From contig NC_083435.1 of the NCBI RefSeq assembly GCF_020745735.1, forward strand, positions 37,597,090-37,661,089: a DNA stretch of 64,000 bases, given 5' to 3'. This DNA is from Hemiscyllium ocellatum. Its lineage: Eukaryota. The notes under the pieces are model-generated. The model had not been told where the DNA came from. It searched no databases and worked only from the letters and a program-made list of their open reading frames with translations. The position numbers and the translations under genes were made by a program. Below are positions 1 through 64,000 of this stretch, one piece after another; positions within the stretch are counted from its first letter, which is position 1; each line of letters begins with the position of its first letter.

Positions 1-960
1 GAGCTGAATTTGCAATCTGACTTAATGCAATATTGTGCAGAATAAACCAGAACCATTCAGTCAACTGCAAAGCAATATCCTCCTTAGCTTTTAGCATTTC
101 CTACCCACTGTCTGAATGTGAAGTATTTTTGGAAAACAAAGGAGATAATGACATTTCTCCTCTTGAGTGAATAATTCTCCTGAGTTTTGTTTTATATTAA
201 ACACCTGCTCTAATAATATAGCTGATCTTCACAGAATGATAGCCTGTTTCACACTGTATCCAACAGTTTGTTCCTTTGTCCTCAGGGAATATTGGGGGCT
301 GGAGAGAGCAAAGAAAGTGTCCACATAGTGACCAGGATCAGACAATCCGGTGTCCCTGCTGAAAAACAAAGGTGTGTGATGGTTAAGTGAGGAAAAGGAA
401 GGAGTTGTATTTAATCCCCCCTAGAGAGGGGAATATCAGACTGGCTCGCACTGCTTTACATTTTTTAAACTAAGGAGTTAGCCCCTTCAACAGCGGAGAA
501 GGCGTTGAAAGAAATCAAGTTTTATTTTCTTGTTTTACAGAAGGATTGCATCTTACTATACCAGAGAATACAGAGAGCATAGACACCACAGACAGATCCA
601 AGAAACAACTGCATAACTATGAGAAAACATCGAGTTCTTTGCAGCAATTCTCAACAGAGAAGGTTGGACAGTGAAACTGTCATATGGAAATTGATTAAGT
701 TAAGGGAGTTTAAACACATCAGGCTTGTGGCCTGATATCAGAACCACCCTTGCCGAATGTTTACCTTGGGTAATCAGTCAGGGTGAGGCTGGCAAGAAGT
801 GAGTGGGCTCCAAGTACAGTGAGAGACTCAATCATTTGTTGAGTCTCATGAACCACTAACTCAGTGACGAAATGAAAGGGTGCTCAAGAGTGAGGTATGT
901 CAGAAGAGCTCCACACACAAAGTGCATCGGTTACATAGCTGCTAACATAAGGATAGCCAC

Positions 961-1975
961 ATGGAAAAGAAACATTTCAAGCAAGAGGTATGTGACCAAG
1001 ACTTCACATAGCCATCAACACTCATGAATTGTCGAAACACTGATGATAGGAAGAAGTCATTCATTTGTGAGGTCTGGAAGAAGACTTTTCCCCAGGTCCT
1101 GTGATCTCTTCAAACAGAGGAACCATTCAAGTGTGAGGTGTGCGACCAGGCCTTCACACTATCATTGACACTTGTGAATCATTGACGCATTCACACTGGA
1201 GAGAAGCCATTCAAGTGTGAGGTGTGTAGCGAGGGTTTTGCACAAGCATCAACCCTATTGTATCATAGATGTATTCACACAGGGGAGAAGCCATTCACAT
1301 GTGAGGTGTGCAACAAATCATTCTCGCACTCATCTTCCTTCCGAAAACACCAATGCATTCACACAGGGGAGAGGCCATTTAAGTGTGGAGTGTGTGACAA
1401 AGCCATTACCAGCTCAACATCATTCCTGATGCACCAGAGGAACCACACAGCAGAAAAACCCTTCAAGTGTGAGGAATGTGACATGGCTTTCATACAATCC
1501 TCTGATCTCCTGAGACACCAGAGGGTCCACACTGGGGAGAAACCCTTCAAGCGTGAGATGTGTGATAAAGCTTTCAGCAACACTTGTGAGACACCGAAGC
1601 ATGCACACTGAGGAGAAACCATTCATATGTGAGGTTCGTGAGATGGCTTTCACTCAATCTGCTGAACTCCTGATACACCAGAGGGTTCACAGTGGGCAAA
1701 AACCCTTCAAGTGTGATCTTTGTGACCAAGCTTTCACATGATCAGCAACACTTGTGAATCACCGACGCATTCACACTGGCGAGAGGCCATTTAGATGTGA
1801 AGTCTACAACCAAATCTTTGGATGGTCATCAACACTTGTGAATCACTGAAGTGTTCACACTGGGGAAAAGATTTTTGTCTGTGAGGTGTGTAATGCGGGT
1901 TTTACACAATCATTGGCACTGGTGAATCATCATCACAGTCACATAGGGGAAACTATTCCCATGTGAGGTGAGTTC
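961..1975 (+). pseudogene. C2H2 zinc-finger pseudogene (about a dozen degraded fingers)
   Basis: Tandem HTGEKPFxCxxC...H..H repeats (ORFs 1222-1611, 1553-1741) broken by in-frame stops (~1185, ~1741, ~1847) and a frameshift near 1580. The ATG context gccacATGgaaaagaaac matches gccacATGgaagagaaac of the intact paralogue at 33544. Confidence 0.9.
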
Positions 1976-2018
1976 TCTGAGCCATCAGTCCCTTTGTGTA
2001 CATGGACACATTTACACA

Positions 2019-2980
2019 AGTTCGTCACCATACCAGATAACATCATCAGTGAAAGTCTCTGGTGAAGTGTTAGTGGTATGTCCTGCGCTCTATTTATAGG
2101 TCTTGGTTTCTTAAGGTGGGTGATGTCATTTCCAGTTCTTTTTTCCCAAGGGAAGGTAGATCAATTTAGATTCTATGTGTTTATTGAAGAAGTTCTGGTT
2201 AGAATTCTCTTGCATGTAGTTGTTTCTTGGATGCGTGTGTTGTCCCAGTCAAAGTGGTGTCCTTCTTTGTTTGTATGTATGGAAACTAGTGATAGTGGGT
2301 TGTGTCTTTTGGTAGCAAGCTTCCTGTATGTTTGTCTGATGTAATTTTTTTTTCTTTTTTTACAGTTCTTGCATGTATCTTGTAAATGATGTTAGATTTG
2401 CTGGTAACATCTAATGGATGCTTTAGTTTCATTACTCGCTGTTTAAGTGTGCTGGTAGGTTGTGGGCTTCCATGATCCCAAGGAGTCTGAGTAGTCTGGA
2501 AATCAGGATACACTAACACCAACTAGCCAGCAAAAGACACTACCTACTATCACTAGTTTCCATACATACAGACAAAGAAGGACACCACTTTGACTGGGAC
2601 AACACACGCATCCAAGAAACAACTACATGCAAGAGAATTCTAACCAGAACTTCTTCAACATATCCTTGGACAGGCAAAAGAAATTCACGCACGAGAATTC
2701 TTAGAGGCATGGCATACTAAGTCGAACTCCATCAATAAACAAATCGATTTAGATAATATCTACCTTCCCTTGAAAAAAAGAAACAGAAATGACCACCCAT
2801 CTTAAGAAACCAAAACCTATAAATAGATAGGCGGGACATATCACCAATGCTTCACTGGAAACTCTCACTGATGATGTTACCTTGTATGGTAACAAAACGT
2901 CTGAAAACAAACCTTCCAGCTCATCGAGCTAACTTACATACTTATCAACCTGAGCTACAAATCTTCTCAAAAATTGATAA
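2019..2980. mobile_element. Penelope-like element (Poseidon-type), inverted arrangement
   Basis: A minus-strand segment (~2019-2497) abuts a plus-strand segment (~2500-2980). Both carry the GIY-YIG C-terminal remnant (..AREFLEAWH..SINK.IDLD) and a terminal CTGATGA hammerhead-like motif. Same family as 20750-22195. Confidence 0.8.
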
Positions 2981-4152
2981 CATAGTGTAATATTCCATCA
3001 TTGTTTCCACATGTCTTAGGAAGGTTAATGGAATGTTGGTGCATATTTCAAGAGGTTCTGAAAGATCACTGGACCGGAAACACTAACTCTGACTTCTCTC
3101 TGCAGATGCTGCCAGACCTGCTGAGCTTTTCCAGCAATTTCTGTTTTTATTTCTTATTTCAAGGGGGTTGGAGTGTCCAAATAGAAAGTCTTACTAGAAC
3201 ATACAAGGTGCTAGTGACACCACTTCTGGAGTGCGTGATTAATTTTGGTTCCCTTATTTAGGAAAAGATAAATGTCATCGGAGGCAGTTCAGAGAAGAGA
3301 ATAATCTCCAGTATGAACAGACTGTCGTATGAGCAGAGATTAAAACAGTGTTACAACACGGGGAAAACCCTTCTGCTAACTTAAACCACACACAGAAAAG
3401 CTCACCTGACCCCATAATCTGTCAAAGTATGAGTGACAAACACCTTAGTCCATCAGGAAGTGGTCAGCACGTAGTGTCCTTGAGACCCTTCGGGAAAAGG
3501 AGAGGGCGGATCCTGTTGAGCACTTCCCTGAGCAGACCGTCAAAGCCATTTGGCAGAATGCCTCATCGCCAGAACTTTCCAACAAGCACCAAGACATGGC
3601 TTGGCTGGTGGTAAGGGCTCTGCCTGTGAGATCCTTCATGCACGCCCGGACTCTCAGCCGCACCGCACGCTGCCCTCGAAGCGGCTGCGGGGGGGGAAGA
3701 GACTGTCACACACCTCCTTCTGGAATGTGCCTACGCAGAAGTAGTTTGGAGAGGAATACAGTGGTGTTTGTCAAGGTTTGCCCCGAGCAGCACCGTGACG
3801 CGGGACTCCGTGCTCTACGGCCTGTTCCCCGGGACGCACACCGAGACGAACTTCAACTGTGCCTGGAGGATCATCAACTCGGTGAAGGACGCTCTTTGGG
3901 CGGTCCGAAACCTGTTGATCTTCCAGCTGAAGGAGTTGACCCCGACTGAGTGTTGCAGACTGGCACATTCCAAGGTCCAGGACTACGTGTTGAGGGATGC
4001 GCTGAAGCTTGGGGCAACTGCCGCCAAGGCGCGGTGGGGAAAGACCACAGTGTAACATCTGCCTGCCTAAAGAAGAACAGGGGGCCCATGCAGTCATTTG
4101 GGCTCTGCTGACGCCTCAGCTAAAATATGTAATTGTACACTCCAGTAAATAG

Positions 4153-4661
4153 CTGAAAATGTGTTGCTGGTTAAAGCACAGCAGGTTAGGCAGCATCCCT
4201 GCTGTGCTTTAACCAGCAACACATTTTCAGCTCTGATCTCCAGCATCTGCAGACCTCACTTTTTACTCGAAGATTTTAACCTACTGCGAATCCTCTTGCA
4301 AGGATGCCTTCCTTGAAGAAGCTCTCTTCCTCCCTCTACAAGGATTTCAGTGAGTCTCTCTCTCACTGCACCCCCCAGGTCATCTCCTCTGCACAGAAGC
4401 TACCTCTCCGCCCCCACCCCACTCCGGCCTATCACCCTCACCTTGACCTCCTTCCACCTATCACATCTCCATCGCCCCTCCCCCAAGTCCCTCCTCCCTA
4501 CCTTTTATCTTAGCCTGCCTGGCACACTCTCCTCATTCCTGATGAAGGGCTCTGGCCCGAAACGTCGAATTTCCTGTTCCTTGGATGCTGCCTAACCTGC
4601 TGTGCTTTAACCAGCAACACATTTTCAGCTCTGATCTCCAGCATCTGCAGACCTCACTTTT
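4153..4661 (+). mobile_element. Penelope-like element (Neptune-type) terminal repeats with small fold-back
   Basis: 35-bp inverted arms 4151-4185/4198-4232, followed by direct terminal repeats. Flanked by cactccagtaaatag (4138-4152) and cactcctgtaaatag (4662-4676), a 15-bp TSD with one mismatch. Nearly identical to 43975-44237. Confidence 0.85.
4535..4570 (+). ncRNA. Minimal type-I hammerhead ribozyme motif, intact core
   Basis: ATTC-CTGATGA-A-GGGC(TCTG)GCCC-GAAA-CGTC^GAAT. Stem I ATTC/GAAT, 4-bp stem II, palindromic ACGT stem III; predicted cleavage after C4566. Confidence 0.75.
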
Positions 4662-4796
4662 CACTCCTGTAAATAGGAATGATTACTCTGTTTCGGTATG
4701 CAAAGAAATGGAATGTTTACATATGTATAGCATGTCCACTTGTATACATCATCAAAGTATTTTATGAATAAAGTATATTTTTGAAATTAAAAAAAA

Positions 4797-6830
4797 CTCA
4801 GGGTACATCTTGAACAGAGGGACTCTAGGTCAGCCAACAGTAAAATCCCAAAACAAAGTCAATCCTCAGCCAAACATAATTTTGAGGATCTGGGCTGGCA
4901 GGCAATTGTAGTTACTGACAATATGCGGTCTCAAGACAGCAAGAAATTCCTACTAGGCCTGAATTGAATAAGAAAATTCGTAGGCCGGTATCCTGGAGAG
5001 TGCACACTCTGGAAAATCCATCTAAACTGGCTTGGATCAATGTTGACTTACATTGCTCAGCAGCATCCAAATCAGAACCAATCAAAATAAACGTCTGGTT
5101 AAATGATCACCAAGTTCTAATAGAGGTCAATACCGCTCAGTTGTATCGATGATTGTGGAGCCAGCCTTTACCAAAATTGACTCTGTATTCCAAACCTTAA
5201 GTTTACGTAAGACCTCAGCCAGGCTTAGAACCTGTACCAGAGAACCCCTCCAGATTAAGGATACAACTCCAGTCCTGGTCACTTATAAGAAGCATCTAGT
5301 TTAGTTATCATTGACTGTATTAAAAGGCTTGGGCCCGAGCTTGATGGGGTAAAATTGGCTGAGAAAGATTCAATTTCATTGGCTGAACATTTTCAATTAG
5401 AAAATGGCAACTGAGTGAAGTCCTAATGAAATACCCAGACGTTTTTCAGGAAGGTCTAAGGGTCAAGGCTACCTTATATGTTGCCCAAGAAACACTTTCA
5501 CGATTCTGCAAGGCCCACCCAGTGCCATTTGCCTTGTGTACAAAAGTAGGAGCAGAAATCAGGAGGCTGGAAAGCAAAGGATTCATTAAACCAGTATGAT
5601 TTGCAGAATAGCAGCACCAGTTGTATTGATTGTGAAGCCCAACAAGTCGGTTCTCCTCTGTGGGGATTTCAAACGGTAAACTGCTTTTTGCAGCTGCATA
5701 CATACACGATCCCTCACATAAAGGACTTGCACGCAAAACTAGCAGGGGGAGTAGGCGTGTCCTTCATGAAGCTGGACATGAGTCACACCTACCTGCAATT
5801 GCAATTAGACGAGGACTCCCAGAAGTCTGTTATAATTAATACCCATAAGGGTTTGTACCAATATACAACACTGCCTTTTGGAATATCGTCAGCCTAAGCT
5901 CTTTTCCAGCTGGTGAGTGTCAACAGCTTACAAGATCAACTCCAGGTCGCAACTTATCTTAATGACATGCTTGGGCAAGAGGACAGTGCCGTGCCACACA
6001 TAGCTTCAGGTTGAATTCAGCAGTGGGCTCTTCTTTGGAGACCATACAATTAAAAGTTGGAACACTGTCAGGGAGGCCAAGTGACAGAGGTGGATGCATT
6101 AAGCTGCCTCCCACTGGTGGATACCTTTAGAATAGGTAGCACCTCCTCTAGAATAGTCTATTCTTGTTTTAAACTTTCAGGCCACTGCTGACAATATCAA
6201 ACTGTGGAAACAAAAAGATCCTGGCAAAACTAAAACAACTGGTGATGATAGAGGAGACAAAAGGGCCATCACCTGTTTGGACCTGGCATGACCAGATCAG
6301 TATAGAGGATGACATATTATCATGGGGAGCAAGAGTGATTCTCCCAAGCAAAGGTAGCCATCAGATACCTTCTGAACTCCATCAGGGTCATCCAGGAGTT
6401 TCTAAAATTTTATCGAGAAGATATATCTGCTGACCATGATTGAATGCCAACATAGTCATGTTGATAGGGCAGTGCCCAGAGTGCCTACAAAGACAGAAAT
6501 AACCATCAGCAGCTCTCCCACATTTGTGGGACTGTTTGGGTAATATCTAGACTCAGTTACATGTCGACTATACCATTCCTTTCATGGGGTCTATGTTTTT
6601 AATCTTTGTGGATGCCCATTCAAAGTGGTACAACATTCATAGAATCATTCACCAAATACGAGAACAATGATTGAAAAGTTGCAAGCATCTTTTACTATAC
6701 ACGGACTCCCAGAAGTATTTGGTGACAGACAATGGGCCATCATTTATCAGCAGGGAATTCAAGTATTTCTTACAGTGAAATGTCACTCGGCATCTAAGGA
6801 CAGCTCCATATCATCCTTGTTCTCAAGTGC
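4797..6830 (+). mobile_element. Degraded Gypsy LTR-retrotransposon pol
   Basis: Protease remnant (EPIKINVWLNDHQVLIEVNT), RT (KLDMSHTYLQLQLDEDSQK..INTHKGLYQYTTLPFGISSA), integrase HHCC start (ELHQGHPGVSK) and core remnants (VDAHSKW, TDNGP, TAPYHP). Many stops and deletions. Confidence 0.85.
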
Positions 6831-6844
6831 ACGTCGTCACAAAT

Positions 6845-7170
6845 GATATAGGAGGAGACAAGGATGAGGTCCTGCTCAATGATCTAGAAAAAAAAAGTTA
6901 AAAACCAGGACTTTGTTGTGATAATCTCCGGATTACCTCCAGTGTCACGTACTAGCGAGGGTAAGAACAGGAGGATATGGCAGATGATTGCGACGCTAAA
7001 GAATTGGTGCAGACAGGGCAGAAGTGACCTGTTCAAGAGGAATAGGTTGCAACTGGACTGGAGAGGCACCAATATCTTCATGGCAAGGTTTGTTAATGCT
7101 ACAAGGGAGGGTTTAAACTAGATTGGCGGGGAGTGGGGGCGGTGGGGAGGAGGGGGAACAGGTCAGGCTG
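6845..7170 (+). mobile_element. CR1 ORF1 (esterase-like) fragment
   Basis: ORF 6918-7121 VIISGLPPV..NWCRQ..LFKRNRLQLDWRGTNI..REGLN*, typical of the CR1 ORF1 C-terminus. Confidence 0.7.
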
Positions 7171-7309
7171 GAAAAGGACAGGGAGCAAAGAATGCCTGTT
7201 AGATTAAATAGCAATTTATTATAGCCATCACAAAAACATGGCTAAGGGATGGACAAAACTGATAGCTTCATTTTTGATTAAAGTGAATATCACAGCAGTA
7301 GTCAGAGTT

Positions 7310-8890
7310 ATAGAGTCTTAGAGGTGTACAGCATGGAAACAGACCCTTCGGTCCAACCCGTCCATGCCAACCAAATGTCCCAACCCAATCGAGTCCCACC
7401 TGCCAGCACCCAGCCCATATCCCTCCAAATCCTTCCTTTTCATATACCCATCCAAATGCCTCTTAAAATGTTGCAATCGTACTAGCCTCCACCGCTTCCT
7501 CCGGCAGCTCATTCTACACACGTACCACCCTATGTGAGAAAACGTTGCCCCTTAGATATCTTTTATATCTTTCCCCTCTCACCCTAAACCTATGCCCTCT
7601 AGTTCTGGACTCCCCAATCTCAGAGAAAAGACTTTGTCTATTTATCCTATCCATGCTCCTCATGATTTTGTAAACCTCTATAAGGTCACCCCTCAACCTC
7701 TGACGCTCCAGGAAAAACAGCCCCAGCCTGTTCAGTCTCTCCCTATAGCTCAAATCCTCCAAGCCTGGCAACATCCTTGTAAATCTTTTCTGAACCCTTT
7801 CAAGTTTCACAACATCTTTCCCATAGGAAGGAGACAAGAATTATATGCAATATTCCAACAATGGCCTAACCAATGTCCTGCAACATGACCTCCCAACTCC
7901 TGTACTCAATACTCTGACCAATAAAAGAGAGCATGCCAAACACCTTCTTCACTATCGTATCTACCTGCGACTCCACTTTCAAGGAACTATGAACCTGCAC
8001 TCCAAGGTCTCTTTGTTCAGCAACCCTCCCTAGGATCTTACCAGTAAATGTATAAATCCTAAGATTTGCTTTCCCAAAATGTTGCATCTCACATTTATCT
8101 GAATTAAACTCCACCTACCACTTCTCTGCCCATGGGCCCATCTGGTAAAGATCCTGTTGTAATCTGAGGTAACCTTCTTCACTGTCCACGACACCTCCAA
8201 TTTTGGTGTCATCTGCAAACTTACTAACTGTACCTCTTATGCTCACATCCAAATCATTTATGTAAAGAAAAAAACGTAGAGGACCCAACACCGATCCTTG
8301 TAGCACTCCACTGGTCACAGGCTTCCAGTCTGAAAAACAAGCCTCCACCACACCCTCCGTCTTCTACCTTTGAGCCAGTTGTGTATCCAAATGGCTAGTT
8401 CTCCCTGTATTCCGTGAGATCTAACCTTGCTAACCAGTCTCCCATAGGGAACCTTGTCGAAAGCCTTACTGAAGTCCATATAGATCACATCTACCACTCT
8501 GCCCTCATCAATCCTCTTTGCTGCTTCTTCAAAAAACTCAATCAAGTTTATGAGACATTATTTCCCACGCACAAAGTCACATTGACTATCCTTAATCAGT
8601 CCTTGTCTTTCCAAATACATGTACATCCTGTCCCTCAGGATTCCCTCCAACAACTTGCCCACGACCGACGTCAGGCTCACCTGCCTATAGTTCCCTGGCT
8701 TGTCCTTACCAACCTTCTTAAAACAGTGGCACCACGTTAGCCAACCTCCAGTCTTCCGGCCCCTCACCTGTGACTATCGATGATACAAATATCTCAACAA
8801 GAGGCCTAGCAATCACTTCTCCAGCTTCCCACAGAATTCTAGGGTACATCTGATCAGGTCCTGGGGATTTATCCACCTTTATGCATTTCC
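7310..8890 (-). mobile_element. CR1 LINE, 3' ~1.6 kb of ORF2 plus 3'UTR
   Basis: Minus-strand ORFs with KPGNYRQVSLTSVVGK, VIYMDFSKAFDKVP, GVLQGSVLGP, KFADDTK and LERVQKRFTRM, frameshifted. Confidence 0.92.
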
Positions 8891-9589
8891 ATACTGAAGG
8901 ATCATCCAGTGATGTTTTGTGAGTGGAGATAAGAAATACAAAGGGGATGGTGATGTTATTGGGGTCACACTATAGGCTCCCAAATAGTCAATGGGAATTA
9001 GAGGAGAATTTTGTGCGTTGTGGTGATTCTAACCCAACTGCAGATGGATTATCTCATAAACATGAATTAAAGTTGTTGCTGGGGTCACATGCATAATTCC
9101 TCAGGCTCTGGGGTGCCTGTAGAACCTGCTCTCTCCAACCTTTTATTGGGCATGCATTTGTAAGATGAGTGAAGAAATTATCTTGTAGATCTTCACACAC
9201 TGAATTGATCATGAAGCCAATGAAGCGAAAAAGCGATGCAGAATCTCCATGTGTTAATAATGTAATCCAAAGTCTGGCTATCCAAAAACCAGATCTGTCA
9301 GAAAACTGAACATTTTTGATATTTTGATAAATTGGAGAAGGCTCATCCCTGTTTTGTAGGTGTCCAACAGAAAGGGCAGTGCGGACACATTCAGAGACAG
9401 ACATCCGGAGCAAATTATCGCAAATGCTGGAATGTGTACTGAAAACAATAAATGTTGGAGATCACAGTGGGTCAGACGGCATTTATGAAGTACAGCCATT
9501 GTTGAACTGGGTGGACAAAGTTAAAAATCACAATACCAGGTTATAGTCCAACAGATTTATTTGGAAGCACTGGCACTAACAGTATTCAT

Positions 9590-10630
9590 GAAGAGACAGC
9601 AAGCTAATATTTCAAGTCTAGATGACTCTTCATCAGAGGTAAAGCAAAGTCTGGAGGGGGCAGATTTATGCTAAAGTTGGAGACATGTGTGGGTTGATGG
9701 GGTATGGAGTGCTGGTAGAGAAAAGATGTTGATAGTTCAGATTAAGTGATCAGAATGTGAGAACGGCAGAACAACAGTGTGACTAACTGTCAGACAGTCG
9801 CACTGGGGTGTGGGGAGGGGAGAGAAGTCATGATGACAGAGAATGCAAGAAGTAAACCTTAAAGGAAGAAATGCAGAGGACAGACAACTGGGCATACAAG
9901 CAGGACACTATACTAAAATGACTAAAATGGCTGTGGGTAGGTCAGGGTCATGCATCTGGTTTGTCCAATATAGAACTACATATTGTATTCGCTGCATTGT
10001 GTGCAGTGAATACAATAAACAAGATTTGAGCAAGTACAGGTGAAATGCTGCTTCAGCTGGAAATACTGTTCAGAACTTTGGATGGTGAGCAGCAAGGAAG
10101 TGAAGGGGCAGGTGCTGCACCTTCTGCGGTTGCATGGAAAGGTACCGTGGAAGGGTGGCAGGGATGCTGTCCTGTAGGGAAAGATCTGTGAAATGCAGAC
10201 ATGCGGAATGAGGGAATGATGTGTTTGAAGGTGGTGTTCAACTGGAGTTGTCTGAAATGGCAGAGAATTATCCTTTGAATGCAGAGGCTGGTGGGACGAA
10301 AAGTGAGGACAATAGGGGCCCCAATCACACTGCTGAGAGTGATGGAAAGGGGCAAGAGCAGAAGCATGGATGACGGGATTGAGGGTTCTGTCAACCACAG
10401 AGAGTAGGAAACCAAGATTATGGAAGAAGCAAACCAGGTCATTTGAACAGATTCGACGAGTGCAAAGGAACTGGGAGAATAGGTTGAGGGATGTGTGGAG
10501 TGAAGTGCTGTAGTGAAAGTAGCTATGGGAGTCAGTAACTTTGAAATAGATGGCAATGGACAGGGTATTCCCCAAAATAGAGACAGAAGGGTTAAGGAAA
10601 TGAAAGGAGGTGCTGGAAACATGAAAATTT
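9590..10630 (-). mobile_element. Degraded Penelope-like element (Neptune-type)
   Basis: ORF 9976-10638(-) contains CNRRRCSTC..FTCTCSNLVYCIHCTQC (CCHH/GIY-YIG region). Degenerate hammerhead motif at ~9605-9640(-). Confidence 0.75.
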
Positions 10631-10637
10631 ATGTTCA

Positions 10638-10768
10638 TTTAAGCGGGCATTGGATAGGCATTTGGAAGTTATTGGGCTAGTATAGGTTAGGTAGGACTCG
10701 GTCGGCGCAACATCGAGGGCCGAAGGGCCTGTACTGCGCTGTATCCTTCTATGTTCTATGTTCTATGT
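10638..10768 (+). mobile_element. CR1 3' tail fragment with (TTCTATG)n end
   Basis: ggccgaagggcctgtactgcgctgta followed by tandem ttctatg; same tail as the element at 63105-64000(-). Confidence 0.75.
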
Positions 10769-10769
10769 A

Positions 10770-10980
10770 ATGTGAAAGTCATACAGGGAGTACAGTAGGG
10801 AGCTGAGGACACATCCCTTGGGGAGCTCCAGTGTGAAGGAGCTGCAGTTAACTATTTCCATTGATTGCAGTCTATGGATCAGAAAGCTTAGGATCCATTT
10901 GCAGAGGGTGGAGCCAAGACCAAGATCACGGAGCTTTGAGATCAGTCTGGAGGGGATAATGGTGTTGAAGACAGTACATT
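10770..10980 (-). mobile_element. Rex1/Babar-type non-LTR RT fragment
   Basis: FNTIIPSRLISKLRDLGLG.TLCKWILSFL..PKGCVLSSLLYSLY. Confidence 0.7.
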
Positions 10981-11270
10981 CTCCCAATCTTCCCTTTCTT
11001 TTAGCTTTACCTCTTACATTCTGTCACCATTGTTATGGACCAGACTAGACCATACCCCTACAAAATATTTTAAAATAATGGCCTGGACCCTAACATTTTA
11101 TTTTAAAATTTATGAGAATTGTGTCCCAGATGTGATGTAACTAGTCAAACGTTAAGCAAAACACAACATATTTAAACACTATCGTTAAAATACAAACAAA
11201 AGAAAGAGGAATTTAGAATAACTTAAGTATTGGAAAACATAACGGAATAATAGATACAATACCATTACTA

Positions 11271-11505
11271 GTAAAAAATGAGGTCTGCAGATGCTGGAGA
11301 TCACAGCTGCAAATGTGTTGCTGGTCAAAGCACAGCAGGCCAGGCAGCATCTCAGGAATAGAGAATTCGACGTTTCGAGCATAAGCCCTTCATCAGGAAT
11401 ATTATCATCATTATTCCTGATGAAGGGCTTATGCTCGAAACGTCGAATTCTCTATTCCTGAGATGCTGCCTGGCCTGCTGTGCTTTGACCAGCAACACAT
11501 TTGCA
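11271..11505. mobile_element. Fold-back Penelope terminal-repeat insertion with two opposed hammerhead motifs
   Basis: Perfect inverted arms 11308-11401/11412-11505 with a 10-nt loop. Exact 15-bp TSD acaataccattacta at 11256-11270 and 11506-11520. Confidence 0.92.
11413..11448 (+). ncRNA. Minimal hammerhead ribozyme motif, intact core (mirror copy on - strand at 11365-11400)
   Basis: ATTC-CTGATGA-A-GGGC(TTAT)GCTC-GAAA-CGTC^GAAT; stem II has one G-U pair. Confidence 0.72.
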
Positions 11506-12077
11506 ACAATACCATTACTAATTAATTTTCCAATATAGTAACATCCCATAAACACACCCCTTGGCAAAAACGGTGAATTCAGACACATATTCTTACATGC
11601 TGTTCAACATCAAAAGAGCTTTCACAGAAAGTCACAGTTAGGTAGTATTTACTGAAGCTTCAACTCTTTTGGGATCTAAATAGTTTCTCACTGATACAGC
11701 TAAAAAAATTGAAAGCCTGAAGAATTGGTCACTTCCCTTCCACAGTTACAGTTTCTTAAAAGGAAACCAAAAGGTCTTTTAACCTATTGACTTAGACTGG
11801 CACCTTTCGTCATTTTGGTACCTCTGCTTTTACAACGTTTCTTCAAAAAACTCCAGGACAAAAATAACTTGTTTAAAATGACAACATAGTCACACATTAT
11901 CCTCTCTCCACTCCCCCAAACCCAGAGGGACTGTCTGTTCTTTTCAGTCTGGCGGTAAGACACACCATATGAAATTGACCATATTGAGAATTTTAAAGAT
12001 ATCATATCAAGTTTAAGTTCAACTTTCAGAATCTTCAACACTGATTTATTAGGGCATCATGTGGAAGTTGGTACCAA

Positions 12078-13125
12078 GGAGGAGAAAGTGAGGGCTGCAG
12101 ATGCTGGAGATCAGAGTTGAGAGTGTAGTGCTGGAAAAGCAGAGCAGGTCAGGCAGCATCCGTGGAGCTGAAGAATTGACATTTCGGGTATAAGCCCTTC
12201 ATCAGGGATGAGGCTTGTACATCGGGATTGAGATAAATGGGGGGGGGGGGGGGGGGAGTAGTTGGGAAAGTGACAGGTGAATGAAGATGAGGGAGAAGGT
12301 GATAGGGAGTAAAGGACGGGTCCAGAGAGCGGTGCTGAGTTGGAGGCTTGGGACTGGGATAATGTGGAGGGGTGGGGGGAAATGAGCAAGCTGTTAAAAT
12401 CCACATTTATCCTGTGTTTTTGCAAGGTCCCAAGGCGGAATACGAGGCATTCCCCCTCCAGGTGTCAGTGGTAGCGGTTTGGCAGTGGAGGCGACCCAGG
12501 ACCTGCATGTCCTTCACAGAGTGGGAGGGGGAGTTGAAGTGTTCAACCATGAGGCGGTGGGGTTGGTAGGTGCGGGTGTGACCGAGATGTTCTCTGAAAC
12601 CATCAGCAAGAAGGCGTCCAGTCTCCCTGATGTAGAGAAAACCACACTGTATGCAACAGATGCAGTCGATGACATTGGTGGAGGTACAGGTAAATTTCTG
12701 ATAGATGTGGAAGGATCTCGTGGGACCTTGGAAGGAGGTGAGGGGAGTAGTGTGAGCACAGGTTTTGCATTTCCTGCAGTGGCAGGAGTGAGGTGTGGGC
12801 TGATGGGGGTGGTATGGACCTGATGAGGGAGTCGCAGAGCGAATGGTCTTTTCGGAACGCTGATAGGGGTGGGAAGGGAAATATATCTCTGGTGGTGGGG
12901 TCTGTTTGGAGGTGGCTGACGTGGCAGATGATGATGCATTATATGCAGAGGTTGGTAGGGTGGAAGGTGAGGACTGGGGGATCCTGTTCTTGTTGTGTTG
13001 GGAGGTGTGGGGTTCAAGGGCAGTGGTGTGCGAAGTGAAGGAGATGTGCTGGAGGGCATCAACCACGTGGGAAGGAAGTTGCGATCGTGGAAGAAGGAGG
13101 CCATCTGGGATTTTGAGGTGGAATT
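12078..13125 (-). mobile_element. Penelope-like element (Neptune-type), 5'-truncated, GIY-YIG remnant
   Basis: ORF 12407-13066(-) has CHCRKCKTC..FTCTSTNVIDCICCIQCGFLYIRETGRLLAD.FREH..EHFNSPSH. 12-bp TSD agttggtaccaa at 12066-12077 and 13126-13137. Internal G run at ~12239-12256. Confidence 0.9.
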
Positions 13126-16100
13126 AGTTGGTACCAACCATAGAAATGATTATGACTTAAGACTGGAATAATGGGAGTGGCAAACTCCCGTCATTGAGAA
13201 AGTTATGCCTTGGGTTTGGGGTATTCAAGCACCAAAGGTCAGTCATATTCTTGATACGAGAACCACAATTGTTCTGCCATTCTCACATTGCGATCACTTA
13301 ATCTGAACTATCAACATCTTTTCTCCACCAGCAGTCTATACCTCACTCCCTCCAGAACACTCCCAACTGTGGCACAAATGCTGCCTCCTCCACACTTCAG
13401 CCCTGATGAAAAGTCATCTAGGCTTGAAACATTAGCTTTCTCTCTCTCTCCATAGGTGCCATTTGACCTGCTGTGATTGCCAGCATTTGTTGTCTTCATT
13501 AGAGATAGACTTCTATTTGTCTTATTGCTTAGACTTAAAAAGGGCTGTGCCATCAACAGGGATTAATATCAGTGTATCTGCCAACAGAGGGCAGTGCACA
13601 AACATTCAGAGGCAGACATCCACATGCCATATTGGCCTAAAACTCAAAAGAAGCCTCCCAGGGCTACGTCACAAATAGGAAAGAATGTCAGTTAAAGACC
13701 TCATGCACAAATTGTGCTCCATTTGTGCAATTGCCTTGTCCTGAACGCAATGGATAAAATGACACAACTTAAACAACAGCCTACAAAGAAGCTATTGTCA
13801 GCCTCTACCAGAAGATGTCACAAGCCTGTCCATCTCTAGTTGTGCAGTCATATGATTAGCTTAATTGGAAATGTGTGCCATTAATTAATAATATAATTGG
13901 TTTGTAAATGTTAAAGGCGGGATGAAACAAATATATAAAAATATATGTCTTGCCTTTGTTTGGGGAATAGCTCGAAAGATTTTCAGAGGGTTTCTTCCCT
14001 CTGGTGCAATTTCAAAACATTCTTTAATGCTGGAAGTGAACTGCTGGGTGTTGTGTGAATCATTTGGTCCTTCCAGCCCAATACCATATTGTCCTTTATC
14101 TTGTGAATTTGTGTTTGGGCATCAATCTTGAGCAGTTCAAATTTAACCTTCATGGCTTGTAACCTTGGATTATTCTGACAGGCAAAGAAGGCTCATCACT
14201 TTAGTTCCAAGTCACATTTGAAAGTCACGTTTACCGACCCAGTTCTGGTGATGACAGTGCTGTAACCTAATGGTCTGGGCACAGGAGTTTAGTACAGCTG
14301 TTTGGAAATTGAGTTGGATGTTTGAAGATATTCCAGATTGGTCATGAGCAGCACCTGAAATTCTCTGTTTGTCGGGTTGTTATTCACCTGTGACATTGAT
14401 ATTTTTCTTCTTGAATCTTTGTACTTTGCAATGTCATCATATTGGGTGGATGTTTATCATGAACTTGAACAATTCGATGATTTACCCAACAAGCAGCATT
14501 CCCCCGTGTGGATTTATTGACAATAAATGTCAATTAGATTACTTAGATTTAGAGCTTTCAGAGGAACCTGCAATTTGATTTTTATTGCAGACAAAAATAA
14601 AATTGAGAACAACAATTGGAACACTTCATTACACTCATCAATGTGTCCAAACATTCAACTCCTAAATCATGAGACTCTGTATATTGTACTCCAGTGATGT
14701 GGATGTCCAAGAAACTTCATCGCAATCCTGTAACTTTATGATGTTACAACGGTAACTTTCTTGACTGGGAGATCTGAAACAGAAGCTTCAAAATCCAGAC
14801 TAGTGTCAAACAAGGCTGTGATCATCCATTTACACTTTACCTGACAGTGGCTACTGATCTCAAATATCAACTACCCCAGTGTCAAAGTTAAAAACCATTG
14901 ATGTGTAACTCATTTATCTGAGCCACCTCCGTGCCAAAACTGAATGGATCTTCATATATACATATGATGTACAGCCTTCAGATGACCGCAAGGTAACTCC
15001 ACATGTCCCCCAACAAAAATTCCAGAGCAGAGAAACAATGACACCACCACACTCCTGTATTGCAGCGAGGCATGAACTGTATGTAACAATGACACATAAG
15101 ACTACGTTGGTTAATATTTGCAACCATTTTGTTTAATTGTGATTAAAATGACTGTTCTCAGCTAATGTTAAGGAGAATCAGCTACTGGCCACTCCCAGGA
15201 GAGAGAGATCTTGAACAAAAATTGCTCACAGCAACAAGACAAAGGAAGGCATCCAGAAAATTCCAGTTAAGGAACTGCTATGCTAAACCAGACTACCAAG
15301 AGCCACAGCCTGCAATGCCATAAAAATGAAACAAAGGAGGCTGTGTTCCCTCCCAGAATCTGCTATGTTTACTGAATTCACTTGTGGGAACAACCTCCAA
15401 CTATTTCAATACAGAAGCCATCATTCATATTGAATTTGATTTCAACCTTTTTTCAAAGTCTGAAGTCACATGGCACCAGGTTATAGTGTAACGGGTTCAT
15501 TTGAAATCAAAAGCTTCAGGAGTGTTGCTCAAGTCACTTCACTTGACGAAGCAGCAGCACTCAGAGTTTGTGATTTCTAAAGAACCTTTTAGACTATAAC
15601 GTGTCATGCCCATTCCACCCCGGTCCAACACCGACATCTCCACATCATGGCCTTTTATTTCAGAAAGAGAATATTTGCAATCTATACTTGCAACAATATC
15701 AGAGAATTATCATATTTTCATCCTCATATACAATTACCTGTTTATTATTTTAGCTCTTAACTGGAAATTTACTTCTGATTGTTAGCAATAGTTGCACAAT
15801 AAAATTAATCTTATTTTGTTTAAAACATAAGCTGTGCTGCTGGTTATTTTTAAATTGAAGCTTGTAAATTGACATATGCACTTAGACATATCGTTAGTTC
15901 ACTCTGAAGAAATTTCTTGAATGCGGTTGTAACATTTTAGTAGATGCCAAACATTGTGCTGTTGTTTGCTGCTTTATCCATCTAATGTATAGATTTATCA
16001 ATAACAGTAATTTTTTTTAATCTTAACCCAAATTACCTTATTTGGCAGCATGGTGAGTTCTGTCACTGTCACTTGTGGACTGGAATAATTTCTCCATGGG

Positions 16101-17599
16101 TTTGCAATTTCCAATTCACAGGAAGCAAATATTTCCCTAAGAAAGAAAGACTTACATTTATATATCACCTTTCATTAACCCAAATCATCCAAAGGCAGGT
16201 TTTTTTCAAACATTAATGCTAACTCTGATTTCTCTTCACAAGTGCTGCCAGACATGCTGAGCTTTTCCAGAAACTTCTGTTTCTGTTCCATGGTTAATGT
16301 TATTAATATTGTTCACTTAAGTTATTACTTAACTTAATCAAGTTAAGAGTCAGTTCTTACTGGTTCAGTGACGTTTGAACTAAAAGCCACAGCAATAAAT
16401 AGCCTTGCACATGATGGACAGGCAATGGAGTTTGACTGATGAACAGTATAACCTGATTGATGGCAAGTGATTGTACAAACAGCTTTAGTCCTGCAGAGTG
16501 TATGCCTCGTAGTGCCTGTGAGAATTTGACAAGAACTCGTGGTTTTCAGATTCTTGTTTTAGTTAAAGTTTAAAAGGAGGCCTGGACTTAAAGAGACACA
16601 TCATCTCGCATTTGTTGCTGCAGGAAGAGTAAACTTGTCAACTACAGAAGATGATGGAAGGAAGAACATTGATAGATGATTGATTTAGAGGAAATTACAT
16701 TTGGGAGCTGTCTAGAAAAAAATAAAACTGTGAATACTGTTATAATATACGTTATTGTAAATCTAATAAAATTGTTGTCTTCACGTATCATTTGACATGA
16801 ATCATCTGTTACATACACAGGAAGTGTCCAAACCCAAATAAGACTCAGGAAGGGTCTCTCAGCAGGTAAGTGTTAAGCATGATTCTTCATGCTCTAGCCC
16901 AAGAGTGTAACTTAAAGTTGTAGTTTTAAGTCCAAGTCTAGATGGATTCCTCCATGAATGTGGAGTAAGGCAGTTGTCAGGATCACACAGAGAGGTTGAG
17001 AGGCTATGAAGAAGGGTCACTAAACTCAAAATGTTAACTTTCTTCTCTCCGCAAATGCTGTCAAACCTTCTGAGTTTCTCCCGGAATCCATTATTGTTGG
17101 TTACAACTGCTAGACACGTTAAGAGCTGAATGAAACTCAAAGGAACTGCGGATGCTGGAAATCAGAGTTTATGTTAACTCTAATTTCTCTCTACAGATAC
17201 GGCCAGACCAACTGAGCTTTTCCCGCAATTTCTCCTTGTGCTTTTAATTAAGAGTTGATCCAAACTCAAAACACTTTTTCGTTCCCTCACCCCACCAGAA
17301 ATTTAAAAGGGGAAGTTGGAGAGTGAAAGGTAGACACGTATTTATGGTAAAGATTGGATAGCTGGGAATGCCCAAGATCTCCTCCTCAGGTTAGAAAGGA
17401 AAATACTAAGGCTAGAAATAAACATCGATGCCGAAGTGTTTTCAATGTAACAAAGGAAGACATATTCATTCAGAATGCTGGAATTTGCAAGGAAAGCTAA
17501 TGGGACTCAGTGAGCCCAAAAAAAAACTCAATAGGAAGAAAGTACAGATTAAATTGTCGCTTTAAGTACAACTAAGGGACCAGAGGTAAATACTACAAA

Positions 17600-18550
17600 G
17601 GAAGTGAATAGAATGGATGAGAGATATAAAGGAGTTTGTCTAAAGGAAAGATAACACAGTTTTTGTCAAATGATGAAGTGATTGCAGGTGCTACTAAAAT
17701 TATTCTGATGGAGAAGTATTTAGTTTTTCATTTAAATCTCTTGAGGAAAGCCTCAGTGTTAGTAAACAAGATGAGTGAAGATTATCCTGGTTCCATTGTA
17801 CAAAGTTCAAATGAATTTTGACTTATTATCTGGACTGGTGTTCATCAGGGTAGTTAAGAGATTACCAATGGATAGAATTACTTACTCTTAGGGAATTGCT
17901 TGTTAGAAGTGAAGATTACAGCTCTGCCTGTAATCAAGAAAAGTTGAGCTAAGCTAAGGAGACAACAGTTGCAGGAACAGATCCAGCGTACCTTTCCATC
18001 ATAAGTGATGACCAGACCAATGGTGCTACAAACAGATCACCAGAGGTCACAGTAATATTGCATTACAAGCATAAGTAGTTGAAACTCTAATGAAAAATGA
18101 CAATAATTAAAAAGAACTAGATCTTCACAAATTGAGGCTCATGAAATAGTCCCAGAGTTAAGGAAGTTGACATAAATAGCTCACATTGAAGCTGAGGTTT
18201 TAGGAGTTCCAGGCTATTTTTATATTGAAAAAGTTCTGATGAGGAAGTGGAAACACCCACAGACTTGCAGATGAAGACTTCATGGTTGTTCATCAAATTG
18301 TGGTATTGCCAGATCTCATAAGGAGATATTGTTAATAGCACATGAAGTTCATAGGTGCCCTGACATAAGAACTTCATAAGTGTACAAAAGAAACATAGGC
18401 ATCAATAAACAGATACTTTTCATGACCAAGATTTCATGAAGATTATAGTGCAGTTTTGTAGAACACGTCAGACATGCAAGGGGATAAAAAGTTTCAATAT
18501 GTGATCAGATCAGCACTTTAGATACCAATTCCAGTTTTTGAAGAACCATT
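17600..18550 (+). mobile_element. Very degraded Gypsy remnant, probable Gmr1-type (protease followed by integrase)
   Basis: Protease C-terminal-like ..RLPMDRI..LLGN (~17850-17900), then integrase Zn-binding remnant (GYFY..VLMRKW..VHQIVV..EILLIAHE..C..C..C) and IPIPVFEEPFSR at ~18520. Confidence 0.55.
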
Positions 18551-19069
18551 CAGTTCGCGAATGGTTAATCAAAAACAAAATGTCAGTGCTCAATCTGAGC
18601 TGGAAAGGAACAAAGTGAACTGGGGGTGAATGACAGCAGTGCAACTCCTCAATAAAAGACTGAGGGATGAGGGGCAGATCAAACTTAGTCAGAGTGGCAG
18701 CAAAGCAAACCTGGAGATGAAAGGCAGTCATGAAGCCTGTCAATAAAACTTGAGGGGCAAGTCTCAGATTGAGTTCAGTTAGAACATCAGTTAATCCACA
18801 AGAGGAAATCTGCCAAAATTTGAAATGGCTGACAAAAGACATGTATTTACAAAAGCAAGCATTAATTTGTAATTAATGGTCACCTTCTTATTCTATTTCC
18901 AAGTTTTAACATTGTATACACATTGGTGGTAAAGCTAATAAAATTTATAAAATTCACCATAAAATAAGTAATTAATATAACTAAATAATTAATTAAAACT
19001 CATCAAGACTAGCAGCACAGGTAATATGCCAAATCTACAATCTGTGAAAATTCAAGGATACCACTGTAA

Positions 19070-19410
19070 TGCAGGACAAACATTAAACAAAATAGCACAG
19101 GGACAGGGCCCTTGGTCCACCATGTCCATTCTAAACGAATCCAATCTGCCTGCACAAGATTGTTCATGTGTCTGTTGAAATGCCTCTTAAACATTACTTT
19201 ATCTGCATCTACCACTCTCCTGACAGCACATTCCAGGTAGCTACCACCCTTTGTAAATAAATTTCTTCGTACATTTCCTTTAAATTTTTCTCCTCTTGCT
19301 TTCAACCTATGCCAACTAGTATTTGATATTTCCACCTTGGGAAAAAGACTCCAGCTATCCATACCACTTATAATTTCATATACTTCTTTCAGATCACCCA
19401 TCAGCCTCTT
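19070..19410 (-). mobile_element. CR1 3' end fragment
   Basis: ORF 19009-19401(-): GDLKEVYEII.GMD..LFPKVE..RLK.RGEKFKG, followed by the CR1 3'UTR. Confidence 0.8.
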
Positions 19411-20104
19411 TTTGATAAATGATTGAAGTTTCAGCTTGGGAGTTTCTATCTTGTTTTTACTTCAGATTTCTAGCATCTACAGCATTTTATTTTTTGATTA
19501 GAAAAGGGAAGTTTTTCTTAAAAATACTGGAGCAAAAATCTGTATCAAGTTTCTTCCAACTAGAAGATGAGAATAAGCTAACAATCAGCTCTCAAACGAG
19601 TTTAGGAGAAACCAAATTGTGGGCTATCATCATGCTGGATTTCAGACATCAATTTCCCTCAGCCTTTGTCATACTATGGTCCACTCTGGCCTTGAGCACT
19701 CAATTTTCACAGAATTTACGAGCTGGAGTCTGAACAACAGATGAGGGGGAAACTAATTCTTTGTACAGCAAACTTTTTATGAGCCTATAGGACCAGGGGA
19801 ATGTGCCAGTTGATCAAATATTGCAGCTGATCAAAAGGTCCACATAATCAATGCAAAAACACTAATAATAGTAATATGAGGGGGAAAATATACATCACAG
19901 TTATACTCTTAAATATATTTTATTCACTAAAATAATAATACAACTTTGCCTTTAAAAAAGTTAAGCAGAAAACAGCCTTCTTGCTTCCACCATCAACTGG
20001 CTACTCAGATCGCAACATTTAGGCCTTTGAGGTATATAATTTTGTGCTGGTTGGTTAAGAATGCCGGTTCATAAGGTGCCAGTTAAAAGAATATTTGCTG
20101 TACC

Positions 20105-20385
20105 AAGCAGCAGTCACACGCACCAGCAGGTTCAAAAACAGCTTCATTCCTGCAGTTATTAGACTAATAAATGGATTTTCTAACTTCAAATAATGCTGAT
20201 CTTCTAGATATTGGACTTGCCAAGAGCATGCCCTGTGTGGTGTGACCTGCATGTCTCTGTCAGAGTTTACTTTTTAACCCGATGATCTGCCCATCCTTGC
20301 TTAGGATGATCTGCCCGTACTGCTTGTAAACAAAGCTTTTCACTGTACTTAGGTACGCATGCCAATAATCAGTCAATCAATCACT
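20105..20385 (+). mobile_element. Rex1/Babar-type 3' end
   Basis: TSRFKNSFIPAVIRLIN* followed by a 3'UTR ending in (CAAT)-like tandem repeats. Confidence 0.6.
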
Positions 20386-20749
20386 CGAACATCTTCGGAC
20401 AAGATGTTTCTGAAACAGTCAGGGAAAGGAAGGTGTGACTGTGAGTGAAGGGAACCAATTGACAAGCAAATAAATTAATGAATACCAAGGCGAGGAAAGA
20501 ATAGACCTTAAGACATAGGAGCAGAAATGAGGCCATTCAGCCCATCGAGTCTGCTCCACTATTCAATCATGGCTGATACGTTTGTCCTTGTCTAACCTAC
20601 TCATTACTTACTCATAGAATTTGTCAGGCATGACCTCCCTTTGATGAAATCATGCTGACTTTGCCCTATTTTACCATGCACTTCCAAGTATTCAGAAATC
20701 TCATCCTTCACAATGGATTCCAGGATCTACACCAAAGACTAAAACATTT

Positions 20750-22195
20750 AGTAGAAGAATTATGCCACTCCATTCATTCCACCTAAGAATTCCTGAACGC
20801 CAAAGACATTAAGGTAGAAGAGGATGAAATAATGGTCTCCTTTAACATAACAGCCCTGTTAACATCCATCAACATCCATCTGGTCAAAGAAACACTGACT
20901 AACTATTAGAAGAACCAAAGACACATACACCAAACACCACCAACTTCAGCAACAAGCACATTGTCAAGTCTGTGGATCTATGCCTTACCACCCACTTCAC
21001 TTTTAATAACAAAACCTACAGACAAACCAACGGAATGCCCATGGGCTCTCCGATATCAGGGTTCTCAGCAGAGGCAGTAATGCAGAGACTTGAACAAATA
21101 TCAAACATCCAATTCAAACTTTGGATCTGCTATGTGGATGACACCTTTGTCACCACAAAGCGAAACCAATTAAAGAAATTCTTCAAAACCATCAATTATA
21201 TCCTTACTGGCATAAAATTCACAAAGAGGAGGAAAACAACCACAAACTGCCATTCCTAGGTGCCACAGTGGAGCGAAGTCAACGGGGAGCTTCAAACAAA
21301 CATCTGCAGAAAAACAACACATATGGACCAAATACTGAACAATCATCCCAACACCCACAAATTAAGCTGCGTTGGAACATTATGTCAATGAGCCACCACA
21401 TACTGCAGCACACAGGAACTACGAAAAGCAGAGAAAAATCACCTATACAGTGTATTCAAAAAGAACGGGTACCCAAATGAACACAGCCCATCGATTTCTC
21501 AGCAACAAAGCCAAACAAGCAGACAAAACATGCTCAGAAACCCTAGCCACTCTCCCCTACATCAAAGACATCTTGGAAATGACTGCCAGACTACTCAGAC
21601 CTCTTGGCATCGTGGTAGCACACAAATCCACTAACACACTAAAACAGCAGCTAATGAACTTAAAGCATCCTACACATACGTCATTTACAAAATACCTTAC
21701 AAGAACTGTAAGAAACACTACATTGGACAAACAGGTAGAAAACTAACCACCAGGATACATGAACATCAACCATCCCCAAAAAGACATGACCCACTGTCAC
21801 TAGTATCCTTACAGATGCGGAAGGACATCACTTTGACTGGGACAACACATCCATCCTAGGTCAAGCCAAACCGACACGCACAAAAATTCCTGGAAGCATG
21901 GCATTCCAACCAGAACTCTATCAAGAAACACATCGATTTAAGTCCCATCTACCTTCCCCTGAGAAAACAGAACCAAAGAACCAGAAATGATATCACCAAG
22001 ACAGGACGTGACATCACCAACCCAAAGAAATCTAAACACTTAAGTACTAGGCAGGACATAACAGAGCGCTTCACCAGAGGCTCACTGATGATGTTATCCA
22101 GTATGGTGATGAAACACCCAAAAATGAACCTTCCAGCTCAGCAAGCAAACTTACATCCAGAACTTCAACCTGACCTACAAATCTTCTCAAAACTT
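20750..22195 (+). mobile_element. Penelope-like element (Poseidon-type) with RT and GIY-YIG remnants
   Basis: ORF 20972-21259 has LCLTTHFTFNNKTYRQTNGMPMGSPISG..YVDDTF. Downstream TLPYIKDI.EMTARLLRPLGI.VAHK and ..KFLEAWHS. Degenerate hammerhead at ~22082-22120. Confidence 0.9.
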
Positions 22196-22375
22196 GCAAG
22201 ATTTTTACACCATCTGACCCTACTTTGTTTCTTACTATTTATTTAATTTACTAATTTATGTATACATGGTGGGCATTACGGAGATGTAGCTGCAAGGGGA
22301 GAAGGATTGAGAGCTGAACATTCAAGGATATACATCCTATCAAAAAGATAGGCAGGTGGGCAACCCGACCCTCTC

Positions 22376-23480
22376 TGCCCACCTGCCTATCATTAAGATA
22401 GAATGTATATCCTGGAATATTCAGCTCCCAATGCTGCTCCCCTTGCAGCCACATCCGTAATGCCCACCACGTATACCTGCCAATTTTGATCTGCGCCAAA
22501 GCTCATTTACCTTATCCTTTATACTATGTGCATTCAGATATAACACCTTCAGTCCTGTATTAATTATCCCTCCTCTTACTGTCATTCATTTGTCTACTGT
22601 GCTTAAAGTTTGATTGCTAACCCTTTCCAAATACTCTGTCCTATTTGTGTCTGTGCTAGACATTTTAATAACCTCTTAGTTCTGCACTCTTACCTCCTCC
22701 TTTAATTTGAGATTTCTAATTTCCCCTACAACTGACACCCCTCCCCCAAAATTATATTTAAAACAATCTTCAGCCCTAGTTATGCAATTCACTAGGATTC
22801 TGATCCAAGCACGGTTCAGGTGAAGGCCGTCCCATTGGAACAGGCCCCTTTTCCCCAGTACTGGTTTCAATGTCCAATGAATTCAAACCCATTTCTCTCA
22901 CACCAGTCTTTGAGCTACACATTTGCCTGCTTAATCTTATTGACCCTGTGCCAATTAGCTCGTGGCTCAAGTCGTAATCCAGAGGTTATTACCTTTTTGG
23001 GTCTGCTTTTTAATTTAGCTTCTAGGTTGTTCATATTCCTTTAGAAGAACCTCTGCCCTAGTTTTATCTATGTTGTTGGTACCTACATGGACCACAACCA
23101 CTGGGTCTTTGCCCTCCCACTCCAAGTTTCTATTCAGCCCAGGCGAGATATCCCACACCAGAGCACCAGGCAGTCAACACAACCTTCGGGACTCTCGATC
23201 CTGCTCACAGAGAACAGTGTCAATCCCTCTAACTATACTGTCCCCAACCACAACATTTATCTTGTCCCCATCCACACTTGAATGGCTCCATGCACCATAG
23301 TGCTGCAGTCAGGCAGCTCATCCTCCCTGCAGACTCCATTCTCGTCCACACAGAGAAAAACTCTTGAACCTGTTGGAAAAGGACAGGGCCTGAGGCTCCT
23401 GCAATTCTACCTCCTGGATCCCTCCACCTGCCTCACTCACAGCCACATCCTCCTGTCCCTGACCACTGGCCGAATTTGAG
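22376..23480 (-). mobile_element. CR1 fragment spanning ORF1 C-terminus and start of ORF2 endonuclease
   Basis: LFQWDGLHLNRA..ILVN.ITRA (ORF1 esterase) and ..WLQGEQHWELNIPGYT.Y.NDRQ.G..G (APE). Confidence 0.75.
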
Positions 23481-23491
23481 TTAGTTAGTCT

Positions 23492-23776
23492 AAAGATTAG
23501 ATGACTGACAGTGTGGAAACAGGCCGTTCGGCCCAACAAGTCCACACCGACACTCTGAAGAGCGACCCACCCAGACCCATTCCCCTAAATTTATCCCTTC
23601 ACCTAATACTACGGGCAATTTAGCGTGGCCAATTCACCTGACCTACACATCTTTGTGACTGTGGGAGGAGACCGGAGCACCTGGAGGAAACCCACGCAGA
23701 CACGGGGAGAATGTGCAAACTCCACACAGTCAGTTGCCTGAGGTGGGAATTGTGAGGCAGCAATGCTAACCACTGT
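23492..23776 (-). mobile_element. tRNA-derived V-SINE (HE1-like)
   Basis: Reverse complement has the head gttagcattgctgcctcac, the V core (tgtgtggagtttgcacattctccccgtgtctgcgtgggtttcc) and a CR1-derived tail. Confidence 0.85.
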
Positions 23777-24479
23777 GGGTGTGACTGTTTCCTGAAGCAG
23801 TGTTGGTGTAACTCTCCCCCTCTCTGATGTGCCACAACGTTTGAAGCTCAGACTCCAGCTCATCGACTCTGAGGCAGAGTCCTTCCAGCATCCAACATTT
23901 CCACAATGGGGTCCACCAGCCCCACATCTGCAGAAACAACACATCACCAACCCTCCACCTTATTTTATTTAATTTTAATCATTGGGGAGAATACACAAAG
24001 GTAGGGTGGAGGTTGCAAATGGGATCAGCTCTCCTCGACTTTACTGAATGGCAGAGCAGAGCTGGAGTGGGATCACATATCTTTACCACGGTGTGGGTAG
24101 GACAACCGGGTTCGCACAGGCTGCTCTCTTTGTGTTAAAAGGACAATTACAGCCAGGCTAGAAGTGGAAAAGTTAACTCCGCTTTCTACTCGTGATGAGC
24201 GACCGACAGGTAGGCAGACTTGACGGGGCGCTCAAGTTGCGTGGTGAGGTTTCCCATGAAGTCTCTGAGCAGCTTTCGGGTGTGAAATAACAATGTTTTT
24301 AAAGACTTGGGAGAGGTACCATCGGACTGAGTCCGATTCCCTTTGGGAAATACTGACAGAAATAGCCATAGAACCGAAGCAAAGGATTAGATTTCTTACA
24401 ATTGGCCTGCCAGAGACGCCTCAAATGAATCCGCTGGAGGAACAGGCTGTCTCATCTACCACCGTCAGGTTATAAACAC

Positions 24480-25741
24480 AATTTTTAAACAGGGGACTCA
24501 GTGACGGTTGAGGCGGGGCGTTTAAATCTTGGAGCGCGAGCCCTGGGCGGGAAGGACGGCACTGGCCACGTGGGTGGTGCAGGTGCAGATGCATGGGCGC
24601 GCTGAGGTTTGGCCGGAGGGTGGGGAGAGGAGCAGGGGCAGGGGCGGAGCGAAGGAGGGTCACGTGGAGGTAGGAGCGGGGTGAGGGGACGGGAAACAGG
24701 GGCTCCCACCACAGCGCATGCCTCCAGCAGCTGCGCGCGCATTCCCACAGAACGCGTCCAATCTTCAGTTTCCTAGAAAGACCATCCTTCTGGGAATTCT
24801 GGATCAGTGGTGCTGGAAGGGCACAGCAGCTCAGGCAGCATCCAAAGTGCAGAGAAATCAATGTTTCGGGCAAAAGCCCTTCATCAGGAATAAAGGCAGA
24901 GAGCCTGAAGCGTGGAGAGATAAGCTAGAGGAGGGTGGGGAGAGAGTAGTATAGAGTACAATAGGTGAGTGGGGGAGGAAAGGGTGGAGTGGATAGGTGG
25001 AAAAGGAGGTAGGCAGGAGACAGAGAGTGGTAGTGGAAGGGAGTTTCTCAAAATGGAGACCTGTGACCAGTGGTGTCCCACAGGGATCCGTGCTGGGACC
25101 ACTGCTGTTTGTGACAGACGTAAATGATCTGGAGGGGGGTATAGGTGGTCTGATTAGCAAGTTGCAAATGACACTATGATTGGTGGAGCAGCAGATAGTG
25201 AAGGGGACTGTTAGAGAATACAAGAGGTAAAAACAATGACTGCAGATGCTGGAAACCAGATTGTGGATCAGTGGTGCTGGAAGAGCACAGCATTTCAGGC
25301 AGCATCCAACGAGCAGCGAAATCAATGTTTCAGGCAAAAGCCCTTCATCAGGAATAGCAGATGCTGCCTGAACTGCTGTGCTCTTCCAGCAGCACTAATC
25401 CAGAATCCGGTTTCCAGCATCTGCAGTCATTGTTTTTACCATTCTTCTGGGGAAGCAGAGTCGGCACCGCCCTCCAGACAGCACGCTTCCTCCTCCTCCT
25501 CCATCATTATAAAAGGGGGGTGCATCTTGGAGAGAGCCGGTGAGACCGCGTCCCCACAGCGCCCGCGCAACAATGGTACTGCCCTCGGCCGGCTTGCGTC
25601 ACCGTGATTGGTGCGCGTGCTTCGGTGGAGCCGGTCACTCCATTGGCTGACTGTGGACATCAATCATATTGCCACCCCGCCGAATTCACTTCCGGGGCAG
25701 GTTCACTTCCGCTCGGGGGCTGAAGACCCAATGAGGAGATG
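24480..25741 (+). promoter_or_regulatory. CpG island / probable promoter and first exon, split by a retroelement insertion
   Basis: Two CpG-dense blocks (24480-24780, 25452-25741) with GC boxes, E-boxes CACGTG, NRF1-like GCGCATGC, two ATTGG boxes, TGCGTCA and tandem ETS sites CACTTCCG (~25687, ~25704). Ends in a strong donor ATG|GTGAGT at 25741/25742. Link to the ZNF at 33.5 kb is inferred. Confidence 0.65.
24795..25437. mobile_element. Composite Penelope insertion carrying an internal CR1 RT fragment
   Basis: Two direct minus-strand terminal repeats bracket a CR1 piece ([19 protein letters not shown], ~25011-25222), followed by an inverted repeat. 14-bp TSD accatccttctggg (24781-24794) / accattcttctggg (25438-25451). 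Confidence 0.8.
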
Positions 25742-26269
25742 GTGAGTGTAGCTGCAGGGCTGGGCTGTACAATAGTTGCTGGATGAAAGGTGGCCATTCA
25801 GTCTGTTTGTTCTCTGTAAGAGCAATTCAGCTAGTTCCATCCTCCCGCCTTTTCTACCTTGGTCCTTGCTGGTTGGGGTCTGTATTTTTAATATTCATAG
25901 CCGCAGAGTTATACAGTACAGTACAGGAAGAGCTCCTGTGGATAAGGATCAAATCGCACCATGGTAGATTAAGGAATCGAGCTCAGTATATATCTGAAAT
26001 GAAACGATGGCTTTATGAAAACATTGTTGTAAAAGCACCTGACTCACAGTGCCTTTTTGCGAAGGGAATCTTGCTCTCCTTACCTCACCTGACCTGTGTG
26101 ACTTCAAAACGCCAGCAATATGGTTGATTCTCTCTATGAGCAGTTAGGGGTTAGTAATAAATGCTGGCCCAAATGACAAGGTTCTCGCAATGAATGCAAC
26201 AAAAAAACCCTGCAATTGGACGACCCCAGTTCAAGGAGCTAATCAATTACGGAGTTAGAGTCATAGTGA

Positions 26270-29200
26270 AACAGACCCTTTGGTCCAACTTATCTATGCC
26301 ACCTATACTCTAACCTGATCTAGTCCAATTTGCCAGCACTTGGTCCATATCCTTCTACACCCTTCCTATTTATATACCCATCTAGATGCCTTTTAAATGC
26401 TGTAATTGTATTAGCCTCCACTGCATCCTCTGACATTTCATTTCATAAATGCACCACCCTCTGTGTGAAAAGGTGCCCCTTAGGTCTGTTTTATACATTT
26501 GCTCTCTTACCTTAAGCCTATGCCGTCTAGTTTTTTACTTCCTGACCCTGGGGAAAAGACTTCGGCTATTTACCCTTTCTGTACCCTTTCTGTGCCCTTC
26601 ATGATTTTATAAACATCTATAATGTCACCCCTCAGTCTCTGATGCGCCAGGGGAAGCAGTCCCAGCTTTGGGGAAACCCAAAGGCTGTTTACTCATACAT
26701 GAGGAATAAGAATGATCATGAAGAAGGTTGGGCCGGTCAGGGATAGTGTAGGGAACTTGTATGTGGATCTGAGCGGATAGGGGAAGCCCTAAAAGAGTTT
26801 TTTTGCTTCAGTTTTCATTAAGGAAAGTGACCTTGTTGTGAATGAGAACTTTGAAGAGTTGGGAAACAGGCTTGAGCAGATCAAGATTGATATAGTTGAT
26901 GTGTTGGAATTTTTAGCAACATTAAGATTGAAGACCAAAAGATATGCAGGTCAGGTGGATTGACCATGCTAAATTGCCCATAGTGTTAGGTGCATTAGTC
27001 AGAGGGAAATGTGTCTGGGTGGGTTACTCTTCGGAGAGTCGGAGTGGACTTGTTGGGTAGAAGGGCCTATTTCATCACGATAGGGAATCTGATCAGTTAA
27101 TTCCCCAGGGCCAGACAGGTTTATCCTTGGTTGCTCCAGGAAACGAGAAATACGGTTGCTCAGCTGCTTGGCAAAGATCTTTGCTTCCTCACTCTCCAAT
27201 GGGTCATCCTGGAGGATTGGAATGAGGTAAATGCTGTTCCTCTTTTCAAGAAGGGTAATGGGGAAATCCCTAGCAATTAGAGACCAGTCAGTCTTAAGTC
27301 TGTTGGTCAGCAAGGTTTTGGAAAGGATTCTGAGGGATAGGATTTATGACTGGAAAAGCATAGCACGATTAAAGGCAGTCTGCATGGCTAGGTGAGGGGT
27401 AACTCATGCCTCACAAAACATATTGAGTTCTTTGAGGAGGTGACAAGACAGAGTCGATGAAGAGCGGGCAGTGGATGCGGTGTATATGGACTTCAGCAAG
27501 GCACTTGATAAGGTTCCCCATGGTAGGCTCATTCATAAAGTCAGGAGATATGGGATACAAGGAGATTTGGCTGTCTGGATTCAGAACTGGTTGGCTGACA
27601 GAAGGCAGAGAGTGATTGTAGATGGAAAGTATTCTGCCTGGAGGTCAGTGGTAAGTGATGTCCCGCAGAGTCTGTTCTTGGGCCTCTATTCTTTGTAGTA
27701 TTTTACAAATGACTTGGATTAGGAGGTTGAGGGTGGGTTAGTAAATTTGCCAGTGACTCAAAGATTGGAGACGCCGTCGATAGTATCGAGGGCTACTGCA
27801 GGCTGCAGCGCTACATAGACAGGATGCAGAGCTGGGTTGAGAAATGGCAGATAGAGTTCAACCTGGATAAATGCGAAATGATGCATTTTGGAAGGTCGAA
27901 CTCGAATACTGAATATAGGATTACAAACAGGATTCTTGGCAGTGTGGAGGAACAGAGGGACCTTGGTGTTCAAATACATAGATCCCTCAAAGTTGTCACC
28001 CAAGTGGACAAGATTGTTAAGAAAGCATATGGTATTTTGGCTTTCAATAACAGGGGGATTGAGTTTAAGAGCCAGAAGTTTTTGCTGCAGCTCTACAAGT
28101 GAGACCACCCTTGAAATATTGTGTCCAGTTCTGGTTGCCCTATAATAGGAAAGATATGGAGGCTTTGGAGAAGGTGCAAAGAAGGTTTACCAGGATGCTG
28201 CTTGGACTGGAGGGCTTTTCTTATGAAGAGAGGTTGACTAAGTTTGGACTTTTCTCTCTGGAGAGAAGGAGGAAGAGAGGAGGCCTGATAGAGGTATGCA
28301 TGGTAATGAGAGGCATGGATAGAGTCAATAGCCAGAGACTTTTCACCAGGGCAGGATTGACTGGCACGAGGTGTCATAGTTTTAAAATACTGGGAGGAAG
28401 GTATAGAGGAGACGTCAGAAGTAGGTTCTATACGCAGAGAGTTGTGAATGCATGGAATGCATTGCCAGCTGTGGTGGTGGAAGCAGAGTCATTAGAGACA
28501 TTTAAGCGACTGTTGGGCATGCACATGGGCAGCAGTGAATTGAAGGGTGCATAGGTTAGGTTATTTATTTTAGATTAGGAATAATCCTCGGGACAACATC
28601 ATGTGCCGAAGGGCCTGTTCTGTGCTGTAATATTCTATGTTCTACATTTACCCTCTCCCTATAGCTCAAATCCTCTAAGCCTGGCAATTTCCTTGTAAAT
28701 CTTTTCTGAATGTTTTCAAGTTTCACAACATCTTTCCGATAGGAAGGAGACCAGAATTGCATGCAACATTCCAACAGTGGCCTAACCAATGTCCTGTACA
28801 GCCGCAACATGACCTACCAACTCTGTACTCAATACTCTGACCAATAAAGGAAAGCTTATTAAATGCCTTCTTCACTATCCTAACCACCTGCGACTCCACT
28901 TTTAAAGAACTATGAGCCTGCACTCCAAGGTCTCTTTGTTCAGCAACACTCCCCAGGACCTTACCATTAAGTGCATAAGTTCTGCTAAGATTTGCTTTCC
29001 CAAAATGCAGCACCTCTCATTTATCTAGATTAGACTCCATCTGCCACTTCACCACCCATTGGCAAATCTGATCAACATCCCATTGTAATCGGAGGTAACC
29101 TTCTTCACTGTCCACTGCATCTCCAATTTTGGTGTCATCTGCAAACTTATTAACTGTTCCTCCTATGCTTATATCGAAATCATTTTAAATAAATGATGAA

Positions 29201-29990
29201 AAGCAATGGACCCAGCACCAATCCTTATGGTATACCACTGGTCACAGACCTCCAGTTTGAAAAGCAACCCTCCACCACCATCCCCTCTCTTCTTCCTTTG
29301 AACCAGGTCTGTATCCAAATAGCTGGTTCTCCCTGTATTCTATGAGATCTAAGCTTGCTGACCAGTCTCCCATGAGGAACCTTGTCGAATGCCTTACTGA
29401 AGTCAGTATAGATCGTGTCTTCTGCTCTGTCTTTGTCAATCCTCTTTGCTTCTTCAAAACACTCAACCAAGTTCATGAGACATGCCTTCTTGCTGACTAT
29501 TCCTAATTAGTCCTTTCCAAATATATGTAAATCCTGTCCTTCAGGATTCCCTCCAACAATTTGCCCACCACATTGTCAGGCTCACCAGTGTGTAGTTCCT
29601 TGGTTTTTTCTTACCACCTTCCTTAAACAGTGGCATCACATTAACCAACCTCCAGTCTTCCAGCACTTCACCCATGACTATCAATGATACAAATATCTCA
29701 ACAAGGGGCCCATCAATCACTTCCCTACCTTCCCACAGAGTTGTACAGTACACCTGATCAGGTCCTGAGGTTTTATCCACTTTTATGTGTTTCAAGATAT
29801 CCAGCACCTGTAATATGGACATTTTTCAAATGTCACCATCTGTTTCCCCACATTCTCTGTCTCCCATGTCCTTCTCCATAGTAAACATTGATGTAAAATG
29901 CTATTCAGTATCTTCCCCCATCTCCTGCAGCTCCACACGTCTGTTGCCTTGCTGATTTTTGAGTGTCCCTATTCTCTCCCTCATTACCTT
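26270..29990 (-). mobile_element. CR1 LINE (minus strand) interrupted by a plus-strand CR1
   Basis: The 3' part (26270-26666) continues at ~28647 exactly as the uninterrupted copy reads at ~7700-7760. RT motifs in ORFs 28565-28810, 28723-29013, 29225-29476 and 29541-29822. Confidence 0.8.
26667..28645 (+). mobile_element. CR1 LINE (plus strand), ~2 kb 3' portion, containing a partial V-SINE at ~26945-27085
   Basis: ORFs 27471-27698, 27824-28102 and 28099-28554 (MDFSKALDKVPHGRL, YCVQFW.P, LEKVQRRFTRML); ends in a ttctatgttcta tail. Confidence 0.9.
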
Positions 29991-30014
29991 TTTGTCCTTA
30001 TTTGCAGCACAGCA

Positions 30015-30640
30015 ATAGATCCCTTTTGTCCAACTCGTCTGTGCTGTCTAGATTCTAAACTGATCTAGTCCCACTTGCTAACATTTGGCCCATATCCCTC
30101 TAAATCCTTTCAATTCATATACCCATCCAGGTGCCTTTTGAATGTTGTAATTTTACCTGCCTCTGCCACTTCCTCTGGCAGCTCATTCATACGTACACCG
30201 CCATCTGCATGAAAATGTTGTCCTTCAGGCCCCTTTTAAATTTTTCCCCTCTCACCTTAAACTTGTGTCCTGTACTCCCCTACTCTGAGGGAAAAGGCCT
30301 TAACATTTCTCCCTATTCAAGCTCCTCATGATTTTATAAACCTCGATAACATCATCCCCATCCTCCCACACTCCAGGGAAATTAACCCCAGCCTATTCAG
30401 CCTCCCTCTATAGTACAAACCTCCAACCCCAACACCATTCTTGTAAATCTCTTCTGAACCCATTCAAGTTTCATAACATCATTCTTATAGAGTATTCTAA
30501 AAGGGGCCTCGCAATACCTTGAGGCAAGTGTGCCTAATGCCTTGTTCACCATCCAGTCAACCTGTGACACTTTCAAAGAACTCTGTACTTGCATCTGTAG
30601 GCCTGTTTGTTCTGTAACACTCCCTAGGGTCTGATCATTA
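30015..30640 (-). mobile_element. Degraded CR1 3' fragment
   Basis: KLEWVQKRFTRMVLGLE in ORF 30397-30594(-), plus CR1 3'UTR. Confidence 0.75.
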
Positions 30641-32359
30641 ACTCTATTACTCCATGTCTCTTCTATTCAGATCCATCAACCTTATCCTTTTGTGGTAACC
30701 TATTTGCAGTCATCCTCTTAACGGTTTTGTTGATTTAAAAATAATTCTATTATCCTGCTGGCAGCTAAAACAATATAATTAGATACCCTCAAGGTATGCC
30801 GTAAGTTCTTAATTAAAAATGCAAGATCCATCATGAGGAAATCTTCTCAAAATGTTACTGTATCAGCCCAAAAGTGAATCCTGAGTGTGCAGTCTAAAAA
30901 TACCGAAGAATTTCCTTCATAACAAGAAAACACTACAAGATCTGCCTGTGATTGACTTTCAGGTCAATGGATCTTACCAAAATGAAATTATAACATGAAA
31001 AACTAATTCCAGGCATAGGTCCAAATGTTTAGCTTTTGTAGTTTTCCATCTGCATCTGTTGTCTCTTTGGACAGTTTCAGAAATATTCCTCTCAGAAAAG
31101 CCTCTCCCTACTGTCTTTGTACAGATTTTATCCTGCAGTATCCATCTACAATGGTGCAACTATGTTCGAAGTTTACTTCCATTGTGATGACTAACATGGT
31201 ACAACACTCATTCATCAATTGGGAGCAAAGTGATTAGTTTTTCTTGCACTTGTTTGGTTGAAAGACCTGACGCTCATGGAGTCAGTATTGAGGACCTCCT
31301 CAGCTGAATGTAGGGTGGGACATTCCCATGGATGGTGACAGAGGAGTCTGTTATGTTTCCAAGTTGATACAGTCTGTGGGTAGTTCTCCTCACTTGGGGA
31401 CTCAGATCTTGGTAAGGGAGAGTTTACAGATTTCACTGGGTTGAGATCACCTTCATTTTAATCTGACATAATGCCAGATCTCTTTAATTTCTCTCTTTAT
31501 TACATTTTGTAGTGATTGTTCACTGTGGTTTGCTCGGCTGCTTCAGAAGACTGCCAGAGTTTGCCATGTTGTGTGGAATAATCGTATAGGCTAGAACAGG
31601 CAGTGTTGCCGTTTCCCTTCCTTGACGGATTATATTTGGAATTCTAGGATAAGCTGAATATTTTGATGTAGTCATTTTTGATTTTCATCCGTAAATTCCT
31701 AAAACTTCAAACTTTAGATTCACAGTATGGAGTTGAGGCAAATACCTGTTTAATGATAAACTAGATATTCACATGAATGAGAAATTAACAGAAGGAAATG
31801 TGGGTTTGCTGAGATGAGGAGGGATGAGAGAATGTTCATGGTAAACATTTCTCTCAATAATTCTATTTGTGAAACAAACTTTCCATGTTTGAATTTGAAC
31901 CACTATTCACTGAATTATTTATCCAGCGTCATAGCATTTCGCTCTCATTACTAGCAGACAGTTATTTCAATATCTTTTAATGCCTTATTTATAGATTTTA
32001 CCAGAAGGGCTTGGCCTTTCCCAAAAGCCTCATTTTCGAGTTTGATACTTTTACCCAGTACTCTGGCTGACTGCACAACCCACACTCTACTGATCAATCT
32101 CCCAGGATAAACCTTCAATCAGGTGCCCTTAAACAATACTTCCCTCTGCTTCTAACACTTTCCACTTTGTGTTTCCTTCAAGTAATTTTGGAAAATAAGA
32201 GGAGGGTTTTCAACATATTCAATCAACATTTCACCTGATATGCATTAATGCATGTCCTAAAGATCAAGTTTATCTTTGCCGGAAAGACTTGAGCTTATCA
32301 TGAATTGAATGTCAGTACCTGGAAAGATGTGGGCTGATATGCAGAGGAAAGAATATAGC

Positions 32360-32905
32360 TACAATGTGGTCTCCTCTACGTCAGGGAGACAGGACGCCAA
32401 CTTGTGGATCATCCCAGAGAACATTTCTGGGACACCCACAACAACCAACCCACCACCCCATGACTGAACACTTTAACTCCCCCTCCCATTCCACCAAGGG
32501 CATGCCGGTTCTGTGCCTCTTCCATTGCCAAGCCCTAATCACCCAAAGCCTAAAGAAAGAACGCCTCATCTTCTGCCTTGGGACTCTGCAACCATATGGT
32601 TGCAATGTGGATTTTACCAGTCCCAAGCCTCCAACTCAGCACTGCCCTCTTGATCTGTCCATCTTCCTTCCCAACTATCCACTCCACCCTCTCTGACCTA
32701 TCACCTTCCCCTGCCCCCACCTTCATCCACCTCTCACATTCCCAGCTACCTTCCACCCCCCCAACCCCAGCCCCACCCCTTTCTCATTTATCTCTCAGCA
32801 CCCCCCAGCCCACAATCCTCATCCCTGATGAAGGGCATATGCCCAAAACACCGATTCTCCTGCTCCTCATATGCTACCTAACCTGAAGTGATTTTTTTTT
32901 CCCAG
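32360..32905 (+). mobile_element. Penelope-like element (Neptune-type) 3' fragment
   Basis: EHFNSPSHS.K.M.VL.LFHCQ..LKKERLIFCLGTLQP.G, then a pyrimidine-rich spacer and a hammerhead motif with G12>A at ~32821-32856. Confidence 0.85.
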
Positions 32906-33543
32906 CACCACACTCTGGGCATTGTTATCTTCGGGTCACTATCCACTGTCTCTGCTAGATTCAGGGGGTGTCACACAAGTGAGGAAAAAGCAAGATCTTG
33001 TAATTGAGTCTCCCACACAAGGGAATCAATCCCTTCCGCAAAGGAAGAAAGTGAGTTGGAAAAATCACTTTTTCTCTTGTTTCACAGAAGGATTACACCA
33101 TACTCCACCAGAGGATACAGAGAGGATAGACACTGGGAATAATTCCTGACCATTAACCAAGGAGCAACTGCACAACTGTGGGAAGACATCCAGTCCCTTT
33201 CCAGCATTGCTCAACACAGAAGGTTGGGCAGTGGAACCATCATCTGGAAATTGGTCACGTCAGGGAAGCTTTGACATATCGGATCTGAAACTGGTCAGTG
33301 GTGTGCAGCCTTCCATCAGAACTAACCTTTCTGAACGTTTGGCTGTGGGTGATTGGTCAGGGCAAGGCTGGGAAGAAGGGTGAGTGGCCTCTGAGTGGTG
33401 AGTGCTGCATTCATTCATCAAGCCTTGGGAGTCACTGACTCAGTTCTATTCAAATGTGAGGCTTGTGCGGAGGGTTAGAGTCCTGACCCCGCCTATCACA
33501 CAAGGTGCTTCAGTTGTGCCGCTGCAAATACCGGGACAGCCAC

Positions 33544-34635
33544 ATGGAAGAGAAACCATTCAACTGTGAGGTTTGTACTGAAACTATTGTGATGTCTCCG
33601 AGGCAGATGATGCATACCTGGGAAAAGTCCTTCAGTTGTGATGTTTCTGAAATGCCTTTCACTCAATCCTCCCATCTTCTGTCCTACCCAAAGATTCAGA
33701 CAGGGGAGAAATCAGTGACGTGCAAGGCATACGACAGCTCGTTCTCACAGTTATCGACCCTCCTCAATCAACAAGACTCTCACACCAGGGAGAAACCATT
33801 CACATGTGAGGTATGCCACAAATCTTTTGCACAGTCCTCAACCCTCCGTGTGCACCATCGCATTCACACAGGGGAGAAGCCATTCACATGTAATGTGTGC
33901 AACAAATCCTTCTCGCAGTCATCAAATCTCCGTGCGCACCAACGCATTCACACTGGGAAGAAGCCGTATACCTGTGAGGTTTGTGACACGTCATTCTCTT
34001 ACCCGTCAAACCTTCGCAAACACCAATACCGTCACACTGGGCAGAAACCATTCAAGTGTGAGGTGTGTGACCAGGCCTTCACGCTCTCTGCGACGCTCAT
34101 GACTCACCAGCGCATCCACACTGGCGACAAGCCATTCAAGTGCGAGGTATGCAACAAGTCATTCTCGCAGTCATGGCCGCTGCTTGTGCACCAGCGCATT
34201 CACACTGGGGAGAAACCATTCACGTGTGAGGTGTGTGACAAATCGTTCACGCGGTCATCGACCCTCCTGCAACACAGGCGCATCCACACCGGGGAGAAAC
34301 CTTTCGTCTGCGAGGTATGCGATAAATCGTTCTTACGCTCATCGACCCTCCTCGAGCACCAGCGCATTCACACGGGGGAGAACCCCTTCACCTGTGAGGT
34401 GTGCGAGAAGTCATTCTCACGGTCGTGGACCCTACTCCTCCACCAACGCATCCACACTGGGGAGAAGCCGTTCACGTGCGAGGTGTGCGACAAATCCTTC
34501 TCTGACTCTTCAAACCTGCGCAAACACCAGCGCATTCACGCAGGGGAGAAACAGTTAACGTACGAGGTGTGCAACAAATCATTCTCTGAGTCGCCGTACT
34601 TACTGGTCTCACGTGACATCCAGACAGGGGAGTAA
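33544..34635 (+). CDS. Tandem C2H2 zinc-finger protein, 363 aa, 9 intact fingers, no KRAB/SCAN/BTB visible
   Basis: Open frame with nine CxxC-x12-HxxxH fingers and TGEKP-type linkers, flanked by 3 N-terminal and 1 C-terminal degenerate fingers. ATG chosen by conservation with the paralogue at 961. Conserved acceptor ttcacag|aaggat at 33087/33088 marks the probable exon start. Confidence 0.85.
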   Translation: MEEKPFNCEVCTETIVMSPRQMMHTWEKSFSCDVSEMPFTQSSHLLSYPKIQTGEKSVTCKAYDSSFSQLSTLLNQQDSHTREKPFTCEVCHKSFAQSSTLRVHHRIHTGEKPFTCNVCNKSFSQSSNLRAHQRIHTGKKPYTCEVCDTSFSYPSNLRKHQYRHTGQKPFKCEVCDQAFTLSATLMTHQRIHTGDKPFKCEVCNKSFSQSWPLLVHQRIHTGEKPFTCEVCDKSFTRSSTLLQHRRIHTGEKPFVCEVCDKSFLRSSTLLEHQRIHTGENPFTCEVCEKSFSRSWTLLLHQRIHTGEKPFTCEVCDKSFSDSSNLRKHQRIHAGEKQLTYEVCNKSFSESPYLLVSRDIQTGE

Positions 34636-37199
34636 CCCTTCAAATGAGAGGTTTCTGCTGAGGCGTTTGTGACCTCTTCAACTCTCCTGGGACTCCTTGA
34701 GTATTCAAACAGGGAAGGAGCTCTTCAGGCATGATGTTTACAACAAAACTTTCAGCCACTCCTCTGACATCCGAAAGCACCAGCAGATGCAACTGGTGAG
34801 AAACCATGGCCTCTCCCACAGGAGAGACCCATTCAGTGTGAATTCATAATACTGCCTTTAATTGGTTCTCAGCTAACATGGCACACCAGGCGAAGTCGTT
34901 CAGGAGGTACACTCCTGTTGATGTGAGGTCAACCGCATACCAGTGTCTCCACACAGACTTGGAGCTGAGTCACCTGCTTCTGTTGCACTGAGAGTTGTCT
35001 GTGTTGTTTACTGTCCTGTGCTCTCACAGAGGACCTGTTATTCCAAAGCATCATCTGCCTCAGCAGGGTCTATCTCAAATCTCTCCCACCATCATCCATT
35101 CATTTCAAAAAGGTCAAATTTAACCTTTTGACTGAATCACCAAATGAAGACATCAATATGTACAAAAGGTCCTGTATAAATTCAGCTTCCTTTCGGTGCT
35201 GTCAGGTACAAGGCACTCACTGACTCTCTCTCTCTGACCAAGAAGGCAATCAGTTGGACAGTGATTAAAAAGATTTCAGCTTCTGATTGATCAGTATGAA
35301 CTCTGAGATGAGCAATTCCTGGGATAGTAATGGAAATACCTCAATTACCTTTAGTGTCTCTGGCCTATGCAGGGGGAGAATGAACAAGGAATACCGTTCC
35401 TCATCAGTCAGTCCAGCTGGGAAGTCAGGTAGGGCAGGATGTGGCTCAACTGTGACAGTCTCCATTGTCTCACATCATTTTACTATCTGGCTGCCCATGT
35501 GTCGAATGGCTTCTCAAACAAAGCAGTAGAAGTTGCTCAATGTTCAAGACAGTACCTTGTGGATTGGAGTGAATGGGAAAGAGAACATCAACACCCTACA
35601 ATAACGTGTATTTATACAGCAAGACATCCTGAAGTGTTTCACGCAGTTACAATCATATAGAAATTGACACCAAAACAAAGGAGATATGATGGGGGAATAG
35701 CACTGAGAATTTTGTCAACCACGATATGTGTCAACCAAGATGGAAACATCTCAGTTGTTTGCACAGCCTAATTTATCTCTTGAACAGCTACAGTTATGAC
35801 ATTCCTGAAGCCAAGGGAATGGAATTTACCCTGAAAATCCATAGGACGAGGGAATGAACTCTTCACTTGAGCAAATGCCTGCTAGCTTAGAAGAACTCCG
35901 CTGGAATACCGTTGTGACTGCAGGCTTTGTTTTTCGTCTGATTGCCGGGATTGGGATAGACTGGAGAATATTTGCTCCCTTTCTCGGTTGTGGTGTTGTG
36001 TATAGATTGATCTTAATGATAGAGAGGCACTTCAGAATTATTCGGAATGGCAGCAATTTGTCCTCAATAACTTAGTGATAAGGCAGAGCAATAGCATGGA
36101 AGGAAAGAATAAAAGGAAGCAATTCCTGCTCCCTCTCTCCTACAATCCCTTTGGAAATTGTACCCATTGTTTTCAAAAATCTGTGGGTCAGGAATTGGCC
36201 TGGTCAGCCCCATAAAAGATCAATAGCAGAACCACCCAACTCTGAACAGGCATCATCTATGAATGAGGGACAGATACGTTGGGGATTTTAGTGGTTCTAA
36301 AGGTTTAGTTAAAAAGATTTATAAGGTGGGAATATAGAGAAAATATAGAGTTTTGAGGGGGGAGTTCCTGAGCTTGGAATCTAGACGCTGAAGACCTGGC
36401 CATCATGATGACATGAAGGAAGTGGGGCAGATATACTAAAGAACTGAACTGCAGAGATCTGAGAGAGGTGGGGCTGGGGTTGGCAGAGAGAGAGGGAGTG
36501 AGGCCAGGGAGCAATTTGTGTTTGAACATGAGAATTTTATAATTGGAGGTACTGGGGAAGTACGGACTAATGTAGGTCAGTGAGCACAGCAGTGATATCT
36601 GAGAGTTAGGACAGAGAGTGCAGGGAGTATGAAGTTTCTGGATGGTGTGAGAAAATGGGAAGCTGGATAGGAGAGCATTAGTCTAGTCTAGAAGCATCAG
36701 CACCATGGATGAGGATGCCACAAGGGATGAACTATAGCCAGGTGGGAGGGTGTTGAAATGGGTAATTTAGTTAAACTCAAATTCCATGACTCTGCACCGA
36801 TTGAATACCTATTTCTTCACTTGCGACCTTAACCACTTAATCAGGAGACAGTGCAGTGATGTAACTCAGGAAAGGTTTGTTAACTTACAGGAATAATACT
36901 TAAGTCAATAGATTTGCTACCTAGACTTATCATGGTTTTTGCTTCCATATTCAACCAAGGTGCAGGTGACACTTAGGTTTTCTTCATTTCATCGCTGCTG
37001 TTGTCTTCAGCTTCTGGCTTGGACAACAGATTGTGGTCTTCAGTTTCAAGCTTGACATGTGCTTTGACCCTTGAAAGATGGTGCTTTGTTAACCCTTTCC
37101 AGGTACAACCGTATGCAATGATATTATTGAACTGCGGTGTAAATGAAAACAAACTGGTCAGTTGCACGGAGGAAGCTGTTGCCACAAAGCTATCAAGTC

Positions 37200-37800
37200 T
37201 GTCAATCAGCCACTCCAAATTCATCACATCCCTTCGCCTCCCGCTGTAAGGCCAGCAGTGTGCAACTCTACGCATGCAGCTGAATAAGATGTGTTTTATG
37301 CAGTTCAATAAAATTTATCCAAAATTGTCCTTGGCCGTTTCAACATCACAGTTCGGCATTGAAGGAAGTCTTAGAAGTCGGGAGTTGGAAACTGCAATGA
37401 GGGAGATGAATCCTCTTAGAATTCATCTTTTCCATCTTGGCATCCTCTGGTATGCACAAAGACATAGGAAACATTCAAGAGCTACTTTTTTGATTAGTGC
37501 ATCCTCAATGTGTTACTCCGGGATGATTCAATTCTTCAAATGAAAAATGCCCTGGACTCCAATGTGTTAGGCATTACCATCGAGAGAACCAAGCTGAATG
37601 CTTTTGAGCAGTTTTTACCAATTTGGAGAGTTTTGATGCCACTGTAGACAAGGAAGCAGACAGCAGGCTTTCCAAAGCATTTAGCATACTTTAGTAATGT
37701 GTGAAGAATTGTAAAGTCAGTGCAAGGACGAAGCTTTCTGTGCAAAGACATAATCCTCACCACCCTCCTTTATGATGCCCTATTAGGGGTTCAGCACTGC
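37200..37800 (+). mobile_element. Degraded RTE-clade LINE RT remnant
   Basis: DATVDKEADSRLSKA-F..L..V..ARTKLSV..IILTTLLY resembles RTE/BovB-type ORF2 after the RT core. Confidence 0.5.
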
Positions 37801-40375
37801 AGACATGTACACCATTAGTGCTTCCAATAGTACCACCTCTGCAGCACCCTCTCAGGATCCACTGTGAGGATTGCACTACAACCATTGAAGTCTCGGAAAC
37901 AAGTAACATCACCAGTGTTCTGCAAGGCCAACTGACTTAGGTGGGTCACATTACTGGTCTGGATAACCAGTAATTCAAAATTGCGTTGTACGGGGTGCTG
38001 ACCAATGATACAACCTTCCTAAAACTGTGATCTACAAATGAGTGTTGAAAGAGAGAGAGAGGTCCAACTGAGACAAGGCTGGGATTCTAAATGGTTTCGG
38101 GAATGTGAGATCAATCTCTGGCTCTTAATCACACTTATTCCTGATGAGACTTCCCATTATCTTCGAACCGTTTCCTATGAAGTCAATTATTTATTTGACC
38201 TTCGCTCTCATTAGACTTTGTTCTCTTATTTTTATAACTTCTCCCAAACAGAGTGACACATTTTACAATATGCTTTTTTACTCATTTATTCAGGAGAAGA
38301 GGATATGTACTGTCATGCCTGCACACTTAGTACCATGAGCCTGCATATCAGACTTAGATGATGAGCATTCTCATTATATCAAATGGTCACTGATAGGATT
38401 TTGATTTAGAGGTCATCTGCTGGGGAATATAGTTACTACAATTGGTGCTTGGAACAAATTACATTTCAACATTGTGGTAAATTTGCATAGAACCTAAAAT
38501 ATAGAGATTGCAAAGTAGATGATACTTGATCTGTATAGAGTGTGTGTAAAATATGTGCATGATGACAATCAGTGTATGAAAGATGAGATGTTGCTAATAA
38601 TCATACTTCAAGGTTTGGTTAATACATAGTCTTATGGAATAAAGGTCAAAAAGAATTGTACTGTAAAGACTATTACAGAACAAAACTCAAATAATAGTGT
38701 CATATAGCAAAACATGGTTTATCTTCTAAAACACTGCAAATTAAAACTCGACTAATGTAAAATAAGTCGATTGCTCTTTTTCAATTTGCATAATAAATCT
38801 TTCTACCTTTTCTCTAACAGCCATAATGCCAGGTACTTGATAAAGGTATTATGGCGATGTAGTAGGATGAACAGTTGTTGGAACTCGCTCCTTCAATCTT
38901 GATATACTGGAAACTCTCACTGAGAAATGGTGATATGCCTTTAACTAAAGATGGATTACCAGCTGAGTCGTGATATGTTGTGTATTTTTTTTTAATGAGC
39001 TAGAATTAAACATAATACTGTTAACTGATTAACATGCTTTGATTATTTCATCCTAAATAAACTTAAACTAGCCCTGAAATGTAAAGTTCTCTCCAAAAAG
39101 TTGTGATCTGTGGGGGTCTGAGGCTGAGCTGGAGCTTGAAGAGGATGACACTAACTGTTTCTTGTTGGAGATGAGTGGAGAGAAATTTTAAGAAATGTGG
39201 GAGCTGGAGTAATCCCTTGAGACAGTTACGTCATTCAATTAGATTATGGCTAATCCATATCTGAATTCTTTCACACTTACTCCCTTTGCCTAACCAAAAA
39301 ATGTTAACAAAATTAGGACTTGGAGGCAGATTTTGAATCATTGCAAGTGTTCTATTTTGTTTGGTTGCGAGAGTGTTATAAGCTGAATGTAATACTCATA
39401 TTTGTTTGTGATTTTACCAGTCTTCTCTATTGGTTTATAACTCAATAAATTCTTACACTGTAACCCAGTGTACCTGATTTGTCAGCACAATGTCCTCCTG
39501 TTCACTGAAATACTCAGAAGTATACATTCAGTGTTCAAAGGAGATGTGAAATTGATGCTTTTTGTCTTGCATTCATCAAGACTAAAATACAAGAAGCTAA
39601 CTGGAGAAAGAGAGTCAAATTTGTACAGGAAGAGAAGAAGGTGCTAATTAATTGTGCCAGCGTTGGTGAAGAAATGGAGCAAGAATAGTTAATCTTAGTT
39701 CTCAGATTGTGCAACTGGAATCTGATTGGTCAGGATGTTGCCATGGCAATGTAGCAGAGATGGGTAGAACCATGACCCATTTTCCATCAAAAAAAGGTGT
39801 AATATTCCTTTAGCCTCTTTAACGTAGGGTCCTCTGTTTTAATATATTTAGCTTCTGGATATGTGCAAATTCATCACATTGCAAGTTTGACTGAAAAATC
39901 TTCAATTACTTTTTTGGTGTAATTCACAGCACACTCCGCATTCTTTGATAAATGTTGTCCACCAGCAGAATCAGATCTAATGTTAGATGCAGTGTTCTGA
40001 AATTTGCAAGCACAGGCTGATAAAGCAGGATTGCCAATTAGGTAGCAGGATATGGTCATTCATACAGTTTGCCAGTTGTATGGCCGTTGGGGGTAACTCC
40101 ACTGACTAGAGTTCTGTCGAGCACAAAGGAAGATAGCTGTAGTGCTGAAGGTCAATCATCTCAGTTCCAGGGTAGCACTGCAGGAGATCCTCAGCTCAGC
40201 CATCTTAGTTTTTTTGTAAATGATCTCATGTCGCATATTTGATTTGATTTTACGGTCACGTTACTAAAGTACAGGAGTACGTAAAGAGTATAAGGTAGCA
40301 CCTTGCGTAGCAACTTTATGTACAAGTATCTAGGTGCAGAATCTTAAGGACAAGATAGAAAGAAAGAACAAAGTT

Positions 40376-40443
40376 AAACGTCGAATTCTCTGTTCCTGAG
40401 ATGCTGCCTGGCCTGCTGTGCTTTGACCAGCAACACATTTGCA
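40376..40443 (+). mobile_element. Short Penelope terminal fragment
   Basis: aaacgtcgaattctctgttcctgagatgctgcctggcctgctgtgctttgaccagcaacacatttgca, nearly identical to 11438-11505. Confidence 0.8.
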
Positions 40444-40629
40444 ATTGCAGTAATTATAGTATAGCATAAAACGTGCAAAGGTTAAAAGTTGCACATTGCA
40501 GACCTTTGGTTTAAGTAGAACACCAAAGTTGAAGGTTCAAATATTCTAGTCTTTCTAAAGGTTCAGCCATGGAGAGACCGCACTTTGAGAAATCATCTCA
40601 AGAGCAGAAGTCCTTGCAGAGGCGATGCC

Positions 40630-41160
40630 AGGCCCAAGGACCACTACTTACTGCTGTAAGACTACAATACATATCAGGAGACTGCCACACTGGGCCAAGC
40701 TGTTAATCACTTCTCAGATACTGAAGCAGCCTGTGTCTGTATACAGTAAGACCTGAACAGTATCCAGGCTTGGACTGATAAATGACACCATAGTCAATGG
40801 CCATCTCAAACAAGTCAGCATCTAACACTGCACCTTGATTTTCAATAGTATTACCATCACTGAATGTCACCAATGTAGGGGTCACCATTGACCAGAAACA
40901 CAATTGGACTTGCCATATAAAGACTGCAGCTAAAAAAGCAGGTCAGAGGCTAAGAATCCTGCAGTGAATAACTCACTTCCTGACTCTCCAAATCATGTCT
41001 ACTATCTGCAATGTACAAGGGGAGAGTGTGACAGGTCACACTCTCCCACAAGTTCCCTTTCAAGCTGCACACCATCCTTACTTCACTATAACTGGGTCAA
41101 ATACCCGGAACTCCCTTCACAGCAGCATTTTGAGTCCACCTATTATCAAATGATGTGGAG
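40630..41160 (+). mobile_element. Degraded CR1/L2-group LINE RT remnant
   Basis: ..VTIDQK.NW..HI.TAAKKAGQRL.IL..ITHFLT..YYLQ pattern of the LINE ORF2 C-terminal region. Confidence 0.5.
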
Positions 41161-43828
41161 AACAAAGAATTCTGTGTCCTATGATCCTGTCCCACTAACT
41201 ACCTGACCAAGGAGCAGTGCTCAGAAAGCTTGTACTTCCAAATACACCTATTGGACTATAACCTGGTGTTGTGTGCTTTTTAACTATTCTCAAATGGATC
41301 ACAACCAGAAATGCCAAATCCCATAAGTGAATTTAAAAAGGTAGATAAAAGTTTGATGTGATTTACATTAGTAACCAGTTAAAGAGCTGTGGGTGTCAGT
41401 GTTGTCTTTGTGTCTGTGTATCTAAAGCTGTGAAAGTTGGTAAAGTCCCTGATGTCAGCTGGAATGGACATTTGATTGTCGTCAATCAGTACTGCTGATG
41501 GACTTTCAGTTTTTATTCATTCAGGTAAGTTCTATTGTTTAGATACAGCCCAAAAGGTGTTCAACAATAAAACTCAAGGAATATCCTGATGTTCACTACA
41601 AATCAGTATCAGTGAGGCTTTTGAGTCAGTTTTCAAATCTCTCCCTGGCCTCACCTCCCCTGTCTCTGTACCTTCTGTATTGCACTGGGAAATCAGCAAG
41701 GAATTCTGCTCGTCCTGGAGTGGGATTTGAACCCACATCTGCGTGGGTTCTGTGACCATGATTAACGTTGTTCCAAAAGCCATATGAATCATTCCTCGGG
41801 TTCTTGGCTTCAACACACCCCCCAACCATAACTTTCACAAGCACATTGCAAAAAAAAAATTCTCGTAGATATGCACATTATTGGCCACGAAGCCAAGCCA
41901 ATCATGGTGTAATGCCTGTAAAGATTTTCTTTTCATGTACTATGGATTAAGAAACGGGAAAAGATACTGCTGTAAAACAAGGCACTGTTGTCGAAGTTGT
42001 AGGGTCAACAAAATAATGAATCACTGGGATTCCTTCTGTGTTATATCTTCTTGATTTACAGCAGTGGAGGAGGATGCATGTTTCAGCTCTGTGAGTGTCC
42101 ATTCAGACCAGTTTTACCCAGTGACTGACTTTTGATTGGTTTTTTGTTCAAGCGGGACAGTTGTGTGTCTGTTCAAGAGTGCTCACCATAGCAACAACGT
42201 TTTGATTAGTTCCTGGGCAGGTGTCGACAACTTTGTGATTGTGCTCAAACATTCACCTATAAAAGGGAAAGTACCAAAATCTCTCCCTCCCACTCTTTCC
42301 TTCTCTCTATCTTTTGAGTAGGAAAAGAAAATCTCGCTCTTGCTTGGTGTCTCTATCCCCAACCCCCTCCAAATTCCCTTCTTGAAAGGAAATGGGGAAA
42401 AACACATCCAGAAAGGATGAATCTTCAACCAGTGAATGAAAGACTGAGATTTGGTGTGTCCACTTTCTCATGTCCTCGTACAGGAGTTGAAAGAAATCCG
42501 AATCAAACGAATATAAAACAGCTCATGGGTCTCTAATCGAACTGGTGCCAGAACTGTACTTCACTGGCTGTTTGTTCCTTCCGTATCCATAATATTTGTG
42601 TCTTATCTCTTTATCTCTGTTTGTACATACATGGGATTATTTTTGTTAGAACTTAATTTTAAGAGTTGAGTGTTTTTGTCTTTTTCTTACCATTGGTTAA
42701 ACGTGTTTGGTTGCTGTTCGAACACTCATTGATGTTTCATTATTTTTATTTTATCTTCTTATCAATTTTGGTTTGGAGCTATCCATTGGGACCTGTGAGC
42801 GAAAGATAACATTTGAATTGTGGGTAAAAGCTTATGTTAAAAGGAAAGCAGACCAAACTAGCTTTTGTTTATTTGTGAGGCCAAGCCCAGAAGTTAATTC
42901 TACATTAGTTCCTGATCCAAACGCTCTATCAATGCTTCATAGCAGAGGAAGAAGACTGTGGTTTAAAAGCCAGCAGAAGTTGGCTATTAATGAGGTCAGT
43001 ATCTGGGAATTGGTTCCAGGAAGTCTGAAAAAGATGCTCAGTCAGGTGGCAGGTGTTAAATGATAACTTGGACCCTGTGGAGGAGGTGGTCAATCTGTTA
43101 GTGAGTGGTCAGATTTTGAATTGAATCTTGGAGTGTGTTTTTTTTATGACAGGGAATCTGGCTGTTGATGGTACAAGATGAAGATTTGAAAGCTCTCTGC
43201 CTAACCTCCATGAGTAGTTCATGGCAGCTCAGACAGAAAACTAAGTGAGACATATTTCTTTCTTTATCTGGGTGAACTGTAAAGGTGACCCTAATTGGCA
43301 TCTTCAGATGATTAATCAAGAAACAATAATCTCTGTGTGTGAATTAATGCATCGTGAAAATCATGTAAGTAACCTGGCCAGTCTTGTTGTTTTATTCATC
43401 CTTTTAACTTTTTTTTGTCTGTTTTCAGCCTCATTTACACAAAAGATAACTAGAGTTTATCGCAGAGACAACAACTAGATTATTTTGGCAGAGTAAAATT
43501 AAACCACAAAGTTACTGTGTTGTTAGTAACTGGCAAAGTCTTTTGTTTAATTATGAAAGTGTGTTTATAATTGATTATTTACTGAGTTGAGACTGGTTAT
43601 TCAAGTCTGATGAGAAACTATTGAGGGTCTTTGATAGTTTTAATTTTACTGTGCTGTGGATACCAAGATAGAAAGGCTGGTTTGGTTTGGCTGATTGTCA
43701 TAACAATACAATAAATAAGTTTTCTTGTTAATGATTAGGTACTCTTGTAATTTGAATCCAGTGATTTAATCAAATTTTCATATTGTGCCAACTCCTGGAA
43801 TAGTGGGATTTGATTTCCAATGCCCTAT

Positions 43829-44237
43829 TTCCTCATCTTCCGCCTGGGAACCCTCCAACCACAAGGGATGAACTCAGATTTCTCCAGTTTCCTCATTTCC
43901 CCTCCCCCCACCTTGTCTCAGTCGATTCCCTTGAACTCAGCACCGCCCTCCTAACCTGCAATCCTCTTCCTGACCTCTCCGCCCCCACTCCACTCTGGCC
44001 TATCACCCTCACCTTGACCTCCTTCCACCTATCACATCTCCATCGCCCCTCCCCCAAGTCCCTCCTCCCTACCTTTTATCTTAGCCTGCCTGACACCCTC
44101 TCCTCATTCCTGATGAAGGGCTCTGGCCCGAAATGTCGAATTTCCTGTTCCTTGGATGCTGCCTGACCTGCTGTGCTTTAACCAGCAACACATTTTCAGC
44201 TCTGATCTCCAGCACCTGCAGACCTCACTTTTTACTC
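43829..44237 (+). mobile_element. Penelope-like element (Neptune-type) 3' end, young copy
   Basis: LIFRLGTLQPQGMNSDFSSF* then a terminal repeat almost identical to 4375-4660. Hammerhead motif 44106-44141 with a C>T change in stem III. Confidence 0.9.
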
Positions 44238-44275
44238 GAATATTTCAGAGAATAGTTTGAAAGCGCTTTTTTTTA

Positions 44276-44580
44276 CATTAAACTCCCTACAGTGTGGAAA
44301 CAGGCCCTTCAGCCCAATCAGTCCACACCGACCCTTTGAAGAGTAACCCATCCAGACCCATTTCCCTCTGACTAATGCACCTAACACTACGGGCAATTTA
44401 GCTTGGCCAATTCACCTGACCTGCACATTTTTAGATTGTGGGAGGAAATTGGAGCACCCGGAAGAAGCCCACGCAGACACGAGTAAATGTGCAAACTCCT
44501 CAGACAGTTGCCCAAGACTGGAATCAAACCTGGGACACTGGTGCTGTGAGGAGCAGTGTTAACCACTGAGCCACCGTGCC
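44276..44580 (-). mobile_element. V-SINE (HE1-like)
   Basis: Full tRNA-like head (ggcacggtggctcagtggttaacactgctc), V core and tail. Confidence 0.85.
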
Positions 44581-45904
44581 AACTGTTCAGCTGGGAGTTT
44601 GGGATAAAAGCAATGTGCGATTCTGTGTGGAGTTAGTGGATGTGATAAAGAATTGAAGGATGAGTGATTTTGTTCCCTAAAGGATATTAGTGCTAGGTTT
44701 CGATGTAAATTGATGATATATTTACTGACATCCTGTCCAATTCACCATTTTGTCCCCAGTTCACAGGGTTCTCCATGTTAAAAGATCTCTCGTTGTTCTG
44801 AAACTATTCGGATTGTATTCAAGAAATTCATGATTTTTGGGCATGTAAATTTTCCCATTGTAACCACTGTTCCTTTACACAACACTTCTTTCATTGTAAC
44901 CTTCCCATTACTTCATCACTGTTATCAATACTGTAGGCAAATCCCACTAATATCCTAACTGCTTTTTGACTCCTTAATTTCACGCATAGCAATCTCCTGA
45001 ATGCTAAAATGCATCCTTTTGCAATACTTCTTCTGTTTCATCTTTTTCTTTTAGAATGGATGGCTCAGTTGGAAAACTTTCAGTCTGATACCCTTATATA
45101 TGAAACATCCCATTCCTGGGTATGGTGTTACTCTGTTTGCCTTTGTTGGAGCCACTGTGACATCTGTCACCCATGCAAGTATGTAGTGCAGAGTAATGGT
45201 TCTTTGAGGTAGTTCGCTGTCTCTTTCTATACTGTGTCCAGGGCTTGTCCTAATGTAGTATTATGGATAGACCATTGAAGAGGTTTAAGAGAAGAGGTAC
45301 TGGTCTAGGTTGACTGGTTCATTGCCTGAAATCAAGAAGTACAACTTGCATTACAAGTGATAACTCGGACTGTTAGGAGCTATGTAGAATACATATTGAG
45401 CTCCCAAAAGGTGATCATGTAGGATTCAACTGTCTCCTCCCAAAGACTGGAGGTGACCTCATCAGATTGGGTGGAGCTCAGTATAACTACTTTTGAACCA
45501 TTACCATATATAACATCTCCCCACAAGTTTTTACCTGACAGTTAACCCATTATGTATTCATGTAGATTCCATAGTATTATGTTTACTAGTGACCCAGTTC
45601 TCACACCCCGAAGACTCTGCCTTCACAAATGTAAACAATGGTTACTCGTTGCCCTGATGGCAGCTGGAGCAGTGGGAACCTGCTTGCGGTCGGAGTGGCA
45701 TGTCCACTTCTGGGTCCTCCAGCTCCCCCATTACTGCTGCTAAATTATCCCTGCCGTAAACAAACAGTCCATTCCTACAAGGCAACAAACATCGAGGCAT
45801 TTTACAGTTTACACACAGCATAACCCTGTGATTCTGATCAATGAACACTTTCTCGTGAATAAATCTTCATTTTATGGAGCTACGTGTGACTCCTTACTCT
45901 CATA

Positions 45905-48900
45905 CTCCCGTTAGTGTGATTCCCTCCCCTCACTCTCCTCCTGTCAGTGTGACTCCCTCCCCTCACTCTCCCCCTGTCAGTGTGACTCCCTCCGCTCTCT
46001 CGCCCCCGTCAGTGTGACTCCCTCCCCACACTCTCCCCCTGTCAGTGTATCTCCCTCCCCTCACTCTCCCCCTGTCAGTGTGACTCCCTCCCCTCACTCT
46101 CCCCCGTCAGTGTGACTCCCTCCCCTCACTCTCCCCCTGTCAGTGTGACACCCTCCCCTCACTCTCCCCCTGTCAGTGTGTCTCCCTCCCCTCACTCTCC
46201 CCCTGTCAGTGTGTCTCCCTCCCCTCACTCTCCCCCTGTCAGTGTGACTCCCTCCCCACACTCTCCCCCTGTCAGTGTGACTCCCTCCCCTCACTCTTCC
46301 CTTGTCAGTGTGACACCCTCCCCTCACTCTCCCCGTGTCAGTGTGACTCCCTTGCTTCACTCTCCTCCTGTCAGTGTGACTCCCCCCCCACACTCCTCCT
46401 GTCAGTGTGACTCCCCCCCTCACTCTCCCCCTGTCAGTGTGACACCCTCCCCTCACTCTCCCCGTGTCAGTGTGACTCCCTTGCTTCACTCTCCTCCTGT
46501 CAGTGTGACTCCCCCCCCACACTCCTCCTGTCAGTGTGACTCCCCCCCTCACTCTCCCCCTGTCAGTGTGACACCCTCCCCTCACTCTCCCCGTGTCAGT
46601 GTGACTCACTTGCTTCACTCTGCTCCTGTCAGTGTGACTCCCACCCTCAATCTCCTCCTGTCAATGTGACTCCCCCCTCACTCTCCCCCTGTCAGCATGA
46701 CACCCTCCCCTCACTCTCCCCCTGTCAATGTGACTCCATCCCCTCACTCTCCCCCTGTCAGTGTGACACCCTCCCCTCACTCTCCCTGTGTCAGTGTGAC
46801 TCCCTTGCTTCACTCTCCTCCTGTCAGTGTGACTCCCACCCTCACTCTCCTCCTGTCAGCGTGTCTCCCCCCTCACTCTCCCTCTGTCAGCATGACACCC
46901 TCCCCTCACTCTCCCCCTATCAGTGTGACTCCCACCACTCACTCTCCCCCTGTCAGTGTATCTCCCTCACCTCACTCTCCCCCTGTCAGTGTATCTCCCT
47001 CACCTCACTCTCCCCCTGTCAGAGTATCTCCCTCCCCTCACTCTCCCCCTGTCAGTGTGACTCCCTCACTCTTCCCCTGTCAGTGTATCTCCCTCCCCTC
47101 ACTCTCCCCCTGTCAGTGTGACTCCCTCCCCTCACTCTCCCCCTGTCAGAGTATCTCCCTCCCCTCACTCTCCCCCTGTCAGAGTATCTCCCTCCCCTCA
47201 CTCTCCCCCTGTCAGTGTGGCTCCCTCCCCTCACTCTCCCCCTGTCAGTGTGACTCCCTCCCCTCACTCTCCCCCTGTCAATGTGACTCCCTCACCTCAC
47301 TCTCTCCCTGTCAGTGTGACTCTCTCTCCTCACTCTCCCCCTGTCAGTGTGACTCCCTCCCCTCACTCTCCCCCTGTCAGTGTGACTCCTTCCACTCACA
47401 CTCCCCCTGTCAGTGTGACTCCCTCCCCTCACTCTTCCCCCTGTCAGTGTGACTCCTTCCCCTCACTCTCCCCCTGTCAGTGTGACTCCATCACCTCACT
47501 CTCCCCCGTCAGTGTGACTCCCTCCCCTCACTCTCCCCCTGTCAGTGTGCCACCCTCCCCTCACTCTTCCCCTGTCAGTGTGACTCTCTCCCTTCACTCT
47601 CCCAGTCAGTGTGACTCCCTCCCCTCACTCTCCCCGTGTCAGTGTGACTCCCTTGCTTCACTCTCCTCCTGTCAGTGTGACTCCCCCCCTCACTGTCCTC
47701 CTGTCAGTGTGACTCCCCCCTCACTCTCCCCCTGTCAGTGTGTCTCCCTCCCCTCACTCTCCCCCTGTCAGTGTGACTCCCTCCCCTCACTCTCCCCCTG
47801 TCAGTGTATCTCTCTCCCCTCACTCTCCCCCTGTCAGTGTGACTCCCTCCCCTCACTCTCCCCCTGTCAGTGTGACTCCCTCCCTCACTCTCCTCCTGTC
47901 AGTGTGACTCCCTCCCCTCACTCTCCCCCTGTCAGTGTATCTCCCTCCCCTCACTCTTCCCGTCAGTGTGTCTCCCTCCCCCTGTCAGTGTATCTCCCTC
48001 ACCTCACTCTCCCCATGTCAGAGTATCTCCCTCCCCTCACTCTCCCCCTGTCAGTGTGACTCCCTCCCCTCACTCTCCCCCTGTCAGTGTGACTCCCTCA
48101 CTCTCTCTCCCCTGTCAATGTGACTCTCTCACCTCACTCTCTCCCTGTCAGTGTGACTCTCTCTCCTCACTCTCCCCCTGTCAGTGTGACTCCCTCCCCT
48201 CACTCTCCCCCTGTCAGTGTGACTCCTTCCCCTCACACTCCCCCGTCAGTGTGTCTCCCTCCCCTCACTCTCCCCCTGTCAGTGTGACTCCCTCCCCTCA
48301 CTCTTCCCCTGTCAGTGTGACTCTTTCCCCTCACTCTCCCAGTCAGTGTCACTCCCTCCCCTCACTCTCCCCGTGTCAGTGTGACTCCCTTGCTTCACTC
48401 TCCCCCTGTCAGTGTGACACCCTCCCCTCACTCTCCCCCTGTCAGTGTGACACCCTCCCCTCACTCTCCTCCTGTCAGTGTATCTCCCTCCCCTCACTCT
48501 CCCCCTGTCAGTGTGACTCACTCCCCTCACTCTCCCCCTGCCAGTGTGTCTCCCTCCCCTCACTCTCCCCCTGTCAGTGTGACACCCTCCCCTCACTCTC
48601 CCCCTGTCATTGTGACTCCCTCCCCTCACTCTCCCCCTGCCAGTGTGTCTCCCTCCCCTCACTCTCCCCCTGTCAGTGTGACACCCTCCCCTCACTCTCC
48701 CCCTGTCAGTGTGACACCCTCCCCTCACTCTCCCCCTGTCGTTGTGACTCCCTCCCCTCACTCTTCCCCTGTCAGTGTGACACCCTCCCCTCACTCTTCC
48801 CCTGTCAGTGTCACTCCCCCCCTCACTCTCCCCCTGTCAGTGTGACACCCTCCCCTCACTCTCCCCGTGTCAGTGTGACTCCCTTGCTTCACTCTCCTCC

Positions 48901-50225
48901 TGTCAGTGTGACTCCCACCCTCACTTTCCTCCTGTCAGTGTGACTCCCCCCCTCACCCTCCCCCTGTCAGCATGACACTCTCCCCTCACTCTCCCCCTGT
49001 CAGTGTGACTCCCTCACTCTCTCTCCCCTGTCAATGTGACTCTCTCACCTCACTCTCTCCCTGTCAGTGTGACTCTCTCTCCTCACTCTCCCCCTGTCAG
49101 TGTGACTCTCTCTCCTCACTCTCCCCCTGTCAGTGTGACTCCCTCCCCTCACTCTCCCCCTGTCAGTGTGACTCCTTCCGCTCACACTCCCCCTGTCAGT
49201 GTGTCTCCCTCCCCTCACTCTCCCCCTGTCAGTGTGACTCCCTCCCCTCACTCTTCCCCTGTCAGTGTGACTCTTTCCCCTCACTCTCCCAGTCAGTGTC
49301 ACTCCCTCCCCTCACTCTCCCCGTGTCAGTGTGACTCCCTTGCTTCACTCTCCTCCTGTCAGTGTGACTCCCCCCCTCACTGTCCTCCTGTCAGTGTGAC
49401 TCCCCCCCTCACTCTCCCCCTGTCAGTGTGTCTCCCTCCCCTCACTCTCCCCCTGTCAGTGTGACTCCCTCCCCTCACTCTTCCCCTGTCAGTGTGACTC
49501 CCCCTCCTCACTCTCCCCCTGTCAGTGTGACTCCCTCACTCACTCTCCCCCTGTCAGTGTGACTCCCTCCCCTCACTCTCCCCCTGTCAGTGTATCTCCC
49601 TCCCCTCACTCTCCCCCGTCAGTGTGACTCCCTCCCCTCACTCTTCCCGTCAGTGTTCTCCCTCCCCCTGTCAGTGTATCTCCCTCCCCTCACTCTCTCC
49701 CTGTCAGTGTATCTCCCTCCTCTCACTCTCCCCCTGTCAGTGTGACTCCCTCACTCTCCCCCTGTCAGTGTGTCTCCCTCCCCTCACTCTCCCCCTGTCA
49801 GTATGACTCCCTCCCCTCACTCTCCCCCTGTCAGTGTGACTCTCTCTTCTCACTCTCCCCCTGTCAGTGTGACTCCTTCCCCTCACTCTCCCCCTGTCAG
49901 TGTGACTCCCTCCCCTCACTCTCCCCCTGTCAGTGTGACTCCCTCCCCTCACTCTCCCCCTGTCAGTGTGACTCCCTCCCCTCACTCTCCCCCTGTCGGT
50001 GTGACACCCTCCCCTCACTCTCCCCCTGTCAGTGTGACACCCTCCCCTCACTCTCCTCCTGTCAGTGTATCTCCCTCCCCTCACTCTCCCCCTGTCACTG
50101 TGACTCACTCCCCTCACTCTCCCCCTGCCAGTGTGTCTCCCTCCCCTCACTCTCCCCCTGTCAGTGTGACACCCTCCCCTCACTCTCCCCCTGTCATTGT
50201 GACTCCCTCCCCTCACTCTCCTCCT
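45905..50225. repeat. 33-bp-unit minisatellite, ~4.3 kb, roughly 130 copies
   Basis: Consensus CCCTGTCAGTGTGACTCCCTCCCCTCACTCTCC. The 11-residue periodicity in the ORF track (VSVTPSPHSPP / HTDRGRVRGGS) confirms 33 bp. Confidence 0.97.
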
Positions 50226-50429
50226 ATTTGGTGTGTTTCTCTGTGAAGTGTCTGTGTACTGGTCACAATATTAAAGAGGTTGTCTAACTGTAACATATTG
50301 ATGCGTAACTCTTGTCTTGAGTGGATGCAGTTTAACCTTTCCTGGGTAGTGAGGCCAATGTCAAAATGTGTACTATTAGGACAAGGATTGTTGTGAATCC
50401 TGTGTTTGTTGTTGAGCTGGTGGCTGACC

Positions 50430-50560
50430 CTGTTCACTCTCACTTCCACTGTTTCTTAATTCTCAGTCTGAATCACACAGTGTGAGTCAGCTTACTGGCA
50501 GCTGAGGCAGCTTGTGACTGTTCGTCTTTTTCATTGGTTATATCCCTGAGATGGACCAAT
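50430..50560 (+). promoter_or_regulatory. Possible class I proximal promoter motifs
   Basis: ISRE-like actctcacttcc (~50437-50448), TGAGTCA (50483-50489), ATTGG (50533-50537), CCAAT (50556-50560). Spacing does not match the canonical S-X-Y module exactly. Confidence 0.3.
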
Positions 50561-50746
50561 AGTTGATACTCTGCGTTCTGGAATTTGAGTTCAGGAAATG
50601 ACCAAAGTTCAAGGTGAACAGTTAATTCGATTTTATTGTTGTTCTACTGTATGTTCCAGTGTGCAAACATTAATTGATCCCCACCCTCAACCCCAGAGTG
50701 TTTTATTCCAAGTCCCTGGTTAGAATAAGGACAACAAATTCCCAGA

Positions 50747-50798
50747 ATGTTGCTGATCCTTTTCACCATCTCCCTGTGTTTTTCCCGGGTCTCTCCCG
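50747..50798 (+). CDS. MHC class I-like heavy chain, exon 1 (signal peptide MLLILFTISLCFSRVSP)
   Basis: Hydrophobic 17-aa leader ending in G|GTAAGT (phase 1), in frame with the alpha1 exon. Confidence 0.85.
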
Positions 50799-51169
50799 GT
50801 AAGTACAGAACTCAGCTTTCCGTTCTCTCTCTCTCTTCTCCAGCTCAGGGCAAAGACCGGAACTCTCCTGGGATTTCACAGGGATGGAAATGTCAGTCGG
50901 TTTCTGTCAGGAATTAATGTCACAATTGTACTAGTGAAGAGCTGAGGGGCTAATTTCCTTTCATGTCTGTCTCACTCACTGTGTGTCTATGTTCTTTCTC
51001 TGACTTTCTGTGTCTCAGTGTACCACAATTTGTGTGTGTGTGGGTGGGGGTGGGGGGTGGGGGGGAGGTAGTGGGGGGTGGTGCTGTGTATCCTTCTGCA
51101 TGTATGTGTGTCTTTCTCTGGAGCTCTGCTTCTCTCCTTCTGGATATTTTTTCCTTTGGCCCTGTCCCT

Positions 51170-51545
51170 CTATCTCTGCTCTGTCTCTCTCTCTCTAAGT
51201 ATCTCACTTTCCCTTTCTTTGTATCCCTATGTTTCTGTTTCTTCTTTGTCTCTGTCTCAGTCTCTCCGTCTGTCCCTCCCTTTCTCTCTCTCTCTCTCTC
51301 TCTCTTGGTTCTCTCTCTGGTTCTTTCTCTCTCTCTGGTTCTCTATCTCTCTCTCTCTCTCGTTCTCTCTCTGTCTCTCTCTGGTTCTTTCTCTCTCTGG
51401 TTTTCTCTCTGTCTCTCTCTGGTTCTTTCTCTCTCTCTCTCTCTGGTTCTTTCTCTCTCTCTCTCTCTGGTTTTCTCTCTGTCTCTCTCTGGTTCTTTCT
51501 CTCTCTCTCTGGTTCTCTCTCTCTCTCTCTCTGGTTTTCTTGCTC
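51170..51545. repeat. (CT)n-derived low-complexity tract with ctctctctggttcttt sub-units, in class I intron 1
   Basis: Near-pure polypyrimidine strand, preceded by a G-rich tract at 51041-51080. Confidence 0.9.
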
Positions 51546-52993
51546 TTTTTTTCTGTGCTCCTGCCACTTTCCGTGGACATGTTTCACTGTCTGTTTCATT
51601 GTTCCTTTCTGTCTAACAGTCTTTCCCCATCTCTCTCCCTGTGGGTTTGCTCTGAGGGAAACAGCTTTTTCTCTCTCTTTCTCCTTCCCCACAGATTTAA
51701 AATGAGCTGTTGGTTTCTGAAGCCCAGTGGTCACATGAGTCTGAAAGTACCTGATGTTGTCTGCTCCTCATTAGTAGCCTCAGTATTTGGATAGGAGACT
51801 GTCTGTCTTAAAATACCAGGGACAGTCATCTTTAAGGCTCCCGCAGCCAAGTCAGAAGGTCTAGATCTGAGTCCCACCCTGGAGATTTGTCATAACAAGT
51901 TGATTCAAAATGCTTACAGCAGCCTGTTTAATGCTTGAACTGAAAAAATGGTTGACAATAAAAAGGCAGCTTCCAGGAGCATTTTCTTTCCTATCAGAAA
52001 TCTTCCGATGTATAGACTCATAGAGATGTACAGCATGGAAACAGACCCTTTGGTCCAACCCATCCATGTTGACCAGATATCCCAACCCAATCTAGTCTCA
52101 CCTGCCAGCATCTGGCCTTATCTCTATTTTCACTCACTGAAGATTCACTGATCCAAATCTTCAGGTCTCTGGATTATCAGATTTGGGATCTAGATTGGGA
52201 GGCGCAAATCAGGATTCTGGGATTGTCTGGGATTCTCCACAACTGTTCTTAACATGGACTTCAGAATCAGAGACTTGGGTTAGGTATATACACTCTAGAA
52301 ACACGCTCGGCCAGGTAAAGTTACCCAGTTTAATTCCTGGGTCGACCAGTGATCAGCTAATCATTACAACCAGACACCCTAAGCCTGGGACGATATCCTG
52401 AGGAACCTGTACGGAGACGTCCTGGAGCTGAGATAACTGAACTCCAAAAACTACAACCGTCTTCCTGTGTGCTCCAACCAGCGAAGAGTTTTCCCTTGAT
52501 ACCTCGAACTTCTTGATGCCATATTTGTCAAATGCAGGATAAAGGGCTGTGGGAGCAGGCAGGAAGGTGGAGGTGAGACCAGGATGAGATCAGCCATGAT
52601 CATGTTAAATGGAGGAGTGGGCTCAAAGGGCTGAATTGCCCACTGCCACTCCTAATTCGGGCCAGTCACTCTTTCCTCACCTCTTGAACTGAAAGAAGTA
52701 GCTGAAAAAGCAGAAAAGGGTCAGGTTACAGAAGTCTCCACCAGTCGGGTCAATGCATTCAGTATCGACCCTGATCAGAGGATGTGTGCCAGTGTCTTTG
52801 GGACTTTTTCAGCTGCCGTTAGAGCTATGGTAGGTATGTACTGGTGTGGATACACTATCCAGATTTCAGCATTCACGCCATCATTCTGATTTCACACCAT
52901 CACTATGTGGGTGAGTTTTCCTTGATCAGGTGGTAGTGTTTGTAAGTGTTTATTCAGATGTCCCTTGAATGTATTAATGTTTATTTTCTACAG

Positions 52994-53254
52994 ACAGGAA
53001 TGCATTTACAGTTATGTATTTAGCTACCTCTGGCACTGCTGATTTACCTGAGTATGTTGGAGTGGGAATGATCAATGGAGTTCCAGTGGCCTATTATGAC
53101 AGCGGTACCCCTCAGATAATCTCCCGTCAGCAGTGGATGACAGATGCCTTTGATGAAGAATACTGGGAATATCTCACAAATCGAGGGATTAAACATTGTG
53201 CCATTGCAAAAGAGAACTTGAAGATGATAATGAAGAATACAAACCAGACATCCG
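52994..53254 (+). CDS. MHC class I-like heavy chain, alpha1 exon (87 codons)
   Basis: ctacag|AC acceptor and G|GTAAGA donor. Encodes DRNAFTVMYLATSG..EYVGVGMINGVPVAYYDS..RQQWM..EEYWE..ENLK..NQTSG, with W51, Y59, W60 and the N86 sequon. Confidence 0.93.
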
Positions 53255-53925
53255 GTAAGAGCAACAATACACATACTTCCACTTTGTTGTTTCTTCTTCA
53301 CCCAAAGCTCTGTTTCCATGTGATGCAGTGATTTGTGGTAGAGTGTAGTCCTTTCGATTTAGCCTACTATATTCACTGCTTGTGATGTGGTCTCCACACA
53401 CTGGAGAGATCATGCACACACAGGTGACCATTTTGCACAGCATTTCTGTTCCCTCTGTGACTCCAGCTTCCTGTCAGCTGATGTTTTAATGATCTACTGA
53501 GTTTCCGCCCTGACCTCTCTGGCCTCAGTCTCCACAATAGACAAATGAACAAGGCCAGTGAGGGTGAGGATAGGGTCAAGGTCACAGAACAGATTACAAG
53601 TTGGCTTCAAGACAAAATAGAGAACGGGAGTAAAAGATACTTATTCAGAGCTGCAGAAGGTGGGAAGTCTTCAGACCTGGGACTACTGCTGTTCACAAAT
53701 TACATCAATCCTTTGGACTTTGGAATCAAAACTTTTATAAAGTGCAGACGACATGAAATTGTAGGGAGTTGGCTGTGTTTTCTAGGAATTGGAAAGTTAT
53801 TTATTTGTGAGTAGCTGCCGATCTAGGTGGGGGGGAGAAGAAAAGGAGATCTTGCCATATAAACATATTATTCACTAAAATCTGCATTTCAGCTTAGCAA
53901 AGCCATTAAACAGTGAACCAAGCAC

Positions 53926-54219
53926 TAGATTAGATTACTTACAGTGTGGAAACAGGCCCTTTGGCCCAACAAGTCCACACCGACCCACCACCACACATTT
54001 ACCCCTTTACCAAACACTACGGGCAATTTAGCATGGCCAATTCACCTGGCCCACACGTCTTTGGACTAAGGGAGGAAACCGGAGCACCCGGAGGAAACCT
54101 CACACAGACACGGGGAGAACGTGCAAACACCACACAGTCAGTCGCCTGAGGCGGAAATTGAACCTGGGTCTCTGGCGCTGTGAGGCAGCAGTGCTAACCA
54201 CTGTGCCACCGTGCCACCC
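53926..54219 (-). mobile_element. V-SINE (HE1-like) in class I intron 2
   Basis: Head, V core and (taatc)n tail. Confidence 0.88.
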
Positions 54220-55606
54220 ACTAGGTTTTATATCTAAAGGAGCAGCATTGAAAATTGGGGAAACTATGCTAAATTTGTATTGATCAGTTACTCAGATCAC
54301 AGACTGCAACTCTTGTTACCATATTATGAAAAGGATAAAACATTGGGCACTGGAGATGGTGCTGAGAGGATGTATAACATGGGATACATATCAGAATGCT
54401 GTGTTTTTCCAGCACCACATTTTTCAACTACATATCAGAAAAGAATTGAAAGTTGAGTCCATTCTACCTTAGAGGCAAAAAGGCCTCACGAGTGCATATT
54501 GGAGGTTTTAATAACTTTGGAAGATTTTGATTGAGTTGGAGAGAACATTTTTGGGGAAAATTATTCAAAGCCTTAATGTAAGATAACCAGAGAAACCCAA
54601 AGGAGAATTTAAACGTTTACGCAAAGAGTAGAAAAAATGTATGACTCGCCACCACAGGGAGTTATTAAAGTAAATAGTATTGTTACATTTAAAGAGAAGC
54701 TAGAGTATTTTGAGGGAAAGGCAATAGATGATTACTAATGTAGGTTTACAGCAAAGAGGATGGGAGGAGCTCAGGTTGAGCATAAGCACTTGCAGGGACT
54801 GGTTTAACCTGTTTCTGTGCCAGGAATCCTGTGTAATCCTTCTAAACACTCAATTTCTGTTCCTTTACCCACCAACACTCCCTTTGGCTCTGCAACACCA
54901 ACTCCTTTGTCATTTAACCTCTCCCCATTCCAGTCTGTCACTAATCTTCTCCCTTATTCCATTTCCACTCTCACTTGCTCAAAACCTGTTATGTATTGAA
55001 AAACTTTCCCCGTCTGACAAAGGTCATCAACCTGAAATTCTTCCCCTGTCAGTGGATGCTAGCTGACTTATTATCTCTCAGCTGACTGCTGTGTTCAGTG
55101 AGTGCCAGGTGGGCATCCATCTGTAGTTACACTGCAACCCATGACCCTTGGGTGTACATACAATGTATGGGCAATCCTGTCCACTGTATTACAGCGTTCA
55201 ATCAGGTAAACCAGGCTAATTCCCTCTTTGATGGGATTTTTGTGGAACTGACAAGGTCAACATTTGTTGCCTGTCCCGAATTTGACATGAACTAAGTGAC
55301 TTGCTCAGCCTTTTCAGAGGCCAGTTAAGAGTCAACCAGATTGCTGTAGGAGTCACATGCTGACAGACCTCCTGTTCTTAAGCACATGTAGTGAAGCAGA
55401 TGGACAGATTTGATATTACAGTGGATGGTTTCACTGCCAACAAACCATATTCCTGATTTTATTACGATCCAGGACAAAGCAGCCCACTTGATTGCAACCA
55501 AATCCACCTCTTTTGAAATTCACTCCTGTCACTATACTGCACAATTCCCCACACAGTGTACCACCATACTATGAATGGCACTGCAGTAATCCACTTGGAC
55601 TTTTTT

Positions 55607-55877
55607 TTTAGATTAGATTAGATTACATTAGATTAGATTACTTACAGTGTGGAAACAGGCCCTTCGGCCCAACAAGTCCACACCGACCCGCCGAAGCACA
55701 ACCCACCCATACCCCTATATTTACCCCTTACCTAACACTACGGGCAATTTAGCATGGCCAATTCACCTGACCCGCACATCTTTGGACTGTGGGAGGAAAC
55801 CGGAGCACCCGGAGGAAACCCACGCAGACATGGGGAGAATGTGCAAACTCCACACAGTCAGTCGCCTGAGGCGGGAA
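55607..55877 (-). mobile_element. V-SINE (HE1-like), 5'-truncated, in class I intron 2
   Basis: V core and long (ctaat)n tail. Confidence 0.88.
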
Positions 55878-56324
55878 CTTGTTTAACAAAGTCCTCAATC
55901 TAACAAACTCCATTATCCAGAAAGACAAATTGGCGTTTATTAACACCTTCAGCTTCACTTCCAAGTCACAGAGCATCCAAAGTTGTTGAAATCCTGTCCA
56001 ATAACAGTGAATGGTTAATGATGACTGGAATACTGATAATGTTCACTTGGGTGCCTGTCACAGAGGGATGAATCTGTTTGCAGTTTAGGCGGTATGAGTT
56101 GTCGAGAAGTGAGGAATGCAGCTGTGCTCAGCTGGGAGAAAGAGGGAAAATTTACATATACTTCAGGCTTTTCATAACCTCAGGGCAGCTCATCTCCAGA
56201 GAATCACTGCAAGAATATAGGAAATAGAGGAATCGACTTGAACATCGCAAGCTCCCATGGCATAATGTGACAATGATCCCCACTTATTATGATGTTGAAT
56301 GAGGAGTAAATATTTGTCAATAAA

Positions 56325-56445
56325 GTGTGGCACTGGAAAAGGCACAGCAGGTCTGATGAAGGATTATGCTCGAAACATCGACTCTCCTGCTCCTCAGATG
56401 CTGCCTGACCTGCTGTGCCTTTTCCAGCACCACACTTTGTTGACT
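56325..56445 (+). mobile_element. Short Penelope terminal fold-back
   Basis: gtgtggcactggaaaaggcacagcaggtc is inverted to gacctgctgtgccttttccagcaccacac, enclosing a degenerate hammerhead motif. Confidence 0.75.
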
Positions 56446-58075
56446 CTGACTCCCCTCCTCGTAAATATTAGTCAGCAGACGGAGGATAACTCCTCAATGT
56501 GTCATCAGAATGCCATGGAATCTTTTACATCTCTCATCAGAGAGAGAGAGCTGCTGGTCACCATACCTCAGGCAAGGGGACAGATTGGGGAGGAGAATCC
56601 TTCATGGTAACTTCAGCTGGTGTGGGAATTGAACCCATCTGTTGGTTTACTCTGCATTACAAGCTAGCCATCCAGCCAGCAGAGCTAACCAATACCCTCA
56701 GGTTAAGTAATCACCAGTTCTATCTTTCTGTGATGAGAGAGCAGCCTATGGTCCAGTTGGATGATGGTGACTTCACCTTGGAGATGATGCTATATAATGT
56801 GAGACTGCTTCAGCAGATCTCTTATTTGCTTTGAAGTAAGGTTGAGCTCTGATTCTATGCTAAGACTAAATCTCTGTGTGGGTATATGAATAGGAAGGGA
56901 TTAGGGGAGTACGGGCTAAATCCAGGCAAACGGGACCAGACTAATTTAGGATATCTGGTCGGCATGAATGAGTTGGTTGAAAAGGATCTTTTTCTGTGCT
57001 GTGCATCTCTATGACTGTGTCTCTATGAAGCCAGAAATCACATGACACCAGATTATAGTCCAACAGGTTTATTTGAAATCACAAGCTTTCAGAGGGTAGC
57101 CCCATCATCAGGTGTAGTGAGAGAGAAGCACACAGACAAGAATCTGGGCAGAGAGATCAAAAGATCACAAAAGTGGTGTGAATGGAGTGCCAAATAAGAA
57201 GTCACTGCAGCTGACCAAGAGTGTTAGACAGTGAGAGTAAAGTGTCAACAGCTGAATAACAACTGAAGGGGTGACCTGTAATCCCATTAAATGAGGCAGA
57301 GAGATAATTCCAAAACATTAAAAATACGGTGGTAATGGAGACAACCCAAATGCCTGGAATAACATGGAATAAAAACGGAAGCTGCTGGAAAAGCCCAGCA
57401 GTATCTGTCCAGAAAAACCAGAGGAAGGGTCACCAGACCCAAGACATTAATTCTGATTTTCCTCCCTATATGAGAGGGAGTACAGGTTTGGCATTTCATT
57501 TGAAAGATGGACAGGCGTTGTGGAGTGTGGGGCGATGATTGTATGACCATGAAGGGAGCAGAACGCAGGAATATTGTAACAGAGAGGCTCGTGCAGTGAT
57601 CCTATCTCGTGAGCTCATTGAACTTGCTTTATTAGCTACACTCCCCAGGAGATGAGTTCCTCACATTGATTTCCTTGCTGGTCCTTTGTCATTGACAGTG
57701 CAGGTATTGCCAGGATGGCTTCATGTCCCTACAGGGGAACAGGTTTTACCTCCTCCTGTACACCCTCAAAACTAGGATATACTTCCCAAGTTCCAGAGAA
57801 CTGCTTGGGTTTCACAAGATGAAGATATTCACAGACAATAGATTTCTTCCATGCAGGTGTTCCTTCAGTACTGTGTGCAAAATTGGTTTTACAGTAATAA
57901 ATCCTGCTGTAAACAATTCAATAAAGAAATCTATTGTAATAATCAGCTAGTTTAATTTTACTAGTGTTGCAATCCAGAGCCCACAGAGAAACCTATTACT
58001 GAGCGCACAGGGAAACCCATTACATATTAAATTTTCTAACAATAGTACCTTTTGTTTACCGTTCATTACTGACAG

Positions 58076-58351
58076 GAATTCACATTTTCCAATGGATAAG
58101 GAAAGTTGAAATAAATGATGACAGCTCCACTAATATCACGATGCGATTTGGATTTGATGGAAAGGACTTTATTAGCTTAGAGCCAGACAGAATGAGATGG
58201 ATCGCATCCAATCACTTTGCAGTGAAAACTGCAGAGAAATGGAATTCAGATGAATCCTGGAACAAATATTGGAAATGGCAGTTGGAAATAGAACTTGTTG
58301 AACGCTTAAAACTACGCTTACATTTTGGAAAGGAATATCTCAAAAGGACAG
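58076..58351 (+). CDS. MHC class I-like heavy chain, alpha2 exon (92 codons), no cysteines
   Basis: gacag|GA acceptor and G|GTATTT donor. Encodes GIHIFQW..FGFDGKDFISL..W..KTAEKWN..LE..VE.LK..L..GKEYLKRT. Confidence 0.93.
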
Positions 58352-58455
58352 GTATTTATTTCAGTTCTGATCTAACCTCACTGATCTATGAATCCGTTCT
58401 CCCATTCCATTCAGTGTCTGTCTGTTGTTTGTGTTTTCACCCTTTCCCATCACAG

Positions 58456-58734
58456 TTCAGCCTGAAGTGTTCATCTCCAGGAGGGAGCCCAATGGTCAGG
58501 ACAAGCCGCTCACTCTCTCCTGCCTGGTCACTGGGTTTTATCCTGCAGACATCGAGGTGACCTGGCTAAGGAATGGAGAGGTCATGTCTGAGACCCAATC
58601 CTCGGGGGTTCGACCGAACCACGATGGGACCCATCAGATCCAGAAAGAGATTGAGATCAATGCTGGGGATGAGGATCAATACTCCTGTCAAATTGAACAC
58701 AGCAGCCTGGCAGAGGCCCAGCTCTATCAGTGGG
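58456..58734 (+). CDS. MHC class I-like heavy chain, alpha3 (Ig C1) exon (93 codons)
   Basis: cacag|TT acceptor and G|GTAAGG donor. Encodes LSCLVTGFYPADIEVTWLRNGE..RPNHDGTHQ..YSCQIEHSSL..W. Confidence 0.95.
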
Positions 58735-60054
58735 GTAAGGGACTATAATCGATATTCATGTGTGAGGGAGAAAGAGAACAGGGAGAGTGTGTGTAACTAA
58801 AAGGATCAAATGAATGAGATATACATAGTAACAGGCAAGAGAAACTGAGACTGCGCCGAAGAAACAGATTCAAAAAAAGGAATAAAACAGAAAGAAATGT
58901 GGAATGGTAAAATGAAATACGTCACTAAGCAAGCTATATATTTTTACATTTTGTAATTTTTCTGATGGTTTGGCTGCAGGATTTTTGAATGAATTCAGAG
59001 TGCCACGTAGCTGTTTGTGTAATGGCAACAGACCACCGGTTAATTGTACACTTAAACCTTCTGAGAAACTGAATTTACCAGAGATTTGGTGAAGACATTT
59101 TGTCAAAATGATGTTTGTCACAAATCACATTTAGTTGGAGACATCGTAATTCCTTGACACCATACAAAAGCATATTAAATATTACAATGACCTCAATCAT
59201 TCATGCAAAACATGAGCTGGTATGTAAGTGGGGACCCAATAGTTAGAGACAATCGAGCAAGGTTTTGTTTGGCATCTCCAGTAACTGGTGAGAGTTTTAT
59301 CTTCCAGCTGGTATACTGTAACATAATAAATTTACCAAATGAGTAACTGGTTAACTAAGTATACAAATACATTTAGATGAAGATAGCAGCACTGATAGTG
59401 TGTCATAATTGCAATAAAATGACAGGTCGTGCAGTGTACTGCAATTTTAATGAACCATAACTATGGTTAGTGTAAGCAATTTGAACATGTTTATATCTGA
59501 GTTACCGAGATAGATTTGGAATTGCAGACATGACAGTCAGAGAGAGGGTGAGGTACCAGTTACATTCTTTAGATTAAGTAGAACTTTAAAGTTGGCCGAC
59601 TGACCGGGGACAGGAGAGTGTGACTGTGAGTCAGGCAGATGCTGGGATTCAGGATGGAGTGGTAGGGGAGACTTGGCCAGTAATTGGGAAGTATTTGCCA
59701 ATGAGATTAAAGACTGTAAGGTGGATGTATGACTAATTGTAGCACTGTGGTTCAGGATCCGGTTTGTTGCTGGGGACAGGGTGTGTGGAAAGAATTTTGA
59801 TAGTAATGGGATATGACGATTCTCTGCAACTGTGAATGAGAGTTCCCCAATGTTTGTGTTCCATTGCCTGGTGCCTTATTAAGGATGTCTTTTCATATCT
59901 AGAGATGAAATTGGACTGGAGGTCAAGGGCAGCAAGGGGATTGAGTTGTTGTGGTCCATGCAGAGCTAATGATAGGAATAAAACTCAGAATGAATTTTCA
60001 CTGACTGAGTTTGAGGAGTTGGCATGTGCTAAAATGCAAAACCTCAAAGATATT

Positions 60055-60295
60055 TAGAACAAAGAACAAAGAAAATTTACATCCCAGGAACAGGCCCTTC
60101 GGCCCTCCAAGCCTGAGCTGATCCAAATCCACTGCCTAAACCTGTCGCCCAATTCCTAAGCATCTGTATCCCTCTGCTCCCCACCTACTCATGCATCTGT
60201 CCAGATGCATCTTAAATGAATCTACTGTGCCTGCCTCTACCACCTCTGCTGGCAACGTGTTCCAAATGCCCACCACTCTCTGTGTGAAGTAATTG
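60055..60295 (-). mobile_element. CR1 3' tail fragment
   Basis: gaacaaagaacaaagaa tail next to a ggaacaggcccttcggccc 3'UTR. Confidence 0.75.
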
Positions 60296-60399
60296 TCGCA
60301 TATGTATATGTGGTTGGGGGAGACAGCTGGGACCGAGGGAGAAAGTTGTTAGACTGATACAATCAATATACTCTGCATGAAAAATTAAAAAGTTACACA

Positions 60400-61070
60400 T
60401 CTCATAGTTCCTATTTAGCAGTTACATTCAAATCTATTAAGAAAACTATGTATACCTGGATTGTTATCTCTGCCATGTGTTAACCTGAATAGGATCAGAT
60501 GGATTAAATGTAGGCTCAAAAGATAGTTTAAAGAGAAGGGGTCTTGATTCACGGGGCACTGGTACCAATATTCAGAAAAGAGAACTTTTTTTCAGGATGG
60601 TTTGAACTGGGCTGGGTTCATTGTCCTGAAATAATATATCTGGGCAGTCTTGAAACTGATGGTTTGAGGCTGGCAGGTTTGGATGATAGGAGACTTAGAA
60701 ATCTAATGAGGGAAATAGAGACAATGGAACAGTGGAAAGATTTGGGCATAAAAACAAGAATGGGAAAAGACACAGAGTTTGACATTAATACTGCAGCAGA
60801 GAATAAGGTCCATGCAAATGGTAGTACCAAATACTCAGAGGCATTTAAACTGAATTTGCAAAGTATTTGTAATAAGATGGATCAACCATAGGTACAAGTT
60901 AGAGATAGATGGTTCATATCTAATCATCACTGTGAAACACAGTTTACAAACTGACCAAAGCTGGGGAATAAATATCACAAGAATATAACATTTTGGAAAG
61001 ACAGGAAGAGTGGTGGAGGAGGAGGAGGAGGAATAATAACCTTACAACAAAAAACATGGTAAAGCAGGAC
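60400..61070 (+). mobile_element. Degraded CR1 ORF1/ORF2 junction remnant
   Basis: Esterase-like remnant (HGALVPIF..E.F..DGL.L) and APE-like segment (itetw..lnitgyni..kdr..GGG). Confidence 0.45.
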
Positions 61071-63104
61071 ATTTCCAAACCTGTCAGCCATTCCCCCTCC
61101 CCAGTGATGTTGCAGGATTAAATTTTAGTGTCTCTAGCTCCAAGATGGTACTGGTGGTGAGAGGGGCTCAGAGAGAGTTTTGTCAGCTGTAAGACCCCTT
61201 CAGATGTTTGTATTTTTGTTATGTTGTTTCATTGTCTGTTCTTCGAGATCCAATTGCTGCTACAACCATGATCTGTAAGATGCTGGGTCTTCCCTTTTTT
61301 CCCAGGGCTAAAACTAGTGACTGTAAAGCCCTACCTTTTAAATGCAAAGAGCTGTCCCACAAACCACTTCACCTGCACCACCCCTCTCCCTTAGTCCTCT
61401 TCCCGCGGTTTTCAATCCAGAGTCACACACAATCTGAAACTTTAAAATGGGGTCCCATCAAGATAGTGTTTGGGTAGCACTGTCATCACAGCAGGACTGG
61501 GAAAGGAAGTTGGTGCAGAGGATCAGGAAGTAAAACACGTGCAGATGAAGAGCAGGAATCACAAGACTCAGAAACAGAAGTGGAACAGTTTAAAGGCCCC
61601 CTCACAGCGATTTCACTGAGACAGAGAACATTAAGCAAAAAAAAATAGTCGAAGCATGCAACAAAGAATATGCAATAATGTTTGTGAGATGTTTTCTTTT
61701 TGGATTTGTATCTAAATAGGAACTACAAGACATAACTTTTTAACTTTCATTCGTGTAGAGTATATTGATTGTAACTTTCTCCCTCAGTCCCAGCTCTTTC
61801 CCCCTCCCCCATATATATCCAGACATCAATTAGTCATCAACAACCAGCAACCAACATCTCTTCTAATCCTTACTACAGTAATTTCTGTATTATTAGTATT
61901 GAACGGATTTCTAAAATAGAAAGTTGCAGAATCATCTATGGGTCAAGTGCAAGGTACTTTCCAGCTTGTGTTATGCAATGAAGCACAATTCAATTAATAA
62001 TCACATATTAGTTGACTGTATGATAAAAGGTATTCATAATACAATGAATTCCATCTTAAGTTTGGGGAAAAAAACTCCAGTCTCAAATCGTTAAATTGTT
62101 ACGAAGGGGAAATTAACTATAGTGCAATTGTAAATAAAATTACAAGGTATAATGCTTAATCAATGGAGAAAAATATTTAAAACTACATGTTCAATGAAAA
62201 TACACATGATTGAGAAAAAGGACTGAGCAAGAATAATCTAATTGTGGCCTGCTAAAGAAACTAGGAAGAAAATGGGGTAAAAGATAGAACAGAAAAGTAA
62301 ATCAACCAGGGATATGAAAGCAGATCTTTTACAAATAAATCAGCTAAAGTAAACATTGATCACTTAGAGGCAAAATAAATTGTAATGAGTGATAAAAGAA
62401 TGAGAGACCTTGTACAAATATTTTGGCTCTATATAAAAGAGGTAACGTTACATTCCAGAAATAGGGAGTGATCAAAGAGCGAACAATAAGGCAATTCAGA
62501 CCAGCAGAAACAGTCCAGTGCTCACTGAGTGCTTCAGTAAAATGACAGCCAAGATTTAGTGCTCAAGAACTAATTGTGTCTCAGATATGCTCACTGCTAC
62601 TTGCCCATGACCAATTTCAAGTCCAAATTCCTCTCTCCTCCCCCGCCAACCACTAAGAAGGAAGCTAGGAATAAAATGGAGTAAAAGATAATGAATGACG
62701 GTGAACCAATTAGAATATAAAAGCAGATCTTTTATTATATTGCCAGGCAGCAAATCCAAGACGTAGAAGTAGATTTTCAACACGTATAAAGTTTATAATA
62801 AAATGAGAGTGGATGTGACAAGGACATGGCAATTTATAATATAATTTAACAATGACATCAGCTGTCATGTGCAGGAGCCTGTAAAGACAGGATAGAATGT
62901 TCTGTGCTTCTGAGAGATGAACTTGCAGTGTTATATATATTGACGTAATTTCTAGGGTTTGTAAAACTCTACTAGAGTCAGTCTGAGGGCAGTCATTATA
63001 GTCCACATACAACCTGAAGGAGTTAGGATAGCTATCTCTTCAATGCGCAGAACAGAACACTCAGCCATATGTCTCATGACAACACAAACCATGGTAATAG
63101 TAAG

Positions 63105-64000
63105 TAGAACATAGAACATTACAGCGCAGTACAGGCCCTTCAGCCCTCGATGTTGCACCAACCTGTCATACCAATCTGAAACTCCTCTATTCCATGTACG
63201 TCCCTATGCTTGTCCAATGACGACTTAAATGTACTTACAGTTGGCCAATCTACTACCAGTGCAGACAAAGCATTCCATACCTTTACTACTCTCTGAGTAA
63301 AGGAACTACCTCTGACATCTGTCCTATATCTATCACCCCTCAATTTAAAGCTATGCCCCCTTGTGCTCGCCATCACTATACTTGGAAATAGGTTCTCCCT
63401 GTCCACCCTATCTAACCCTCTGATTATCTTATATGTCTCTATTAAGTCACCTCTCAATCTTCTTCACTTCAACGAAAACAGCCCCAAGTCCCTCAGCCTT
63501 TCCTCATAAGACCTTCCCTCTATACCAGGCGACATCCTAGTAAATCTCCTCTGCACCCTTTCCAAAGCTTCCACATCCTTCTTATAATGCAGTGATCAGA
63601 ACTGTATACAATACTCCAAGTGCAGCCATACCAGAGTTTTGTACAGCTGTAGCATAACCTCATGGTTCCAAAACTCGATCCCTCTATTAATAAAAGCTAA
63701 AACACTGTATGCCTTCTTAACAACCCTGTCAACCTGGGTGACAACTTTCAAGGATCTGTGTACCTGGACACCGAGATCTCTCTGCTCATCTACACTACCA
63801 AGAATCTTACCATTAGCCCAGTACTTTGCATTCCGGTTACTCCGACCAAAGTGAATCACCTCACACTTGTCCGCATTAAACTCCATTTGCCACCTCTCAG
63901 CCCAGCTCTGCAGCTTATCTATGTCTCTCTGTAACCTACTACATCCTTCATCACTATCCACAACTCCACTAACCTTAGTGTCGTCTGCAAATTTACTAAC
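63105..64000 (-). mobile_element. CR1 LINE 3' portion, runs off window
   Basis: ORFs 63596-63961 and 63140-63457 (LQRDIDKLQSWAERWQMEFNADKC; RGDLIETYKII); tail agaacatagaacat. Confidence 0.93.

What the first reader, a model, noticed from the sequence alone, without database searches (positions are those of the whole stretch)
58076..58351. Class I alpha2 domain has lost both cysteines of the canonical C101-C164 disulfide
Seen: aligning on QW..E (96-102) and LE..VE.L (160-168), position 101 is Val (QWIRKVE) and 164 is Leu (LEIELVERL). The exon has no Cys at all, yet reading frame and splice sites are intact. Established: this disulfide is near-invariant in class I and class I-like proteins and ties the alpha2 helix to the floor. 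Inference: paired replacement by aliphatic residues suggests a selected alternative fold, not decay. It may or may not already be a known trait of a shark non-classical lineage (UEA or UCA); I cannot verify that here.
Basis: partly seen in the sequence, partly recalled or inferred. Interest (0 to 1): 0.75.

Follow-up and report, generated by a model that had tools for sequence, protein, structure and literature searches.

The report
Shark class I gene without alpha2 disulfide
This exon belongs to an intact, conserved epaulette-shark non-classical MHC class I gene that does lack the usual alpha2 disulfide, but about a hundred related shark genes lack it too, so it is an old family trait and not special to this gene.

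Summary
The alpha2 exon (58076-58351) has intact AG/GT splice sites, is in phase 1 and contains no cysteine. Val stands at the C101 position and Leu at the C164 position.

The gene is the epaulette shark (Hemiscyllium ocellatum) RefSeq model XP_060706869.1. Its leader, alpha1, alpha2 and alpha3 exons lie in the window. The transmembrane and cytoplasmic exons lie beyond the window end.

It is not decaying:
- dN/dS against three orectolobiform orthologues is 0.13-0.22 for alpha2.
- Orthologues exist in at least 11 shark species.
- RNA-like runs hold the exon words but not the intron words.

The loss is not special to this gene. In 76 distinct alpha1-alpha2 sequences of a shark-only multigene clade, position 101 is never Cys (Val in 71). 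Position 164 takes 10 different residues. All 33 outgroup sequences, including the ray sister clade, have C101, and 32 have C164.

AlphaFold predicts a canonical class I fold, so "alternative fold" is not supported.

The family matches the published description of the UEA lineage. I could not read the UEA paper and found no named UEA sequences, so whether the cysteine loss is stated in print stays unverified.

The scan had already found this trait in at least five paralogues elsewhere in this genome, with the same verdict. It is real, ancient and selected, but of low novelty.

The parts
50747..50798 (+). Leader (signal peptide) exon, ATG at 50747, donor GT at 50799
   Evidence: tblastn with the orthologue P0159. 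Joined with the other three exons it translates exactly to residues 1-289 of XP_060706869.1.
52994..53254 (+). Alpha1 exon (261 bp, phase 1), with an unpaired Cys (mature residue 69, codon TGT 53197-53199)
   Evidence: AG/GT checked. 98-99% identical to Chiloscyllium orthologues. The Cys is present in 10 of 15 sequences of the sub-clade and in no other family member.
58076..58351 (+). Alpha2 exon (276 bp, phase 1) with no cysteine
58105..58107 (+). Codon GTT = Val at the C101 position (mature residue 98)
   Evidence: PDB alignment. The codon is identical in 4 orectolobiform species. Val in 71 of 76 family sequences.
58294..58296 (+). Codon CTT = Leu at the C164 position (mature residue 161)
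   Evidence: PDB alignment. The codon is identical in 4 species. Leu in all 15 sequences of the conserved sub-clade, variable in the rest of the family.
58456..58734 (+). Alpha3 (C1-set Ig) exon with both Ig cysteines intact
   Evidence: Pfam PF07654 hit on P0259.

Best explanation
The exon is the alpha2 domain of a functional, membrane-anchored non-classical MHC class I gene of the epaulette shark (RefSeq XP_060706869.1, 395 aa, gene about 22 kb).

It belongs to a shark-only multigene family, very probably the published UEA lineage. The common ancestor of that family replaced Cys101 with Val more than about 300 million years ago, so the family lost the alpha2 helix-to-floor disulfide.

The fold is still the ordinary class I fold. 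The disulfide is replaced by hydrophobic packing of Val101 on the floor strand against the residue at 164 under the helix (inferred, not measured). Once it had no partner, position 164 was free to change. It became one of the more variable helix positions among paralogues.

The loss sits at the N-terminal (A-pocket) end of the groove, which is remodelled family-wide: Tyr7 is replaced (Val in most members) and Trp167 is lost. The C-terminal anchor residues Thr143, Lys146 and Trp147 are kept. The family therefore probably binds ligands that are not held by a free peptide N-terminus (inferred).

This particular gene is the slowly evolving member found in nearly every shark genome sampled, with Leu164, Arg167, Arg171 and a long cytoplasmic tail.
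For: - Gene identity: the four window exons translate exactly to residues 1-289 of P0259 = XP_060706869.1. The called gene spans 22,334 bp, so it runs past the window end. Pfam finds MHC_I plus C1-set.
- Family trait: about 100 clusters at 90% identity in 13 shark species, including the squalomorphs Heptranchias and Pristiophorus. In their alpha2 domains position 101 is V/I/L/A and never C. In 76 distinct sequences it is V71, I2, L2, A1. Position 164 is L27, F20, Y7, C6, S5, G4, D3 and others, with at least 20 changes on the tree. Outside the family C101 is 33/33 and C164 is 32/33. The ray sister clade has both cysteines.
- Monophyly: the shark family forms one clade with SH-aLRT 99 and a stem length of 0.72.
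- Selection: NG86 dN/dS against C. punctatum, S. tigrinum and R. typus is 0.13-0.22 for alpha2, about 0.2 for alpha1+alpha2 and 0.4-0.55 for alpha3. Fisher p is 1e-5 to 1e-7.
- Expression (indirect): runs X1 and X35 of the same species hold 0.69 of 58076-58734 and 0.31 of 57300-58734. That is 0.88 times the exon-only expectations of 0.787 and 0.352. DNA runs hold 0.82-0.87 of both stretches.
- Fold: the AF2 model has pLDDT 94.5. Foldseek gives TM 0.92-0.93 and rmsd 1.6-1.7 A to chicken BF2.
- Groove residues.
Against: - The RNA nature of X1 and X35 is inferred from word shares.
- The UEA label rests on matching the published description (multicopy, sharks only, divergent from UAA). No sequence named UEA was available for the tree.
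- MHC linkage was not checked here.
- The AF2 model cannot show whether the helix is less stable without the disulfide, and I had no coordinates to measure the Val-Leu contact.
- The order of events (C101 lost first, then 164 released) comes from the distribution of residues. It is not an ancestral reconstruction with codons.
- Association with beta2-microglobulin and any ligand are untested.
Confidence: 0.85

Rival explanations
1. The gene is a decaying pseudogene, and the two cysteines were lost through relaxed constraint.
For: Large class Ib families usually contain pseudogenes. Earlier scan notes describe broken class I copies elsewhere in this genome. The transmembrane and cytoplasmic exons are outside the window and were not inspected.
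Against: All four exons are open with AG/GT sites and match a 395-aa RefSeq model exactly. Alpha2 dN/dS is 0.13-0.22 with p below 1e-5. The same Val and Leu codons are kept in four species. Orthologues follow the species tree across at least 11 sharks. RNA-like runs hold exon-only words.
Confidence: 0.03
2. The paired Val/Leu replacement is a peculiarity of this gene, or of its small orthologue group. It would be a coupled, compensatory swap that creates a new fold variant.
For: Leu164 is invariant in the 15-sequence sub-clade that holds this gene. That sub-clade also has Arg167, Arg171 and, in most members, an extra alpha1 Cys.
Against: Val101 is shared by 71 of 76 family sequences whatever stands at 164. 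Position 164 has 10 different residues and at least 20 changes. Six members have Val101 with a lone Cys164. The AF2 model is a canonical class I fold.
Confidence: 0.07
3. The family is not UEA. It is a separate shark class Ib lineage that has not been described.
For: No protein named UEA was found in any database search. The family keeps Thr143, Lys146 and Trp147, while the UEA abstract, as I recall it, stresses loss of the invariant residues.
Against: The literature I could read lists only two expanded shark class Ib families. UBA is derived from UAA. UEA is more ancient, multicopy and sits in the MHC-Ib cluster (PMC12562908, PMC10751288). This family is multicopy, shark-only and deeply divergent. 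It is too large and too widespread in public genomes to have been missed by those surveys.
Confidence: 0.05

Closest known systems
Shark UEA non-classical class I lineage (Almeida et al. 2021, J Immunol 207:824; cited in PMC10751288 and PMC12562908)
   Same: A multicopy class Ib family with classical exon and domain architecture, deeply divergent from UAA. It is found in sharks of both superorders and not in rays or chimaeras at comparable identity. Several peptide-terminus-binding residues are replaced.
   Different: Membership could not be shown with named reference sequences. I could not read the paper, so I do not know whether it states that the alpha2 cysteines are absent. This gene is the conserved near-single-copy member with a long cytoplasmic tail, and it keeps Thr143, Lys146 and Trp147.
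Classical shark class I (UAA; nurse shark structure PDB 6lup)
   Same: Same fold. Foldseek TM is 0.86 to 6lup_A and 0.92-0.93 to chicken BF2. The alpha3 Ig cysteines and the N86 glycosylation site are the same.
   Different: Only about 34% identity. There is no C101-C164 disulfide. Tyr7, Arg84, Tyr159, Trp167 and Tyr171 are replaced.
PDB 9ch4_A, 'Ig-like domain-containing protein' (class I-like chain; from its sequence probably an elasmobranch class Ib molecule, which is my inference)
   Same: One of the best sequence matches in the PDB (E 5e-50). The alpha1 helix motif is strikingly similar around the RQQWM...AFD..YWE stretch.
   Different: It keeps both alpha2 cysteines in the alignment. Overall identity is only about 35-40%.
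Teleost class I sequences that lack Cys164
   Same: Examples of class I alpha2 domains without the canonical disulfide outside sharks, such as P0252 from Thunnus and P0014/P0018/P0131.
   Different: They keep Cys101 and lose only Cys164. They are unrelated to the shark clade.

Membership tests
MHC class I heavy chain | Alpha1-alpha2 groove domain plus a C1-set alpha3 domain, each on its own phase-1 exon | tested here: met
   Pfam PF00129 (E 3.5e-23) and PF07654 (E 1.2e-17) on P0259. Exon structure. AF2 model with TM 0.92-0.93 to solved class I chains.
Classical class I (UAA-type) | C101-C164 disulfide in alpha2 | tested here: not met
   Val at 101 and Leu at 164, with no Cys anywhere in the exon.
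Classical class I (UAA-type) | Invariant residues that bind the peptide termini (Y7, Y59, R/Y84, T143, K146, W147, Y159, Y171) | tested here: not met
   V7, N84, Q159 and R171 replace four of them, and W167 is R. Y59, T143, K146 and W147 are kept.
Shark UEA lineage | Large multigene family | tested here: met
   About 100 clusters at 90% identity, with 8-16 per species in Hemiscyllium, C. punctatum, Cetorhinus, Carcharodon and Mustelus. Earlier scan notes place paralogues from 1.64 Mb before to 0.14 Mb after this window.
Shark UEA lineage | Present in sharks (Selachii) and absent from rays and chimaeras | tested here: met
   Members occur in 13 shark species of both superorders. The best ray proteins are 36-38% identical and fall outside the clade. 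No chimaera hit appeared. Absence is only as good as the databases searched.
Shark UEA lineage | Linked to the MHC, in the class Ib cluster next to UDA | not tested
   Flanking DNA of the chromosome was not available. All Hemiscyllium paralogues lie on one 49-Mb record.
Shark UEA lineage | Groups with named UEA reference sequences in a tree | not testable with these tools
   No protein named UEA was returned by any search. The papers that define the lineage are not held.
Shark UDA lineage | Single or low copy, present in rays and chimaeras too, with 8 of 9 invariant residues kept (from my memory of the Almeida et al. 2020 abstract) | tested here: not met
   This clade is shark-only and lacks four of the invariant residues.

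The most novel reading that the evidence does not exclude
The loss of the alpha2 disulfide may never have been analysed as an evolutionary event. In this reading Cys101 became Val once, in the stem of a family more than 300 million years old. That freed position 164, under the alpha2 helix at the A-pocket end, to become a variable residue that tunes ligand binding (10 residues, at least 20 changes). Most of the replacements are one nucleotide step from a Cys codon. The family would then be a natural experiment in running the class I fold without its most conserved staple. This gene would be the slowly evolving, near-single-copy member (Leu164, Arg167, Arg171, an unpaired alpha1 Cys69, a long cytoplasmic tail) with a conserved function of its own.
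Probability: 0.25. Interest if true: 0.5.

Novelty: new member of a known kind. Interest (0 to 1): 0.27.

Why it matters
The C101-C164 bond is among the most conserved features of class I and class II beta1 domains, and it is a checkpoint in class I folding and peptide loading. An old, expanded and selected family that works without it shows that the staple is dispensable for the fold. It also points to a groove whose N-terminal end works differently.

For this scan the practical message is different. The many "alpha2 without cysteines" notes in the epaulette shark genome are all one family trait of a described lineage. They are not independent discoveries.

Tried and rejected
- **Wrong leader.** My first guess for the leader exon (ATG at about 52783) was wrong. 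tblastn with the orthologue put it at 50747.
- **Reads not laid.** The second run search used 57300-58734 only.
- **Papers not held.** The two J Immunol papers that define UDA and UEA are not held under PMC id, DOI or PubMed id. Five full-text searches found no statement about UEA cysteines.
- **Supplement uninformative.** The supplement of PMC10751288 labels genes only as 'MHC-Ib', without lineage names.
- **No named references.** No protein named UEA, UCA or UDA turned up, so the tree has no named shark reference lineages.
- **Orthologue DNA limited.** It was unavailable for H. ocellatum, C. plagiosum, C. carcharias and H. francisci, and not on record for the Heptranchias proteins (P0161, P0169) and S. 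canicula isoform X3 (P0154) that I looked up. dN/dS therefore rests on three orectolobiform orthologues.
- **Rejected readings.** Pseudogene, alignment artefact and a gene-specific compensatory swap were all rejected (see the rival explanations).
- **Not run.** Complex prediction with beta2-microglobulin was not run, because no shark beta2-microglobulin sequence was in hand and I make no binding claim.
- **Not measurable.** The AF2 coordinates are not exposed, so the Val-Leu distance could not be measured.

Full report
**Observation**

Window 58076-58351 is a 276-bp phase-1 exon with AG before it and GT after it. Its 91 complete codons (58078-58350) encode a class I alpha2 domain with no stop codon and no cysteine.

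phmmer against all PDB chains matches class I heavy chains, best E 2.8e-14 for Anolis 7cpo_A. In the printed alignments Val (GTT, 58105-58107) lies under C101 and Leu (CTT, 58294-58296) lies under C164.

**The gene**

- My first guess for the leader exon was wrong.
- tblastn with the closest full-length relative (P0159, Chiloscyllium plagiosum) placed the exons as follows:
  - leader: 50747-50798
  - alpha1: 52994-53254
  - alpha2: 58076-58351
  - alpha3: 58456-58734
- All four exons have canonical splice sites. Joined together, they translate exactly to residues 1-289 of P0259 = XP_060706869.1.
[quoted passage not shown] The window therefore comes from the epaulette shark.
- The RefSeq model has 395 residues with a transmembrane segment and a cytoplasmic tail of about 75 residues.
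- The called gene spans 22,334 bp, so those exons lie up to about 9 kb beyond the window end and were not inspected.
- Pfam finds MHC_I and C1-set.

**Not decay**

I obtained orthologous loci from C. punctatum (L001), Stegostoma tigrinum (L002) and Rhincodon typus (L003).

| Region | Nei-Gojobori dN/dS |
|---|---|
| alpha2 | 0.13-0.22 |
| alpha1 + alpha2 | about 0.2 |
| alpha3 | 0.4-0.55 |

Synonymous changes are in excess, with Fisher p between 1e-5 and 1e-7. The GTT and CTT codons are identical in all four species, while neighbouring codons carry synonymous differences.

**Expression (indirect evidence only)**

No reads were laid. I sent nothing from those places to any search tool afterwards.

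The two run searches are still informative.

| Runs | Share of words, 58076-58734 | Share of words, 57300-58734 |
|---|---|---|
| Exon-only expectation | 0.787 | 0.352 |
| X1 (same species, small "RNA?" run) | 0.69 | 0.31 |
| X35 (same species, small "RNA?" run) | not listed | 0.31 |
| DNA runs of the species | 0.78-0.82 | 0.82-0.87 |

- X1's shares are 0.88 times the exon-only expectation in both searches. That is what a contig holding the exons without the upstream intron would give. X35 appears only in the second search, with the same 0.31.
- RNA-like runs of three related species show the same exon-only ratio (0.37-0.38 against 0.17).
- This suggests transcription. It does not show splice joints.

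**A family trait**

- A full HMMER scan with the alpha2 exon found close relatives only in sharks.
- A second search, with the Heterodontus relative, returned about 100 clusters at 90% identity. They come from 13 shark species:
  - Galeomorphs: Hemiscyllium, two Chiloscyllium, Stegostoma, Rhincodon, Heterodontus, two Scyliorhinus, Mustelus, Carcharodon, Cetorhinus.
  - Squalomorphs: Heptranchias and Pristiophorus.
- The best ray proteins are only 36-38% identical.
- In every alpha2 domain of the family position 101 is V, I, L or A, and never C.
- In a maximum-likelihood tree of 109 alpha1-alpha2 sequences, the 76 shark sequences form one clade. SH-aLRT support is 99 and the stem length is 0.72. 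A ray clade is the weakly supported sister group.
- Residue counts from that alignment:

| Position | 76 shark family sequences | 33 sequences outside the family |
|---|---|---|
| 101 | V71, I2, L2, A1 | C in 33 of 33 |
| 164 | L27, F20, Y7, C6, S5, G4, D3, W1, H1, T1 | C in 32 of 33 |

- The ray sequences have both cysteines.
- Position 164 needs at least 20 changes on the tree. It ranks 23rd of 180 columns for number of changes, while position 101 ranks 145th.
- Six members keep a lone Cys164.
- The simplest reading is that C101 was lost once in the stem of the family and the unpaired 164 then changed freely. Most replacements (F, Y, S, G, W) are one nucleotide step from a Cys codon. This is inference from residue distribution, not a codon reconstruction.
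- "Paired replacement" is therefore not the right description.

**This gene within the family**

- It sits in a 15-sequence sub-clade (SH-aLRT 99).
- Within that sub-clade, the group holding this gene largely follows the species tree, with short branches. It contains one sequence from each of ten species and two from Mustelus.
- All 15 sequences have Leu164, Arg167 and Arg171.
- Ten of the 15 have an extra, unpaired Cys in the alpha1 helix. This gene has it at mature residue 69, codon 53197-53199.

**Fold**

- AlphaFold2 on residues 18-290, using a 102-sequence alignment (A1), gives mean pLDDT 94.5 and pTM 0.82. The usual strands and helices are present.
- Foldseek against the PDB gives TM 0.92-0.93 and rmsd 1.6-1.7 A to chicken BF2, and TM 0.86 to nurse shark 6lup.
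- The prediction is an ordinary class I fold, not an alternative one.
- The model says nothing about stability, and I could not access the coordinates to measure the Val-Leu contact.

**Groove context**

Alignments to solved chains and family counts give this picture.

| End of the groove | Residues | State in this gene and in the family |
|---|---|---|
| N-terminal (A-pocket) | Y7 | V here; Tyr absent from the five commonest residues in the family (V in 51 of 76) |
| N-terminal (A-pocket) | W167 | R here; Trp absent from the five commonest residues in the family |
| N-terminal (A-pocket) | Y159 | Q here; kept in only 14 of 76 |
| N-terminal (A-pocket) | Y171 | R here |
| C-terminal | T143 | kept; 57 of 76 in the family |
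| C-terminal | K146 | kept; 69 of 76 in the family |
| C-terminal | W147 | kept; 76 of 76 in the family |

Y59 and the N86 glycosylation site are also kept. The lost disulfide lies at the same end of the groove as the lost A-pocket residues. I infer that this end is remodelled and that ligands are not anchored by a free peptide N-terminus. This is untested.

**Comparison with what is known**

- The papers I could read say that sharks have two expanded class Ib families. UBA is derived from UAA. UEA is more ancient, multicopy and lies in the MHC-Ib cluster. There are also the single-copy UDA, UFA and UGA (PMC10751288; PMC12562908).
- A shark-only, multicopy, deeply divergent clade fits UEA and nothing else on that list.
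- I could not prove membership. The defining papers are not held, and no database protein carries the name.
- I therefore cannot say whether the absence of the alpha2 cysteines is stated in print. It would at least be visible in any published alignment.
- No member of the family has a solved structure; the best PDB matches have about 35% identity.

**Earlier notes of this scan**

After my own analysis I looked these up. At least five follow-ups on paralogues in the same genome, from 1.64 Mb upstream to 0.14 Mb downstream of this window, reached the same verdict: a fixed trait of a shark-only family, very probably UEA. Another note on this window describes the asymmetric groove, and my counts agree with it. 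Two notes describe class I/VLIG conjoined or broken genes nearby. One of them overlaps the expected 3' end of this gene. I did not examine it.

**Verdict**

The gene is intact, conserved and probably expressed. The loss of the disulfide is ancient and maintained by selection. It defines a whole described lineage and has been found repeatedly in this scan. It is of low novelty, with modest residual interest in how the fold and the A-pocket end work without the staple.

Noticed in passing
window 45913-50225: A 33-bp minisatellite with about 133 copies (87% matches) ends about 520 bp upstream of the class I start codon. On the + strand it reads as long Ser/Pro/Cys-rich open frames that are almost certainly not coding.
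   Followed up: partly
window 53197-53199 (alpha1, mature residue 69): An unpaired Cys in the alpha1 helix, present in 10 of 15 sequences of this gene's conserved sub-clade and in no other family member. Whether it is free, buried or forms an intermolecular bond is unknown.
   Followed up: partly
beyond the window end (about 64001-73080 in window coordinates): The gene's transmembrane and cytoplasmic exons lie outside the window, because the gene spans 22.3 kb. Earlier scan note s1-191581, starting 6,881 bases beyond the window end (about 70881-74216), describes a class I cytoplasmic exon running into a VLIG-like module. That place overlaps the expected 3' end of this gene.
   Followed up: no
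window 45100-45180: A stretch 81% identical to the alternative first exon of C. punctatum isoforms X1 and X2 of the orthologue (P0256, P0260). It may be an alternative 5' exon upstream of the minisatellite.
   Followed up: no
window 51288-51546 (wider CT-rich region about 50950-51800): A CT-rich simple repeat inside intron 1 gives long spurious Ser/Leu open frames on both strands.
   Followed up: no
window 1186-1738: Open frames with tandem C2H2 zinc-finger motifs (H/C links of the TGEKPF type) at the start of the window.
   Followed up: no
window 7517-8969 (-), 27444-28099 (+), 63599-64000 (-): Reverse-transcriptase-like open frames of LINE-type retroelements are scattered through the window and the gene's introns.
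   Followed up: no
PDB 9ch4_A against P0259 residues 23-286: A solved class I-like chain deposited as 'Ig-like domain-containing protein' shares a strikingly similar alpha1 helix motif with this family but keeps both alpha2 cysteines. It may be one of the recently reported elasmobranch CD1-like class Ib molecules, but this is not verified.
   Followed up: no
L003 (Rhincodon typus), about 37089-45148: The whale shark RefSeq model P0261 (810 aa) joins the orthologue of this gene to a second, paralogous class I unit 35 kb downstream. It is probably a read-through annotation of two neighbouring genes.
   Followed up: partly
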